From contig JBBCKI010000002.1 in NCBI GenBank assembly GCA_037190965.1, positions 1 to 64,000 of the forward strand: 64,000 nucleotides of DNA, written 5' to 3'. The notes under the pieces were generated by a model, which had not been told where the DNA came from, did no database searches, and saw nothing but the letters and a program-made list of their open reading frames with translations. The position numbers were made by a program, and so were the translations under genes. The first letter of the stretch is position 1; every line of letters starts with the position of its first letter. Shown here piece by piece: positions 1 through 64,000 of the stretch. This stretch comes from Chthoniobacteraceae bacterium. Its GTDB lineage: Bacteria > Verrucomicrobiota > Verrucomicrobiia > Chthoniobacterales > Chthoniobacteraceae.

Positions 1-242
1 TCTGGGTTTACCTCATCCTGAAAGGCAAACAGTCAGAGGGATGCTGAGCAGGAGTAAGGATCGCCGAGTGTGAATGCGGAGTCCATGGGTTGGCAGTCGT
101 GTCGAACGGATTGCCGCCACCGTGATTGAAAGCAGACGAAGGGTCCTTTTTGTCATTTTTCCAGAGTAATGATGCGGCGGCAGGTTAAATGCTACTTTCT
201 GTATGTCGATTAAAAAATAGCACATTTCTATAAAATGAAGCC

Positions 243-482
243 TTGCCTTCCCCGTCCGACAATTCCCACAAAATCGCCCGGTGCCTCGGACGCGTGATTC
301 GCCATATCCGAGAGGAAAAGGGTCTCTCGCAGGAGGACTTTGCGGAACTTACGGGCCATCACCGCACTTACATCGGCTTTTTGGAACGCGGGGAGCGCTC
401 TCCGAATGTTGAAACAGTTCAACGCATCGCTCGGGCTGTGGGGCTAAATGCCTCAGATCTTTTGAAGGAAGCGGGGTTTTGA
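243..482 (+). CDS. XRE-family (HTH_3, C-protein-like) transcriptional regulator
   Basis: IREEKGLSQEDFAELTGHHRTYIGFLERGERSPNVETVQRIARA is a typical XRE HTH. TTG start preceded by an AT-rich segment with TATAAAAT; start uncertain. Confidence 0.9.
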   Translation: MPSPSDNSHKIARCLGRVIRHIREEKGLSQEDFAELTGHHRTYIGFLERGERSPNVETVQRIARAVGLNASDLLKEAGF

Positions 483-484
483 CT

Positions 485-1090
485 AAAAGGAAGGACCAAG
501 AATTAGTCCTCCCTGAAAAGGCCCTTAAACCCGCACGGGTATAACCGAGCGGGGCCGGAGGGGTGAACAGGAGGTATAGGGAGCGCGAGCCAAAAAGATG
601 CCGCCCCCGCACATACGCCTGCGGATGTTTCATACCCGCAACTACCAGGAGGTGTTTGATCCGGTCTTCGGCAAATCCTCCGAGGAAACTGATACGGGCT
701 TCCTTCAAGGAAGCAAAACGGTGGATACATGCGAACTCTCCCTTGAATGAGCGAATAAATCGCTCCCGGAGGCCGGTTTTGCTCCGGTGTATATGGAGCG
801 GTGAATTTCTGAATAATGCGGTAGCCTTTGACGAAGGCCCAATGGAGCTTGGAGCCAAAACCTGGCGACTGTCATGCCGTAGAGTTGAACCGCGAGGAGC
901 CCCATGGAGCCAGCCGAAGCAGGTCAAAACTGTTTCCCCCAAGGCCCTCTCTGCGGTCTTTGCGCAGGCGGTAGACTCCGTGCCCTTGCGGCGGCCAAGG
1001 AAACTTCAAATTATCTCAAACCAAACTTCAGTGGAACTACCTCAATTTGAAGGCCTTGTACCGTTCAACCAAGAGCTTTGTGTATCGCCC
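485..1090 (+). ncRNA. Putative structured non-coding RNA upstream of the RT gene (boundaries and strand approximate)
   Basis: Dense run of hairpins (492-510, 676-686, 698-714, 749-765, 766-776, 781-799, 824-838, 963-990, 996-1058) plus a long-range 7-bp pair, 884-890 GTTGAAC with 1063-1069 GTTCAAC. No credible protein; lies directly 5' of an RT gene. Confidence 0.55.
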
Positions 1091-1136
1091 TGAACTCACA
1101 GCTTGCGTTGCTAATTTTTTTATTAAAAATGAGTCT

Positions 1137-4100
1137 ATGTTAGTAAAAGACCAGTGGCATGAGCGCAACGAAGCGGTTGATCGAGCAAGGCGGGAAATAG
1201 ACATCGTTGAAATTGCAGAGGATCTAGGTATTCGGGTCATTGGCCGGAGTAGCTCCCAACCGAAAGCATTGTGTCCGTTCCACGAGGACCGGACGCCATC
1301 TCTCGTCTTCTATAGAGGTCAAGAAAGTAATCAATATCATTGCTTCGCCTGCGCTGCGCATGGAGATATTTTTGATTTGATAAAGCAAAGCCACGACTGT
1401 GATTTCGCAGGCGCTCTACAATGGCTTGTTGAAAAAAAAGGACTCGTGCTACCGTCCCGGCGAAGTAATGGACAGGAAAGCTTTTCCGATCCGCGCAGGT
1501 ACGGATTATTCGTAGCATATCAAATTTATCGAAAGGAGTCGCGTCAAGAAAAGGCAGGTTGTGCCGAGTTTGCCGCTCTTCGTGGGTTCACCCAAGAGTT
1601 TTTACATAAGGCTGAGGTTTTCTATGCAGGATCTCTAAAGCTTTCAAACGGAGACAATTCATCAGATAGGGAAATCTCTGACGCATTGGAGGCTGCGGGA
1701 CTTCTCGTTCGCAAGCGAAATCAGCAGCCAAGCTCTGGAGCAGGCACTCTCCCGCTCAATCTTCCTCCTCGGGACTTTTTTTGGTCTCCGCGTGTTCTTT
1801 TCACTATACGTGACGATAAGGGGAATGTCGCAGGATTTGTAGGACGATCGCTTCGAGAAGACGATACTCCAAAGTATCTGTTTTCACCCGGATTTCAGCG
1901 CAGCAAGACGTTGTATCGATTTGATAAGGTTCAGAAAAGTCTACTAGAAACCACCGCCCCAGTAGGGGACACCGTAGAGCTTTTCATTGTCGAGGGTCTT
2001 CTAGATGCCCTCCGATTAGAATCCCTAGGCTTGAATTGTGTCGCAATTTTTGGCTCACATATAACAGATGATCAGGCAAACGCCGTGGCGCGGCTTGCAA
2101 CTCGGCTCGAAAGTAAAGGAATTCAACTTGCTGTACATCTCTTCCTTGATGCAGACAACGCCGGTTTACGTGGTTCAATTGCCTCGGTCGCTGCCTTACT
2201 AGTGAAATCAGCGGCAACCACCGGCTTCATGGTTGATGTAATTGCTCCGCCAAGCCAAGAGGGAAAACGCGATCCCGATGATATACTTCGATCGATTCAA
2301 AATCGTGAAGAAGCGCTGCAACTGCTTTATGCCTGGTGTTATTCTCCGATGGCAGCGACACTGGCATTTGCAATTGAAGAAGGCCCCGCTGAAATTGAAC
2401 GCCGTTTCAGCCAACTACCGCCCAGTCGTCAAATGCGAGCTTTTCGGGAGGTGGAGCGAAGACTGGACCGGACCCAATGGCGTTTAATTTTTGAGCGATT
2501 AAGCCCATTTTCGCGCTGGCGTGGAATAAACGGGGGAGAAGATGCAGAACAGCCCTGGCACAGTCGTATTCGCGCCTTCTTGACAGCTTCCGCAGAACAG
2601 CCTCGGCCAACGCTTGATTTAGGAAAGGCGCCTGAAAAGGATGAGGAAAATAAGTTGAATCATGCGTTGGTAGTCGCACGATCGAGCACACAACGACGAG
2701 AACTACCTGTGGATGAAGGCAGTTGGGACAGGCTTAATGCCGGTATCGACGTGACCATTCCCTATTTAAGCCAATTACTTAAAGAAGGGGCGGCGCTAGA
2801 CGAGCCAATGATTGCTGTACGAGTTCCGAAGCCAAACGGAAAATTCCGTCTAAAGGCACTCCCGTGCCCTGAATTTCTTACGATGCAGCAGTTTGTACTC
2901 AACGAACTGCTGCGTGACTACGCTGAAAGCCCCCGCTTTCGTGAATGGATTCCCGCTGTGCGATATACAACTCAAGTTGATGGAGGTATATGCGAAACGA
3001 CGGGGGGACTGAATTCCTGCGGAATCTCAGAGACCGTGAGTTTTGCATACCAGATAGATATGGACGTGGTTTCAGGCCGTATCCCGCCGCGTCGAGAAGG
3101 TATGTTCCGCCCGTACTTTGCCTGTTGGAAAGACTTCATCGATTTTATCGATAGGCGTGTCCGTGCCTGTAGAAGCGAGATTTATCACGTAGCAAGATTG
3201 GACGTTCGCAGCTTTTACGACACCCTCCATCGTTCCGCAGTCATTGACGCCATCCTGCCCGCGGTTCGAAATGGGCTACGCGAGCTTTCAGATGCAACGG
3301 AAAACGGCGCCCTCAACTGCGCTAAGCTCTTTGCTCCTGATGTCATTGATCCTGACCAGCGAGCTGGAAGGCTGGTCGATTGGCTTTGCGACCAGAGTTT
3401 TAACTATGAGTACGAGAACCCCCGTAGTGGAAAACTAGACAAAAATAGTCAAGGCATACCGCAAGGGCCAGATTTGTCCGCGTTTTTAGCGAATATTGCA
3501 CTTTTCCCTCTCGACTTCGCATTGCGATCAATGGTTGAGCAACTTGATCTTCGCCAGCAAAAGGCAACCGGAGAGAATGCGAGGCGCGGTGCCGTATACG
3601 CGAGATATGTCGACGACATCGTTATCGTTGCGCTTACCGCGAAAGATTTGGCCGAAATGAGGGCAGCCATCGAAGAGCAACTTGCCCGGATCGGTCTTGA
3701 TCTTAGCCCCAAGATTGGGCCACTGCCGGCTATGACTGAAGGCCAGCTGCGGGACTGGCTGACGGATAAGCGAGGTGCGGCACTTGGTGCATCAGGACCA
3801 TTTGCTGGACCACCTGCAAACGAACCCCTCGGAATCTGTGAACCTCTTGGAGATGCCGGCGAAATCGATCGCGGAAAGTCGCTACTCCTTCTTCATGACT
3901 CACGCCTTGATCCGCCAGACACGAACGCCTATTTACTTCTCGAGGCGGTCTCCAATGCACGACGCAGTGTTGACCTTAGGCATGGCGACCTTTCCAAAGC
4001 GGCTGCACTATTGTGGCGAGCGGCGCTTACTATCTCTGAAGATCCAGATCCGAATGGCTCGCCGAGACACGTCGCACAACGTTTTGAGAAATTATGGAAT

Positions 4101-7100
4101 CATACTTCACCTTGCAGTGGTGATTCGGGGGAATCTTACGGCGATGGAGGGAGGGCTGGGAATACCTTCCTAAATCTGCTATTTTGGCTTGACGGGTTGC
4201 ATAAAATCCTTACGTCCCGCTTGGATCGCTCGCCGGCACTTTCTAGTTCCCAGCATGAACGGATAGACAAACTTCGGAGAACGGTTGCGAAACTGGTTCA
4301 GGGTGGATTGTGCGATGAATTATCAATGTTCATTCCAAGTACCGTAATCGCCGAGCATCAACATATGCTCGATTTACGCCGTCTTGCTGTTTTCGCTGCT
4401 GCAAGTGAAACCGATCCAGATCCGTCAGTTTCCTGTATTCCCTGGATGCAAGGAATCCCTTCGGATTCGAAGGCTCGAATGGCTATTTCAATTGCTTGCG
4501 CACATAAGAGTGTTGATTTACTAACAAGGAGTTTTCACCACGACGAACAGCTCAACAGCCGAATTCTCTATCACGAGTCGATTGCCCGTCTAATCATTTC
4601 AGAGAGGTTATGCTCGGCCTCTTCAGACGCTGCGACAAATACAGGCGCTAGTGAGACGCCTGCTATTGATCCGTTGGAGCCAATTCGTAAACGGCTCGAA
4701 AGCCTCATGCGGGCTGAGCAAATCGGCGCGGGTTCCGTTCTACTAAGTATTCTGAATCTTTGGATTCCCGGCGTTGAATATACTGCTGAAGACCATCCAT
4801 GTGCCGCTGATGCAGTGGCGGCCCTTGCCCAGCTAGCGCCCACAAATTTTCAACAGTTACTAAGTCGACGAGAGCCTCTTTCACGCGCGGTTCTGGGCGG
4901 CAGTCTCACTTGGCCCGGACGAACCGTGCCAGTTCCTCCTGGCTTAGATGTCCCAGGATTAATTGGAATCAGAAGTGATGGGGAGGAAGTGACTCAAGTG
5001 GACATGCGAGGCGGTGATGTCGGATTTTATCCTCAAGATCTTGTATGGAATAGCTGTCCCATCTCGGATGAGAGACTGCAGTGGAAACGATCTGTGGCTC
5101 CTTTCACTGGACGTCAGTTATTGAAGCCACTGGATCGTGGTGACTGTAGAGCATCGAAGATGTTGCCTTGGGTTGCCGCCGCATTCCGTAGCTTAGCTGC
5201 GACCTATGATAGGAATGCGACTACCTCGTGCCCTCCGACGGCCGAAAACTTGATAGGGCCTGATCTGGATGAGCCTTTGCCCGCCGAGGCGAAGTGGGAG
5301 ATACTCGGATTTCAAGTTTCGAATAGTCGTTTGAGTGGATTTGCATTTATTCGTCGGGGGCGACGCGGGTTAGTGCCGGAGCGAGTTACAGAGTGTGATG
5401 ATTATCTTTGGCGAATAGGTACTGCGCTAGCCGATCGGCTCGGACGGATCGAATGCAGCGATTGTCTTCTTCAAATGCGATTTTTGGCTCAAGCGCATGT
5501 AGTGCATAACGATTCGGATTGGGCGGCAGAGGCGATGTTACGCTTTAGTCTATGTCGCCTCCGTGGCCGATCGATGCCACCGCATCCGCTGGCGAGATTG
5601 CAAGGCTCAAGTTTACCCGCCACGGTCGAGCGCGTGCTTCGCCGGATGGAGCAGTTTCCGGCCAGTACAGATGGGCTTGAGATTCAGCGAATGGCTCACT
5701 TGGTCGCTACCATTGCCGAAGGTCGTGCGATGAGAACGCGGCTTACACCGTCACTTGACTACACGGTTTCTGGTGGTGCTGCAGCGCTTCTTATTGATCT
5801 CGTTCGACCTTTATTCGGCTATGATGAGGAGTTAGCTGAGCGGCTTCCAAAGGTTTCTTCAAATCTGCCCTCCTGGGCTCCGTTGCGTCGTCCATCCCTC
5901 GCATGGTTATGTACGGCTTGGAGGTTTGAGGCATTGCTTGAAGATGACCCTCAGCAAAAGGAAGATCTCACCTTGCCTGCAATTGTGGCTGGCACGTTAC
6001 TTCTTGCAATTGAGTCGCAATTACGGGCGCAGGTGCTCGAACTCTGGGCTCTAACCGAAGTTCCGGTTAGGCTTAAATTGTGTGATTCATTGCCGTCATG
6101 TAATCCGGGATTGCTTCTACATCGTAAGCAGGAAGGCAAGGAGGCTTCTGAGTCAAATGAAGGCAACATCCAGTTTCTCTACCGAAAACTTTGCGATTCA
6201 ACAATGGCTGGATCGGCGGTAGGCGGAGATCTTTCGGAGGTTACAGTCTTGGGTTGGTCTGTGCTGCTGGAGTTCCTAATGCGTAGGAAGATTCGTAATC
6301 CCGAAGTTATTTCGGACATTGACGGGTTGTTTGAGAAATTGAACAAATTCCTAGGTACCGAGCTGGACCAAGGCGACGATTTTCCGTGGGGCGGCCTATC
6401 CCCAATTATAGCCGCTTGTAATGCCGTAGTTATTGAAAAAATATTTAAGGATTTGGGGCGGGTCGATCTTGCCACTGGAATTCGCGTCGAGTCAAAAGAA
6501 GCGCCACAGTTTGTCTTATCCCCGCGCCGTGGAGGGTCGGTGGATATAAGTATTCCAAGTGGCTCGCTTCGCCTCGAGTCATGGAGGATTCTATTGGCCA
6601 GTGTCCGGAATGAACCAACCAATGGAACTGAGTGCTTTTGGAACGAGCGGGACGATTGTTTTTGGCATCGCTGGTCTGAAACATGGCTAGAAGATCGGCT
6701 TGTTTCAATTGGAGTCATTCGTCCTCGGATGGCTTCACTTGCCAGCATTCCTTTTGGCGCTGTTTTGGATAAGCTGCATCAAGCCGGATATGCCACAAGA
6801 ACAGAAGCGCTCACGTTCGTAGCGCCTCCGATGAAGCGTTCGGATAGGGTATCAATTTCGGGCGGGGATTTGATCGGAATACCAGCGCATAACGGCGTGA
6901 CCGAGATCGCTGAGGCACCGAAAGTCACTGATTCGGCGGAACCGGCGCCAGCGGCAACCAGTAACACATCAGTCGACGATCCCGTATCCGCCAGTTCCCG
7001 GATATGGGATTCCCAAGAGGCTTTCGCTAGAATTGAACAAATTAAGACAGCAAGCTGGAGAAGGCGCAGTCGAAGATCGCCTCGTCATGCCCGCGTGGCA

Positions 7101-8621
7101 TTCTTCCAATGGAATGTTGACGATAGTTATCGACATCCAGTTTACGAGGCATGCGCGGTAAGAGGCGAACAGGCCGACAGGGCCAAAAAAGCGAAAGGCT
7201 CTAGACAGGAACCTGGGTCTCCTGAAATTTGGGATTCATATGGAAATCATGAGAGCTGCGCCGAACACCGTAGGCGCAAGTTACTTACTGCAGCTCTAAA
7301 AGCCTGCAAAGAGTTTGAAGCCGATATTCTTGTACTCCCTGAGTACTCAATTCGTGCTGATACAGCCGTATGGCTGAAAGATCAACTCGCCACATTGGCT
7401 CCGGAGACCTCTATTTGGGCTGGAACCTACCGTAACGCAGCAGGGAGTTTACTGAATCTTAGTGATAGCATCAAGGTGCCAGAATGGGGTGCAGTAATGC
7501 CAATTCTACTAAGAAGAAAAGGAGAAGACGGCCCGACGGAGGTGAGTTATCGTCTAAAAAAATACCCATCTGTAGCAGCGAAGGAACTAATTTATCCGTG
7601 GCGTAGTGCGATCAAACCTATGTTTAATCCGTTGGATGCAAGGTTCGATCCGCGTGCTTATGTCTCGGAGCTTATCTGTTCCGAGGCGTTTTTACTTACC
7701 AGCCCTATCAACCATATTGCAATGGCAAGGGAGTATGGAAAAATGTCCCAGCGATTTGGATTTCCCGGGGTATCGATAAGTGACCTTGAAGAGCAGGTCA
7801 AAACTGATATCACGGCCTTTTCAAAAGCGACATCTTTGAGCGAATCCATTACCCCTCCAAGACTCATTTTACTGGTGCCGGCGATGACAACGCGGACCGC
7901 CGATTATTCGATTATGGGGCAAGCTGGCTTTCTAGCGGCTGGTATCACCACCGTTTTCTGTAGTGCAGCAGGCGGTTCTCTGCGTGGGGAGAGTTGTGTA
8001 ATTGGCCATGATGGTTGGGGCCGTGAGGCACAAGATGAAAGAGGAATGCCAAAGAGGGGTCCTTATCATGGAGTAAGCCCCGGAATCTTCGATCCCAAGG
8101 ATTTGCCCAATCACGGGAAGCTTGGAATGAAAGAACAGGCTCTTGTCATAGCAGATATCGATCCAGTTTATTCAATAGAAGGGAAGCCGCGCCCGCAGAT
8201 GCTTCCACCACCATTGGAGCTTGTTGCTCATTTGCCGGTGATTGAATCTTGGATTTCAGATCGAGATGCCTACTGCGTTTGTGACAATGTTAAAAATAGA
8301 ACATCTGAAATTGAATCCGTAGTCCGATTGCTTTTAGACACTCTTGAGAAAGAAGGGGTTATATCAAATTCCGCCGTTCATAGAGAACCGAAAAAGTTAG
8401 TTGATGTTCTGAAGAAGCTAGCTGATTTGGTTGGAAAAAAAGACGGCGAAGGGCATTGGTTACATCGTCGTGCCGAGGCTTATCAAAGCGAGCATGCAGC
8501 GACTCCAAGTCCATGGCCTCCGCCATGCGCAGTGGACTGGCTTTGGGTCGACGTGGGTGACCAAGCAACCGTTGCCTATCCTAAAATCGAAATCCCACCG
8601 TATTCGAACACGCCATCCTGA
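1137..8621 (+). CDS. Giant fusion: DnaG-like primase (CHC2 ZnF + TOPRIM) - reverse transcriptase - unassigned middle - nitrilase/carbon-nitrogen hydrolase (UG/Abi, DRT-like RT)
   Basis: CPFHxDxxPS..CFAC (1272-1352). TOPRIM IVEGLLDA (E at 1992) and LDAD (2148-2156). RT motifs PKPNGKFR, LDVRSFYD, GIPQG (3453), YARYVDD (YVDD 3606-3617). Nitrilase LPEYS (E 7341), KKYPS (~7557-7562), LICSE (C 7677). ATG at 1137 preferred over TTG at 1047. Confidence 0.92.
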   Translation: MLVKDQWHERNEAVDRARREIDIVEIAEDLGIRVIGRSSSQPKALCPFHEDRTPSLVFYRGQESNQYHCFACAAHGDIFDLIKQSHDCDFAGALQWLVEKKGLVLPSRRSNGQESFSDPRRYGLFVAYQIYRKESRQEKAGCAEFAALRGFTQEFLHKAEVFYAGSLKLSNGDNSSDREISDALEAAGLLVRKRNQQPSSGAGTLPLNLPPRDFFWSPRVLFTIRDDKGNVAGFVGRSLREDDTPKYLFSPGFQRSKTLYRFDKVQKSLLETTAPVGDTVELFIVEGLLDALRLESLGLNCVAIFGSHITDDQANAVARLATRLESKGIQLAVHLFLDADNAGLRGSIASVAALLVKSAATTGFMVDVIAPPSQEGKRDPDDILRSIQNREEALQLLYAWCYSPMAATLAFAIEEGPAEIERRFSQLPPSRQMRAFREVERRLDRTQWRLIFERLSPFSRWRGINGGEDAEQPWHSRIRAFLTASAEQPRPTLDLGKAPEKDEENKLNHALVVARSSTQRRELPVDEGSWDRLNAGIDVTIPYLSQLLKEGAALDEPMIAVRVPKPNGKFRLKALPCPEFLTMQQFVLNELLRDYAESPRFREWIPAVRYTTQVDGGICETTGGLNSCGISETVSFAYQIDMDVVSGRIPPRREGMFRPYFACWKDFIDFIDRRVRACRSEIYHVARLDVRSFYDTLHRSAVIDAILPAVRNGLRELSDATENGALNCAKLFAPDVIDPDQRAGRLVDWLCDQSFNYEYENPRSGKLDKNSQGIPQGPDLSAFLANIALFPLDFALRSMVEQLDLRQQKATGENARRGAVYARYVDDIVIVALTAKDLAEMRAAIEEQLARIGLDLSPKIGPLPAMTEGQLRDWLTDKRGAALGASGPFAGPPANEPLGICEPLGDAGEIDRGKSLLLLHDSRLDPPDTNAYLLLEAVSNARRSVDLRHGDLSKAAALLWRAALTISEDPDPNGSPRHVAQRFEKLWNHTSPCSGDSGESYGDGGRAGNTFLNLLFWLDGLHKILTSRLDRSPALSSSQHERIDKLRRTVAKLVQGGLCDELSMFIPSTVIAEHQHMLDLRRLAVFAAASETDPDPSVSCIPWMQGIPSDSKARMAISIACAHKSVDLLTRSFHHDEQLNSRILYHESIARLIISERLCSASSDAATNTGASETPAIDPLEPIRKRLESLMRAEQIGAGSVLLSILNLWIPGVEYTAEDHPCAADAVAALAQLAPTNFQQLLSRREPLSRAVLGGSLTWPGRTVPVPPGLDVPGLIGIRSDGEEVTQVDMRGGDVGFYPQDLVWNSCPISDERLQWKRSVAPFTGRQLLKPLDRGDCRASKMLPWVAAAFRSLAATYDRNATTSCPPTAENLIGPDLDEPLPAEAKWEILGFQVSNSRLSGFAFIRRGRRGLVPERVTECDDYLWRIGTALADRLGRIECSDCLLQMRFLAQAHVVHNDSDWAAEAMLRFSLCRLRGRSMPPHPLARLQGSSLPATVERVLRRMEQFPASTDGLEIQRMAHLVATIAEGRAMRTRLTPSLDYTVSGGAAALLIDLVRPLFGYDEELAERLPKVSSNLPSWAPLRRPSLAWLCTAWRFEALLEDDPQQKEDLTLPAIVAGTLLLAIESQLRAQVLELWALTEVPVRLKLCDSLPSCNPGLLLHRKQEGKEASESNEGNIQFLYRKLCDSTMAGSAVGGDLSEVTVLGWSVLLEFLMRRKIRNPEVISDIDGLFEKLNKFLGTELDQGDDFPWGGLSPIIAACNAVVIEKIFKDLGRVDLATGIRVESKEAPQFVLSPRRGGSVDISIPSGSLRLESWRILLASVRNEPTNGTECFWNERDDCFWHRWSETWLEDRLVSIGVIRPRMASLASIPFGAVLDKLHQAGYATRTEALTFVAPPMKRSDRVSISGGDLIGIPAHNGVTEIAEAPKVTDSAEPAPAATSNTSVDDPVSASSRIWDSQEAFARIEQIKTASWRRRSRRSPRHARVAFFQWNVDDSYRHPVYEACAVRGEQADRAKKAKGSRQEPGSPEIWDSYGNHESCAEHRRRKLLTAALKACKEFEADILVLPEYSIRADTAVWLKDQLATLAPETSIWAGTYRNAAGSLLNLSDSIKVPEWGAVMPILLRRKGEDGPTEVSYRLKKYPSVAAKELIYPWRSAIKPMFNPLDARFDPRAYVSELICSEAFLLTSPINHIAMAREYGKMSQRFGFPGVSISDLEEQVKTDITAFSKATSLSESITPPRLILLVPAMTTRTADYSIMGQAGFLAAGITTVFCSAAGGSLRGESCVIGHDGWGREAQDERGMPKRGPYHGVSPGIFDPKDLPNHGKLGMKEQALVIADIDPVYSIEGKPRPQMLPPPLELVAHLPVIESWISDRDAYCVCDNVKNRTSEIESVVRLLLDTLEKEGVISNSAVHREPKKLVDVLKKLADLVGKKDGEGHWLHRRAEAYQSEHAATPSPWPPPCAVDWLWVDVGDQATVAYPKIEIPPYSNTPS

Positions 8622-8726
8622 CTAGATGACATTGGTCTGTTCTAGGCCTGCACTTCCGCTTGAGGGGAAATTAGATTCAGTGTGTCACTTAAAAAGTGAC
8701 TTCGGCAATGAACAAGCTGAAAGCTA

Positions 8727-10085
8727 CTATTCAAGTCCGGCGATTTGCTCCAAAACCTTCGTCAGCGCATCGTCATTGCATCCTATCTCCCCTAGCAGTA
8801 AAATCCAGAGCAGGGCCTTCAACCTTTTATTCACAATCATCATTTCCTTCGGTTGGATGAATTTTTTGGATTCAGGATTTCCATTATAATGCGTCAGATA
8901 ATTTCGAGTGTATCTAATACGATCGGCCATTTCGTGGCTCGAAGGAAACAGTTTTTTGGCGTGATCTGAATGAACCTGAAAAAGGTCAAACAAGCGATCA
9001 TCCAGACGTTTGTTGTTTGCCGCGAGCAAGGTTTGTCTAACCCAATCTTGAGATTCAGCATCGATCTTTAGCAAGATTTTCGAGACGCGATTCAGGTGTT
9101 CGGCCCGGCTACATTGGGCAGACCCGAATCTTCCGGCTCGTGCATGGAACACTTCGACCGCTTGCACAAGGAAAATAAAGCTAGTTTCCAGAGGCAGCTT
9201 TGTCCAAAAGGTAGCGGAACAGAAGAGATTGATCGCCGGCATAAACCTTTCTCGAACGTTGTTCCAGCTAGTGAGGATTTCTTGGAATGATGCGGAGAAC
9301 GTCTGGAAATCCGTGATTCTCCATGGGCTGATCTTTTGTTCCTGTTGGCGAGGAAGGCTAAGAATTTCACAAGTAGAAGGGTTTTTTCCGGGAATCCATG
9401 GATCGCTTTCGAATAGCTCAATTTGTTCGCATCTAATCATTTCTCCAATCAGTAGAGAAAACAGATCGCTCGTCCAAGGAACCCATTTATCCAAGCATTC
9501 CTTGATTGAAATAAGGCTTTCAAAATGAAACCAAAAAGCGTGAGAAGGGTGTATTTCAAAACTATCGCGCCCCCCCTTTAGAGAGCATTGCACATCGATT
9601 CGAAATCGAATTCCGTCTTCGATCTCATGGACAATCTCGGCCTGTTCGAGATTCCTCTTCCAAGCATATTCTGTTTCGCTTAGCTGAAAACCTGTTACGA
9701 TAGGAAAGCCCAGCCATTCATGTAGATGCGGAACACTTATGCGAAGGGCTAAAAACCGCTTTTCATCAAGGGATCCCAGCTCCACGCCTCTCGTAGCGAC
9801 TGAGGCAATAAATCGCCTCTCTGTCATTCCTCCGCTAAGGGAGTGACCATTACTGCAACAGTCAAACAACGATATTGGCCTATCATGTGCATCGCGACCT
9901 TGAATGTGCGCTCTATCTTGGCAGGCATCGTTGGCTGCCATTTTTAGCAGTGAAACGAAATTAGAGGTAACCTGGGGATCTTTTGTGGTCAACTCCGGGA
10001 GTCCATTCGGACTCAATCGGAGCACGCCGAACACGGGAGATGAACTGGGCTCAAGCCACCAACGGCCTTCGATGTATTCACTCAT
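8727..10085 (-). CDS. ApeA-like HEPN-domain protein (ApeA N-terminal domain + HEPN RNase)
   Basis: N-terminal GRWW..P....V.GVL pattern, mid FIFLVQAVEVFH, C-terminal R-x4-H motif RNYLTH (8889-8906). Start placed at MSEYIEG because the longer ORF overlaps the upstream gene. Confidence 0.8.
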   Translation of the reverse strand: MSEYIEGRWWLEPSSSPVFGVLRLSPNGLPELTTKDPQVTSNFVSLLKMAANDACQDRAHIQGRDAHDRPISLFDCCSNGHSLSGGMTERRFIASVATRGVELGSLDEKRFLALRISVPHLHEWLGFPIVTGFQLSETEYAWKRNLEQAEIVHEIEDGIRFRIDVQCSLKGGRDSFEIHPSHAFWFHFESLISIKECLDKWVPWTSDLFSLLIGEMIRCEQIELFESDPWIPGKNPSTCEILSLPRQQEQKISPWRITDFQTFSASFQEILTSWNNVRERFMPAINLFCSATFWTKLPLETSFIFLVQAVEVFHARAGRFGSAQCSRAEHLNRVSKILLKIDAESQDWVRQTLLAANNKRLDDRLFDLFQVHSDHAKKLFPSSHEMADRIRYTRNYLTHYNGNPESKKFIQPKEMMIVNKRLKALLWILLLGEIGCNDDALTKVLEQIAGLE

Positions 10086-10221
10086 TTCTAATTGAATGGC
10101 TGTCAAGTGTTGTCGCTTGGATCTCGACCTATCGAGCACAATCCGGATAGTAAGACTGCGCCTGACAGAGAGATTATTGGCTCTGATTCTTCTGTCGCAC
10201 CTGGCATTCGAGAAATCATGC

Positions 10222-13200
10222 TTAGATAAACCTACTTCCCCAAACCTGCTCTGTGAAATAGTCAGGCTTCTTCTCGGCAAATTTCTCCTCCATGTACTCT
10301 CGTTTTGTCAAAACCAGAGACTTTGGAATAAACTCCGAAAAATCGGGACAACCAGGAACAGGGTCACCATGCATTGAAGGCAATTTTGACACCGCGTCAC
10401 CCATTGCCTTCCATATAAGTGGCAGAACTTCGTAACACGGCTGCTGCTGTTTTATATTCCGACTGATATCAAGCAATCGACGATATGCTAATGCTCCAGG
10501 CGATCCCAAATCGGCGTGAGCTCCACCCACTTCACCCGTAATCGCCTCTACGCGCGCCATCCATTGAACCGCGGGATGGTTAAGATTGAAATAGTCGAAG
10601 CCAAACGAAAAGTGATTTGAGAACGGTTTCGGAAACAGAAATGCTTTTCTGAATAATGCCCCTCCTCCATCGGCTGAATTGGCAGCCCTCAATCGCCCCC
10701 ACTCGTTCCGATCCAAGGTTCCACCATTCAAAAGCCTTCTCCGGAGATCTCGTACATTCTCCGGGTTAGGTTTAGCCCCCGGATGATGGACTTCGAGGGG
10801 CTGCGGCAGTTCAGATGCTGACGGGAGGGTTACAAACTCAAGATCAACCGGAAGCAAGACAGCGTTGATGTAGGCATTCTGCAACATCCCGATCGCTCCA
10901 CTAACAAGCGACTGGGAAGAGAAGCTGTGGCCAAAGCGCAAGAGCCACGTCTGGCCTTGAAAACCTTTAACCCGATCGATCTTCCGAGCCCCAATCTCTA
11001 AAGCTAATCGGGGAAACATGGTTTCCTCTAAGGATCTCGGCAGGATGCGGAAACCATCTTCGTATGCTTCGCGAGCTTCGACACATTTGAAGAACCCATC
11101 TGCACTTAGCACCAAAACGGGATACTCCTCCCAAGGGAGTGCCTCCGCCACATTAATGTTTCCCACTCCAAGAAACTTCTCAAGAGCCACTAGCTTGTGG
11201 AGTCTGTTGAGTGGGGGTAGGGCGCGGAGAGTCATGATCTCCTTGCGAAATGCATACGTCCGGGCTTGGATGGTAATCCAACCCGGAGTTTGCTCTGGAT
11301 TCCGTGTAAAACTCGTTCGTGAAGCAGTTAAACTACTCCGCGCTTCAGACCGATAGTTTATCCACGCATGCACTGGAAATGGATTATCGCCAATCTGCTG
11401 TCCGATTTGATCCATCCCGGTTACGTAAATTCCGTCCTGATAAACAAAGGTACTTGGATATTCACCGTCTGCTAAATTTCTGCCTTTGAATTTCACTAAG
11501 CTTCCGAGCGAACCAGCAAAGACCTGCGGAAATTCGGTGCCGTCGGGACCAGTAACAACCATCGTTTCCTTTTCGAGCATGCCGCCATTACGAATCTGCA
11601 TATCGCCGCCAACCTCAAAAGGCATAGGGAAGGTTATAAATCCTTCAATGTGCGTGCACCTGAGATCTTTCTCCAAATTTACTCGATATTGCCCAAGGAA
11701 ATCTGGATTGGGACAAGCAATAAATCTTTGCAGTTCATCCCTCCATCGATAGGCTCCATTGCATTGCCAAATTTCTATATCTTGTCCCTCCCATTTGGAT
11801 CGATATGCAGCATCCACCGAGGGGTGCAAAATGAGTAGGCGGGTTCCAGCTTCATCCACCAAAATGGGAACTCGAACAAAGCCAGCCAACTGTTTCAAAT
11901 AATTCCCGATGTTGAAGTCCGCCACGCTTTCGTTCTCTTTGAGAAGCTTGGCAATCTTTTCAGGCAGAACCTCGACTCGTACACTCGTGCCTTCCCAAGA
12001 CGGGTCAGTAAATTCTGTGATCTCGAAATGGCGGTCAATACTTGGTATGGTGACGATAATGCCCTGATCATCTCCTCCGTTCGCACTAAGTCTCCGACTT
12101 TTGATACTGATCTGGTCTCCAACCATAAAACAGCTCAGAAGCCCTATACCAAAACGGCTTATAGCGTCCAGTTTGAGGTTCTCGCTGGCAAGCTCCTTGC
12201 TTGTGTAGTAGCTTGAACCAATTCGTGCAAGATAGGTCGTAAGGATGCGAACATCCATTCCGACACCATAGTCGCGACAGGTGATCGCAATTCGACCGTT
12301 TGGAAGCGGTTCCGCTGTAAAATGGATGACGAAGTCTGATTCGCTACGCTGGATCGCACCCAAATAGCCACTCTGCCGGGCGCATAGCTGACTCGTTGCA
12401 TCTATTGCGTTTTGCAACAGCTCACGAATAAAGATGTAAGGATTGTGTCCATAAATTTCTTGGGCTAAAATCCGAAAAACGGCGTGCCGATCAAACTCAA
12501 AACGGACGTTTGTAGGGGCGAAACCTTCCGCCTGGACTTCCCATTTCAACGTTGAGTCCAGACACGAGAATCGAGTGGGGCTATTTGTCGCCTGATGTTC
12601 GAGATAGGATTGTCTCATTCGGCTTTCCTCGACAAGAAGGTCAACGCCATGCTCCAACTGGTCCCTTAAATATTCGTAGAGATCGGTCAGCGCTGGCCAA
12701 AGAGACGGTTGCTGGCAGGTGCCTCGAATCACTACCTGCCAGCGGTTTCTGCCGATGTCTACGCAGTCAATGTGGTCTAAGGCAGCGTGTTTGTCCCATT
12801 CCCGAATTGAAGTCGGATCGGCAGGGCCCACAAAACGACGTAACGCATAAGGAGTGCGATCTCTTCCGACATCGAAGAGATCAGCCAAACGTACGACCAG
12901 TGCGATTAATCTCACATGGACTCGTTGAGTTGCCACCGTCCGGAGTGGACGAAACCTCTTGGCATCGCGCAAGACTTCGTAGTCAAGCCAGTGCCCCACA
13001 CAGATATCTCGCGCCGATTCGCACAAGGCACTATCGAGGTCGAGATTTGCCAAAAATTCGTGGGCTCGGTCACCACTACGCAAAGCATGTGTCTGTCGAA
13101 TGTATTCTCGCCAGTAGGGCTGATCGAGACTTGTCAATGCGGGATAGTTGCCGTGAACGTCGCGCTTCACCCCTTCTTGCTTTGCGAAGCCTGCCAACCA

Positions 13201-13587
13201 AGCTAACTCTCGCGAAGCAAGCGGCAGTTGATGATTTCTGGGAAGCGCTGTGAATTCTCGGACGATTCTCTCACGCTCGTCGTTTCCCACAGCCATCCCC
13301 CAGTCATGACAGTATAGTCCAACAATCAGAAGGAAACGATCGACATCGGCTAGGGCAAGCAGTGTTTCAGATCCGAACAGCTGCGCGGCGATGTCAAAAA
13401 GCGCAATGATGTGGTTGGACCAGTTGTGGGGCGTATACTCGGGAAACGTTCTTGGAATGTACTCCTCCAATTGAGGTCGTAAAGTCTCTTCAAGTCGCGT
13501 GAGAATATTTCGATAGTCGATCACCCCGCGAGTGTTTTGCACCTCAGTGGGAAAGCTCGCAATTATCTGGTCGCGAAAACAAGTCAT
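10222..13587 (-). CDS. HD-CE-type HD domain fused to an Hsp90-like (GHKL) ATPase
   Basis: HD-fold motifs YTPH...H, CHDWGM, H..RS, GH, LVVRLADLFD. GHKL motifs FIRELLQNAIDA, DYGVGM, SRFGIGLLSCFM, GTSV. Confidence 0.85.
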   Translation of the reverse strand: MTCFRDQIIASFPTEVQNTRGVIDYRNILTRLEETLRPQLEEYIPRTFPEYTPHNWSNHIIALFDIAAQLFGSETLLALADVDRFLLIVGLYCHDWGMAVGNDERERIVREFTALPRNHQLPLASRELAWLAGFAKQEGVKRDVHGNYPALTSLDQPYWREYIRQTHALRSGDRAHEFLANLDLDSALCESARDICVGHWLDYEVLRDAKRFRPLRTVATQRVHVRLIALVVRLADLFDVGRDRTPYALRRFVGPADPTSIREWDKHAALDHIDCVDIGRNRWQVVIRGTCQQPSLWPALTDLYEYLRDQLEHGVDLLVEESRMRQSYLEHQATNSPTRFSCLDSTLKWEVQAEGFAPTNVRFEFDRHAVFRILAQEIYGHNPYIFIRELLQNAIDATSQLCARQSGYLGAIQRSESDFVIHFTAEPLPNGRIAITCRDYGVGMDVRILTTYLARIGSSYYTSKELASENLKLDAISRFGIGLLSCFMVGDQISIKSRRLSANGGDDQGIIVTIPSIDRHFEITEFTDPSWEGTSVRVEVLPEKIAKLLKENESVADFNIGNYLKQLAGFVRVPILVDEAGTRLLILHPSVDAAYRSKWEGQDIEIWQCNGAYRWRDELQRFIACPNPDFLGQYRVNLEKDLRCTHIEGFITFPMPFEVGGDMQIRNGGMLEKETMVVTGPDGTEFPQVFAGSLGSLVKFKGRNLADGEYPSTFVYQDGIYVTGMDQIGQQIGDNPFPVHAWINYRSEARSSLTASRTSFTRNPEQTPGWITIQARTYAFRKEIMTLRALPPLNRLHKLVALEKFLGVGNINVAEALPWEEYPVLVLSADGFFKCVEAREAYEDGFRILPRSLEETMFPRLALEIGARKIDRVKGFQGQTWLLRFGHSFSSQSLVSGAIGMLQNAYINAVLLPVDLEFVTLPSASELPQPLEVHHPGAKPNPENVRDLRRRLLNGGTLDRNEWGRLRAANSADGGGALFRKAFLFPKPFSNHFSFGFDYFNLNHPAVQWMARVEAITGEVGGAHADLGSPGALAYRRLLDISRNIKQQQPCYEVLPLIWKAMGDAVSKLPSMHGDPVPGCPDFSEFIPKSLVLTKREYMEEKFAEKKPDYFTEQVWGSRFI

Positions 13588-13600
13588 GCTGCGTTATGGC

Positions 13601-14060
13601 TCAAACGTTGGTGGGGTGTGTCCACGTGAACTCGGAGAAAATGGACCGGCTAATTACAAAGGAAACATTCTTTTCGTTCAATGATTTGAACTGGTGTTCT
13701 TCGGTCATCATTTTGATCCGGGTCATACCCCGTCGAACTGTAACCAAAGGGAAAGGAACCCTCGGTATAAGTATTCTGACTAGCCCCGTAGGACGTTGGT
13801 ACAGACAAGAGACCAGGCGGAGGGGACAGGCGAACCGATCCCAATTCGGTAGCACTTAACTCGTCGAGAAGATCAGGATGCTCCTTCCATCTGGCATCCT
13901 CGTTTGGGGACTCCCCTCGTCGGTGTATCCGTGACAATAGGAAGCGCTCATAAAGTCCAAAAGTCATGGCCAGAGCACCAAATGCGCCATTGTCATTTGG
14001 GACCGAGCGAAGTGCACCTAAGGGGATTATGACCCACCTTTCAAAAAACTCGAAGGACAT
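13601..14060 (-). pseudogene. Probable degraded gene fragments upstream of the HD/Hsp90 gene
   Basis: Two overlapping short ORFs in different frames (13650-14060, 13601-13855). The first ~75 aa look protein-like, then quality drops. No family recognised. Confidence 0.35.
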
Positions 14061-14247
14061 GACAATGTTCTACCTTCTAAGAGGAAGAGTTGCAACCCAT
14101 GTAAGGACACACTGAATAATGCCCCCTCTGGAGGAAGTGTAGATTGATAGGAATTTGGGGCGGGTAGATTCTGTTTGTCGGAGAAATTGTGGGTGCTGGG
14201 CGGCAGGACTTCCTACGGCGATGGGCGGTCACTCCCCATCTTCAAGG

Positions 14248-14370
14248 TCATACGCGTGTGCTGACCATGAGGGATTTTTCGGGCAGCACAAGATTGGCCA
14301 ATGCGAAGAGGATCTCGAGTTTGGCGAGGTTCTTACGGATCCCTCGATACCGCACTTTCGTATAGCCGAA
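14248..14370 (-). mobile_element. IS5-family transposase C-terminal remnant
   Basis: Manual translation of the minus strand gives FGYTKVRYRGIRKNLAKLEILFALANLVLPEKSLMVSTRV*, the characteristic IS5 transposase C-terminus. The rest of the gene is missing; too short for the ORF track. Confidence 0.85.
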
Positions 14371-14640
14371 GGGTGTTGATCGCCCATCTGGGCAGGCACG
14401 TAATGAAGCGACCTTGGCCGGAGTATTAAGCTCTCGCCTTGGTTACGCCAAAGGAGAGCGCGACCGCTGGAAGAGGAGAAGGCTTCGCAAGAAAATGACC
14501 CGAGCGTTAATACAAGAAGCGGTTATAGCAAGAAGCTGGCGGGTTGGAGGTCTCACGCCCCTGTCGGAATTCCTGATGGTCGGCTCGGCCAACGTGCCGC
14601 ACATCCTTCCCCCGCCAAGCCGCAATCCGCGAATGAAATC

Positions 14641-14662
14641 ACCGACGGATTACCGACGGATT
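14641..14662. repeat. 11-bp tandem direct repeat ACCGACGGATT x2 near the island/tRNA junction
   Basis: Seen directly, ~105 bp from the tRNA 3' end. Confidence 0.8.
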
Positions 14663-14767
14663 TTGAGGGTAAAAGTGGTGTTTTATGGGGGTATATGGGG
14701 ATTTTTGAAAGGAGCGAGAAAAGACCAACTCCGACCTTTAACTCACTTGTTTACAGGACTTTATGAG

Positions 14768-14842
14768 TGGTGTCCCCGCCGAGAATCGAACTCGGATCTA
14801 AGGTGTAGGAAACCCTTGTTCTATCCGTTGAACTACGGGGAC
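14768..14842 (-). tRNA. tRNA-Arg(CCT)
   Basis: GTCCCCG acceptor stem, D arm GTTC/GAAC, anticodon loop TTCCTAC, T loop TTCGATT, encoded CCA. Confidence 0.95.
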
Positions 14843-14991
14843 AAATGTACAATCAGGCAAATCCAGTCGCCTAGGGAGTTATTATCTTCTGGCACAACGG
14901 CTGGGCAAGCAGTTTCGCAATCCTCGAGATAGGCGCGGCTTGCCTTCATCCCCCATCCCCTTGCCTGGTCCAGGTATTTTCTGGAAACGCT

Positions 14992-16959
14992 TCAACATGG
15001 CAGCGCGGCCAGGATTGTTTTCACGACCTCATGAGGCTCGATGGACTTCATGCAGCGAAAGTCGATGGGGCACTCGCGCAGAAAGCAGGGGCTGCATTCG
15101 ACTTGATGCCGCAGGACGCGGTGACCGGGGCCGAGGGGGCCGGTCAGGCGAGGCTCCGTGGAGCCGAAGACCGAGACGGTTGGCACTCCGAGCGCGGCGG
15201 CCAAATGCATGGTACCGGTGTCGTTGCTCAAAAGCAGGCTGCACTCGGTGAGGCGGTCCATCAATTCGCCAAGCGTTGTTTTGCCAATGAGATTGACGAC
15301 TTTGACGTCGATGCCGCTCTTTGAAGCGGTGAGCTTTGAAATGATTTCCGCGCCGACGGCTGCATCTCCTCCCACCCCGAACAGCACCCACTCGCAATCT
15401 CGATGCTCCGCCACGGCTCGCGCGACCTCGGCGAAACGCTCGGGGAGCCATCGCTTGGCGGGGCCATACTCTGCGCCCGGGCAAAGCCCGATCTTGATCG
15501 GCGCGCCCGCTGCCCTTGGGCGGGGCGAAGAGGCTGCCGCCGGGGTGGCAAAAAACTGCTCGGGCTTCGCTCCCTCCAGGCCGTCGAGTGACGCGCCGAG
15601 CCTGCGGGCGATCTCCAGATAATGATGGACCTGATGCCCGGCGGGCTGCGGTTTCTTTTCCTTCTTCTTCGATGGAAGCATCAGTTGATTAAGCAGCCAT
15701 CGCCGCCCCTTGGCCGGGTAGCCGACCCGCCTCGGAATCCCCGCCAGCCAAACCTCCAGGCCCGTGCGGATCGAGTTCGGCAGGATAACCGCGACATCGA
15801 ACTTCCCTCGAATCTTCCCCGCAACGGCGAAAACCGTGTCACTGGCCTCAATCTCGATCACCTCGTCCACTTCGGCCACGCGTTTCCAATACTCGGCGAG
15901 CTTTGCTTTGACGAGAACGGTGACCCGAGCGTCAGGGCGACCGCGCTTGATCGCCTGCACGGCAGGCGTGGTCATGACGGCGTCGCCCAGCCAGTTGCTG
16001 GAGCGCACCAGGATACGAAACGGCTTAAGTTGCTCGGGCGCAAACCCGGGCGGCAGCACCACCCCTCGCTTATATTCGGAGAGCAAAAAATTCGGGCTGG
16101 GCGTTTTCCAGCGGTTATGAACCCAGAACCAATCCGCCGGTGACCGTCGGATGAGCGTTTCCAACTCCTGATTGACCTGCGCGGTCAGCACCGCCGGGTC
16201 GCGCGTGGCCGTGGTGTCGATGGGCGCGGAAATCGACATCCGCCACCGTCCCGGGCCGTCGGTGGAGATCGCCGCGGAAAGGAGCACGGCCCCGGACCGC
16301 AAGGCCATCGTGGCCGCGATGGGGGTCGTGGAAGCCAGCCGCCCGAAGAGCGGACACCAGATCCCCTTGTCGCCCGCGTGCTGGTCGATCAGGACGCCAA
16401 CGCCGCCGCCGCCATCACGGATGAGCGCGATGGCCCCGGTAAAGCCCTCCTTGCGTTCGAAAAGCCGCAGCCCCTGCCGGGCGCGGGCCGCGCGAATATC
16501 CGCGTCGATGAATTCATTGCCGAGCCGCTGATAGATCGTCCCCCCTTTGTTGGGGAAAATGAGCGGGCAAACCTGCGCGAGGATCTCCCAATTTCCCGAA
16601 TGGCTGATGGCCATTACGACCCCGCGGCTTTTCGCTTCGGGCGAGAGAAAGAAATCGAGGTTGTCGATCTTGACCAGCTTGAGGATTTCATCGGGCGAGA
16701 GTGTGGCCACCTTGATGCTGGAGACGAGGTTCGCCCCAAGAAGGGAAAAATGCGCGCGCGCGATCTTTCGCAACTCGGCAGGCGACTTCTCACCGCCAAA
16801 CGCGATGGAAAGGTTCGCGAGAGCGAGTCGCCGATAAGGTGCCAGTGCCCAGTAAGCAAGCCCCCCTGCCATCGCGCCGAAACGGAAGCTGACACCTAGC
16901 GGGAGCAGGGCAATTCCCCGCGACACCGCGCGGTAGATAAAATAAACAAGGCGATCCAT
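14992..16959 (-). CDS. waaF: Fused lipid A acyltransferase (LpxL/HtrB-like) + LPS heptosyltransferase II (GT9)
   Basis: N-half HSGNWE, LIDQH, WFWVHNRWK. C-half ILVRSSNWLGDAVM, PGAEYGPAKRW, NDTGTMHLAAA. Confidence 0.9.
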   Translation of the reverse strand: MDRLVYFIYRAVSRGIALLPLGVSFRFGAMAGGLAYWALAPYRRLALANLSIAFGGEKSPAELRKIARAHFSLLGANLVSSIKVATLSPDEILKLVKIDNLDFFLSPEAKSRGVVMAISHSGNWEILAQVCPLIFPNKGGTIYQRLGNEFIDADIRAARARQGLRLFERKEGFTGAIALIRDGGGGVGVLIDQHAGDKGIWCPLFGRLASTTPIAATMALRSGAVLLSAAISTDGPGRWRMSISAPIDTTATRDPAVLTAQVNQELETLIRRSPADWFWVHNRWKTPSPNFLLSEYKRGVVLPPGFAPEQLKPFRILVRSSNWLGDAVMTTPAVQAIKRGRPDARVTVLVKAKLAEYWKRVAEVDEVIEIEASDTVFAVAGKIRGKFDVAVILPNSIRTGLEVWLAGIPRRVGYPAKGRRWLLNQLMLPSKKKEKKPQPAGHQVHHYLEIARRLGASLDGLEGAKPEQFFATPAAASSPRPRAAGAPIKIGLCPGAEYGPAKRWLPERFAEVARAVAEHRDCEWVLFGVGGDAAVGAEIISKLTASKSGIDVKVVNLIGKTTLGELMDRLTECSLLLSNDTGTMHLAAALGVPTVSVFGSTEPRLTGPLGPGHRVLRHQVECSPCFLRECPIDFRCMKSIEPHEVVKTILAALPC

Positions 16960-17069
16960 TGGTCTTCTTTGATAACGCGCCCGGGAAAAATCTGCTCCTC
17001 TTTTCTGCCGCTCTTCTTCTCCTAGCGGCGCGCTGGCTTCTTTCCGGTCTCCGCTCTCCGATCTCCGGT

Positions 17070-18698
17070 TTATTCTTTCTCTCTCGTCTTCCAGTACATC
17101 TCGGAAAGCGGGTGCTCATCGAGCAGATTGGCCTGAACGCCGCCCAGGCGCTTCGCGTCATAGAACTGGATGCCGACAAAGTAGTAAATCGGACAAACCG
17201 GCGCTTCTTCTGACACCAGTAACTTCTCGGCCTTGCGGAAGATCGCAAAACGCCGGGCGGGGTCGGCCTCGCGCGCTGCGTCGGCAATCAACGCGTCATA
17301 CGCGGCATTGCTCCAGCCGGTACGGTTGTTCCCGTCCCCGGTGACGAAGATGCTCAAAAACGTGTTGGGATCGTTGTAATCCCCCACCCAGGAGCCCCGG
17401 CAGATGTCGTAATCCATCGAACTCATCGCGCGGAGATACGCCTTCCACTCCTGCCGCTGCGGATCCATCTCGATACCCAGCTCCCGCTTGAGCATCCCCT
17501 GGATCTCCACCGCAATCGCGTCGTTGGCCTCGCTGAAGTTGTAGAGATAACGCACCAGAGGAAACCCGCGCCCCTCCGGATATCCGGCTTCTGCCAGCAA
17601 TGCCCGCGCACCCACGGGGTCATAGGAAAGCCCCCGGGGCGATTCGTAAGTCCCCCCAGTGCCGGGCGGAACGATGCCGCCCGCAGGAGGCTCTCCCGCG
17701 CGGGTAATCTTCTCAACCAACAGCTTCTTGTCGATCACCATCGAAATCGCCTTGCGAACGCGTGGATCATTGAAAGGCGGCTTCGTGACGTTAAAGCGCA
17801 GAAAATAGGTCGCAAGGAACGGCGAGGAGTGAAAATCGGGCCGCTTCCTGAGGTCGTCGAGAATCTGGTTGGGCACGAGCCCCTTGTCGATGAGCAGATC
17901 AACCTGTCCGGTGGAATAGAAGTTGAACGCGGTCGTCGCGCTGCTGGTCGGCAAGGCGTCCACCGTGTTCATCCCGACCTTGGCGCGGTTCCAATACGTG
18001 GGGCTCTTTGCAAGCCGCAGGCGATCGTTAATGCGCCACTCCGCCAGCGTGAACGCGCCGTTGCCGACAAGCTTCCCCGGCTTGATCCAGTCATCCCCAT
18101 AGCGCTCCACGGTGGGAAGGTGCACCGGAGCAAGCGTCGCGAACGCGCAAAGATCGAGAAAGAAGGAGGTCGGATTCTCAAGGGAAACCTCAAGAACCGC
18201 AGGCCCAAGCGACCGCACCCCGACCTTGGAAAAATCGGTGATCTTGCCTTCGTTGAACTCTTTCGCGTTGCGGATGTAGTAAAGCTGGGAGGCGTAATCC
18301 GCGCCCGTTTCCGGCAAAAGCACCCGTCGCCAGGATCCGACGAAGTCTTCGGCCGTTACCGGATCGCCGTTGCTCCAACGGGCGTCAGGCCGAAGATAAA
18401 AGGTGTAGACCCGGCCATCCGGGCTGATCTCCCATCGCTCCGCAACGCCGGGAACTGCTTCTCCGGCCGCGTTGAAATGCGTGAGCCCTTCGAAGAGCGC
18501 ATAAACGATCCGGCCCTCGGGCTGTCCGGTGATTAAGGCCGGATCGAGCGATTCCGGCTCCGCTCCGTTCAGGAAAACGAGATCGGCCCGTTGCAATTCA
18601 CGACCACAGCCGCTCAGCAGAAGCCCCCCTGCCAGACAAAGCGCCCACCGCCGCAGCGGACGCAAAAGGTGCAGAACACTCGAAACCATCCCGCTCAT
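17070..18698 (-). CDS. oppA: Oligopeptide ABC transporter substrate-binding lipoprotein
   Basis: LLSGC lipobox, EPESLDP, YTFYLRPDARWSNGDPVTAEDF, WVGDYNDP. Start estimated. Confidence 0.9.
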   Translation of the reverse strand: MSGMVSSVLHLLRPLRRWALCLAGGLLLSGCGRELQRADLVFLNGAEPESLDPALITGQPEGRIVYALFEGLTHFNAAGEAVPGVAERWEISPDGRVYTFYLRPDARWSNGDPVTAEDFVGSWRRVLLPETGADYASQLYYIRNAKEFNEGKITDFSKVGVRSLGPAVLEVSLENPTSFFLDLCAFATLAPVHLPTVERYGDDWIKPGKLVGNGAFTLAEWRINDRLRLAKSPTYWNRAKVGMNTVDALPTSSATTAFNFYSTGQVDLLIDKGLVPNQILDDLRKRPDFHSSPFLATYFLRFNVTKPPFNDPRVRKAISMVIDKKLLVEKITRAGEPPAGGIVPPGTGGTYESPRGLSYDPVGARALLAEAGYPEGRGFPLVRYLYNFSEANDAIAVEIQGMLKRELGIEMDPQRQEWKAYLRAMSSMDYDICRGSWVGDYNDPNTFLSIFVTGDGNNRTGWSNAAYDALIADAAREADPARRFAIFRKAEKLLVSEEAPVCPIYYFVGIQFYDAKRLGGVQANLLDEHPLSEMYWKTREKE

Positions 18699-18794
18699 TC
18701 GCACAGGAACCGGGCCGAGGCAAGACGGTTGTGGAGATCCCCGTGGCAGAGGGTGCATAAGTTTTGAAAAACGGGCACAATCCGCCAACTCCGT

Positions 18795-18941
18795 GGTAGA
18801 CCGCTCTCGCCGAGAGCGCGGGAGATGACGAGGAGGCGCGTTTGGCGCCCATCCCTGAAGAACGGGCTACTGATTGCCGGGATACGGCTTTGATGGCGCA
18901 ACGGGAGCCGATACCCGCGCTCTCGGCGAGAGCGGTCTACC
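18795..18941. repeat. 147-bp REPIN-like element (two inverted GTAG-type REPs), copy 1
   Basis: GGTAGACCGCTCTCGCCGAGAGCGCGGG at the left end and its reverse complement at the right end. Homologous to 37107-37253. Confidence 0.85.
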
Positions 18942-18986
18942 GGTGCTGCCGCACCTTTCGGCAAAATGCCGGATGCAAGGAAACCG

Positions 18987-19499
18987 CTAAGGAGCAGGCG
19001 TCGCTGCCGGGCTTTCAGCCGGGGCAGCTGGTGCCTCGGCTGCGGGAGCTTCCGTCGCGGGGGCTGGGGCTGGGGTCGCCTCAGGAGCAACCGCTGCAGG
19101 CGTCTCCGCCGGAGCAGGAGTCTCGACAGGAGCCGCCGTTTCAGGGGCTTTGGATTCCCCGGCTTCAGGAGCAGGCGTCGCAGCAGGAGTTGGGCTGGCC
19201 GCAGGCTGTTCCGGCTTTGGAGCATTTAGAAGGCCCTGTTGAATGGAGCTCTTCGTGGTCGCCTGCCGGGCATAAAGTGCGGAAATGACCAGCGTCACCG
19301 CAAAGAAAATACCGCCGAGCCAGCGCGTGATTGTCACCAGAACGTTGGTGGTCTGTGCGCCGAAAAGGTTCTCCGTCATTCCACCCCCGAACGCCGCGCC
19401 AAGCCCTTCCTGTTTGGGGCGCTGCATCAGCGTCACCAGGATGATCAAAATCGCGACAATCAGGTTAATCGCGAGCAGAATGTGGATCAAAATGGACAT
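18987..19499 (-). CDS. secG: Preprotein translocase subunit SecG with Pro/Ala/Glu-rich tail
   Basis: Two TM segments flanking LMQRPKQEGLGAAFGGG. Confidence 0.92.
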   Translation of the reverse strand: MSILIHILLAINLIVAILIILVTLMQRPKQEGLGAAFGGGMTENLFGAQTTNVLVTITRWLGGIFFAVTLVISALYARQATTKSSIQQGLLNAPKPEQPAASPTPAATPAPEAGESKAPETAAPVETPAPAETPAAVAPEATPAPAPATEAPAAEAPAAPAESPAATPAP

Positions 19500-19606
19500 G
19501 AGGGCCGGAAATATGGAGGACTCCCCTCCAGTTGTAAATGGACTTTTTTATCCCTTCCCCCCGCAACCGGGCTTCGGAAGGGATATTTTGGCAAACTTGG
19601 AAGGAC

Positions 19607-20122
19607 CTAGGCGGCGGCGGGCTCCCCGAGTTTGATGCGGGAGTCAGTCTCCAGCAGTTCCCCCAGCGACGCCCAGCCACCGTCGTCGTTGAGCGCCTGG
19701 AAGGCATTGAGATAAATGGCCACCACCGTGGGATCGTGCTTGGCCAAAAGCGAGTCGATCACCGGGGCAAGCTGCTCTTTGGGAGGCGCGGCGGGAAGCT
19801 CCTCGACCGTGCCGTTCTCGTCATGGGCGATGCCGAGCCCGTCAAGGAAGTCGCACAGCAACGCGGAATGCCCCTCCACGAGCCAGATCTGGAGCAGGTT
19901 CGCCGCAATGGCGTCGCCGGAGCGACGGGAAAGAGCGTTCTGGAGCCACGCAAAGCGTTCGTTGCGGGGCTTGCGCTCGACAAAGATGGGGCGCAGGTTG
20001 CGCTGTTTGGCGAGCGCTTCGATGGCAGCCTTGTAAAGCGCCTTCTCTTTTTCGAAGAGAAAACCGAGTAACTGAAACGCCGCTTCGGGCGTCATCCGGG
20101 AAAAAATTTCGTGTGGGGCCAT
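19607..20122 (-). CDS. Hypothetical protein
   Basis: Clean 171-aa ORF with genome-typical codon usage, co-oriented with secG. Confidence 0.75.
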   Translation of the reverse strand: MAPHEIFSRMTPEAAFQLLGFLFEKEKALYKAAIEALAKQRNLRPIFVERKPRNERFAWLQNALSRRSGDAIAANLLQIWLVEGHSALLCDFLDGLGIAHDENGTVEELPAAPPKEQLAPVIDSLLAKHDPTVVAIYLNAFQALNDDGGWASLGELLETDSRIKLGEPAAA

Positions 20123-20199
20123 GAGCAGGCAAATCTTCTACGGCGTTATTGCCGATTTGAAAACCGGAATTTCCGTATTATGAAGCTCGCCATCTTTTT

Positions 20200-20928
20200 G
20201 TGAAAAATACCGACCCGGCCACCAAAGCGGACCTTCCGCCTTCTCCTGCCACTCCAGCGGACCACCCGCTCCTCGTCGGCCTGCGCGCCGCCAAGGCCAA
20301 CTTCATCCCCGGGTTGATCATCCAGGTGGCCATGATCGCGCTGGTCCTCGCCTACTATCTCCACGAGCCGGCCCGTTTCTGGCTGGGGCGTCTGGAAACC
20401 ATCAAGGCCGAATGGGGCTATCTCTTTTCCTTCCTCGTCGGGGCAGCGGCAGGCGGCATCCTGCCGGAGCTTCTCATGATAGGTCTGACACAACGGTGGA
20501 GGATACGCCGGGAGAATTTCGGCAACGCCGGATTTCATCTACTCCTATGGGGCGGGGAATCCGTCATCGTGGATGCCTTCTATCGCGCCCAGGGGCACCT
20601 CTTCGGCACGCAGGTCGATTTCGCGACCGTCGCCCTCAAAATGGTGGTGGACCAGTTCGTCTACTGCGTGCTCTTTGCAACGCCCATCTGCGTCGCCATC
20701 TATGAGTGGAGAAACCAAGGCTATCGGTTTACGGGGCTCTCAAGAGTTCTGACTCCCCGCTTTTACAAAGAAAAAGTATTTCCCTCTTTGGTGGCAAACT
20801 GGGGCATCTGGATCCCGCTGGTCTGCGTGATCTACTCAATGCCTCCGCAACTCCAGATCCCGCTCTTCAGCCTTGCGCTCACCTTCTGGGTCATTCTTTT
20901 CGCCTGGATCAACCGGCCCAAGCAATAG
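20200..20928 (+). CDS. Membrane protein, Mpv17/PMP22-like
   Basis: KMVVDQFVY, NWGIWIP..IYSMP, several TM helices. Confidence 0.7.
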   Translation: MKNTDPATKADLPPSPATPADHPLLVGLRAAKANFIPGLIIQVAMIALVLAYYLHEPARFWLGRLETIKAEWGYLFSFLVGAAAGGILPELLMIGLTQRWRIRRENFGNAGFHLLLWGGESVIVDAFYRAQGHLFGTQVDFATVALKMVVDQFVYCVLFATPICVAIYEWRNQGYRFTGLSRVLTPRFYKEKVFPSLVANWGIWIPLVCVIYSMPPQLQIPLFSLALTFWVILFAWINRPKQ

Positions 20929-20958
20929 AGCATTTGAGAGACGCTATAACCAGACGAG

Positions 20959-21795
20959 TCATCCCTCCGTCCGGCACAAGCAAGTCCAGACTTCGCCAAA
21001 CTCCTGCTTAACCCGCGCCTCCAGGGCCGGGCCGCCGGATTCCTGTTTGAGCAGGGCGAAGCAGGTGGACCCCGAGCCGGACATCAGCGCGCCCGCGCTT
21101 TCCGGCTGCGCCATCAACCATCGCTTGAGCGCCCCAAGGAAAAGATATTTCTCAAACACCGGGCGCTCCAGGTCGTTCACCAGCCGTCCCCAGGGGAATT
21201 CCTGCGCCGCGTAGGAAATCCCGGGAAGCTCACGGGAGTCTTTCCACCGTCCATAGGCCCAGGGGGTCGGCACGCCGAAATCGGGCTTCACCAGCAACAG
21301 CGGAAGCGAATGCGGGAACGGAACCGGTTCCACGCGCTCCCCCCTCCCCCTGCATATGGCGGCTGAACCCGCCAAAAAGAAAGGCACGTCGGAGCCGATC
21401 TCCGCCGCGAGCGTCATCAGAGCCTCGCCGGAAAGCGGTTCACCAAGCGCGGTGTTCAGTCCCGCGAGCGTCGAGGCGGCATCGCTGCTGCCGCCCCCCA
21501 GCCCCGCCCCGTGCGGAACCGCCTTTTCAAGCCGGATCGCCACGGACGCAGGCTGCCCGGCGGTTTCAAAAAATCGCCGCGCCGCGCGCACGACCAGATT
21601 GCTGTCATCCGTGGGCAGGCTCGCGTCGCTACACGTGAACGCAATCCCCCCGTCGGTGCCCGGCCACGACTCGATCTCCAAAGAATCGGCAAGCGTCAGC
21701 GGCACCATGAGCGACTCGATCTCATGAAAGCCATCAGGACGCTTCCCAAGAATCGCCAGCGAAAGATTGATTTTGGCGGGAGCGCGAAGTTTCAC
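20959..21795 (-). CDS. ispE: 4-diphosphocytidyl-2-C-methyl-D-erythritol kinase
   Basis: APAKINLSL, GAGLGGGSSDAA, GSDVPFF, MSGSGS. GTG start estimated. Confidence 0.95.
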   Translation of the reverse strand: MKLRAPAKINLSLAILGKRPDGFHEIESLMVPLTLADSLEIESWPGTDGGIAFTCSDASLPTDDSNLVVRAARRFFETAGQPASVAIRLEKAVPHGAGLGGGSSDAASTLAGLNTALGEPLSGEALMTLAAEIGSDVPFFLAGSAAICRGRGERVEPVPFPHSLPLLLVKPDFGVPTPWAYGRWKDSRELPGISYAAQEFPWGRLVNDLERPVFEKYLFLGALKRWLMAQPESAGALMSGSGSTCFALLKQESGGPALEARVKQEFGEVWTCLCRTEG

Positions 21796-21949
21796 CCGGA
21801 CACCGTGCGGCAAAATTGCCTGCAAAGTCAAAAGCGATTCACTGCAGAGAACGGGTAAAATGCCTCTGCGAAGGGTGTCTATCGGAACTCGCCACTCGAT
21901 AGGCCGCCATACCGCCAGCCCTGCACAGCTTCCCGAAACCGGGTCTGTG

Positions 21950-23518
21950 ATGACTAGCAAATATTGGCCCTGCGTGGCGGCCTGTATTGCCGGGGTAGGC
22001 TTCGCCTTCGCCGCGGACGCGATCCTGAACCGTGGGATCAAAGACCCTCCGGCAAGCGTGAAGGCAACGCTTCCGGCGCACGCCACGGATATTTCCCTGA
22101 ACACCTCGGCGGCTGCTCCCGAACGGATTGAGCCACTCTATTTCGTTCCGCCGACAAAGCCGAAGCCTACCCCGCGATCCGCGAAAGACGAGGCGATCCA
22201 TAGTCTTGAAATGCTCGGCATGGAGGCGACCGGAGCCAACCTCGCCCAGGCGGTCCGGGCCGGAACACTATTCAATATCGACCTCCTGCTTCGGGCGGGG
22301 GTCGGCGCCGAGGCGCGAGACACCGACGGACGGCCCATGCTGGTCGTCGCCTGCGACGCGGAGTGCGTCCCGGCCGCGCAACGGCTGATGGAAGCAGGTG
22401 CAAGCGCCGACATTACTGGCCCTGACGGTCGAACCCCGCTCATGATCGCGGCTGCCCGTGGCAACATCGACATGATGGAGAGCCTTGTGCGCAACGGCGC
22501 AAACCTTTCACTGACCGACAAGGAAGGACACACCGCCCTTTTTCACGCCGTCATGGCGGGCGATCCCGGGCCGGTAAAATGGTTGATTGCCGAAGGCATT
22601 CCCCCGGAAACAGACAACTGCTGCAACGGCTCGAAATCGCTGGTCCTTCATGCCCTCGCCACAGGCAGGCTCAACATTCTGGAACCTGTTCTCCAGCTTC
22701 AAAAGCCCGAACACTGGTGCACCGAAACCCGCGAAGCCCTCTTTACCGCCGTGCGGCAGCAGAATAAGCCGCTCATCAAAGCCTTGATTACCAATCACGG
22801 CGAAGCGCCCACCCCGGAAGGCGCGCAGCAGCCGTTGCTTGGCTATACGATTGCGTGGGGGGATCCCGCCGTACTCCGGCTGCTGCTGGAGTGCGGCGCG
22901 GACCCCAATACACCGCTCGGCAGCCCTGTGGAACCGGCCTTCTCCAAGCTTGTCCCCCAGAGGTTCGTCAAGCACTACCTCGACACGGAGGCCGGGGTGA
23001 CGCCGCTCATGCTCGCCGCAGGGGCCGGACGCTTGGACTGCGTCGAAGCCCTGCTCGATTACGGCGCGAAACGTGGCGCCGTCACCCAAAAATCAAAGAT
23101 GGCCGCCATCAGCTTTGCCGCCCGCTCGGATAGCGTTGAAGTCATGCAACGGCTCCTTGGCAAAAGCCCCAGGCCGGAGGACCAGCAAACCAGGGTCGAG
23201 ATCTCGCTGAGCAGCCAGACCGCGCGGCTCTGGAAAAACGACAAACTCATCATGACCTCTCCGGTCTCAACCGGCCGCCCGGGCTTCAGAACCCCCTCGG
23301 GCCGGTTCGTCATCACCGACAAAACGAGAAGCCGGATATCCTCCATTTACAAAGTCGAGATGCCCTACTTCATGCGCCTGAGTTGCAGCGAAGTCGGGAT
23401 GCACGCCGGCGTGGTCCCCAACCACCCCGCCTCCCACGGCTGCATCCGCCTGCCCTACGGCGCGGCGGTCCGTTTCTACCGCGAATTGGAAGTGGGAACG
23501 CTGGTTACAATCCGGTAG
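21950..23518 (+). CDS. Exported ankyrin-repeat protein with C-terminal L,D-transpeptidase (YkuD) domain
   Basis: N-terminal hydrophobic helix, ankyrin motifs GRTPLMIAA, GHTALFHA, GVTPLMLAA, and HAG...ASHGCIRL. Confidence 0.85.
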   Translation: MTSKYWPCVAACIAGVGFAFAADAILNRGIKDPPASVKATLPAHATDISLNTSAAAPERIEPLYFVPPTKPKPTPRSAKDEAIHSLEMLGMEATGANLAQAVRAGTLFNIDLLLRAGVGAEARDTDGRPMLVVACDAECVPAAQRLMEAGASADITGPDGRTPLMIAAARGNIDMMESLVRNGANLSLTDKEGHTALFHAVMAGDPGPVKWLIAEGIPPETDNCCNGSKSLVLHALATGRLNILEPVLQLQKPEHWCTETREALFTAVRQQNKPLIKALITNHGEAPTPEGAQQPLLGYTIAWGDPAVLRLLLECGADPNTPLGSPVEPAFSKLVPQRFVKHYLDTEAGVTPLMLAAGAGRLDCVEALLDYGAKRGAVTQKSKMAAISFAARSDSVEVMQRLLGKSPRPEDQQTRVEISLSSQTARLWKNDKLIMTSPVSTGRPGFRTPSGRFVITDKTRSRISSIYKVEMPYFMRLSCSEVGMHAGVVPNHPASHGCIRLPYGAAVRFYRELEVGTLVTIR

Positions 23519-23547
23519 CCCGCTCGCGCCTTCGAGGGTGGGTATCG
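23512..23547 (+). repeat. Single GTAG-type REP overlapping the stop codon of the L,D-transpeptidase gene
   Basis: CCGGTAGCCCGCTCGCGCCTTCGAGGGTGGGTATCG matches the reverse complement of 37220-37255 at 32 of 36 positions. Confidence 0.8.
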
Positions 23548-23671
23548 AGGCCCGCACCATTCCGAAACCATGCCCCCGTCCTCCCTCACCGAACCTGCAA
23601 GTTCGCCCCAAGCGCACGCGATCGGATTTGCCGATTGGCATCGCGCCTCCCCGGTGTCATACTCTCCGGCT

Positions 23672-24559
23672 ATGTCCAAAGTCGCCCTAGGCAAAGGTCT
23701 CGGAGCCTTGATCCAGCCGCGCGTTGCCACACCTAAACCGGTTGTGGAAGCGGGCGAGCGGGTCCAGCTCACGCCAGTGAAGGAGATTGTCCCCAGCCCC
23801 CTTCAACCCAGGGCGGAGTTTCGCGGGGAGCACCTCCAGGAGTTGGTCGATTCGATCAAGGAACACGGCATCATCCAGCCGTTGATCGTCCGCAAACGGG
23901 ACGGAAAGTTTGAACTCATCGCCGGCGAACGCCGGTGGCGCGCCGCGCAGCAGCTCGGCCTCAAGGAGGCCCCGGTCATTGTCCGCGAGGCTGGCGACCA
24001 GGAGGTGCTGGAACTCGCGCTCATCGAAAACATCCAGAGGGAGGACCTCAATCCGATTGAAGAAGCGATGGCATACCAACGCCTCGCCAAGGAATTCGGG
24101 CTTCGGCAGGAAGATATAGCCCAAAAGGTCGGGAAAAGCCGTGCCGCGGTGGCCAATAGCATGCGACTCCTCGAGCTCGCCCCTGATGTCCAGAGCTGGC
24201 TGATGCAGGGGCGTATCTCCGTCGGCCACGCCAAGGTGCTGCTCGGCGCAAAGACCCATCAGGAGCAATCCATTCTGGCCGACGCCATCCTCCGGCAAAA
24301 CCTGACCGTGCGCGCCACGGAAAAACTCCTGGCTTCGCACCTTGCGCGGCAGGGTGCCGCCCGCCCGGCGGGCCGGGCGACCGCTGCCGGGGGAGCGCTC
24401 GCCCCCGCCATGCTCAATGTGCAAAACCGGCTCCAGCGGCACTTTGCGACCCACGTCTCCCTGCACCACGCCGACAAGCGCGGCCGCATCGAGATCGAGT
24501 ATTACGGCAACGACGATTTACAACGCCTTCTCAACCTCCTCGGCCTTGAAGATGAATAG
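23672..24559 (+). CDS. parB: ParB/Spo0J partition protein
   Basis: ALGKGLGALI, LIAGERRWRAA, ENIQREDLNPIEEA, HTH. Confidence 0.95.
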   Translation: MSKVALGKGLGALIQPRVATPKPVVEAGERVQLTPVKEIVPSPLQPRAEFRGEHLQELVDSIKEHGIIQPLIVRKRDGKFELIAGERRWRAAQQLGLKEAPVIVREAGDQEVLELALIENIQREDLNPIEEAMAYQRLAKEFGLRQEDIAQKVGKSRAAVANSMRLLELAPDVQSWLMQGRISVGHAKVLLGAKTHQEQSILADAILRQNLTVRATEKLLASHLARQGAARPAGRATAAGGALAPAMLNVQNRLQRHFATHVSLHHADKRGRIEIEYYGNDDLQRLLNLLGLEDE

Positions 24560-25529
24560 ACTCCGGCTTGGCGGCACGATTTTCCTTTCATTGATGCTGG
24601 CTATTTCCGCCAGCTTCAGTGGCTGCGACAACAAGGAAAAGGAATCCGCGCCCTCCTCGACAGGCTCGCCGGGAAATGCCCCGGCACGCCCCGTACCCAC
24701 CGAGATCTGGAAGGAATTCTCGGGCGACAAGGCCTTTGCCCATGTCGAGGCCCAAGTCGCCATTGGGCCACGCCCCGCAGGTTCCGCCGAACTCGAGAAA
24801 ACACGCGGTTTGATCACCACGGAACTCGAGCGCCAGGGCTGGAGCGTCGAAAGGCAGGAATTCACCGACCAGACGCCGCGGGGCCCGATAGTGTTCGTCA
24901 ACCTGATCGCCCGTTACGGCGGCTCTGACAAGACGCAGCGTTTCATCATCTGCTCCCACTTCGACACCAAAGCCTATGACACGATCCGGTTTGTCGGCGC
25001 GAGCGACGGCGCGTCGAGCACCGGCGCGCTCATGGAGCTGGCGCGCGTGCTGGCGCTGGACCCTGCGCTGGCCCGGCAAGTGGAACTCGTGTTTTTCGAC
25101 GGCGAAGAAGCCTTCACGCAATTCAGCGAAACCGACGGCCTCTACGGTAGCCGGCATTACGCCCGAAACCTGCGCGAGACGGGCCGCAACAAGCAGTTCA
25201 AGGCCGGAGTCCTCTGGGACATGATCGGCGACAAGAACCTGACGATCACCCTCTCTCCCGATTCCCCGCCTGAGCTCACCCGCGAGATCTTTGCCGCCGC
25301 CGAGCAACTCCAGGCTCGTCAGTATTTCAGCTACCATCGGCAACCCATCTGGGACGATCACGTTCCCCTCAACCAGGCGAAGATCCCCACCATCGATCTG
25401 ATCGATTTCGATTACCCCTACTGGCACACGGCCGACGACACGCTCGACAAACTCAGCCCGCAGAGCCTGCAAATTGTCGGTGCGGTAACCCTTCGCTGGC
25501 TGAAAACAGCCGCTGCCGCCAAGCCCTGA
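24552..25529 (+). CDS. M28-family peptidase / glutaminyl cyclase-like lipoprotein
   Basis: FSGC lipobox, SHFDTK, GASDGASS, FFDGEE, DMIGD, DDH, WHT. Confidence 0.85.
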   Translation: MNRLRLGGTIFLSLMLAISASFSGCDNKEKESAPSSTGSPGNAPARPVPTEIWKEFSGDKAFAHVEAQVAIGPRPAGSAELEKTRGLITTELERQGWSVERQEFTDQTPRGPIVFVNLIARYGGSDKTQRFIICSHFDTKAYDTIRFVGASDGASSTGALMELARVLALDPALARQVELVFFDGEEAFTQFSETDGLYGSRHYARNLRETGRNKQFKAGVLWDMIGDKNLTITLSPDSPPELTREIFAAAEQLQARQYFSYHRQPIWDDHVPLNQAKIPTIDLIDFDYPYWHTADDTLDKLSPQSLQIVGAVTLRWLKTAAAAKP

Positions 25530-25581
25530 AAGCCGAAGCATCAGGGCCGGTAAAAATTTCCAAAAAAAGTTGAGGAAATAG

Positions 25582-25610
25582 TTGCCAGAAAATCCCGACG
25601 GTGCTTTATT
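25582..25610 (+). promoter_or_regulatory. Putative sigma70-type promoter of tRNA-Arg(ACG)
   Basis: TTGCCA - 17 bp - TTTATT with an A-tract upstream. Confidence 0.45.
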
Positions 25611-25643
25611 ACACGTCCTTCGCGGCACCGCCGCCTAAGAAAA

Positions 25644-25717
25644 GCGCTCGTAGCTCAATTGGATAGAGCATCTGACTACGGATCAGAAGGTTTCAGGTTC
25701 AAATCCTGACGGGCGCA
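25644..25717 (+). tRNA. tRNA-Arg(ACG)
   Basis: Cloverleaf with anticodon loop CTACGGA and T loop TTCAAAT; CCA not encoded. Confidence 0.95.
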
Positions 25718-26106
25718 TTTCTCACCAACCCTCTCCACTCGAAGAGGGTCACAAAAGACAAAGCTGTGTAATTCCACTCTCGCAGGAAAATTTACTACCC
25801 GGATGCTGTCTTTAATTTCTGGCATCGCACTGAAGAACATGTCGCCTCAAGAAAAAAGAAGCCAGACGGTTACCATCGGCTAGTTTGACCAACTGCTTCC
25901 GAAGCGAGTCACTAGAAACCCACTTGAGCCTTGGTCGCCGAAAATAGCCACAATGGCGGAGATCCCTATTCCCTGTTGTCTCTACGATCTCTTTCCGCCA
26001 CTTACCAGGAAGTTACCGATATCAAGGGCCGCCCCTTCCCGCTTTCCATCGGATGATTCCAAACGGTTATGAAGAATAACCGATCGACCTCCAGATTTAA
26101 AACGAG

Positions 26107-26166
26107 CGAGCGTCGCAGGCCTTGGCTTGATCTTCGGAAAGACCAGCTACCAACCTGCGACGCTCG
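26107..26166 (-). terminator. Long hairpin downstream of the PEP-CTERM gene
   Basis: 13-bp perfect inverted repeat CGAGCGTCGCAGG/CCTGCGACGCTCG with further inner pairing, 20 bp past the stop. Confidence 0.55.
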
Positions 26167-26186
26167 AATGTGCTTGCTCTAAACTC

Positions 26187-27512
26187 TTAGGCTTTCACCT
26201 GGCGGCGGAAGCGGGCAAAAACAAGCCCTGCTGCCGAGAGCGCCACGAGTGCCCAAGTGGAAGGTTCGGGGATAGTGGTAATGATCGTATATCCGTTCAG
26301 GTCGCTGTAGAGGCCATTGGTTTCGGTTTCTCCCGTGCCAATAACGTAACGAAGAAAAAGATTGTCCAAGGAACCGGCAATCCAGTCGCTATTCTCGGCG
26401 TCCCAGATCTCGAATCTTCCGCCAAGAATAAAGGTTTCGAGCGTGGTGACCTGATCGCCGTACCATGCGAAGAAGCCGTCATCAATGCGGATTACTGAGT
26501 CAGATCCCGTTCCAAAGGTCAGAATGCCGGTCTTCGTGCTGTCTCCTAACTTAAGAAGGCCGCCGTCCTCGATTCTTAGAACACTATTAGTGGCACCGTT
26601 AGCATCTCCGATGGCCAGGTCGGATCTCAGTGCCAACGACGATTGCTCTCCCGAGATGACGATCTGAGAGTCCGTGCTCCCCCAGGTTCCGATATTGGTT
26701 TTCGCATTCGTGATTCCATCCCCAAACCCAGAGGTCGCCTTGGCTCCTCCCGAGATGGTCAACGAGGAAGTGTCGGCGAACAAGGTCCCGACTTGAAGAT
26801 CGTTCCGATTAGTCCAGGTGGTTCCGGCTCCGTCAATCGTTGCACTACTATTAATAGCGTTCTCACTTCCAACGTAAAAATTGGTAGACTTGAACGTTGC
26901 TCCATCGTTGACATTGAGCTGGTTGTTATTCGCGTTCTGGTAACCGACGCGGACATTGCTGCTGGCGTCCAGGATGGAGTTCGATCCTGTTACAGTAATC
27001 GTGTTCCCGTTGGCCTCCGCATTTTCTTCGGTATTACCTGCGCCAATCATGAAGTGAGTGCTTTTGACGGACCCACCATTTGAGATGGTCAATGTGTTTG
27101 AATTGCCCCCGAAGCCCACAAAAATCGTGGATGAGTCCCCCCAGCCAGTCCAAGTACTTACCCATTTTGAACCCGCACCCGACACAGTCATCGAGTTGTT
27201 GTCTGCTAAGTAGCCGATATTCACCGGTGCATCGTGGAGCGTGGCCGATGCCCCCTCGATGATCGAAAAGGTATTATTGTTGGACCAGTACTGTCCTACG
27301 CTGACTTCGTAGCCCGTAAAAGTTTTGGCGAAACCGTTATTGAGAGTATAGGTCGAGTTGCCAGCGTCCATTTGGGCTGGAACGGAACCGTTCACCAGAT
27401 TCACCGCGTGAAGCAGCGAAGGGGATGCGGCAAGGGTGGCTACAAAAGCAATCTGCTTGGCAAGTTTGCCAAGGCCAGTTTTGGGGAGTCGGAACGTGAG
27501 GCTATATGTCAT
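26187..27512 (-). CDS. PEP-CTERM surface protein with autotransporter-like beta-helix repeats
   Basis: Signal peptide, Gly/Asn/Ser/Thr-rich repeats (VG..G..N.LTISNGG.V), C-terminal IPEPSTWALVALSAAGLVFARFRR. Confidence 0.9.
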   Translation of the reverse strand: MTYSLTFRLPKTGLGKLAKQIAFVATLAASPSLLHAVNLVNGSVPAQMDAGNSTYTLNNGFAKTFTGYEVSVGQYWSNNNTFSIIEGASATLHDAPVNIGYLADNNSMTVSGAGSKWVSTWTGWGDSSTIFVGFGGNSNTLTISNGGSVKSTHFMIGAGNTEENAEANGNTITVTGSNSILDASSNVRVGYQNANNNQLNVNDGATFKSTNFYVGSENAINSSATIDGAGTTWTNRNDLQVGTLFADTSSLTISGGAKATSGFGDGITNAKTNIGTWGSTDSQIVISGEQSSLALRSDLAIGDANGATNSVLRIEDGGLLKLGDSTKTGILTFGTGSDSVIRIDDGFFAWYGDQVTTLETFILGGRFEIWDAENSDWIAGSLDNLFLRYVIGTGETETNGLYSDLNGYTIITTIPEPSTWALVALSAAGLVFARFRRQVKA

Positions 27513-27876
27513 CGGATAAGGGGTTGGGACTTTCTGGTTTCGAAACCTCCAGACAGAATCTATCCGGAGTGTGACTGAGCAGGGGGGCTCAGGTGATGAG
27601 GTGGAAACAAGCCAAAACAGCGATCGCTCTTTATCGAAGAGTGATTGTCAAATTCGGTAATACGGAATATTTCCACGAAACCGCACTGTAAGTGCAATTC
27701 TCAGGAGTGCGACCTCGAATTTGAGATGTAAGTAATTCTGCGTATGAAAATCGATCCGGTCGTTGATTGGGCGACTAGACAAAACGCGATCAACTCAATA
27801 ACAAGACAGACGACAGCTTCTTGGTTTAACCCTGGGAAATTGCGCGGGACCGCCGCGATCAACCTCCGACCTGGGT

Positions 27877-28872
27877 TTAAGCCATCAAGTCGATCTGATC
27901 GGGAGTAACGACATGGCTCAGCGCCCGGCCTTCTTTCCAGGCGATGAATTCGGAAATCATCAGGTCCGACATCCGCTGGACTTCATCGCCGTGGGAACCG
28001 GCGAGATGCGGCGTCAAGATGACGTTCTCCAACTCATAGATCGGCGAACCGGCTAGAGGGGGTTCGGGCCAGGTAACATCAAGTACCGCCGTCAAGTCAG
28101 GGCGAGCCCGGAGCACCTCGATCATCTCCGGCTCCTTAACCAACGCACCCCGGGCTGTGTTGATGAAGGTGGCATAAGGTTTCATGGAGGCCAGCAGCCC
28201 TCCCGTAATCATCCCTACGGTGGCAGGGAGGCTGGGGGCATGAAGCGTGACGACATCGCTTTTGGCAAAGAGCTCCTTCAAATCGACCTTCTGTAAGCCA
28301 AGCGCCTCCACGGCCTCATCGGAGGCAAAAGGGTCGTAAACGAGTTTATGGAGATGAAAAGGGCGCAGAAGTTCGCAGAGGTTCCGCCCGATAGTGCCGA
28401 GGGCAATGATACCGACGGTGGCTCCGTAAACGCCTTTGACAGGGAGCCGCTTCCAGCTATCGGGCCCCGGGTTTTTCTCGAACTGTCGGATATGTGCCCA
28501 TCCTCGTTTGAGCGAAAAGAGAATCTCGGCAAGCGTGAACTCCGCTACGGGGACGGCATTGGCTGCCCCGGCGTTGACGATCATAATTCCCCTGTCGAAA
28601 AGGGGGGCGGCAAATCCTTTGACACTGCCCGCCGCATAGAAAACCGCCTTCAATTTCGGGAGAAGACCGAATTGCTCATCCGAAAGCTTTGGCATTCCCC
28701 AGGTGGAAAAGATGACCTCGGTCTCTGCGAGCCATTCCGTGTGCGCCTTCATCTCCGAAGGGGTAATAACACCCGGGGCGAGTTCGACGCACTCGGCCAA
28801 ACGAAGCTGCTGGGAGGATCCCCAAACGGTGGTCACAGTGTCCGGATGCTCTCCGAAAAGAATGCCTTTCAT
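27877..28872 (-). CDS. D-isomer-specific 2-hydroxyacid dehydrogenase family protein
   Basis: VGIIALGTIG, FINTARG, LDVT.PEP, TPHLAGS. Start at MKGILFG. Confidence 0.9.
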   Translation of the reverse strand: MKGILFGEHPDTVTTVWGSSQQLRLAECVELAPGVITPSEMKAHTEWLAETEVIFSTWGMPKLSDEQFGLLPKLKAVFYAAGSVKGFAAPLFDRGIMIVNAGAANAVPVAEFTLAEILFSLKRGWAHIRQFEKNPGPDSWKRLPVKGVYGATVGIIALGTIGRNLCELLRPFHLHKLVYDPFASDEAVEALGLQKVDLKELFAKSDVVTLHAPSLPATVGMITGGLLASMKPYATFINTARGALVKEPEMIEVLRARPDLTAVLDVTWPEPPLAGSPIYELENVILTPHLAGSHGDEVQRMSDLMISEFIAWKEGRALSHVVTPDQIDLMA

Positions 28873-29110
28873 GAAGATGGCTAAAGAAACAGATGAGTTC
28901 CTGGCGTCCAGCCCAAAAGGTCGCTTCAACCTGAATTCCGATGTTGGAGCGGATGAGCTTGTGCAAAATCTTGGTGCAAAAACCGTTAAGGAGAAGCGTA
29001 GCCGTATCTTTGATACGGTGAGCCTTCGACGAAGCCGTTTATGCCCAAGAGGTTGTGCAAGATCGCCGCGAGCAACTTCGGGATTCAGGTTCAACCCGAA
29101 AACAAAGACT

Positions 29111-29146
29111 AAAAGGCCGATCCGACTTTCGTCGAACCGGCCTTTT
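29111..29146. terminator. Intrinsic terminator after clpC (bidirectional form)
   Basis: AAAAGGCCG...CGGCCTTTT hairpin. Confidence 0.75.
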
Positions 29147-29168
29147 GTAATTTCTACTCTATAACGTC

Positions 29169-31688
29169 TTAGCTCGCGGCTGCCGCGCCTGCGCTTCCCG
29201 CCGCCGTTTCCGGCACGCTGAAGGCGAGCTTCTCGGCTCCCACCGCGGTGACGTTGACCACGTCGCCCGCCTTGATGTTGCCGCGCAGAAGTTCCTCCGC
29301 GAGTGGGTCTTCGAGGTAACGCTCCACGGCGCGGCGCATCGGGCGCGCTCCGTAGGCGGGGTCGTAACCCTTCTCGATCAGGAACTCGTGGGTTGCCTCG
29401 TCGAGCTTGAGTTCGATCTCCTTGGCCCGCAGGCGCGTGGTGACCTTCGCGACCTCGAGATCAACGATCTTGATGAGGTCGGGCTTAGTGAGCGTGTGGA
29501 AGACGATCAGGTCATCGAGACGGTTGAGGAACTCGGGCTTGAATACCCGCTTGGACTCCTCAAGGATCTTCGCCCGCATCGTATCATACCCTTCGTCGTC
29601 GCCGCGAGGCGCGCCGAACCCGAGCGTGGTCTGCTTCTTGATCAGCTCGGCCCCGACGTTCGAGGTCATGATGATGATGGTGTTGCGGAAGTCGATCTTG
29701 CGCCCGAGCGAATCGGTGATCTTCCCTTCCTCCAGAATCTGGAGTAGGAGGTGCATCACGTCAGGGTGCGCCTTCTCGATCTCGTCAAACAGCACGACCG
29801 AATACGGCCGGCGGCGGACGGCTTCCGACAACTGGCCGCCCTCCTCGTACCCGACATAGCCGGGAGGCGAGCCGATGAGGCGGGAAGCGGTGAACTTCTC
29901 CATGTACTCGGACATGTCGATCTGGATCAACGCTTCGCGGTCGCCGAACATGAACTCCGCCAGCGTGCTGGTGAGGAAGGTCTTGCCGACGCCGGTTGGC
30001 CCCAGGAAGATGAACGAGCCGATCGGGCGGCGCGGGTCCTTGAGGTCCGCACGCGAACGCCGGAGCGCCTTGGAGATGGCGATGACCGCCTCGTCCTGGC
30101 CGATAACACGCTTCTTCAGTTCCTGCTCCATGGCAAGGAGCTTGGTGGCTTCCGCCTGCTCCATACGGTTGAGCGGGACGCCGGTGGTCTTGGAGACGAC
30201 GTTGAGAATATCGTCGTCGGAGACGATGACTTCCTTCTCTTCGCGCTGCTCCCTCCACTCGGTGAGGATCTGCTCGAGCTTGTCTTTGGCCTGCTTCTCG
30301 GTATCGCGGAGCGCGGCGGCTTTCTCGAAGTCCTGAGCCTTGATGGCGGCTTCCTTCTCGCCGCGAATCTCCTCAATCTCGACTTCGATGTGCTTGACGT
30401 CCGGCGGACGGGTCATCGCGCCGATGCGGGCGCGGGAACCGGCCTCGTCCATGACGTCAATCGCCTTGTCCGGCAGGAACCGGCCGGTGATATACCGGTC
30501 CGAAAGCGTGGCGCACAGCTCCAGTGCGGCGTCGGTGATCTTGGCGCGGTGATGCGCTTCGTACTTGGGCCGGAGTCCCTTGAGAATCTGGATGGTGTCC
30601 TCGACGTTCGGGGCCTCGACCTTCACGGTCTGGAAACGGCGTTCCAGCGCAGCGTCTTTCTCGATATATTTCCGGTATTCGTTGAGCGTCGTGGCGCCGA
30701 TGCACTGCAACTCGCCCCGGCTCAGCGCCGGTTTAATGATGTTGGAGGCATCCATCGCCCCTTCCGCCGAACCGGCTCCGACGATGGTGTGCAACTCGTC
30801 GATGAAGAGGATGACGTTCTTGCTGCGACGGATTTCGTCCATCACCGCCTTGATCCGCTCCTCAAACTGGCCCCGGTATTTGGTACCGGCCACCATGAGG
30901 GCGAGGTCGAGGGTGACGACTTTCTTGTCGCGCAGAATTTCGGGAACGTTGCCCGCGGAAATCTCCTGGGCCAATCCTTCGGCGATCGCCGTCTTGCCGA
31001 CGCCCGCTTCGCCCAGCAACACCGGATTGTTCTTGGTGCGGCGGCAGAGGATCTGGATGACGCGTTCGATCTCGTTGCGACGGCCAATGACCGGGTCGAG
31101 CTCGGCCTTGCGGGCCATCTCGGTCAGGTCGCGGCCAAACGCGCGGAGCGCGGGCGTCTTGACGTCGCCTTTGCGGCCCGCCTCGCCCGGCCCACCCGCC
31201 ATCGGCGGCTGGCCTTCTTCTCCCCCGGCAGATGCCTCGGGCGGCGTGAAATTCGGATCGAGTTCCTTGAGGATCTCGTTACGGGTGCGCTCGATGTCGA
31301 CCTCCAGATTCTTCAGCACACGGGCAGCCACCCCCTCGCCTTCGCGCAGAAGGCCCAGAAGGATATGTTCGGTACCGACGTAGGAATGGCTGAGCGACTT
31401 CGCCTCCTTCCCGGCGAGAGCGAGCACTTTCTTCACACGCGGCGTGTATGGAATATTGCCGACCATCTTGGTCTCGGGACCGGAGCCGACCTGTTTTTCG
31501 ACTTCCATCCGGACGGTTTCAAGGTCGAGCCCCATCTTTTGAAGGACATTGACCGCAACCCCCTGACCCAGTTTGATCAGTCCGAGCAGCAGATGCTCGG
31601 TCCCCACATAATTGTGGTTAAACCGGTCCGCTTCCTTCCGTGCGAGGGCCAGAACCTGTTGGGCGCGTGGAGTGAAGTTATTCATCAT
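29169..31688 (-). CDS. clpC: ATP-dependent Clp protease ATPase subunit ClpC
   Basis: Clp N repeats, two Walker A motifs ([16 protein letters not shown]), UVR coil, LGF loop. Confidence 0.97.
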
Positions 31689-32793
31689 GTTTTTCTTCGT
31701 TGGGCAACCGTGGGACGGCTACCTTGCTACTCTCTGGTTTTGGAAACTCTCTTAACTTGTCCCGGATAATCTCGGCGCGCAAGGAGTCCCGTTCCTCCGG
31801 CGCAAGTTTTTGTTTCGAATTCCTCTGGAGATGCGCGGGCTGCGTCAGGATAAAAAGTTCATCGATCGCCGATTGACAATCTGGCGGAAAAAGGCCGAGG
31901 TCAACCCCGAGTTTCAAAAATGAGAGAAGGTTCAAGGCCTCCTTGGAACTCATCGAGTAGGCGTGCGAGAGAATCCCGTAGCCGCGCCCGATGTGGTCGA
32001 GGAGCGTCCCCGGCTTTTTCTGAAGCAACATCTGCCGGGCGTTCTGCTCATGCTCGATGATCTTTTCGATCACCTTGTTGAGCTGCGCGACGATCTCTTC
32101 CTCCTTCTCGCCGAGGGTGATCTGGTTGGAAATCTGGAAAAGATTCCCCATCGCTTCGGTCCCCTCCCCGTAGAGGCCGCGAACGGCGAGGCCGATCTTG
32201 TTGACCGCCTGGATGACCTGATTGATCTGGTCGCTCAACACCAGCGCGGGGAGATGGATCATCGCCGAAGCGCGCATTCCGGTGCCGACGTTCGTCGGGC
32301 AGGCGGTGAGATAGCCGAGTGTAGGATGAAAAGCGTAATCGACCCGGGCTTCCAGCGCGCTGTCTACCTTATCGAGCAGTTTGAAGGCGCTGCGCAGTTG
32401 CAGGCCGGAGCGGATCACCTGCATACGAAGGTGATCTTCCTCGTTGATCATGATGCTCAACGTCTGCTTTTTGTTGACGACGACGGCGCTGCCGACCCCT
32501 TTGGCCGCGTGCTCACGACTGATGAGGTGGCGCTCCACAAGCACCTGCTTCTCAAGCTGGGAGAGATCCTGCAGAAAGGACGAGTAGGCGTCCTGCATCT
32601 CCGTCAGTCCTTCGACCTGCGGCTTGATGAGTTCGAGCGCCTGAAGGCGGTCGCTCTTCTTGGCCCAACCGGGAAACGGGTGCCCGCGCAGATTCCTCGC
32701 CAGGCGAACCCGGCTGGAAATCACGATTTGATGGTGGGGCCCGTCGTTCCGAGCCCACTCACCACTGCTCGAAAATAGGCTGCTGATTTTCAC
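31678..32793 (-). CDS. mcsB: Protein arginine kinase
   Basis: SSRVRLARN, NEEDH, ACPTNVGTG, RGLYGEG. Confidence 0.95.
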   Translation of the reverse strand: MKISSLFSSSGEWARNDGPHHQIVISSRVRLARNLRGHPFPGWAKKSDRLQALELIKPQVEGLTEMQDAYSSFLQDLSQLEKQVLVERHLISREHAAKGVGSAVVVNKKQTLSIMINEEDHLRMQVIRSGLQLRSAFKLLDKVDSALEARVDYAFHPTLGYLTACPTNVGTGMRASAMIHLPALVLSDQINQVIQAVNKIGLAVRGLYGEGTEAMGNLFQISNQITLGEKEEEIVAQLNKVIEKIIEHEQNARQMLLQKKPGTLLDHIGRGYGILSHAYSMSSKEALNLLSFLKLGVDLGLFPPDCQSAIDELFILTQPAHLQRNSKQKLAPEERDSLRAEIIRDKLREFPKPESSKVAVPRLPNEEKHDE

Positions 32794-33275
32794 GGTTGGT
32801 GTTCGAGTTCCCGCAATTGATCGCGAAGCTGGGCGGCGGCTTCATAGTTCTCGTCGGCCACCGCTTTGTCCAGATCGCGCTGAATCTGTTTGATCCTCGT
32901 GTCACGTTCGATGGTGCGCATCAGTCGCGCCGGCACCTTCCCGACATGTGAGGTTCCCTTGTGCATCGCCTTGAGGAGCGAGCCTAGCCCTTCTCCAAAA
33001 GTATCGTAACACGCGCTGCACCCGAGACGACCGGTTTTCTTGAAATCCGCCTGGCTGAAGCCGCAGACGGGACACCGCTGCCCCACCGCGCCTTTCTCGA
33101 TTTCCTGAGCCGCGCCGAGGCCGAGCAGAAGATCCGCCAAGGCAAAGCCCGTGGGATCGGTGACCCCCTTCTCCTTGGAGCAGGCTTCGCAGAGGTTCAC
33201 CTTCTGCATCTTCCCGTCCACGATCTGCGTCAGAAACACCGTTGCCTGGTTATTTTTGCAAACGTCGCAGACCAT
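32790..33275 (-). CDS. mcsA: McsA-like activator (CxxC motifs + UVR domain)
   Basis: Four CxxC motifs, ENYEAAAQLRD, operon position. Confidence 0.92.
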   Translation of the reverse strand: MVCDVCKNNQATVFLTQIVDGKMQKVNLCEACSKEKGVTDPTGFALADLLLGLGAAQEIEKGAVGQRCPVCGFSQADFKKTGRLGCSACYDTFGEGLGSLLKAMHKGTSHVGKVPARLMRTIERDTRIKQIQRDLDKAVADENYEAAAQLRDQLRELEHQP

Positions 33276-33327
33276 GTTCTTTTTTTCGATTGGATAAATG
33301 TTTCAAGCTCCGGAGCGGAGCACCCGC

Positions 33328-34197
33328 CTATTCATAAATCGGCGCACCTGTGGAGCGTGTCAACTCGCGGAAGCGGGCAATAAATTTCGCGGTGATGCAA
33401 CCCGGCTTCCCGTCGCCGATGGGTCGGTTGTCAAGGGTCACCACGGGGATGATTTCCGCCGCCGTTCCGGTGAGAAAACACTCGTCGGCAGTGTAGATAT
33501 CATACCGGGTCAAATTCGGCTCGGTAATCGAGTACCCGAGTTCCTCCGCGATCTGGAAAACCACGGCGCGGGTGATGCCGCAAAGAGCGCCCGAAGAGAT
33601 ATGAGGGGTGATGATCTTGTTTCCCTTGATGACGAAAATATTGTCGCCGGTGCACTCGGCCACATAACCCTGCTCGTTGAGCATCAACCCTTCCCCTGCG
33701 TTCCCGGCTTCAATCTTGGCGAGGATGTTATTGAGATAGTTGAGCGACTTGACCGACGGGCTCAACGCCCCTGGGGCGATGCGGCGGGTGGAACAGGTCA
33801 CCACGTCGAGGCCGTTCTGATAAAGCTCCTCGGGGTAAAGTTTGATGGAAGCGGCAATGATAATGACGCTCGCCCTCGGGCAGAGCTTCGGATTCAAGCC
33901 GAGATCGCCCACCCCGCGCGTCACGACGAGCCGAATGTAGCCGTCCCGCAGGTTATTCTCGCGGCAGCTCTGGATCACGGCGTCGCACATCTCCGCCTTG
34001 CTCATCGGGATGGTGAGCAGAATGGCGCGCGCGGAATCGTAAAGACGATCGATGTGTTCTTCGAGCTTGAAGACACGGCCGTTGTAGAAGCGAATTCCCT
34101 CAAAAATACCGTCGCCGTAAAGCAACCCATGGTCGAACACGGAGATCTTCGCGTCGGCCTCGGCATAAAAAGTGCCATCAATGTAAATCTTCTTCAT
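33328..34197 (-). CDS. ilvE: Branched-chain amino acid aminotransferase
   Basis: DHGLLYGDGIFEG, KSLNY, ECTGDN, GITR, GTAAE. Confidence 0.93.
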   Translation of the reverse strand: MKKIYIDGTFYAEADAKISVFDHGLLYGDGIFEGIRFYNGRVFKLEEHIDRLYDSARAILLTIPMSKAEMCDAVIQSCRENNLRDGYIRLVVTRGVGDLGLNPKLCPRASVIIIAASIKLYPEELYQNGLDVVTCSTRRIAPGALSPSVKSLNYLNNILAKIEAGNAGEGLMLNEQGYVAECTGDNIFVIKGNKIITPHISSGALCGITRAVVFQIAEELGYSITEPNLTRYDIYTADECFLTGTAAEIIPVVTLDNRPIGDGKPGCITAKFIARFRELTRSTGAPIYE

Positions 34198-34266
34198 TTC
34201 AGGAGTAATCTTGAGCGGCGTCGTGTCTTTTTAGAGGGGGTAATCAATTCTATCCTATCGGTGCTG

Positions 34267-34995
34267 TCATTGCCCGGTGGTTTTTAGCAGGCCATCGGCA
34301 ATTTCGACCTTGCGATCGCCCCTTTCCGCCAGCCGCGCATCGTGCGTAACAACAATCAATGTTTTCTGGTTTTCCCGAACCAACGCAAGCAGCAAATCGA
34401 CAATGACTTCACCTGTTTTGGAATCGAGATTTCCCGTCGGTTCGTCAGCAAAGATAATACTAGGGTCATTGATAATAGCCCGGGCAATGGCGACCCGCTG
34501 TTGCTCGCCGCCGGAAAGCTCGGCAGGAAGATGATGCCGCCTTGCGGAAAGGCCGACCCGGTCCAGCGCTGCCTCCGCCGCAGCCAGCCCCGCTTTGCCG
34601 CCAATCATCGTCGGCAGCATCACGTTTTCCAACGCGGTCAGCTCGGGAAGGAGAAAATACCCCTGGAAAACAAACCCCATCCGGGCATTGCGCACACGGG
34701 CTTGTTCCCGGGCGCTGGCTTCATAAAGAGAGCACCCTTCAAAAGTGACCGTCCCCGACTCCGGACGTTCCAATCCAGCCAGGGTATAAAGCAACGTCGT
34801 CTTTCCCGCGCCCGATGCGCCCACCAGGAAAACCGATTCCCCCCGGCGCACGTCCATGGAGACGCCACGAAGCACTTCGATCTGGCGAGGGCCGATCTTG
34901 AAGGAGCGTTTCAGATTATCGGCCCGCAGGTGAATATCAGCCCGTTGCGTGGAAAAGGAGCGTGGCTCCGCGGTAGATGGGGACGTTTCGTTCAT
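34267..34995 (-). CDS. ABC transporter ATP-binding protein (LolD-like)
   Basis: GASGAGKT, LSGGEQQR, ADEPTGNLD, VTHD. Confidence 0.9.
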   Translation of the reverse strand: MNETSPSTAEPRSFSTQRADIHLRADNLKRSFKIGPRQIEVLRGVSMDVRRGESVFLVGASGAGKTTLLYTLAGLERPESGTVTFEGCSLYEASAREQARVRNARMGFVFQGYFLLPELTALENVMLPTMIGGKAGLAAAEAALDRVGLSARRHHLPAELSGGEQQRVAIARAIINDPSIIFADEPTGNLDSKTGEVIVDLLLALVRENQKTLIVVTHDARLAERGDRKVEIADGLLKTTGQ

Positions 34996-35008
34996 GGCAT
35001 CAAGCTCC

Positions 35009-35464
35009 TTAACAACGGGTTTTGATCTGGCGCATTCCTTCAAAAAGGACGATGGCGGCAGCGGTGGCAAGATTGAGGCTGCGGGTTTTGGTCGTCATCG
35101 GGATGGTGCGCTGACTTTCGACATTCTCCGCAAGCAACGGCTCTGGCAATCCTTTGGTTTCCCGGCCAAAGACGAGAAAATCGCCGGGCGCAAACTCGGT
35201 GTCATAATAAGGACGGTCGGTCTTCGTAGTCAAAAACCAGAACCGCCCCTCCGGGTGCGCGGCCTGCAGAAGGGCAAAGGAATCCCAAATCTCAACCTTC
35301 GTTTCCTTCCAGTAATCGAGCCCCGCCCGCTTGAGTGTTTTATCGTCGATGGAAAACCCGAGCGGTTTGACCAGATGCAACGTGGAATCGGTGGCCAGGC
35401 AAAGCCGGGCGATGTTCCCCGTATTGGGCGGAATTTCGGGCTCTACGAGGACGACGTTGAACAT
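35009..35464 (-). CDS. trmL: tRNA (cytidine/uridine-34-2'-O)-methyltransferase
   Basis: PEIPPNTGNIAR, RAGLDYW, FGRETKGL, RSLNL. Confidence 0.93.
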   Translation of the reverse strand: MFNVVLVEPEIPPNTGNIARLCLATDSTLHLVKPLGFSIDDKTLKRAGLDYWKETKVEIWDSFALLQAAHPEGRFWFLTTKTDRPYYDTEFAPGDFLVFGRETKGLPEPLLAENVESQRTIPMTTKTRSLNLATAAAIVLFEGMRQIKTRC

Positions 35465-35477
35465 AAAGGGAGAATGA

Positions 35478-36569
35478 TCACCCGGCTTTCTCGGGAAAGC
35501 ACGCCGGTTTTGCGGAATTGGACCGCGAAATCCGTTCCGCACGCAATTGCCCGCAACCTGCGGCCACGTCGATGCCGCGCCGTTGGCGGATGGTGCTCGG
35601 CAGGCCCGCTTCCTGCAAAATCTGCTGAAACCGGTTCGCCGCCTCGGCGGTAGTCTCGCGACCGCCGAATCCTTGGGTGGGATTCAACGGGATGAGATTC
35701 ACGTGGGCGTCGATTCCCGCGAGGAGCGCGGCAAGCCGCCGCGCCTGTTCCGGAGAATCGTTCTTGCCGTCAATGAGAGTCCATTCAAAGAAAATCCGTC
35801 GTCCTGTTTTTGCGCCATAGGTCCGGCAGGCCGCGATCAGATCCGCCAGCGACCAGCGGCGGCTGGCCGGGACAAGCGCGGAACGCTCCTCCTCGGTCGC
35901 GCCGTGCAGGCTGACGGCGAGATTGTACGGGCGCCCCTCTTCGGCAAGGCGAAGGATGCCGGGAACGACCCCCACGGTGCTGATCGTGATCCGGCTGGGG
36001 CCGATGTTGAGCCCGCGCGTGTCGGCGATGATCTCCAGCGCGGCCATGACCGCATCGAAGTTATGCAACGGCTCCCCCATCCCCATGAGCACGAGATTAC
36101 GGAGCGACTCCCCTTCCCTTTCCGCTCCCGATTCTCTCAGCGCACGGCGGCAATGCAGCACCTGTGCCACAATCTCGCCGGGGCGCAGGTGACGGACAAA
36201 CCCCATCTGGCCGGTGGCGCAAAAGGTGCACCCCATGGCGCATCCCGCCTGGGTGCTCAGGCAGGCGGTGAACCGTCCGGGGAACCCCATCAACACCGAC
36301 TCGACCTCCTGCCCGTCGCGCAGGCGAAGGAGGAACTTCCTGGTAAGGCCGTCGCTGCTCCGGATATCGGCGGCCACTTCGGGCGTCTCCGGGAAAAACC
36401 GCCCGGGCACCGCCTCCGCCATCCAGCGGGCCAGCGGCGGGGAGAACTCCGAGGCGACATCGCGGTACAACGAGGCCCACAAGGCCCGGGCATGCATGGG
36501 GCGCACCCCGGAGGCGTCGAGTTCCCGCTCCAGCGCACCGAAACTCAGATCATGGAGAGAGACGTTCAT
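35478..36569 (-). CDS. rlmN: Radical SAM rRNA/tRNA methyltransferase, RlmN family
   Basis: CAMGCTFC, MGMGEP, VNLIP.N, AGCGQL. Confidence 0.92.
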   Translation of the reverse strand: MNVSLHDLSFGALERELDASGVRPMHARALWASLYRDVASEFSPPLARWMAEAVPGRFFPETPEVAADIRSSDGLTRKFLLRLRDGQEVESVLMGFPGRFTACLSTQAGCAMGCTFCATGQMGFVRHLRPGEIVAQVLHCRRALRESGAEREGESLRNLVLMGMGEPLHNFDAVMAALEIIADTRGLNIGPSRITISTVGVVPGILRLAEEGRPYNLAVSLHGATEEERSALVPASRRWSLADLIAACRTYGAKTGRRIFFEWTLIDGKNDSPEQARRLAALLAGIDAHVNLIPLNPTQGFGGRETTAEAANRFQQILQEAGLPSTIRQRRGIDVAAGCGQLRAERISRSNSAKPACFPEKAG

Positions 36570-36573
36570 CGAA

Positions 36574-37023
36574 TCAGATGGAATATTTAGCGGCGATCCA
36601 GTCCGGGATCTTCTCCGCGCGACCGCTCTGGAGATTGATCATCGTGTAGTCAAACCAGCCGTCGCACGAAAGCTTTCCGTTGCTTTTCCGGCGGATCTCG
36701 AAGTGGACTTTCACCCCATCTTTGTGCATCGCCTCCACCCAGGTCGTGACGGTGATGCTGTCGTTCAAATTGAGCGGACGCTTGTACTCGACGTGCGCCG
36801 TCTTCACGACCCAGCCGAACCCCGCCGCCACGAACTCCTCCATCGCCATCTTGTAACAGCGGGCCATCTGGTCATACCGGGCGGCCAGAACGTAATCGAA
36901 ATACCGGCTGTTGTGCACATGCTGGTTCATGTCGATATCGTCGGGACGGACTTGCAGGTCCGTCTCGAACCGGGTGCGTCCCAGGGGTTGTTGTTCGTTG
37001 CTCACGGGACGGGAGCGTTGCAT
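36574..37023 (-). CDS. Acyl-CoA thioesterase (4HBT/hotdog fold)
   Basis: VRPDDIDMNQHVHNSRY. Start estimated; the longer ORF runs into a REPIN. Confidence 0.88.
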   Translation of the reverse strand: MQRSRPVSNEQQPLGRTRFETDLQVRPDDIDMNQHVHNSRYFDYVLAARYDQMARCYKMAMEEFVAAGFGWVVKTAHVEYKRPLNLNDSITVTTWVEAMHKDGVKVHFEIRRKSNGKLSCDGWFDYTMINLQSGRAEKIPDWIAAKYSI

Positions 37024-37106
37024 CGACCGGCCTCCGGGGCAAGGCCCATCATCGGCATTGCAGGGAATGGCAGTCGAGCAATAACGCGTCGGTGTCACGG
37101 TTGCCA

Positions 37107-37253
37107 GGTAGCACGCTCTCGCCGAGAGCGCGGGACACGACAAAGAGGCGCGTTTGACCTCCATCCCCGCAGGACTGACTGGTTCTGCTGGGATGTGGTC
37201 TCAAAGGAGGCAAGAAAGCCGATACCCGCGCTCGACGGCGCGAGCGTGCTACC
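37107..37253. repeat. 147-bp REPIN-like element, copy 2
   Basis: Same length, same GGTAG...CTACC ends, related spacer and related 3' flank as 18795-18941. Confidence 0.85.
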
Positions 37254-37348
37254 GGTGCTACCGCACCATTCGGCATAAAGGGGAATTTCTTTCCAATCTC
37301 GGTTTTCCGGTTTTTCTTATCGCCCGCTACGCCTATAACCCTCACACC

Positions 37349-38857
37349 ATGTCCACCTCCGCGCCCTTGTTCATGCAACCCTACCTGGAAGAAAAACCGG
37401 AGTGGTCCGAACTGACCCGATTTGCCTGGGAGTGCGCCGGCAAGCATGTACGCACCACGCGCGGTCGGCGGCACATGGATGTCGGCTGGAATGGGCGGGA
37501 GAATCTCCAGTGGGTCTGGGATTCCTGCTTCATGGCGCTCTATAGCCGATACGCCCCGGAGGCCCTCCCCGGAATGGCAAGCCTCGACAACTTCTACGAC
37601 ATCCAAAGAGAGGATGGCTATATCGGGATGTGCTACGATCTCGATACCGGAGCGGAGCCGTGGCCCGATCGGATCAACCCGCCTCTTTTCGCATGGGTCG
37701 AACGCGAGTATTGGCGGACCACAGGGGACGCCAGCCGGCTGAAGCGAGTATTGCCCCACCTTGAGAGGTTACACGACTGGATCGACGCGAACCGTCGCAC
37801 CCAGCCGCACCGCCGTCTCCTGGCGCACGACAGCCCCGAAGATGGACAGGGAGAGTCGGAAAATTGTTACCAGCTTTACTGGTTCAAGGATGGCGGCTCC
37901 TCCGGCATGGACGATTCCCCCCGCACACCGCGTCTCCCCGGCGCGGGCCAGTTTTTTGATTGGATCGATCTTTCCAGCCAGATGGCGCTTGCCTGCCGCT
38001 GCCTCGCGGAGATGTTCGCCGCAACCGGTGATGCCGAACGCGCCGCCCTCTGGCAAGGCCGCCACAGGCAACTCGCCGGGACGATCAACGATGAACTCTG
38101 GTGTGAAAAGACCGGGTTCTATCACGACAGGACGCTGCCAACCGGCTTTGTCCCATGCAAGACCATCGCCGGTTTCTGGCCCATGCTGGCGGGCATCTGT
38201 GACCCGAAGCATCTCGATCATCTGGAAGCGCACCTTCGCAACCCCGCCGAATTCAATCGGCCCGTGCCCGTTCCCGCGCTGAGCGCCGACGACCCCAACT
38301 ACCGCCCCGATGGCGCTTATTGGCGCGGCGGTGTCTGGGCTCCGACCAATTACATGGTGATTCGTGGACTGGCGACCGCAGGGCGGCGCGCCGAGGCGCA
38401 CCGCATCGCGACCCGCTACCTCGATGCCCTGGCCACCGTCTATCGCAACGTGACCCCGCATACCCTCTGGGAAGCGCTCGCGGCGGAGAAGCCGGAGCCC
38501 GCGAAGACCGCCTACACCGGAGAATGGGTGCGTCCCGATTTCTGCGGTTGGAGCGCCATCGGGCCCACTGCGATCTTCCTCGAAAATGTGATCGGCATTG
38601 AAGTGGATGCGTCCACCGGTACGGTTCACTGGGACATCCGCCTCGAAGGAACCCACGGTGTCCACCGCCTGCCGCTTGGCCGGGGAACGGCCGCCGACCT
38701 GCATTTCCGGCCTACCGATGGCGGCGGAACTGTGGAAGTTCAAACAGAGACACCGTTCGATCTCGTCCTGAAACGAAAAGACTGCCAGATCATCGCCAAA
38801 GTGCCCTTTTCAAGTGAGGGAAGCTTTACGATTCAGATCCCATCAGTCCCTACCTAG
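37349..38857 (+). CDS. (alpha/alpha)6 glycoside hydrolase (GH63/trehalase/MGH1-like)
   Basis: WVWDSCF, NPPLFAW, SGMDDSPR, YWRGGVW.PTNY, FCGWS. Confidence 0.85.
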   Translation: MSTSAPLFMQPYLEEKPEWSELTRFAWECAGKHVRTTRGRRHMDVGWNGRENLQWVWDSCFMALYSRYAPEALPGMASLDNFYDIQREDGYIGMCYDLDTGAEPWPDRINPPLFAWVEREYWRTTGDASRLKRVLPHLERLHDWIDANRRTQPHRRLLAHDSPEDGQGESENCYQLYWFKDGGSSGMDDSPRTPRLPGAGQFFDWIDLSSQMALACRCLAEMFAATGDAERAALWQGRHRQLAGTINDELWCEKTGFYHDRTLPTGFVPCKTIAGFWPMLAGICDPKHLDHLEAHLRNPAEFNRPVPVPALSADDPNYRPDGAYWRGGVWAPTNYMVIRGLATAGRRAEAHRIATRYLDALATVYRNVTPHTLWEALAAEKPEPAKTAYTGEWVRPDFCGWSAIGPTAIFLENVIGIEVDASTGTVHWDIRLEGTHGVHRLPLGRGTAADLHFRPTDGGGTVEVQTETPFDLVLKRKDCQIIAKVPFSSEGSFTIQIPSVPT

Positions 38858-38902
38858 GGCGTGTCTACGAATTGAGAGATAGAGGGCCTTCGGCTGCGAG
38901 GA

Positions 38903-39024
38903 GTGCGGCGTCGCGGAGCTCCGCCCTCCGTTGACGGGTATCTGACACTAGCTTCTCAAAAGGCTTTCACCCTGCGCGCGCTTGCCGCGCGGTAGGGGGA
39001 GGGCGGAGCTCCGCGACACCGCAC
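38903..39024. repeat. 27-bp inverted repeat pair (second REP-like family) between convergent genes
   Basis: 38903-38929 GTGCGGCGTCGCGGAGCTCCGCCCTCC vs 38998-39024 GGAGGGCGGAGCTCCGCGACACCGCAC, one mismatch; each has an internal palindrome GCGGAGCTCCGC. Confidence 0.8.
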
Positions 39025-39087
39025 AGGGCAAAAGGCCTCTTATTTTTTCTTCTCAACAACCCGCGCTGTCTCAACGAACTTTTGAAC

Positions 39088-41628
39088 CTAAAACTGAATG
39101 GCCGGAGGGGCGTCGAGTTGAATAGTCGACTGCTCGTCAGGAATATCGAGGGTCCGCACCTTTTCGGCACGGCGGATCGGCGGCTCTCCGGGTTCTTCAG
39201 GTTTCGGTTCCTCGGTCTGGGCGGCAGCCTCGACGGGAGTTGATTGCGGATCGGTGGGTGGGATCTCCCTGGGATCATCCGGGCCAACCGCTTCGGCGCG
39301 CCGCACGGGGACACTCCGGATCGCGCCAAACGGATCATCTCCCAGAACCGTCGGAGCCTTCATGGGCGTCGGAACAAAGGTCTCGAGATCGACGGCCAAC
39401 TCAGCGCGGGTCCCCTCGCCGCTTGGCTTGGCGACTTTGACCCGGCGTCCGCCCGGCTCGCCATGCACATCGCACGGATCCTCGGGCGCTTGCTCCGGGG
39501 TCCCCCACTCAAAGTAGGTCGTCTTGTTCTCGAACGTTTCGCCCTCGCCGCCCGTGGTGGTTTCGAAGCATTTGTCAGTGGCCAGCATTCCCGAATCGCG
39601 GCAGATCTCGTACTTCTTCAAAGCGTCGGGACGGGCGATGCCTTCCGCCGGGAAATGAGCAAACGAGGCGTTCATGAAATCGACCCATATCGGGAGCGCG
39701 ATCTCGTTGGAAAAACCCCCCCGATAAATCGCCTGGGGCGAGTCGAACCCTGCCCAGACGCCGCAGGTGACGGCGCTGGAGTAGCCGACAAACCAGACAT
39801 CGGTGAAGTTATAGGCCGTGCCGGTCTTGCCGCCGAGCGGGAATTTCCTCAATCCATACGAGGAAAAGGCCTTATCCGCGCTCCCCCATTCCAACGAATC
39901 GGCCAGCGCGGAATGAACCTCGTAGGCGGTGGACGCCTGGACCACCTGCACAGGTTTGCGCTGGGGCTGTTCGAAGATCACCTGCCCGTCTTTCTGCACG
40001 ACACGTTGGATAACAAATGGCTTCGCGGGGCGCACGCCGCCATTGGGGAACATCGAGAAGGAAAGCGTCAGATCCTCCAGGGTCACCTCGCTGCTGCCCA
40101 GGAAAGTGGCTGGGTAGCGGCGTAGTTCGCTGTCGATGCCCGCTCGCTTGGCAAGATCGAGCACCGCATCGACCCCCGTGGTCATGCCGAGGCGGACGGT
40201 GGCGGCGTTCTTGGATTTCACCAGCGCGTAGTGCGCCGAAATCGGCCCCTCAAAATGATTGTCGACGCGTTCCGGCCCCCACTCGCCAAGCACACCGGTG
40301 GTGCCGCCGATCATGACCTGCCTATTGTCCATCACCGCATCCTGAAACACACTGCCCGGGAAGATCCCTTTCTCAAACCCGGCGGCATAGACGAGCGGGA
40401 GAAACGCCGTGCCGGGAGGGCGGTTGGAGAGGAGCGCGCGGTTGAACTGGTTATGCGCAAAGTTCCGCCCACCCACGAGCGCGAGAACGCCGCCTGTGCG
40501 GTTGTCGAGAGCGTAGAGAGCCCCCTGAAGATAGCTCGGGCCGGGGAGCGGATCGTTGTCCGCCCGTTTGCGGCGCTGGCGGTACATCTGCTCGTATTGC
40601 GCGTAAGTCTGCCGCTGGGTGCCGAAATCGCGACGCTGCTCGACCTCCTCAAGGCGCGTGCGGAGGGTCTTTTCAGCGGTCTTCTGAAGATCCCCGTCAA
40701 TAGTGGTATAAATGCGGTAGCCGTCGCCGTAGACGCTGTCGTTGCTGCCGATCAGGTTGGCCACCTGCTGGCGAACAAACTCGACGGCGTACGATTCGCT
40801 GTAAATCGCCGCCCGGTTTTTCACCGCAAGGTCCTCCTTGAGGGTCGCCTCGTAACGATCCTGCTTGATCAGGTCATTCTCCAACATCCTCCCCAGGACG
40901 AAGTCTCGCGCCGCGATGGATGCCTTCCGGTTTCTCCACGGGGAGAGATTATTGGGGCTGCGAAGCATCCCCGTCAGCGTGGCGCATTCGGAAAGCGTCA
41001 GATCACTGGCCGATTTGCCAAAATAGCCGTGCGCGGCGGCCTCCACCCCGTAGAAGCCCGAACCGAAGTAAACCCGGTTGAAATAGAACTCGAGAATCTG
41101 TGCCTTGGAATAGTGGCTCTCGATCCGTCTCGCCACAAATGCCTCCAGGATCTTGCGACGGAAACTCCGGTCGCTCGGAAGGGCTTCGGCGAAAGAATTG
41201 CGGGCCAACTGCTGGGTGATGGTCGAAGCTCCCTGACGGACTTTTCCAGCCCGGAGATCCTTGATAATGGCGCGTGCGATCCCGATGTAGTCGATGCCCG
41301 AGTGCTGAAAGAAACGGTTGTCTTCAGCGGCGATCAGGGCCGGCACGAGGTCTCCCGCCATCTCCCTGAGCGGAATCGTGTCCCGATTCTGGATATAGAT
41401 CTTCCCGAGGATCTTTTCGTTCCTGTCGTAAACGATGCTCGCCGTCTCCATATCGTCCAGTTTGGACAAGTCGAGAGCGTCGGCGCGGGTTCCATATTCC
41501 ACCTTCAGGTAGACGACTCCCGCAACGGCGAGCAGAAGCCCAAAAAGAGAAAGCACCGCCAGCGCGATGAACCACGCGCGACGGTAAAATGGTTTTGGAG
41601 GCCGGGAATCATGCCACATTCCGTTCAT
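39088..41628 (-). CDS. Class A penicillin-binding protein (PBP1A family)
   Basis: Transglycosylase EDNRFF.H.G, GASTITQQL, RKILE. Transpeptidase SKN and KTG motifs; the SxxK position reads PGTAFLP. Confidence 0.9.
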   Translation of the reverse strand: MNGMWHDSRPPKPFYRRAWFIALAVLSLFGLLLAVAGVVYLKVEYGTRADALDLSKLDDMETASIVYDRNEKILGKIYIQNRDTIPLREMAGDLVPALIAAEDNRFFQHSGIDYIGIARAIIKDLRAGKVRQGASTITQQLARNSFAEALPSDRSFRRKILEAFVARRIESHYSKAQILEFYFNRVYFGSGFYGVEAAAHGYFGKSASDLTLSECATLTGMLRSPNNLSPWRNRKASIAARDFVLGRMLENDLIKQDRYEATLKEDLAVKNRAAIYSESYAVEFVRQQVANLIGSNDSVYGDGYRIYTTIDGDLQKTAEKTLRTRLEEVEQRRDFGTQRQTYAQYEQMYRQRRKRADNDPLPGPSYLQGALYALDNRTGGVLALVGGRNFAHNQFNRALLSNRPPGTAFLPLVYAAGFEKGIFPGSVFQDAVMDNRQVMIGGTTGVLGEWGPERVDNHFEGPISAHYALVKSKNAATVRLGMTTGVDAVLDLAKRAGIDSELRRYPATFLGSSEVTLEDLTLSFSMFPNGGVRPAKPFVIQRVVQKDGQVIFEQPQRKPVQVVQASTAYEVHSALADSLEWGSADKAFSSYGLRKFPLGGKTGTAYNFTDVWFVGYSSAVTCGVWAGFDSPQAIYRGGFSNEIALPIWVDFMNASFAHFPAEGIARPDALKKYEICRDSGMLATDKCFETTTGGEGETFENKTTYFEWGTPEQAPEDPCDVHGEPGGRRVKVAKPSGEGTRAELAVDLETFVPTPMKAPTVLGDDPFGAIRSVPVRRAEAVGPDDPREIPPTDPQSTPVEAAAQTEEPKPEEPGEPPIRRAEKVRTLDIPDEQSTIQLDAPPAIQF

Positions 41629-41787
41629 TAGAGCATTTCCGGCTCAGGATGTCGCAATCATTTTACGGGGGCCAGGGTTTTCCCGGCAAACCGCCCCGGG
41701 GAAGAGAGGTCTACCCCGGGAGGGCACCGGCTTCCTGCTGGATTTTGGCCCGGCAACCTCTACAATCCCCGTTTTTCTAACCTGAAC

Positions 41788-43773
41788 ATGACTACCCCGA
41801 ACGCTCTGAACGCTCTCAACGAAAAGATCCAAGCGGCGGTCGCCGCAGGCCAGCTCCTCGAATCGAGCGCCCGCAACATTGCGCAATTGCTCGCCAGGAG
41901 CAGTTCCCCGGTGGATGAGCAGAGCGTACGGGAACTGGTGGAGACCGGTGCGTGGAGCGAGCTCAACGATCGTTTCTTCAAGACGCTCGCGTTCGGCACC
42001 GGTGGCCTCCGCGGGCGAACGATAGGCAAGGTAGTGACTGCCGCCGAGCGCGGCACTCCGCAGGCGCTGGGGCGGCCTGAATTCCCTTGCGTCGGCACCA
42101 ATGCGATGAATTTCTTCAACATCTCGCGCGCGACGCAAGGGCTGGTGGCGTATCTGCGGGAGTGGTTCGAGCGCGAAGCCCGGCAAGACAAGCCGAAGAT
42201 CGCCATCGGCTATGATTCCCGGCATTTCTCCCGCGAATTTGCGGATCTCGCCGCCCGCGTAGCGAGCGAAAACGGTGTCGACGTGGTCCTCTTTTCCCAG
42301 CCCCGCTCCACCCCGGAAGTCTCCTTCGCCGTGCGCAAAACCGGCGCGAGCGCGGGCATCGTGCTGACCGCCAGCCACAACCCGCCCCACGATAACGGCT
42401 ACAAGGTTTACTTCAACGACGGCGCGCAGGTGGTGGAGCCGCACGCCAGCGGCATCATCGCCAAGGTCAACGCCATCGAGAGTGATCGCTACACCCCGCT
42501 CCCCGAAGCCGCGCGCGGCGTCATCCGCACCGTCGACGCGGAGATCGACGAGCCTTACATGGAGCGTCTGGAAACGCTGGTGCTCGATCCCGCCGTAGTG
42601 CAGGCAGGCCGCGACCTGAAGATCGTCTTCACCCCGATCCACGGAACCGGCGGCGAAATCATCCGGCCGATTCTTCGCAGGCTCGGGTTCCAGTTTTCCG
42701 AAGTCGCCGAGCAGGCGGCTTTCGACGGGCGCTTCCCCACGGTCAAAAGCCCCAACCCGGAGAATGCCGAGGCTCTGGCATTGGCGATCCAGCTTGCCGA
42801 AAAGGAAGGGGCTGACCTCGTCATCGCCACCGACCCCGACTGCGACCGAATGGGCGTCGCGGTCCGCAACTCCGCAGGGGAAATGGAGCTTCTGACCGGC
42901 AACCAGATCGGCTCGCTCATGGCCTGGTATCGCGCCACCACGCTGCTGCGCCAGGGGGTGCTCCATGACGGCAACCTGAGCCGCGGCGTCATCATCAAGA
43001 CGTTCGTCACCACCGACCTTCAGAAAGCGATCGCCACGAAGCTCGGCCTGCGGTGTGTGGAAACGCTCACCGGGTTCAAGTATATCGGCGCGAAGCTTAC
43101 CAAATACGAGCAGGCGCTCCCCGCCGAAGTGCAGGCCCGCTACCGCGATCTTTCGGAAGCGGAAACCCGCGCACTCCGCCTCGCCCATTCGAGCTTCTAC
43201 GTCTTTGGCGGCGAAGAAAGCTATGGATACAGCGGCGCGGACTTCACCCGCGACAAGGATGGCAACGGCGCTGCCGTGATGTTCGCGGAAGTGGCTGCAT
43301 ACGCCAAATCCCGCCACCTCACGCTTGACGCCCTGCTGGATGAAATTTACGCCGAGTTCGGCTTCTATCTGGAAATGAACGGCAGCATGACTTTCGAAGG
43401 CGCGGAGGGCGCGGCGAAGATCAAACGGCTCTCCGAGTCCTACGCCACCCGCACGCCCACCGAACTCGATGGCACAAAAGTCGTGACCGCCACCAATTTC
43501 GCGGTGGAAGAGATTTACGACGGGGAGGGCGATCTTATTCCCAAGGAGGCAATGCTGATCATGGAACTCGCCGACGGCCGCCGGATCGCAGTGCGCCCCT
43601 CCGGCACGGAGCCCAAGATCAAATTCTACCTCTTCGCCCGCCAGGAACCGCCTCCCGGCAAGCAGTTCTCGGGAGAGGAACTCGCCGGTATCAAAAACGA
43701 CGTCTCGGTCTCCCTCGAACAGCTTTGGAAAGCCGTGCAGGCCGACGTCGAGAAGCGGCTGGCGCCCCAGTAA
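41788..43773 (+). CDS. Phosphoglucomutase/phosphomannomutase
   Basis: FGTGGLRG, TASHNP, DPDCDR, GEESYG, RPSGTEPK. Confidence 0.95.
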   Translation: MTTPNALNALNEKIQAAVAAGQLLESSARNIAQLLARSSSPVDEQSVRELVETGAWSELNDRFFKTLAFGTGGLRGRTIGKVVTAAERGTPQALGRPEFPCVGTNAMNFFNISRATQGLVAYLREWFEREARQDKPKIAIGYDSRHFSREFADLAARVASENGVDVVLFSQPRSTPEVSFAVRKTGASAGIVLTASHNPPHDNGYKVYFNDGAQVVEPHASGIIAKVNAIESDRYTPLPEAARGVIRTVDAEIDEPYMERLETLVLDPAVVQAGRDLKIVFTPIHGTGGEIIRPILRRLGFQFSEVAEQAAFDGRFPTVKSPNPENAEALALAIQLAEKEGADLVIATDPDCDRMGVAVRNSAGEMELLTGNQIGSLMAWYRATTLLRQGVLHDGNLSRGVIIKTFVTTDLQKAIATKLGLRCVETLTGFKYIGAKLTKYEQALPAEVQARYRDLSEAETRALRLAHSSFYVFGGEESYGYSGADFTRDKDGNGAAVMFAEVAAYAKSRHLTLDALLDEIYAEFGFYLEMNGSMTFEGAEGAAKIKRLSESYATRTPTELDGTKVVTATNFAVEEIYDGEGDLIPKEAMLIMELADGRRIAVRPSGTEPKIKFYLFARQEPPPGKQFSGEELAGIKNDVSVSLEQLWKAVQADVEKRLAPQ

Positions 43774-43846
43774 TTCCTGGCGGCGACGGGCCGGTGGTCG
43801 CCTGCATTTCCCACCTCGACACGGTTTTCACCCCGCAAGAGGAGGA

Positions 43847-44938
43847 TCAATTCCACCGGAGATAATAACGGGTATACCGTTTTTCCCCGGTTTTGATCAA
43901 AGCGCCCATCGCTACCAATTCATTCAAATCGCGTGTCACCGTCGCCGGTGAAGTTTTCGCGATTCTCAAATAATTTCCGGCGCTCAAACCACCGGTAAAA
44001 CCGTCAATTCCTGCTTCGAAAATCCGGAGCAGGACTTTCTCCTGGCGGGCATTCAGAGCATTCCGGAATCGGTCAAAGAATTTTGTCTTGGCCACGAGAA
44101 ATTCCACCTGTCTGCCAGCCCGTGCCTGTGCTTCCAGAATCACCCCGGCGAAGTATCGTAACCAGGCCGTCACCTCCAGAGACCGGCTCGCCCCGGCCAG
44201 TTGCTCATAATAGAGATTTTTCCGTTTTCCGATTGTCTGCGAAAGCGCAAGCAAGACCGGCTTCCCAAGCGATTGAGAGAGCGATAACTCTGCGATGGCC
44301 CGACCAATCCGTCCGTTCCCGTCTTCAAACGGATGGATCGATTCAAACCAGAGATGGGCGATCGCGCTCCTTGTCAGTGCAGGCACACGACTTCTGCTGC
44401 CATTGAACCAATCAAGAAATCCTTCCATCTCGCGCGACACTCGCGCCGCAGGAGGAGCTTCGAAATGAATCCGGGGGGCATGGATTGGGCCGGAAACAAT
44501 CTGCATTGGGTCTCCGCCAGTTCGGAATTGACCGGTTTCCTTCAAATCCACCCTGCCGCGCACTACCATTTCGTGCCATTGGCACAATCGTTCGATCGTG
44601 AGATTCCCGGCGAAATTCTCGTAAACATCAACCAGCAACTCGGAAACCCCTTGCTCTGCCGGAGAAACCCGCCGTCCGTCTGTGGGCAATCCGAAATGAC
44701 GGCGCACCGAAGATTGCAAACTCTCCCGGTTCAGGATCTCCCCTTCGATTCTGGAGGTTTCCAGAGCTTCATCGCTCAAGAGGTCCACCCGAATTTTATC
44801 CACCTCACCCTCGCCCATATGCATAAAGGCCCCCAATAGAAGCCCTGACCCGTGCAGAAACTCCGTCTCTGCGTCACGGAGCACCTCGGGAGTGTATAAA
44901 AATTCCGGCCAAGCCGTCTGCTGCCAATTCCAAGCCAT
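43847..44938 (-). CDS. Fic-family protein (N-terminal DUF4172-like region, C-terminal HTH)
   Basis: HPFEDGNGRIGR and N-terminal TSRIEG. Confidence 0.92.
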   Translation of the reverse strand: MAWNWQQTAWPEFLYTPEVLRDAETEFLHGSGLLLGAFMHMGEGEVDKIRVDLLSDEALETSRIEGEILNRESLQSSVRRHFGLPTDGRRVSPAEQGVSELLVDVYENFAGNLTIERLCQWHEMVVRGRVDLKETGQFRTGGDPMQIVSGPIHAPRIHFEAPPAARVSREMEGFLDWFNGSRSRVPALTRSAIAHLWFESIHPFEDGNGRIGRAIAELSLSQSLGKPVLLALSQTIGKRKNLYYEQLAGASRSLEVTAWLRYFAGVILEAQARAGRQVEFLVAKTKFFDRFRNALNARQEKVLLRIFEAGIDGFTGGLSAGNYLRIAKTSPATVTRDLNELVAMGALIKTGEKRYTRYYLRWN

Positions 44939-45022
44939 GAGCGATAAGGGAACTTTCTATCCCTCATTTAAGCGCAATTTTTGAGGGATAACAAGCCATT
45001 CAATCCCTCATTCTCCACCTGA

Positions 45023-45859
45023 TCAGCAAGCTCGCCGAGCCCTTGCAGTGCGATACTCCTCCGCGTATCGCAGCTTCTCCGGCAGATGCCGGTAGATACC
45101 CGGAAACCCGGTGCCGGTGAGCCGCCAGGCCGCCTTCGTCCAATTCCGCGAACGCAGGCCAAGCTTTTCCCGCAAGGGAGAAGGGATGATCTCCGTCGCG
45201 AGAAACTCCATCGGCGCAGTCGCCCACGGGAGCCAAAACGGCCTTTCGGGGCGGACGATCCCACGCGCCACCCCTGCGCTGGCCGGGTCGCTCCCGAGCA
45301 GTTCCCCTTCCACCATGGCAAGGTAATAGGCGTGAAACTCGGGCCAGCTTTGCGGGCCGAAACTCCGGTCGAGCCCAAAGAACTCACCCCAAATGTACAT
45401 ATCGTCGAGGTACCGCTGCTTCTCTTCGGGAGAAAGCGGCTCGACAAATCCTTCGAAGAGGTCAATGGCCGTGACCACAAGGGTGGCAAGCACCCAGAGC
45501 TGAAGATCGGCATCGAACGCGGAGTACCCATGCCTCCCCTCCTCTTCCTCACTCCGGACACGCCGGTGAAGATGGGCGATCTTGGCGGCCATTTTCTCCA
45601 CATCATCCCCGGTTCCAAAGGCGATGGTATAAACGGCGGCCAGCGTCCGCTTTAAACGCCCGAGCGCGTCGCGGCGAAAGTCGCTGTGATCCACCACGCC
45701 ACGCGCCACCTTGGGATGGGCGATCTGGAGAATCGCCGCCGCGGGCCCTCCCAGCAGGACGATGCGTTCCCTGTTGATCTTCCAGATCATCGAGCCCGGG
45801 CCAAAAAGTCCTTCCGCCGGAACCTCCGGAAAGTTGGGAATACGGGTCTCTCCGTTCAC
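45023..45859 (-). CDS. Oxygenase MpaB/DUF2236 family protein
   Basis: GLFGPGSMIW, LQIAHP.VA.GV.DHS, RL.RT, LQLWVLATL. Start estimated. Confidence 0.85.
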   Translation of the reverse strand: MNGETRIPNFPEVPAEGLFGPGSMIWKINRERIVLLGGPAAAILQIAHPKVARGVVDHSDFRRDALGRLKRTLAAVYTIAFGTGDDVEKMAAKIAHLHRRVRSEEEEGRHGYSAFDADLQLWVLATLVVTAIDLFEGFVEPLSPEEKQRYLDDMYIWGEFFGLDRSFGPQSWPEFHAYYLAMVEGELLGSDPASAGVARGIVRPERPFWLPWATAPMEFLATEIIPSPLREKLGLRSRNWTKAAWRLTGTGFPGIYRHLPEKLRYAEEYRTARARRAC

Positions 45860-46168
45860 GCGATAATGATGGGCGGTAGTTTCACGGTGCCAAGCCAAAA
45901 GGGGACAGGGCGACCACATCTAGACTGATACGATGGGTCGATGTTCTCGCGCCAAGGACACAAAAGCCGCCAAGAGGAAAAGCATCGAGCGCCCCCGACA
46001 ACACCACGCAGGGTCGAAGGCACCATTTTTAGATCACTTGGCGAGCTTGGCGGCCTTGGCGCGATATCTTCCTGCGGATTGAAGGGGCATTCACTCTGCT
46101 TGCAGCGCGGCCAATCTTGGCGCATACCTTTGGGGCGGCTTTGCTTCACTGAAGCCGCACCTGGAACC

Positions 46169-46471
46169 ATGAGCAACATTAACCTCGACGGCGGCGAAAC
46201 CAGCCTCATCCGCACCCTCGGCTTCGGGGGCGCGCCGATGATGGGCCGCGATTTGAAATCGCGAATGGGCGGCATGGGTGACGCCGAACTTTTCGACATC
46301 CTCCAGACTCTTATCGCGATCGGCTACGTCTGCGCCAATCGCGATCTCTCCCGCCCGGAGGACATCGACCGGGGGACATTTTTCACCAATCCCGGCTATG
46401 CGAAGGAATTGAAGGAAGCCCTTGATCCCCGCGCCAAGGAGCCTCCTACCCGGCGCGCCCGCCGCCAATAA
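46169..46471 (+). CDS. Small hypothetical protein (possible winged helix)
   Basis: Protein-like 100-aa ORF from MSNINLDGGE, immediately upstream of lnt. Confidence 0.65.
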   Translation: MSNINLDGGETSLIRTLGFGGAPMMGRDLKSRMGGMGDAELFDILQTLIAIGYVCANRDLSRPEDIDRGTFFTNPGYAKELKEALDPRAKEPPTRRARRQ

Positions 46472-46482
46472 CGCCCCCCTTG

Positions 46483-48096
46483 ATGTCACGCACCTGGCCA
46501 TGGTTGGCTGCTCTCCTGAGCGGCGTTCTCCTGACCCTCTGCCTTCCACCCTGGGATCAGGGGTGGTTGTGCTGGATCGCGCTCACGCCGCTGATCGCCG
46601 CCATCTGGTTTGGAAAACCGGCGGATACGGAGGCCATCCGCGCGACGCCGCGCTGGAGACGTTTTTTGCGCCGACCAACCGGCCGGGCCGCGCTGCTGGG
46701 GTATGTCACCGGTCTGGTTTTCTTTTGGTGGGCCTTCTTTTGGCTGACCACCGTGACCGGCATCGGCTGGTTCATCCTCGCCTTCTACCTCGCACTTTAC
46801 CCTGCGGTGTGGGCCGCGTTTCTGGCGGCCGCCAGTGAAAGCGCGGAGGACTTTACCCGTTCAGGCCTCAATCTCCGGCTGGCCGCAAGCGGAGCGGCGG
46901 CATGGACCGCCTTGGAGTGGGTGCGCGGCTGGCTCTTCAGCGGCTTTGGCTGGAATAATCTCGGCACCGCGTTGCACGAAAACCTTGCGTTCATCCAGAT
47001 CGTCGAGTTCACCGGCGTGGGTGGGCTTTCGTTCCTTGTCGCCTTCACCAATCTCATCGCCGTCATCACGGTGAAGCGATTCCTTGCCGAAATTCACCAC
47101 CGGAAAATCCGTCCACACTGGGACTTCAGCCTGAACATGGCGCTCATCGTCGGTGTCTTTCTCTTCGGCGTCCGCACCCTGTTCCAGCCGCCCATCGAGG
47201 GCACAACGCCCCTGCGGGTGGCGGCGGTGCAGCCCAATATCCCGCAGAACGAAAAGGCCGATCTCGCTTTCGAAAAATCCGTCTTCGAGCGGCTGACGTT
47301 CCTGACGGAATCCGCGCTGGCGTGGAATCCGGAGCTCCTGGTCTGGCCGGAGGCCGCCACGGTGCGCGGCATGTTCGTGGACGAAACCAATTACGCCTTC
47401 GTCCATCAGTTTGCCGCGCGCGGAGAGGTCAATTTCCTCTTCGGCACCGTCGATTTCGACGCCGAGCAACGCGATTACAACGTCGCCGCACTGCTGACCC
47501 AACAGGGCAAATTGCTCCAGATCTACCGCAAAATGCACCTGGTGCCCTTCGGCGAGTATATCCCGTTCCGGCATTCCTTCCCGTTGTTCGCCTGGATTGT
47601 CGGCGACCTCGTTCCCGCCGACTACAGCCCCGGGCGGCATTACTCCATCTTGCGCCTGAGCAAGCCCGACCTCAAGGCCGCCGCGCTGGTCTGTTTTGAA
47701 GATACGCTCGGCGAGCTAACCCGCCGTTTCGTGCTCGGCGGGGCGCAATTGCTGGTCAACGTCACCAACGACGGCTGGTTCCTGAAGAGCCCCGCCTCAC
47801 GCCAGCACCTTGCCAACGCCGTTTTTCGCGCGGTGGAAAACCGTCGTCCGCTGGTGCGGGCCGCCAATACCGGCGTCACCGCGTTTATCAACCCGACGGG
47901 ACGAATCACCAGCCGGTTCGACGACGTGTTTGCCGAGGGAGTTCTTACCGAAGAGATTCAAATCCCACCGGAAAGTGCCCGGGTGACGTTTTATACCCGT
48001 CGCGGCGAAATTTTTTCCCACGTGTGCACCGCCTTCAGCCTGTTCGCGGTCGCTTTGATGACCCTACAGGCACGCCGACGCCCCACCCCGCAATGA
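46483..48096 (+). CDS. lnt: Apolipoprotein N-acyltransferase
   Basis: TM N-terminus, VWPE, YRKMHLVPFGEY, VCFE, TNDGWF, RAANTG. Confidence 0.95.
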   Translation: MSRTWPWLAALLSGVLLTLCLPPWDQGWLCWIALTPLIAAIWFGKPADTEAIRATPRWRRFLRRPTGRAALLGYVTGLVFFWWAFFWLTTVTGIGWFILAFYLALYPAVWAAFLAAASESAEDFTRSGLNLRLAASGAAAWTALEWVRGWLFSGFGWNNLGTALHENLAFIQIVEFTGVGGLSFLVAFTNLIAVITVKRFLAEIHHRKIRPHWDFSLNMALIVGVFLFGVRTLFQPPIEGTTPLRVAAVQPNIPQNEKADLAFEKSVFERLTFLTESALAWNPELLVWPEAATVRGMFVDETNYAFVHQFAARGEVNFLFGTVDFDAEQRDYNVAALLTQQGKLLQIYRKMHLVPFGEYIPFRHSFPLFAWIVGDLVPADYSPGRHYSILRLSKPDLKAAALVCFEDTLGELTRRFVLGGAQLLVNVTNDGWFLKSPASRQHLANAVFRAVENRRPLVRAANTGVTAFINPTGRITSRFDDVFAEGVLTEEIQIPPESARVTFYTRRGEIFSHVCTAFSLFAVALMTLQARRRPTPQ

Positions 48097-48920
48097 TCTC
48101 CGAATCCCCTGCTCGACCGGCGATTCCATCCACAAACAAAGCCCTCGCCAAGGCGCTGGTCATTTCGATTCACGACGTCTCGCCCCTCACCCGCGAAGCC
48201 ACGGCGCGGATTCTGGAGCGGCTTGCCGAAATGGGGGCGACCCCGTGTTCCCTCCTGGTCGTCCCCGATCACCACGGGCGGGGCCATTTTCTCGACGACC
48301 CGGATTTCTGCGCTTGGCTCAAAGAACGCGTCGATTCCGGCGACGAACCGGTCATTCACGGCTACTTTCATCGCCGCGATCGAAAGCCTCAGGAATCGGC
48401 GCGCGTCAGGCTGGCCACCCGTTTTTACACGGCGGATGAGGGCGAATTCTTCGACATCTCCGGGGCCGATGCCCTAAGGCTTGTCAGCCAGGCGCGGGAC
48501 GATTTCCGCAAGCTCAGGCTCGACCCCGGCGGTTTTATTGCCCCGGCCTGGCTTTTAAGCGAAGGCGGCGAGCTTGCCTTGCGGAAGCTCGGCTTCGATT
48601 ACACCACCCGCCTGGGCACTGTCACCGATCTTCCTTCCGGGCGCACCTGCGCCTCCCAGTCGCTCGTCTGGAGCGTCCGCAGCACGTGGCGACGAGGCCT
48701 GAGCCGCCTTTGGAACAAGTCGCTTTTCCGCAGGCTCAAGACCGCGCCGCTCCTCAGGATCGGCATCCATCCCGTCGACATCGAGCACCGCGCCGTTTGG
48801 CGGCAAATTGAAGAACTCACCCAACGCGCGCTTGCCGACCGCACCCCACTCACTTATCAGCAATGGATCGAAACCAGTCGACCTAGAACGTATTCACGAA
48901 TTGAGAAGCAAATTCGTTAA
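48093..48920 (+). CDS. DUF2334 / polysaccharide deacetylase-like protein
   Basis: ISIHDVSP, HGYFH, EGEF, GFIAPAW, RIGIHP. ATGA overlap with lnt. Confidence 0.85.
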   Translation: MISESPARPAIPSTNKALAKALVISIHDVSPLTREATARILERLAEMGATPCSLLVVPDHHGRGHFLDDPDFCAWLKERVDSGDEPVIHGYFHRRDRKPQESARVRLATRFYTADEGEFFDISGADALRLVSQARDDFRKLRLDPGGFIAPAWLLSEGGELALRKLGFDYTTRLGTVTDLPSGRTCASQSLVWSVRSTWRRGLSRLWNKSLFRRLKTAPLLRIGIHPVDIEHRAVWRQIEELTQRALADRTPLTYQQWIETSRPRTYSRIEKQIR

Positions 48921-48935
48921 TACGCCCTAAAGCGC

Positions 48936-51335
48936 ATGCCCTCCAAAGCTGATCTCCACCTTCACTCCCGCTACAGCGACCGATCCGCCGACTGGCTAAT
49001 GCGGCGGTTCGACTTTCCCGACAGCTACTCCGACCCCGCCGCGCTCTACAGCACGCTCCGCAAGGCCGGAATGCAATTTGTCACGCTGACCGATCACGAC
49101 CGAATCGACGGTTGCCTGGAGATTGCCGATCAACCGGGCGTTTTCCTGAGCGAGCAGATCTCCGCCCAGTTTCCCGAGGATCGCTGCCGGGTTGATCTGC
49201 TGGCGTGGAACATCACCGAGGCCCAGCATCGGGAGATCCAGTCCGCCAAGGGGAATCTCTACGACCTCCAGCGTTACCTTGCCGAGAATAAGATCGCGCA
49301 CGCCGTCGCGCACCCGCTCTACCGTCTCGATGAGCGGCTGAGCATCGCGCATCTCGAAAAACTAATCCTCCTCTTCAAGCACTTCGAAGGCCTCAACGGT
49401 CTGCGTCACTCCCTCCTGAGCGAGAACGCGCGTTTTCTCTTTTCCCGGTTGGATGCGAAAAAGATCGCGCACCTTTCCGACCTCCACGGCATTGCCCCCA
49501 CTCACGAGCAGCCTTGGATCAAGATTCTCACCGGGGGCTCCGACGACCATGGCGGCTTCTACCCGGGCGCGGCTTATACGGAAACGCCGAAGTGCGCGAC
49601 CGCCGGCGAGTTCCTCAACTTTGTCGCCTGCGGTAAATGCGAGCCGGCGGGCCGGGCGGGAACCTCGCTCGCGCTTTCTCATGGCCTGTACAACACCCTC
49701 TACAGCTTCGCAGGAGAGAAATTCCTTCACGGCGACAAGGGGACCGGGGGATTGCTGCACAAGGTTTTCTCGCGCTTCATGGAGGGGCGCGACCCCACGG
49801 AATTTTCCCTTTCCGACAAAATCGAGATGGTAGCGCAGGGAATCATATCGGGGAAGATCTTCGAATTGGCGAAGCCCGCGCACGCTTCCCTCTGGAAGCA
49901 ACTTTCCGCCGCCCTCTCCGACGCCGATTTCAAACGGCTCATCAACAAGGAGATCGAGGGATTTGAGGAGCCAGAGCGCCGCGCCTTCCGCTTCGCCGCG
50001 CTTTTCGTTAACCAGCTCGGCTTCCGGTTCTTCACCCGGTTTGTCAAACAACTCTCCAGCGGAAACCTCGTGGAAGCGTTGCAAGACATCGGCATCCTTG
50101 CGCCGATTCTCCTGAGCGTCAGCCCCTATGTGTACGCTTTCCGCTCGCAGGCCCCTCCTCGCGAATGGCTCCGCAACACCAGCCTGCGGATCGTCGGGGA
50201 GATTCCCGAGCCGCTGCGGAACCGCAAGCGCGCCTGGTTTACCGACACGCTTGAAGACATCAACGGCGTGGCCACCACCATCCGCAAGATGACCGCTGCG
50301 GGCGTGGCGGCGGGCGAAGACCTGACGGTAGTCACCTCCCGGGCCGATGCCCGCCTCACCGGCATCCCGATCAAAAACTTCACGCCGATCGGCGAGTTCG
50401 AATTGCCCGAGTACGAGCTTCAGAAGCTCTGCTTCCCGCCCATCCTGGAGATCATCGACTACATCGAACGCGAGCGATTCACGGAACTCATCATCAGCAC
50501 CCCCGGCCCTGTCGGCATCACCGCGCTGCTCGCCGCCAAGCTCCTGGGCATTCGCGCGACGGGGATTTATCACACCGACTTCCCCCAATACGTCCGCATC
50601 CTAACCGACGACAGCTTTCTGGAGACGCTGACGTGGAAGTTCATGCACGGCTTCTACTCGCAGCTCGATCTCCTCTACGTCAACTCGGGCGACTACCGCG
50701 ACTGCTGGGTTCAACGCGGCATCGCGCCGGAGAAGATCAAGATCCTCCCCCGGGGACTGGACATCGAACTCTTCCACCCGGCCCGCCGTGACCCGGCATT
50801 CTGGGAACGCCATGGAAACTGGGGGAGCAAACCCGTCCTGCTTTATGTCGGGCGAATCTCCAAGGAGAAAGATCTCGACCTCATCGTCGCCGCCTGCCGC
50901 GCCCTTCCCGACAAGTCGGCTCAGATGGTCTTCGTGGGCGAAGGCCCCTACACCAGGGAATTGCGCACGCTCCTGCCCGAGGCCTGCTTCACAGGAGCTC
51001 TCAGCGGGGTCGAACTCGCGACCGCGTTCGCCTCAGCCGATCTCTTCCTCTTCCCCAGCACCACCGATACCTTCGGCAACGTCGTCCTGGAAGCCCACGC
51101 CTCCGGCCTCCCCACCATCGTCTCCGACGCTGGCGGCCCCAAGGAACTCGTGGCGCACGAAACCAACGGCCTCATCACCCGGAGCCTCGACGCCGCCGAT
51201 TTCACCGCCGCCATCCGTCGCCTGATCGATGATCCCGTCCTGCTGCGAAAAATGGGGCAAAGCGCTCGGCGGAGCGTGGAAGACCGCGACTGGTCCCGGG
51301 CCTTCCGGGCATTCTGGTCGCAGTCGCCCGAGTAA
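48936..51335 (+). CDS. PHP-domain + GT4 glycosyltransferase fusion
   Basis: DLHLHS, TDHD, AHP, GGSDDH; YVGRISKEK, DTFGNVVLEA.ASG. Confidence 0.9.
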   Translation: MPSKADLHLHSRYSDRSADWLMRRFDFPDSYSDPAALYSTLRKAGMQFVTLTDHDRIDGCLEIADQPGVFLSEQISAQFPEDRCRVDLLAWNITEAQHREIQSAKGNLYDLQRYLAENKIAHAVAHPLYRLDERLSIAHLEKLILLFKHFEGLNGLRHSLLSENARFLFSRLDAKKIAHLSDLHGIAPTHEQPWIKILTGGSDDHGGFYPGAAYTETPKCATAGEFLNFVACGKCEPAGRAGTSLALSHGLYNTLYSFAGEKFLHGDKGTGGLLHKVFSRFMEGRDPTEFSLSDKIEMVAQGIISGKIFELAKPAHASLWKQLSAALSDADFKRLINKEIEGFEEPERRAFRFAALFVNQLGFRFFTRFVKQLSSGNLVEALQDIGILAPILLSVSPYVYAFRSQAPPREWLRNTSLRIVGEIPEPLRNRKRAWFTDTLEDINGVATTIRKMTAAGVAAGEDLTVVTSRADARLTGIPIKNFTPIGEFELPEYELQKLCFPPILEIIDYIERERFTELIISTPGPVGITALLAAKLLGIRATGIYHTDFPQYVRILTDDSFLETLTWKFMHGFYSQLDLLYVNSGDYRDCWVQRGIAPEKIKILPRGLDIELFHPARRDPAFWERHGNWGSKPVLLYVGRISKEKDLDLIVAACRALPDKSAQMVFVGEGPYTRELRTLLPEACFTGALSGVELATAFASADLFLFPSTTDTFGNVVLEAHASGLPTIVSDAGGPKELVAHETNGLITRSLDAADFTAAIRRLIDDPVLLRKMGQSARRSVEDRDWSRAFRAFWSQSPE

Positions 51336-51386
51336 GGGGCGGCATTCTGCAATTGCTGACGAGGGACATAAGATTGCCCTTGTTAT

Positions 51387-51423
51387 TCCTACAAACGTAG
51401 GATTCAATGGACTACATTCGTAG
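51387..51423. promoter_or_regulatory. Tandem BlaI/MecI/CopY-type operators
   Basis: TCCTACAAACGTAGGA (51387-51402) and CTACATTCGTAG (51412-51423) resemble TACA-N2-TGTA and lie just before the repressor ATG. Confidence 0.8.
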
Positions 51424-51432
51424 GAACAAACA

Positions 51433-51843
51433 ATGATACCGAAGATATCCCCCGCCGAATGGGAAGTGCTCAACATTGTTTGGGAACGCGCTCCCGTCAC
51501 CGGTCCCGAAGTCTACACGGCCTTGGCGAACGAGAGCCAATGGCATCCGAAAACCGTGAACACCTTTCTCGCTCGTTTGGAGGAAAAAGGCATTTTGGAA
51601 GTTCGCCGCGAGGGACGGGCCAATCTCTATTCTCCCAAGCTATCCCGGCAACAATGTGTGAAGCAGGAGAGCAGTTCTTTCCTTCAGCGAGTCTTCCGAG
51701 GCGCAGCAGCTCCTCTTCTCGCGCATTTTTGCGAGCAGGCCGATCTTTCCGATAAAGATATCTCTGAACTGCAGCGATTGCTCAAAGAGCGTTTGAAGGC
51801 AAAACGGGAGAAGCCGCAAACATCGGAAGGAACAAACCTATGA
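51433..51843 (+). CDS. BlaI/MecI/CopY family repressor
   Basis: ISPAEWEVLNIVW, W..KTV.T.L.RL..KG. Confidence 0.93.
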   Translation: MIPKISPAEWEVLNIVWERAPVTGPEVYTALANESQWHPKTVNTFLARLEEKGILEVRREGRANLYSPKLSRQQCVKQESSSFLQRVFRGAAAPLLAHFCEQADLSDKDISELQRLLKERLKAKREKPQTSEGTNL

Positions 51844-53813
51844 TCTTCCTGGATTCCCTGTTCCTTACGTTCGCCGAGAGCTCCCTTCACGCTTCCGTTG
51901 CTCTCGCCTTGTTTCTCCTTCTTCGTCCGTGGCTGCGGCGGTGGATCGGCAGCCGATGGTTGGCGGTTCTCTGGGTTCTGTTACTTACAAGATTGCTACT
52001 GCCATTCGCGGTATCGTCTCCGTGGGGGGTGCTGCCCGGTTCCCGTCAAGTTTCCGGCCGCGTGGCTGTAGAAACGATGGAAACAACCGTGAGCGTGGGC
52101 GAAAAAAGAACTGCCACCCTTACAGAGAATGCCGGTGCAATGCTTCCGCCTCCAGCCTATGCAAGCACGATAACTGCCCGGCAAGTTCTGACTATTGGCT
52201 GGGTCTTGGGGATAATCTTCGGAGTGGGAAGGCTGGCCATGGGAATCCGAAAGACTCGCCGCCTCGCGGCGGGGACACTCCCGGCCACCGATGCGCGTTT
52301 GCTGGCGGTCTTCCATGCCATAACCCCAGAGTTGAGGGGGAACGTTCGCCTAAGAATGACGGGAGCATCCGATATCCCCGTTCCCACCTTGGCTGGAAGT
52401 TTCCGCCCGCAAATCTGGATTCCCCGGGAATGGCCCGACCGCCTCACGCCCGATGAGATGCGGCATGTCTTACTGCATGAACTGGGTCACGCCCGCCGGC
52501 ACGACCTTTTGACTCAGAATTTGTTCGCGCTCGCGCTTTGCCTGCACTGGTTCAACCCGCTCGTCTGGCTGGCGGCCCGATATGCAAGGCAGGACCGGGA
52601 GATGGCATGCGATGCCTGGGTTCTCGTGCGCATGGACGAAACCGATTTGGAAAGGTACGGGATGACTTTGATAAGGATGTCTCAATGGTTGCACGATTCG
52701 CTACCACCAAGGCCCGGAATGGTCACTATGGCCTCGGGCAAGGAGAACCTTACAATGCGAATCCAAGGCATCAGTAAGTTCTCTCCTGCTTCCGTATGGC
52801 GCGGACTGACAGCTCTTACGACAATGGCAGCCCTCCTGGCATCGCTGACGACAACCACGACGGCAAAAGAAGAAAGGGATGCATCGGTTCCTCAACGGTC
52901 CACGGCAACAGCGACCGGCTCCGGCGAACTCGAAACCGCAGACCCGCAAGTGACCACTGAAATCCTTTGCGTCACCATGACGGAATCCGCAGAGCGCGAC
53001 GTGATTGAAAAGGCCAGCGCCTCCTTGTCAGGCATGGTAATCGATTCCCCCCTTTCCGGATTCGCAGGCGTTCTGATGCCGGAGGATTTCGCAAAAGTTA
53101 AAGAGTCCCTGACAAACTCAGGTGCCGACATGCTGAGTACACCAAAGATTTCGGCGCGTTTGGAGCAAAGCGCCACGATGAAAATCGCTCGCCAGCTTCG
53201 CTATGCCACTGAATTCAAACGGGATGAGAAAGCTCCCTATGAAATCAGCGCCACGGCGTTTGATACTCAAGATGTTGGCCTGTCAGTTACAACGACGAGC
53301 AGCGAAGCCGATGACGGGATAATCCAGCTGCATTTCATCGTAGAGAACGTGGAACTGCTAGGATTCAATCTATTTACTGAACCGGGATCACCCTATATCC
53401 CTGTCAGCGAAAAGAAGCAGAGCCACTTCGAAATGATCGATGCTCCCCTTCCTTATCCGAAGAAACCTTTTCAACCGGTCTTCAATACGCGAAGACTGGA
53501 GTCTACCGTGAGTCTCTGGCCTGGCCAGGTACTCGTGTTTCGACTGAAAAAAAGTCCGCCCCAGGTAAAAACCGGAGAATACAGCCCCGAAGTCTTGTGG
53601 GTGTTTGCAACCGTAACCTATCCGAACGCGGCGGAAGGAGAAAAGTTTGTCCCTACAAAGAAGACTTTAACCGGCGTCGCTAAGGATGGAGATGGGACGG
53701 CATTCATCCTCGACCCTGACGCGCCGGATGCCGGAAAGGTCGACATTACCGGCTTCAAAAAAGGAATGGAAATCAAATCGCCTTTTACGGGAAAGGTCCT
53801 GCCAGTTCCATAG
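51840..53813 (+). CDS. BlaR1-like M56 metallopeptidase with C-terminal secretin-like region
   Basis: HELGH, HWFNPLVW, REMACD. C-terminal LSTPKI..., FDTQDVG, QPVFNTRRLESTVSL. Confidence 0.85.
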   Translation: MIFLDSLFLTFAESSLHASVALALFLLLRPWLRRWIGSRWLAVLWVLLLTRLLLPFAVSSPWGVLPGSRQVSGRVAVETMETTVSVGEKRTATLTENAGAMLPPPAYASTITARQVLTIGWVLGIIFGVGRLAMGIRKTRRLAAGTLPATDARLLAVFHAITPELRGNVRLRMTGASDIPVPTLAGSFRPQIWIPREWPDRLTPDEMRHVLLHELGHARRHDLLTQNLFALALCLHWFNPLVWLAARYARQDREMACDAWVLVRMDETDLERYGMTLIRMSQWLHDSLPPRPGMVTMASGKENLTMRIQGISKFSPASVWRGLTALTTMAALLASLTTTTTAKEERDASVPQRSTATATGSGELETADPQVTTEILCVTMTESAERDVIEKASASLSGMVIDSPLSGFAGVLMPEDFAKVKESLTNSGADMLSTPKISARLEQSATMKIARQLRYATEFKRDEKAPYEISATAFDTQDVGLSVTTTSSEADDGIIQLHFIVENVELLGFNLFTEPGSPYIPVSEKKQSHFEMIDAPLPYPKKPFQPVFNTRRLESTVSLWPGQVLVFRLKKSPPQVKTGEYSPEVLWVFATVTYPNAAEGEKFVPTKKTLTGVAKDGDGTAFILDPDAPDAGKVDITGFKKGMEIKSPFTGKVLPVP

Positions 53814-53838
53814 CCGAACTTTCTCATTCAAAAAACAA

Positions 53839-53866
53839 GCCCGGGGAGGATCGCTCCTCCCCGGGC
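53839..53866 (-). terminator. Intrinsic terminator between convergent genes
   Basis: GCCCGGGGAGGA-tcgc-TCCTCCCCGGGC followed by a T-run on the minus strand. Confidence 0.85.
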
Positions 53867-53887
53867 CCGCCTATACCCCTCCAACAA

Positions 53888-54667
53888 TCAGAAAGGATTG
53901 AGGGTGATTCCCGATGAACCACGAACCCGATGGTTGCGCGGCGTGCGGGAAAGCTGATCGACCTGCCGGGCCCACTCATCGATGGCCCTGCGGTCATGCC
54001 CATAAGGTGAAAAGTCGCGGACGGAGAACAGCGAGGTTTTATCCTGCGCGCGATCGGCAAACTGCATCAAGACCTCTCCGGTCTCGCCGTTGCGCAGTTT
54101 TCCTTCAACCGCGATCTTGCCCCTCGTAAACTGGGAACCGAGGAATCCCGCGCCGGGCACGATCACCTGTGCGCCGGTCTTCACGGCGTTTGCCGCGGCG
54201 TTGCTTGGGTTCAATTCAACGAGAGCCAGCTCCAGCACCAGCGTTTTCGGCCCTCCTTTTTTGGCAAGCCGGTACTTCCCTCCCTTGCTGATTTCCCTCT
54301 CGAAACTCGAGCGCATGTAGTTGGCCATCTCTCCCACGGGACGCGTCTCCTTACCGCCCTTGCGGGCGAAGAGGTCGCTCCGGCTACGGAGGTGATCCAC
54401 ATTCACAGGCGCTACAACGATATTGTTGAAGCCGTTTACCTTGGCCCATGCCTTGGGCGATGGATTTCGCCAGTATTTATTGAAAGGGGCTCGTTTGTGG
54501 TCGGAGGAAAGTTGTTGGGGATGGTCTAGAAATGACGATACGGGGGCGGGGCTCGCTTTGAACAGCCCTGCCTCCGCGGTCGTTCCAGCCGTTATTGAAA
54601 CAGCCGTCAGTACGGCAAGGGCCAGCGCGGGAGCCGCCAGCCGTGATCCGAAGATGATAGATTTCAT
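53888..54667 (-). CDS. Exported protein, DUF3313-like
   Basis: Signal peptide, LELALVEL.P, EGKLRNGETGEVL..F.DR, IDEWA. Confidence 0.7.
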   Translation of the reverse strand: MKSIIFGSRLAAPALALAVLTAVSITAGTTAEAGLFKASPAPVSSFLDHPQQLSSDHKRAPFNKYWRNPSPKAWAKVNGFNNIVVAPVNVDHLRSRSDLFARKGGKETRPVGEMANYMRSSFEREISKGGKYRLAKKGGPKTLVLELALVELNPSNAAANAVKTGAQVIVPGAGFLGSQFTRGKIAVEGKLRNGETGEVLMQFADRAQDKTSLFSVRDFSPYGHDRRAIDEWARQVDQLSRTPRNHRVRGSSGITLNPF

Positions 54668-54750
54668 GATTAATCGCTCTTATCACTCCTTTCGGGGAGC
54701 CCGCCGTGTTTGCGTTTACGGGTTTACCGATTCCGGTGTAAGGTGCCCGC

Positions 54751-57700
54751 TTGCAGCCAGAGCCCGTCATCCCAGTCCCCATCGAGATTCCTTACCCGCC
54801 TGATCTCCCGGTCAGCGCCCGTCGTGAGGAGATCCTCGCTGCGGTGCGTACGCATCAGGTGGTGATCGTCGCGGGCGAGACCGGCTCGGGTAAAACGACG
54901 CAACTCCCGAAGATGTGCCTGGAAGCAGGGCTCGCCGAGCGCGGGCGCATCGGTTGCACCCAACCCCGGCGCGTCGCGGCGATGAGCGTTTCCCGCCGCG
55001 TGGCCGAAGAGCTTGCCCCTCTCGGCTACACCTGGGGCCGGGAGGTCGGCTGCAAGATGCGGTTCAACGACGACACCAGCCGAGAGACGCGAATCAAGTT
55101 CATGACGGACGGCATTCTCCTCGCGGAGATCCAGTCAGACCCACTCCTGCGCGCCTACTCGACACTGATCCTCGACGAGGCCCACGAGCGCTCGCTCAAC
55201 ATCGACTTTCTCCTCGGATACCTGCAGGGGCTGCTCAAGCGCCGGGCCGATCTCAAGGTAATCATCACCTCGGCCACCATCGACACGGAGGCGTTTTCCG
55301 AGGCCTTTGGAGGGATCGAAAGCGCGCCGATCATCGAGGTTTCCGGGCGGCTTTTCCCGGTGGAGATCCGCTACGCACCGATCGCCTCGGACGAAGAAGG
55401 GATCGGCCACGTCGAAGCCGCCGCGCGCGCGGCGGAAGAGGCTCTCATTGAGTCGGACTCCGGCGACGTGCTCGTCTTCATGCCGACGGAGCGTGACATC
55501 CGCGAAACACGCGAGTTGCTGGAGAGCAACCTCGGCCCGAGCATCGACGTGCTGGGGCTCTTTGGCAGGATGCCCGCCGCCGAGCAGCAGCGAATCTTCT
55601 CCCCGGAGGGACGGCGGCGCGTCATCGTCGCCACCAATGTCGCGGAGACTTCGCTCACCATCCCGCGCATCGGCACTGTGATCGACACCGGGCTGGCGCG
55701 CATCAGCCGCTACAACCCGCGTACCCGCACCAAGCGGCTCCCCGTCGAGGCGATCTCGCAAAGCAGCGCCAATCAACGCGCAGGCCGCGCCGGACGCATC
55801 AGCGACGGCCTCTGCATCCGCCTTTACGACGAGGACGATTTCGAGAAACGCCCGCGCTTCACCCAACCGGAGATCCAACGGGCGAACCTCGCCGAGGTGA
55901 TCCTGCGAATGAAGGCGTTCCGGCTCGGCGAGGTCGAAACCTTCCCGTTCCTCAACCCGCCGCTGCCGCAGGCGATCCGGGCGGGATATCAGCTTTTGGA
56001 GGAACTCGGCGCGCTGACGCAGTCAACACCGGGCACCGGGTACGACCTGACGCCGCTGGGGCGCGAACTCGCCCGACTGCCCGTGGACCCTACCCTCGGG
56101 AGGATGCTCCTCCAGGCCCGGGAAGAAGGCGCGCTCCCCGAGATGCTGGTCATCGCGGCAGGGCTGAGCGTTCCTGATCCCCGCGAGCGCCCGGAGGACG
56201 CCAAGGAAGCGGCCAACGCGGCTCACAAGCTCTTCGCGCATCCCGAGTCCGATTTTCTGACGCTTCTCAACCTCTGGAAAGCTGCTCCCGCGCTGGAGGG
56301 AGGAGCAGTCCGCACCAGCCGCAACGCCCTGCGCCGGTTCTGCAAAACCAACTTCCTTTCGCTCACCCGAATGCGGGAATGGCGCGACGTTTACCGGCAA
56401 TTGGAAGAGACGATGCGGGGGACCGGAAAGCGGCGACCGGAGGCCGGAAAGAATTGCGGAAAGAAAGAAGAAGAGGTTTATGCGGCGGTGCATCGCTCGA
56501 TTCTGGCGGGGTTGCTGGGGCAGATCGCGCAGCGGGAGGAACGGAATGCTTATAAGGCTTCCGGGAGTCGCGCGGTGACGCTTTTTCCGGGATCCCATCT
56601 TTATGAGCGACCCGCCAAGCGGCCCAAACCGACGGAAGCGGCGGGGAATCAAGCTGCGAAGGATCCCAAGCCGAAGCAACCGGCGTGGATTGTGGCGGGT
56701 GAAATTGTGCAAACCTCGCAGCTTTTCGCGCGCACGGTGGCGCGGATCGACCCGCAATGGGTGGTCGATCTCGGTTCGCACCTCTGCCGGTTCCGCCACA
56801 CGCATCCCCAATGGAGTCTGCGAGCGGGGCGCGTGCTGGTTTGGGAGCGGGCGCTCATTCATGGGCTGGAGGTTTTCAAGCGGCAGATCGATTTCGGCCG
56901 CGTCGCCCCCGCTGAGGCGACCGAGCTTTTCATCAGGGGCGCGCTGGTTGGCGATGGCGAGACTCCGCTTCCGCGAATTCAGCATCGGTTCTTTACGGAG
57001 AACGCCCGGCTGCGCGAGCGGGTTGCCACCGCTCTTACGAAAGTCCGCAGCAGCCGCGTTCACGATCTCGACGAGACCTTTTACCGCTTCTATGCGGCTC
57101 GGATCGAGCGCGCTTCCAGCATCCACGATCTCGACAAGCTAGTGCGCGCGCGCATCGGCAAGGAACCCGATTTCCTATGCGCCACCGAGGCCGATATTCT
57201 GGAGGAAGGCGCGGCGCTTGGCCACGAAGCCTTCCCGGATCAAGCCCCGCTGGGCAATACCGTCATTCCCCTCACCTACACCTACAACCCCGGCGAGGAA
57301 ACGGATGGCGTGACGCTGCGGGTGCCGCTCCCTCTGGCGGGAAGCCTGACAACAGGGCGCTTACATTGGATGATACCGGGTCTGCGCCAGGAACAGGCTG
57401 GCGCGCTGCTGCGGACATTGCCCAAGGTGCACCGCAAGGCGCTCGCCCCTCTTGAGCCCAAGATCGTCGAGATTGCCCGCGACTTCGACCCCGGCGACCG
57501 CGATCTTTTCGTGGCGCTCTCGCAGTTTGTCGAAAGCCGCTACCGGGTCGCGGTCCCGCCCGGCGACTGGCCGACCCTCCCCGACTACTTGCGCCCCCGG
57601 GTGGAAGTGATCGACCGACGCAACAAAACCGTCGCCACCGGGCGCGATCTTGAGGCGCTCCGCGCTCGCGCCGAAAACCTTGGCACCGAGTCGGGCGCCT

Positions 57701-58710
57701 GGGACCGTGCCGCGCGCCGTTGGGAGAAAACGGGGCTCGCCTCATGGACCTTTGGCAACCTGCCGGAGTCGATCCCCGTGGAGGAGATCGGCGGCGCGCC
57801 GCTGCTTGCCTATCCCGGACTCGTGCTTCGCCCGGGCGGCGAAGTCGATCTGAAGCTCTTCCGAAAACGCGAGGAGGCCGATTCCGCCAGTGTTGCCGGG
57901 GTGCGCCGTCTTGCCGAACGGCTGCTGGAAAGCGATCTGGCACGGTTTACCCGGGAGTTCGACGATGCCCGGAGACTTCCCGCTTCTCCAGCGGGCAAAC
58001 CCGCGTCCACCAACAAGGGCATCACAAGCCTTGGAGATCTGCTGGGCGATCTCGGTCATAAGATCCAAGCGCCAAACGCCCGCGCTCAGGCAAATGCGGC
58101 CCGACCTTCCATGCCCGCCTTCAAGACGGCTCCAGCCAAGACAACGCCTCCCAAGCCGGTCTCCCCACTCTCGAAACTGACGGAAGGCGCGCGCCGTTGC
58201 GCCGCCGAACAACTCCTCACGCTTGCCCCGCCCTCTCCCCTGACGGAGCGACGCTTTCACGACTTATGCGAAAATGCCCGCCGCGAATTCTCTTCGCTGG
58301 CGCGCAAGATCGGCCCGCTGGCCGCACAAATCCTTGGTCTGCGGGAAACCGTGCTCGCCGCACCGAAGCGCCACGCCTCCCTGGAGGAAGATCTCGCGCG
58401 ACTGGTGCCGGAGGATTTTCTCGCTTCCACCCCGTTTACGCAGTTGCCGAATCTTCCGCGCTACCTGCGAGCCGTTCAGTTGCGCGCCGAGCGGGCCTGG
58501 ATCAACCCGGCCAAAGACGCCGAAAAGGCAAAGCAACTCGCCCCGTTTGCAAACTGGCGGACCGACCTCCAGTCGCTATCCCACGAAAAACGCGAAGCGT
58601 TCCGTTGGCTGCTGGAGGAGTTCCGGGTCTCGCTCTTTGCCCAGGAATTAGGCACCGCGCAACCGGTCTCGGCACAGCGGCTGGAGCGTTTCGTGAAAGA
58701 GAGTTCCTGA
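54751..58710 (+). CDS. hrpA: ATP-dependent RNA helicase HrpA
   Basis: GETGSGKTTQLP, DEAH, SAT, QRAGRAGR, C-terminal EEFRVSLFAQEL. Confidence 0.95.
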   Translation: MQPEPVIPVPIEIPYPPDLPVSARREEILAAVRTHQVVIVAGETGSGKTTQLPKMCLEAGLAERGRIGCTQPRRVAAMSVSRRVAEELAPLGYTWGREVGCKMRFNDDTSRETRIKFMTDGILLAEIQSDPLLRAYSTLILDEAHERSLNIDFLLGYLQGLLKRRADLKVIITSATIDTEAFSEAFGGIESAPIIEVSGRLFPVEIRYAPIASDEEGIGHVEAAARAAEEALIESDSGDVLVFMPTERDIRETRELLESNLGPSIDVLGLFGRMPAAEQQRIFSPEGRRRVIVATNVAETSLTIPRIGTVIDTGLARISRYNPRTRTKRLPVEAISQSSANQRAGRAGRISDGLCIRLYDEDDFEKRPRFTQPEIQRANLAEVILRMKAFRLGEVETFPFLNPPLPQAIRAGYQLLEELGALTQSTPGTGYDLTPLGRELARLPVDPTLGRMLLQAREEGALPEMLVIAAGLSVPDPRERPEDAKEAANAAHKLFAHPESDFLTLLNLWKAAPALEGGAVRTSRNALRRFCKTNFLSLTRMREWRDVYRQLEETMRGTGKRRPEAGKNCGKKEEEVYAAVHRSILAGLLGQIAQREERNAYKASGSRAVTLFPGSHLYERPAKRPKPTEAAGNQAAKDPKPKQPAWIVAGEIVQTSQLFARTVARIDPQWVVDLGSHLCRFRHTHPQWSLRAGRVLVWERALIHGLEVFKRQIDFGRVAPAEATELFIRGALVGDGETPLPRIQHRFFTENARLRERVATALTKVRSSRVHDLDETFYRFYAARIERASSIHDLDKLVRARIGKEPDFLCATEADILEEGAALGHEAFPDQAPLGNTVIPLTYTYNPGEETDGVTLRVPLPLAGSLTTGRLHWMIPGLRQEQAGALLRTLPKVHRKALAPLEPKIVEIARDFDPGDRDLFVALSQFVESRYRVAVPPGDWPTLPDYLRPRVEVIDRRNKTVATGRDLEALRARAENLGTESGAWDRAARRWEKTGLASWTFGNLPESIPVEEIGGAPLLAYPGLVLRPGGEVDLKLFRKREEADSASVAGVRRLAERLLESDLARFTREFDDARRLPASPAGKPASTNKGITSLGDLLGDLGHKIQAPNARAQANAARPSMPAFKTAPAKTTPPKPVSPLSKLTEGARRCAAEQLLTLAPPSPLTERRFHDLCENARREFSSLARKIGPLAAQILGLRETVLAAPKRHASLEEDLARLVPEDFLASTPFTQLPNLPRYLRAVQLRAERAWINPAKDAEKAKQLAPFANWRTDLQSLSHEKREAFRWLLEEFRVSLFAQELGTAQPVSAQRLERFVKESS

Positions 58711-58771
58711 AGAAAACAAGGTACCCTCCAATACGACTGGAGGCGGCCCTGAACCGTATGAATCGGCCTGC

Positions 58772-59149
58772 TCAGGAAAGGAACGTCCGGCGACGACGCC
58801 AATAGTTCATTCCCACAAGGAGCCCGGTGCCCGCCGCCAGCACGGCTGCGACGGAAGGTTCGGGAATTTCGATCGTGGCGCGATCCTCCTTTTTATCTTC
58901 TTTCGCCGCCGAAGGAGAAGAAGCCGGACTTGTGACGGCCAGATTGAGGCCCTTCGTTGTCGCGCTCTTCAAATCTGTCAGAGCGGAATCGGAAGTTCCG
59001 CCATCGATTGCCTGAGGCTTATGAAACTCGCTCAGAACTTGTGGCTGATCTGCAGCTCTGATGCTGCCACCGTGGAGCCCCAAGAAAATAATAGAGGCTG
59101 CTACAAACCGAAGTCCGCAGAAGCGGACCGACTGGCACGAAATTTGCAT
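58772..59149 (-). CDS. Small PEP-CTERM protein
   Basis: Signal peptide and IPEPS-TM-WRRRR tail. Confidence 0.75.
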   Translation of the reverse strand: MQISCQSVRFCGLRFVAASIIFLGLHGGSIRAADQPQVLSEFHKPQAIDGGTSDSALTDLKSATTKGLNLAVTSPASSPSAAKEDKKEDRATIEIPEPSVAAVLAAGTGLLVGMNYWRRRRTFLS

Positions 59150-59341
59150 TCTCAGAAAAGAGGGAAACCAACCCAATTTCTAACCTTAACACCCCCTCTA
59201 CTCAAGACATATTTTCGTACATTTGCGACCAACCCTCGATAATCATCTAGCAATTCTGCGAAAAACATACCAACGCGCGACGGAGGGCTCTACAAAAAAT
59301 AACACCCCATACCCGACGGTATATCGGTGAAATCGAGACAC

Positions 59342-60958
59342 TCAATTCACCGCCGACGCCTCGGGAGTCGTCTTGGAATCCGCAGAAAGATCGAAAAGCG
59401 GCACGCCGGGGTTTTCCCGCTGGAAGTAATTGAGCGTCCACGTGCTAGGGAACAGCACCACAGGTTGTTCGCCGGAGTCATAGGCGACGCGGCATCCGGT
59501 GGGGAGCTTCAAGGCGTCGAGCTCGCTCGCCGTCGTCCCCTCCCGCAGCCACTTGAGAATCTCCCACGGCACCGATTCCAGTCGCGACGGCGCGCCGTAC
59601 TCGCTTTCCAACCGGTATTGCACCACCTCAAATTGCAGCGGCCCAACCGCCGCCAGAAGCGGCACCCGTTGCCCCGAATCCCGCAGGTAGAAAACCTGCA
59701 TGACCCCCTCCTGCAACAACTGGTCGAGGCCCTGGCGGAACTGCTTGAACTTGCCGGGGTTCGGGTTTTGCAGATAGGCAAAACACTCCGGGGCAAACCG
59801 GGGAATCTCGTTATAAAGCACCGTGCCATCCTCGGTCAGCGTGTCGCCGATCCCAAACTCCGAATGCCCCACCAGCCCGACAATATCCCCCGCGAACGCC
59901 TCGTCCACCGTCTCGCGCTCCTGCCCGAAAAGCTTGTGTGAACTCGAAAGCCGCACCTTCTTGCCGGTGCGTGCGTGGGTCACCACCATGTCGCGCTCGA
60001 AGCGGCCCGAGCAGATGCGCAGGAACGCGATGCGATCGCGGTGCTTCGGGTCCATGTTGGCCTGAATCTTGAAGACGAAGCCGGAAAATGCCTTTTCATC
60101 GGGAGCCACCAGCCGTTCCGCCGAGCGGCGCGGCCCGGGGGGCGCGGAGCGTTCCAGAAAGGAATCGAGGAGCAGTTGAACCCCGAAGTTGTTCATCGCG
60201 CTACCGAAGAACACCGGCGTCAGTTCGCCCTTGAGCACGGCCTCGGCGGAATACTCCTTGCCCGCCATTTCGAGCATCTCCAGTTCCTCCACGGCGCGCG
60301 CGTAGTCGCCCGGGTCAAGCTGTTCACGCACGAGCGGGTCTTCCAGGCTGGTGATCGTCACCGGGGCGCGGTAAGCACCCGCCTTGGTCCGCTCGAAAAG
60401 ATGGAGGTCCTTGGTCTGGCGGTCAAAGACCCCCTTGAAGCCGAACCCGGTGCCCAGGGGCCAGTTGACGGGGAACGCGCCGATGCCGAGCACGCTCTCA
60501 AGTTCGTCCACCAGCTCCAGGGGATCGCGCGTCGGGCGGTCCACCTTGTTCATGAACGTAAAGATCGGCACGCCGCGACGGCGGCAAACCTCGAAAAGTT
60601 TGCGCGTCTGGGTCTCGATGCCCTTGCCCGAGTCGATCACCATCACGACGGCGTCCACGGCAGTGAGCACACGGTAGGTGTCCTCGGAGAAATCTTTGTG
60701 CCCGGGGGTGTCGAGAAGATTGACCCGGTAGCCATTGTAGTCGAACTGCAACACCGTGGAGCTGACGGAGATGCCCCGCTTGCGCTCAAGCTCCATCCAG
60801 TCCGAGGTCGCCGCCCGCTGGCTCTTGCGCGCCGTAACCGACCCGGCAAGCTGCACCGCGCCGCCGTAAAGCAGCAGCTTCTCGGTCAGCGTTGTCTTGC
60901 CCGCGTCCGGGTGGGAAATAATGGCAAACGTTCGCCTTCTGGAAATCTCTTCGCGCAT
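59342..60958 (-). CDS. prfC: Peptide chain release factor 3
   Basis: RRTFAIISHPDAGKTT, DTPGH.DFSEDTYR, NKVD. Confidence 0.97.
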   Translation of the reverse strand: MREEISRRRTFAIISHPDAGKTTLTEKLLLYGGAVQLAGSVTARKSQRAATSDWMELERKRGISVSSTVLQFDYNGYRVNLLDTPGHKDFSEDTYRVLTAVDAVVMVIDSGKGIETQTRKLFEVCRRRGVPIFTFMNKVDRPTRDPLELVDELESVLGIGAFPVNWPLGTGFGFKGVFDRQTKDLHLFERTKAGAYRAPVTITSLEDPLVREQLDPGDYARAVEELEMLEMAGKEYSAEAVLKGELTPVFFGSAMNNFGVQLLLDSFLERSAPPGPRRSAERLVAPDEKAFSGFVFKIQANMDPKHRDRIAFLRICSGRFERDMVVTHARTGKKVRLSSSHKLFGQERETVDEAFAGDIVGLVGHSEFGIGDTLTEDGTVLYNEIPRFAPECFAYLQNPNPGKFKQFRQGLDQLLQEGVMQVFYLRDSGQRVPLLAAVGPLQFEVVQYRLESEYGAPSRLESVPWEILKWLREGTTASELDALKLPTGCRVAYDSGEQPVVLFPSTWTLNYFQRENPGVPLFDLSADSKTTPEASAVN

Positions 60959-61012
60959 GATAGGTGCAAACCCCCAACTTGGGGCAAATCGCCCCGACGC
61001 GCAAGAAGAGTG

Positions 61013-61816
61013 TCAGCGCGGCAGAAGACGGGCGAGCCCGGCGATCTCGGTCTCGGAGAGAGCACGGCCGTAAATGGCAAGGCCGCCAAAAAGCCCCGTA
61101 AAGGGATTGGCGATGGCCGTCCCCGTTTCGACAAAGCCGCCATGACCGTCGGGAACCACACTGACCGGCCTGGCAACGGCGCCGATGGTAAAGTCGGCAT
61201 CCCCCTTGAGCAAAGCGCCGGGGTAATGGAACGGATTGCGCCCCGGTTCCCCCTGCGGCTCACGCACGTCGAGCACACCGTCGAGCCAGGCGCGGGCATG
61301 AATGCCATCGTAGCTGATCGCCACACAATGCCAGGTTTCGACGGAAACGGGGGTGGCCCCAATGGCAACATCCATGCAGTAAGGATGGCCCGGGGTGGGA
61401 CCTCCATGAGTGGAGACGTGAGCCCCCACCTGCTGCGCCGAGTCCCAAATACCCAGGTTCAAGAACATCCCGTACTGGCGGCGATAATGTTCATTCCAAA
61501 CGCCCGCAATGAACTGGCAGCCACTGTAAGAGGTGGGTTCCCGCTTGATCCAAGCAACGACCGTAACATGCGCCCCTTCGCCCCCTATGTTGAGAGCGGG
61601 AGCCTCGGCGGCGGTGGCAAAAAGGTAGTTCGCCGCCACAATGCCGTCGGCGCGGAACCGGAGCGAACGCTGGCCAAAGACACCCTCGCATTCATATTCC
61701 AAAGGGGCTCCGGAAGCATGAAGAGAAACAGGGACAGGTCCCCGGGATTGCAGGGTGTCATCCTGAAAATCCCAAAAGGCAACGAGAGCGGGAAGATCAA
61801 CGACAGAAGCGGTCAT
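61013..61816 (-). CDS. LamG/concanavalin A-like lectin-fold protein
   Basis: VTVVAWIK, WHCVAISYDG....WLDG, F.G....LAIYGRALSE.EI. Confidence 0.8.
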   Translation of the reverse strand: MTASVVDLPALVAFWDFQDDTLQSRGPVPVSLHASGAPLEYECEGVFGQRSLRFRADGIVAANYLFATAAEAPALNIGGEGAHVTVVAWIKREPTSYSGCQFIAGVWNEHYRRQYGMFLNLGIWDSAQQVGAHVSTHGGPTPGHPYCMDVAIGATPVSVETWHCVAISYDGIHARAWLDGVLDVREPQGEPGRNPFHYPGALLKGDADFTIGAVARPVSVVPDGHGGFVETGTAIANPFTGLFGGLAIYGRALSETEIAGLARLLPR

Positions 61817-61854
61817 CTCCCGATCAATTGCGGAAATGCCGAATCAATTACAGC

Positions 61855-63390
61855 TCAAAACAGATCCGCCACCGTCTCCGCCCCCTGAATGCGCGCGTTG
61901 AGCGCGTCCAGGCTTTCGTCGCAGAACGCGGCGATGAGCGGCACGGCCCTTGGACCGTGCGCCGTGTTGAATACGACCTCGTCCCACTGGATCGAGGAGA
62001 TGGCGTCGTTGAACTTCGCCACGGCGCGGCCCCGGAAGAAGGCGCGCGTGGTGGTCGGCGGCTGAAAGATGGCGTCTTTGATGTCTTCCTCCGTCAAAAA
62101 TCTCCGGAGCGAGCAAGTCCGCTGCATCTCGTGATAGAGACCGGCCACCGGGTCGATGTTATGGTATTCGAGATCAAGCGATTGAAGCCAAGGATCGCTC
62201 CAGTCGAGGTTCTCCTCCTCGCGGAAGGAGTTAAGCAGAAACTTCTTCGCCACCCAGTCGAGACGGTCCATGCAACGCATCGGGTCGGCGTGGAGATCGT
62301 TGAGCACCAACTCCCATTCTTCCAACACCCAACGCGCCTCCTCGTCGTCACGGTCGCAATGCTCCTGTGCCGCGCGGAGATAGAGCCGCTGGATGTCGAT
62401 GGCGGAGATTTTTCTCCCGTCGGATAACTCCACAATCCAGTCCCAGCTTGGGTCACGACTGATCGACTTGGCCGCTTCCACGGGGCTGGCCAGATCGATC
62501 ATCGGGGCGTGCCCCTTCTCGATCAACTCCAGAACCAGCGAGGTGGTGCCGATCTTCAGCGCCGTGGCCACTTCGTTCATGTTGGCGTCGCCGATGATGC
62601 AGTGAAAGCGGCGGTACTTGGAGGTGTCGGCATGCGGTTCGTCGCGGGTGTTCACGATGGGACGACGGTTCATCGTGTCGATGGAGACGATTACGCTAAA
62701 GAAATCGGATCGCTGCGAAATCTGGAAAACGCCCGGCTGGGTCTGGCCGTTCTCGCATTCCAGCCCCATCTTGCCCGCGCCAGCGAAGATCTGCCGCGTG
62801 ACGAGGAACGGAACCACACCGCCGACGATCTTGTCCCACGGCACCGTCCGCGCCATGAGATAGTTGTCGTGGCAGCCGAAGGAGTGCCCGATAAAGTCGG
62901 TATTGTTCTTGTAGAGGCGCACCTGCTGGCCATCGGCGATGCGCGCGTTCCGGCGGCGGGCGCATTCCCACATCACCCGCTCCCCCGCCTTGTCCTGCGA
63001 GACGATCTCGCGCAGGGTGGTGCATTCGGGCGTGCTGTATTCCGGGTGCGCGTGGTCGTTGTAAAAACGCGCACCGTTGCTCAGAACAAGGTCGCTCTTG
63101 ATTTCCTCGAAGCTGAGCGGGCGATTCTTGTCGATTTCGAAGTAGGCCGATTCGTCGGTATCCTGCAACAGCTCCTTGGCACGGAAGCCTCTGGCGTCCT
63201 GATGAGGATCTTCGAGATTATAGTCCCACTTCATCGCCGCACCGTGCTCAGTGTAGCTGCGGACGATCTCGATGGATTCCTGCACGACGTCCACCTGCTC
63301 CTGTCCGTCCACGGTGATGCCGTATTCCGTTTCGATGCCGAACACCCTTTTCATACCGCTTGGATGGGTTTTCCCCAAAGTGTTACTCAT
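61855..63390 (-). CDS. dop: Pup deamidase/depupylase (Dop/PafA2 family)
   Basis: GIETEYG, NGARFYNDHAHPEYSTPE, KNNTD, SQR, NTRDEPHAD, RRFH.I.GDAN. Alternative start at 63354. Confidence 0.9.
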   Translation of the reverse strand: MSNTLGKTHPSGMKRVFGIETEYGITVDGQEQVDVVQESIEIVRSYTEHGAAMKWDYNLEDPHQDARGFRAKELLQDTDESAYFEIDKNRPLSFEEIKSDLVLSNGARFYNDHAHPEYSTPECTTLREIVSQDKAGERVMWECARRRNARIADGQQVRLYKNNTDFIGHSFGCHDNYLMARTVPWDKIVGGVVPFLVTRQIFAGAGKMGLECENGQTQPGVFQISQRSDFFSVIVSIDTMNRRPIVNTRDEPHADTSKYRRFHCIIGDANMNEVATALKIGTTSLVLELIEKGHAPMIDLASPVEAAKSISRDPSWDWIVELSDGRKISAIDIQRLYLRAAQEHCDRDDEEARWVLEEWELVLNDLHADPMRCMDRLDWVAKKFLLNSFREEENLDWSDPWLQSLDLEYHNIDPVAGLYHEMQRTCSLRRFLTEEDIKDAIFQPPTTTRAFFRGRAVAKFNDAISSIQWDEVVFNTAHGPRAVPLIAAFCDESLDALNARIQGAETVADLF

Positions 63391-64000
63391 TTAAATGACA
63401 TGCATGTGCGGCGTTGCCTTTGCCGCCGCCCCGTACCGCACCGGAGCGATCCGGACCACGTTTTCCGAATCGTAGTCGATCAGCTTCAGCCAATCCTCCG
63501 TAATATCGCTGGGCGGGAAAATGTCGTTCTCCAGATACTCGGCGTCGAGCGACAGCCGGAGATCCGTCTCGCTGATGCCTTCAGGCTTCCCGGTGGCGAT
63601 GGCGCGCTTGATGGCGATCGCCTTGGCGCGCTCCACAATGGAAGCGATGATCGCCCCGCTCACCAGATCGCCCCGGTAGAGCACCTCCTTGCGGCCGCTC
63701 CGCAGGGTGACCTCCAGAAAACGGTTCTCATCGCGGCGATCAAACTGCCATTCAAGCAGCTTTTCCACCAAAGCCTCCACCGCCTCCGGCGTCCCGCCGG
63801 TTTCCCGCAACAGCACTGGATCATACGGAAGATGTTGCCCCAGATAGATCTTGTAGATCTCCCGAGCACCATCGCGGTCCGGCCGGTTCACCTTGATCTT
63901 CCGATCGATCCGCCCCGGGCGCAGGATCGCGGGGTCGATCAGGTCGGCCCGGTTGGAAGCCAGGATGATCACGACGTCGTTGAGCGAATCGATGCCGTCC
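63391..64000 (-). CDS. arc: Proteasome-associated AAA ATPase (ARC/Mpa), C-terminal part; 5' end outside the window
   Basis: DGIDSLNDVVIILASNRADLIDPAILRPGRID, SGAII.SIV.RAK..AIKR; adjacent to dop. Confidence 0.88.
   Translation of the reverse strand, partial: DGIDSLNDVVIILASNRADLIDPAILRPGRIDRKIKVNRPDRDGAREIYKIYLGQHLPYDPVLLRETGGTPEAVEALVEKLLEWQFDRRDENRFLEVTLRSGRKEVLYRGDLVSGAIIASIVERAKAIAIKRAIATGKPEGISETDLRLSLDAEYLENDIFPPSDITEDWLKLIDYDSENVVRIAPVRYGAAAKATPHMHVI

Follow-up and report, generated by a model that had tools for sequence, protein, structure and literature searches.

A divergent UG29 primase-reverse transcriptase-nitrilase gene in a defence-type island of a Chthoniobacteraceae bacterium

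A single gene of a Chthoniobacteraceae bacterium encodes, in one chain, a DnaG-type primase, a reverse transcriptase (RT) and a nitrilase-like domain. It raises the question of whether this protein forms, together with a small XRE-family gene and a long spacer lying upstream of it, a defence system of a new kind, or whether it belongs to a family that is already described, and also of how its DNA synthesis would be started. The window analysed is a stretch of 64,000 nucleotides, and the features discussed here are collected in Table 1. The explanation that we consider best overall, with a probability of about 0.85, is that the gene is a member of the UG29 family and constitutes a one-gene candidate abortive-infection system in an imported island, with the XRE gene and the spacer excluded from it.

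Table 1. Features of the UG29 locus and its surroundings (positions in the window).
Feature	Position	Strand	Basis or remarks
XRE-family HTH gene, 79 aa from TTG	243..482	+	HTH_3; neighbour
Decayed rve (DDE) transposase gene remnant	about 560..1000	-	Two frameshifts; local alignments; fills most of the spacer
UG29 gene	1137..8621	+	2,494-aa single chain: DnaG primase, RT, middle region, nitrilase
DnaG-type primase	1167..2285	+	CHC2 zinc ribbon, RNA-polymerase core, TOPRIM; Pfam, TIGR01391, PDB 2au3
Primase residue codons	Cys 1272-1274, His 1281-1283, E286 1992-1994, DxD 2148-2156	+	
RT fingers/palm	2814..3788	+	IPQG Q-G 3462-3467, YVDD 3606-3617; RVT_1, PDB profile, AF2 model
Conserved low-confidence loop RGAGxGxS/YGP	3771..3857	+	After the palm; Ser886 codon 3792-3794
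Middle region, about 1,050 aa	3858..7013	+	Helical, then beta-rich block, then helical (AF2 model); of no known family
C-terminal nitrilase-superfamily domain and helical tail	7014..8618	+	AF2, Foldseek, E-K-C conservation
Nitrilase triad codons	E2069 7341-7343, K2141 7557-7559, C2181 7677-7679	+	
ApeA-type HEPN protein, 517 aa	8727..10280	-	Convergent with UG29; defence-type neighbour
HD-CE phosphohydrolase and GHKL/HSP90-like ATPase, 1,121 aa	10222..13587	-	Neighbour
tRNA-Arg(CCT)	14768-14842	-	ARAGORN; Rfam tRNA 64.8 bits; island boundary

The open reading frame runs on the forward strand without interruption, covering 1047-8621 if counted from the first TTG; its true start is likely the ATG at 1137, and the product from this codon is identical to the database protein P0002. 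The unbroken frame of about 2,490 aa with three enzymes, as proposed in a sequence-only reading of this DNA, is confirmed at 2,494 aa, with its motifs conserved among 56 homologues. The same reading had raised the possibility of an assembly chimera, which is rejected because a single contig of 9,442 nt from run X1 spans 1154-8700 with zero differences, and in runs X2 and X3 there are identical or nearly identical pieces from all four parts of the protein (primase, RT, middle region, nitrilase).

The family to which the protein belongs is indicated by PADLOC. The RT_UG29 model (PDLC03767) matches the ORF product end to end (E=0, 1633.8 bits, protein 41-2521 on profile positions 3-2279 of 2280), the runner-up RTasDnaG-like model reaches 187.5 bits (residues 38-423, 1e-55) and other RT models at most 51.4 bits. 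Identity with DRT1 is rejected: the Drt1a match is confined to the RT core (residues 687-880, 43.4 bits), and the protein has 2,494 aa with a primase. On the score of the family-specific HMM we place the protein in UG29, a Class 3 UG/Abi RT. The description of UG29 in Mestre et al. 2022 (PMC9226505) is of a protein of about 2,500 aa, over-represented in defence islands, in which a DnaG-type primase is followed by an RT and a C-N hydrolase. Compared with that description (single gene, same domain order with a long linker region ahead of the C-N hydrolase, defence island) the present locus shows zero architectural difference. The novelty suggested for the three-enzyme arrangement is not supported, the architecture being already catalogued there, an outcome that the sequence-only reading had itself listed as counting against novelty. 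The XRE gene and the transposase debris found upstream here are, in contrast, not family features. Judged from its sequence, the ORF is full-length and apparently functional; our literature search found no study of UG29 defence, DNA synthesis or nitrilase activity.

In the primase part, Pfam recognises Zn_ribbon_DnaG (1.3e-16), DNAG_N (8.6e-10) and Toprim_2 (7.4e-5), TIGR01391 (dnaG) matches at 2.4e-44, and a PDB profile search finds Aquifex DnaG (2au3) at 3.6e-52. Strict conservation in the 56 aligned homologues extends to the zinc ribbon and to each of the six acidic residues of TOPRIM (E286 and D338/D340 in 56/56; the CHC2 residues C46, H49, C69 and C72 in every one with its N-terminus present), and therefore the catalytic role of the primase is regarded as essential; to prime the RT would be a natural candidate for that role.

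The RT part matches Pfam RVT_1 at 6.2e-8, and its motifs IPQG (Q776/G777) and YVDD (824-827) are invariant in 56/56 aligned homologues. Profile searches against the PDB find Drt2 (1.6e-10) and DRT1 (9yfd, 4.8e-7), the latter bearing out the suggested relation to RT-nitrilase DRTs. The fold is confirmed from an AF2 model (pLDDT 81.7), in which residues 1 to about 325 give VIA Z scores of up to 14.8 against RT domains; the best Foldseek matches of this model are UG15/DRT4 and Abi-P2. The middle region has no Pfam match, and the protein atlas yielded nothing usable for it; the UG/Abi polymerases DRT6, DRT4, AbiK and Abi-P2, which have helical C-terminal domains, align into it weakly (Z 11-13, rmsd 5-6 A). 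For the C-terminal domain there is no Pfam match even at E<=1 and no PDB sequence match. Its AF2 model (pLDDT 88.9, pTM 0.93) retrieves nitrilase-superfamily amidases with Foldseek (4izt, E 2.5e-6, TM 0.61 on target; 102 matches at E<=0.001), and E2069 and C2181 are kept in 56/56 and K2141 in 55/56 aligned homologues; the nitrilase assignment is thus by fold, which the model confirms, with E-K-C conserved.

Full-length relatives of the protein are spread over many phyla. Full length and catalytic residues are kept in 56 of the 67 database homologues, with the primase in the same chain. From 120 confirmed relatives, distributed over Verrucomicrobiota, Acidobacteriota, Planctomycetota, Pseudomonadota, Myxococcota and Bacillota, 80 related loci were fetched, 66 of which have an open frame of more than 1,500 aa. 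The nearest other database protein is 43% identical, and locus L001 is 59% identical over its available part. Among 61 genomes, a match to the RT_UG29 model beyond its primase part is present only in G000; the 60 related genomes, in which full-length UG29 was not found, match only model positions 3-483 with frames of 260-715 aa, and we read these matches as mostly their own dnaG genes. Within UG29, this locus represents an ordinary, divergent copy. In one alphaproteobacterial branch of the family a DEDD exonuclease gene is added.

What such a protein may do is suggested by DRT1 (UG1) and DRT5/DRT11 (UG5), in which a Class 3 RT is likewise fused to a nitrilase-superfamily effector with an E-K-C triad, although they are about half the size of UG29 (DRT1 has about 1,200 aa) and lack a primase, and although UG29 nitrilases form a clade of their own (PMC13436386). 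Apart from DRT1 and DRT5, no Class 3 member is described as tested; these two are reported to carry out template-free, covalently protein-primed DNA synthesis, with DNA adducts that control the nitrilase (PMC13275509). The abortive-infection defence of DRT1 and DRT11 is reported to need both RT and nitrilase (PMC13275509, PMC13436386). UG29 probably shares the logic of DRT1/DRT5, in which the RT product controls the nitrilase and leads to abortive infection. By analogy with DRT1 and DRT5/DRT11, its RT would make non-genomic DNA without an RNA template, this DNA would determine how the nitrilase effector oligomerises and how active it is, and the effector would halt the infected cell. The primase would act afterwards on the ssDNA product, like the unrelated AEP primase of DRT7, which copies the protein-primed poly(dT) made by the RT to which it is fused and does not prime this RT (bioRxiv 10.64898/2026.02.16.706125).

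A possible starting point for this synthesis lies in the loop that follows the palm. Its column 59 residues past YVDD holds Ser in 119 and Tyr in 16 of 135 unique sequences and no other residue, at least five changes between the two are placed on a tree, and no other among 1,485 gap-free columns is restricted to Ser and Tyr; in the AF2 model the loop is disordered (residues 320-348, pLDDT<50). By analogy, Ser886 in this loop is a candidate protein-priming residue; alternatively, a hydrogen bond within the structure, or phosphorylation at this position, could explain the restriction to Ser and Tyr. In DRT1 the priming site is reported to be Ser402, 77 residues past the catalytic Asp pair (PMC13275509); our profile alignment to 9yfd ends at chain residue 350, short of a comparison with Ser402, and 9yfd is absent from the Foldseek matches of the RT model. 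Among the mechanisms considered, we lean somewhat towards a start of synthesis on the protein itself, at this loop. A more elaborate scheme is offered tentatively: the hydroxyl of Ser886 (or of the Tyr in its place) would prime, DnaG would copy the tethered, template-free ssDNA into RNA, and the protein-linked DNA:RNA hybrid would gate the nitrilase.

The Ser/Tyr-only loop, which fits a priming hydroxyl, speaks against another account, in which UG29 also acts alone but DnaG lays down an RNA primer on ssDNA such as phage replication intermediates, the RT palm, working as a DNA polymerase, extends this primer, and the product or a stalled complex activates the nitrilase with no protein priming. 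The protein-primed, template-free synthesis of DRT1 and DRT5 speaks against it as well, and in DRT7, the sole primase-RT fusion studied, the primase acts after the RT. In its favour, DnaG enzymes require an ssDNA template, and the catalytic residues and zinc ribbon of the primase are strictly conserved. It would also agree with the report that Ser402 of DRT1 is not conserved among other Class 3 DRTs (PMC13275509), and with UG6 and UG24, in which this DnaG-type primase is described as a gene of its own (PMC9226505), from which the partnership of primase and RT appears to be ancient. On balance we consider this account possible, if rather unlikely.

Whether the gene serves defence at all is a question on which its surroundings bear. 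GC content is 0.46-0.54 over positions 1-15,000 and mostly 0.56-0.66 beyond, with a step from about 0.52 to about 0.63 at tRNA-Arg(CCT) and further dips to 0.51-0.54 at 26-28, 44-45 and 53-54 kb. The gene next to UG29 matches ApeA_NTD1 (2.8e-27), HEPN_Apea (1.9e-18) and PADLOC PDC-S58 (3.5e-43). The following one matches HD-CE (4.1e-35), HSP90-family models (2.8e-23) and, weakly (2.2e-5), the PADLOC model RT_UG24 in its C-terminal part. The GC step, the tRNA, the neighbouring genes and the restriction of UG29 to G000 among the 61 genomes speak for an island that is low in GC, acquired horizontally and of defence type, and it lies beside tRNA-Arg(CCT), so that the tRNA-anchored island with defence-type genes seen by the sequence-only reading holds. 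No integrase gene is present in the island as seen within the window; the far end of the island lies outside view, because the window begins at base 1 of the contig.

The gene, which lies on imported DNA with transposase debris adjoining and the contig end cutting the region, could also belong to a mobile element as a module for its replication or maintenance. Primase and polymerase would then replicate the element, and the nitrilase would have an unrelated role; integrases and transposases are indeed often found beside the related loci. We hold this to be very improbable: the neighbours are defence genes both here (ApeA) and in the relatives (Type I R-M HsdM and HsdR, GmrSD), no replication or conjugation genes are seen beside UG29 in the window, and both the reported enrichment of UG29 in defence islands and the two-enzyme requirement of DRT1 and DRT11 in abortive infection point to defence.

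Upstream of UG29, the XRE regulator proposed by the sequence-only reading is a real gene (HTH_3, 3.1e-17), on the same strand and 654 nt away, whose best PADLOC match is the 'Control_protein' of restriction systems (7.4e-17). Its status as a component of the system did not stand, since among 68 related loci only three (L009, L011, L045) have an HTH_3 gene upstream, in two of them within a longer HTH_3 + Peptidase_M78 protein, and tblastn of the XRE protein against the 80 loci gave one weak match only; it may regulate locally at this locus. The 654-nt spacer appears to be mostly a dead transposase gene, on the basis of two local alignments and of a Pfam match below threshold: the pieces are colinear with the rve transposase of L045 and align to it with scores of 75 and 64 (shuffles 31+-5 and 27+-4, 0/300 as high), and rve_3 is matched at E 0.07-0.14. 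Searches with the remnant by tblastn against plasmids and by tblastx against its own genome found nothing.

The claim of a hairpin-rich spacer encoding an ncRNA did not survive either. The spacer (483-1136) folds slightly better than its shuffles (z = -1.86, 0/20 as good) and the 131 nt directly ahead of the start codon no better than theirs (z = +0.52), Rfam has no match in the spacer, positions 1-1136 have no DNA similarity to the 80 related loci, and in L004, L049 and L056 the gap between the upstream gene and the called UG29 ORF is only 10-21 bp. Although DRT2, DRT3 and DRT9 are described as needing an ncRNA (PMC9226505), the Class 3 relatives are reported to work without an RNA template (PMC13275509), and with the architecture already catalogued we give hardly any credence to a single new system made of the XRE gene, an upstream ncRNA as template and a three-enzyme protein whose primase makes the cDNA primer. 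The XRE gene and the spacer lie outside the UG29 system.

Other known systems combine similar parts in a different manner. UG6 has the same parts as UG29 (RT, DnaG-like primase and nitrilase) but in separate genes, and in UG24, where the DnaG-type primase is also a separate gene, a phosphohydrolase replaces the nitrilase (PMC9226505); no experimental study of UG6 or UG24 was found in our literature search. DRT7/UG10, of Class 1, also carries a primase N-terminal to a UG/Abi RT, but this primase belongs to the AEP/PriS type, which is unrelated to DnaG, and is accompanied by alpha-Rep and arch domains and no nitrilase; its primase-RT fusion is described as of independent origin (PMC9226505).

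UG29 is the largest defence-associated reverse transcriptase, with three enzymes for nucleic acids or small molecules on a single chain; it is therefore a compact system for studying the coupling of primase, RT and nitrilase. With the XRE gene and the ncRNA removed as a false lead, the minimal construct is 1137-8621 with about 130 bp upstream. Two testable leads emerge that were not found in the literature searched: the Ser/Tyr-only candidate priming residue and the conserved exonuclease partner of one UG29 branch. If the tentative scheme of a protein-linked hybrid is true, UG29 would be the first case of a bacterial-type (DnaG) primase shown working on the own product of an immune enzyme, the DNA-RNA adduct would be a sensor for phage nucleases or helicases, and the DEDD exonuclease of the alphaproteobacterial branch could trim this adduct.

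The large gene of the window is genuine and intact, and it belongs, as a divergent member, to a reverse transcriptase (RT) family that is already catalogued, UG29. The PADLOC model RT_UG29 matches its product from end to end (residues 41-2521 against profile positions 3-2279 of 2280, 1,633.8 bits); in second place comes the DnaG-like partner known from other UG systems, with 187.5 bits, followed by other RT models, none above 51 bits. In Mestre et al. (2022, PMC9226505), in the sections considered here, UG29 is the largest of the UG/Abi RTs with almost 2,500 aa, composed of an N-terminal DnaG-type primase, the RT and a C-terminal C-N hydrolase. The same sections place it in Class 3 together with UG1, UG5, UG6 and UG24, note its enrichment in defence islands and its former misnaming as UG10, and give no experimental validation of it. 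The nitrilases of UG29 form a separate, well-supported clade in the corresponding part of a 2026 paper on UG5/DRT11 (PMC13436386), where DRT11 corresponds to UG5-large. No published test of UG29 was found by searching the literature by family name, by domain combination and by the sister families UG6 and UG24. Because the end-to-end match and the published description fit, the architecture has to be regarded as already catalogued, an outcome that the sequence-only reading itself had set against novelty.

The gene lies in a single open frame on the + strand (1047-8621) whose translation is free of stops. The in-frame ATG nearest to the 5' end is at 1137, and the gene is taken to start there since a public protein with an identical product of 2,494 aa, P0002, begins at this codon. 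The main features are collected in the table, where Pfam domains are numbered on the 2,524-aa reading of the frame from 1047.

Features of the UG29 gene and its surroundings (window positions, unless residues are indicated)
Feature	Coordinates	Strand	Source or remark
XRE gene	243-482		HTH_3
Spacer	483-1136		between XRE gene and UG29
UG29 gene	1137-8621	+	primase, RT, middle region, nitrilase
CHC2 zinc ribbon	residues 41-136 of 2,524-aa reading		Pfam
DnaG catalytic core	residues 168-295 of 2,524-aa reading		Pfam
TOPRIM domain	residues 313-413 of 2,524-aa reading		Pfam
RT domain	residues 796-889 of 2,524-aa reading		Pfam
ApeA-type HEPN protein	8727-10280	-	PADLOC PDC-S58
HD-CE phosphohydrolase fused to GHKL/HSP90-like ATPase, 1,121 aa	10222-13587	-	
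tRNA-Arg(CCT)	14768-14842		
tRNA-Arg(ACG)	25644-25717		

Homology of the primase is also detected by the NCBIfam dnaG model (2.4e-44) and, with a profile of 56 homologues, by the Aquifex DnaG structure 2au3, which matches the first ~390 residues at 3.6e-52. The nitrilase was recovered by fold search alone: residues 1950-2524 have no Pfam match even at E<=1, and the profile search of the PDB with the 56-sequence alignment gave none for this domain. The C-terminal 535 residues, modelled with AlphaFold2 (pLDDT 88.9, pTM 0.93), retrieve nitrilase-superfamily amidases with Foldseek, with 102 matches at E<=0.001, including 4izt (E 2.5e-6, TM 0.61 on the target). On the strength of the model and of these matches the nitrilase is counted as real, and therefore all three enzymes are.

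Their catalytic residues are conserved in an alignment of the 56 longest of 67 database homologues, which omits 11 shorter or partial ones (P0017, P0018, P0020, P0023, P0025, P0026, P0028, P0031, P0036, P0067 and P0068). All 56 proteins retain TOPRIM E286, D338 and D340, RT residues Q776, G777, Y824, D826 and D827, and nitrilase E2069, C2181 and E2183; K2141 of the nitrilase is found in 55, and the four zinc ligands are kept in every aligned homologue whose N-terminus is present. The earlier perception of three enzymes in one chain, read from the sequence, is thus borne out by the stop-free frame, the domain matches, the nitrilase fold and the conserved residues.

The possibility that the long frame is an assembly chimera is contradicted by relatives and by sequencing runs. 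A pattern scan with one genome per species confirmed 120 relatives, spread over many phyla, and 80 loci were kept; 66 of them have, in the same orientation, an open frame longer than 1,500 aa, and several of the remaining 14 are truncated by contig ends. Moreover, one 9,442-nt contig of the public run X1 spans 1154-8700 with zero differences; X1 is possibly the source sample and hence is not independent. In the runs X2, from the same study as X1, and X3, from another study, pieces of the primase, RT, middle region and nitrilase are identical or one letter off. Among the related loci, the UG29 frame is broken up or shortened in L022, L029, L045 and L019; L022, for instance, has a 257-aa zinc-ribbon ORF (3989-4759) followed by a 1,594-aa ORF (4759-9543).

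The view that the gene stands in a tRNA-side island with defence-type neighbours is also upheld, and the island is read as acquired DNA. The GC content is 0.46-0.54 across 1-15,000 and mostly 0.56-0.66 past that point, where it falls again to 0.51-0.54 at 26-28, 44-45 and 53-54 kb, and the step coincides with tRNA-Arg(CCT); the ApeA-type HEPN and HD-CE genes are adjacent to UG29. A search with the UG29 profile covered 61 genomes, that of the window and 60 relatives (5 of the same genus), and only the window's own genome gave a match beyond the primase part. Matches in the 60 relatives lie in frames of 260-715 aa, do not extend outside profile positions 3-483, and are read as mostly ordinary dnaG genes. 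A further primase-part match (positions 4-362, 636-aa frame) lies in the window's own genome at G000:C2:66313-67368, ~2.3 kb past the window end, and is probably its ordinary dnaG, which would make the primase of UG29 an additional copy. No Phage_integrase match was found within the island and no repeated tRNA end marks a border within 1-15,200; as the window starts at base 1 of the contig, the island's left end lies outside view.

Around the gene, the HD-CE part of the 1,121-aa protein shows a weak match (2.2e-5) to the C-terminal phosphohydrolase region of PADLOC RT_UG24, so that, beside UG29, a domain resembling the effector of a second Class 3 RT family is encoded by a gene of its own. An 87-aa ORF at 8626-8889, considered as a partner gene, has no family match and no homologue in the 80 loci and overlaps the end of the convergent ApeA gene; it was rejected as probably not a gene. 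Downstream of tRNA-Arg(ACG) the GC content is lower at 26001-28000 (0.51-0.52 versus ~0.6), which may represent another inserted element.

The XRE gene and the hairpin-rich spacer, proposed at first as a regulator and a putative ncRNA of the system, are in fact outside it. The XRE gene encodes a clear HTH_3 protein (3.1e-17), and such proteins were found upstream of UG29 in only 3 of 68 related loci. Two of these, L011 (369 aa, HTH_3 + Peptidase_M78) and L045 (81 aa, HTH_3, 9.3e-5), emerged among 123 ORFs, the two nearest to UG29 on its upstream side in 65 loci; L009, with HTH_3 + Peptidase_M78, was added by scanning all 149 ORFs of at least 55 aa from the 1.6 kb upstream of the gene in 16 loci, the closest relatives among them. 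The XRE protein of the window, searched by tblastn against the 80 loci, gave a single weak hit, 2.5 kb upstream in L052. Given its rarity, the XRE gene is an occasional neighbour and not a component of UG29. The HTH_3 + Peptidase_M78 proteins (ImmA/IrrE-like, ~370 aa; L009:2843-3961 and L011:2521-3627), located just upstream on the same strand, represent another type of XRE-family neighbour than the 79-aa protein of the window.

Folded as RNA, the 654-nt spacer has z = -1.86 (20 shuffles) and the last 131 nt before the start codon z = +0.52. The spacer has no Rfam match and no second copy in its own genome, and blastn of 1-1136 against the 80 loci gave nothing. Its minus strand reads as an rve-type (DDE) transposase, represented by its core and C-terminal portion and interrupted by two frameshifts: one frame, at ~1000-870, matches the middle of an rve transposase from L045, a second frame at 859-776 holds a 'FT.PY.P.QN' stretch (tblastn E 8e-5), and the first frame then resumes with 'ERFIRS.K.E...'. 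The two local alignments score 75 and 64, versus 31+-5 and 27+-4 for shuffled sequences, with 0 of 300 shuffles as high; Pfam rve_3 on the remnant is sub-threshold (E 0.07-0.14), and no closer copy was found by tblastn against plasmids or by tblastx against the own genome. From these alignments, the region ~560-1000 is read as insertion-sequence debris, which would separate the XRE gene from UG29 and leave only ~130 nt of native upstream sequence. Elsewhere a gap of 10-21 bp is left between the upstream gene and the called UG29 ORF, in L004 (Type I HsdM), L049 (HsdR) and L056 (GmrSD), so that with these starts there is no room for an upstream RNA gene. Within 1-1300 there are 0 sigma-70-like promoters versus 0.8 expected and 3 terminator-like sites versus 1.8+-1.3 expected; neither kind of site occurs at 8400-9000. 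X1 contigs break at ~774-798 and at ~1140-1154, the latter 3-17 nt inside the UG29 coding sequence, and the piece between has a depth of 4.2 versus 7.65 for the gene contig. The upstream flank hence joins the gene across two graph junctions, and this join may vary between strains within the sampled population.

A different neighbour recurs in related loci: a DEDD exonuclease gene of ~300 aa (Pfam RNase_T, 1e-13 to 1e-18) abuts UG29 on the same strand in 11 of the 80, directly 3' in L010-L013, L015, L023, L034, L036, L037 and L054, and directly 5' in L016 (2955-3848). All 11 loci are labelled alphaproteobacterial, and the copies are 48-82% identical among themselves. Neither the window nor its genome has such a gene, and the word 'exonuclease' is absent from the main text of PMC9226505.

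The RT part has its best structural matches, by Foldseek, in UG15/DRT4 (9l9s and 9vdo, E 5e-6 to 1e-5) and Abi-P2 (7r08), template-independent UG/Abi polymerases. DRT6, DRT4, AbiK and Abi-P2 align past the palm into the following helical region (Z 11-13, rmsd 5-6 A), which hints at an alpha-repeat-like domain in the model. The ~700 residues after it have no assigned fold: Pfam gave nothing usable for the middle region, and the best protein-atlas score for residues 930-1990 was 0.87, to unnamed clusters and below the trust level. VIA-align of the 1,200-residue model against 48,161 chains barely probed this region, as RT matches filled the results.

What was observed are the parts of the protein and their conservation, and what follows on activity we infer. 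In the portions of PMC13275509 considered, DRT1 and DRT5, the only tested Class 3 enzymes, synthesize DNA with no RNA template and with covalent priming on the protein, at Ser402 of DRT1, 77 residues past the catalytic Asp pair; the DNA adducts lead to tetramers and dormant filaments that govern the nitrilase, with abortive infection as the result. In DRT7/UG10, the only primase-RT fusion studied, the RT yields protein-primed poly(dT), which is copied by an AEP-type primase, unrelated to the DnaG-type primase of UG29 (bioRxiv 10.64898/2026.02.16.706125). That the primase of UG29 supplies the primer for its RT, as the sequence-only reading proposed, is a rival view that we consider less likely.

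Because these relatives prime on protein, a priming residue was searched for in UG29. Ser886 (3792-3794) lies in the motif RGAGxGxS/YGP, 59 residues after YVDD; of the 56 aligned proteins, 49 have Ser and 7 have Tyr in its column, and the 135 unique sequences obtained from 78 loci and 67 proteins have Ser (119) or Tyr (16) and no other residue there. At least 5 changes between Ser and Tyr are needed on a FastTree tree built without the loop. It is the sole Ser/Tyr column among 1,485 gap-free columns; in other columns with a Ser majority, Ala, Gly and Thr are the main substitutes. Residues 590-1789 were modelled with AlphaFold2 (pLDDT 81.7, pTM 0.82); in this model the loop (model residues 320-348) has pLDDT below 50 despite its conservation, and RT-fold alignments stop at the loop, at model residues ~321-327. 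In the comparison with the Ser402 loop of DRT1, the profile alignment to the DRT1 structure 9yfd ends at chain residue 350, and 9yfd is absent from the Foldseek matches of the RT model. Ser402 is stated by the DRT1 authors, in the same portions of PMC13275509, not to be conserved in other Class 3 families. The Ser886 pattern fits, without proving, a mobile loop that would bring a hydroxyl to the active site, and Ser886 is a candidate protein-priming site. The family itself being already known, what is new here are only leads such as the Ser/Tyr loop and the exonuclease neighbour, and UG29 stands as a single-gene candidate defence system.
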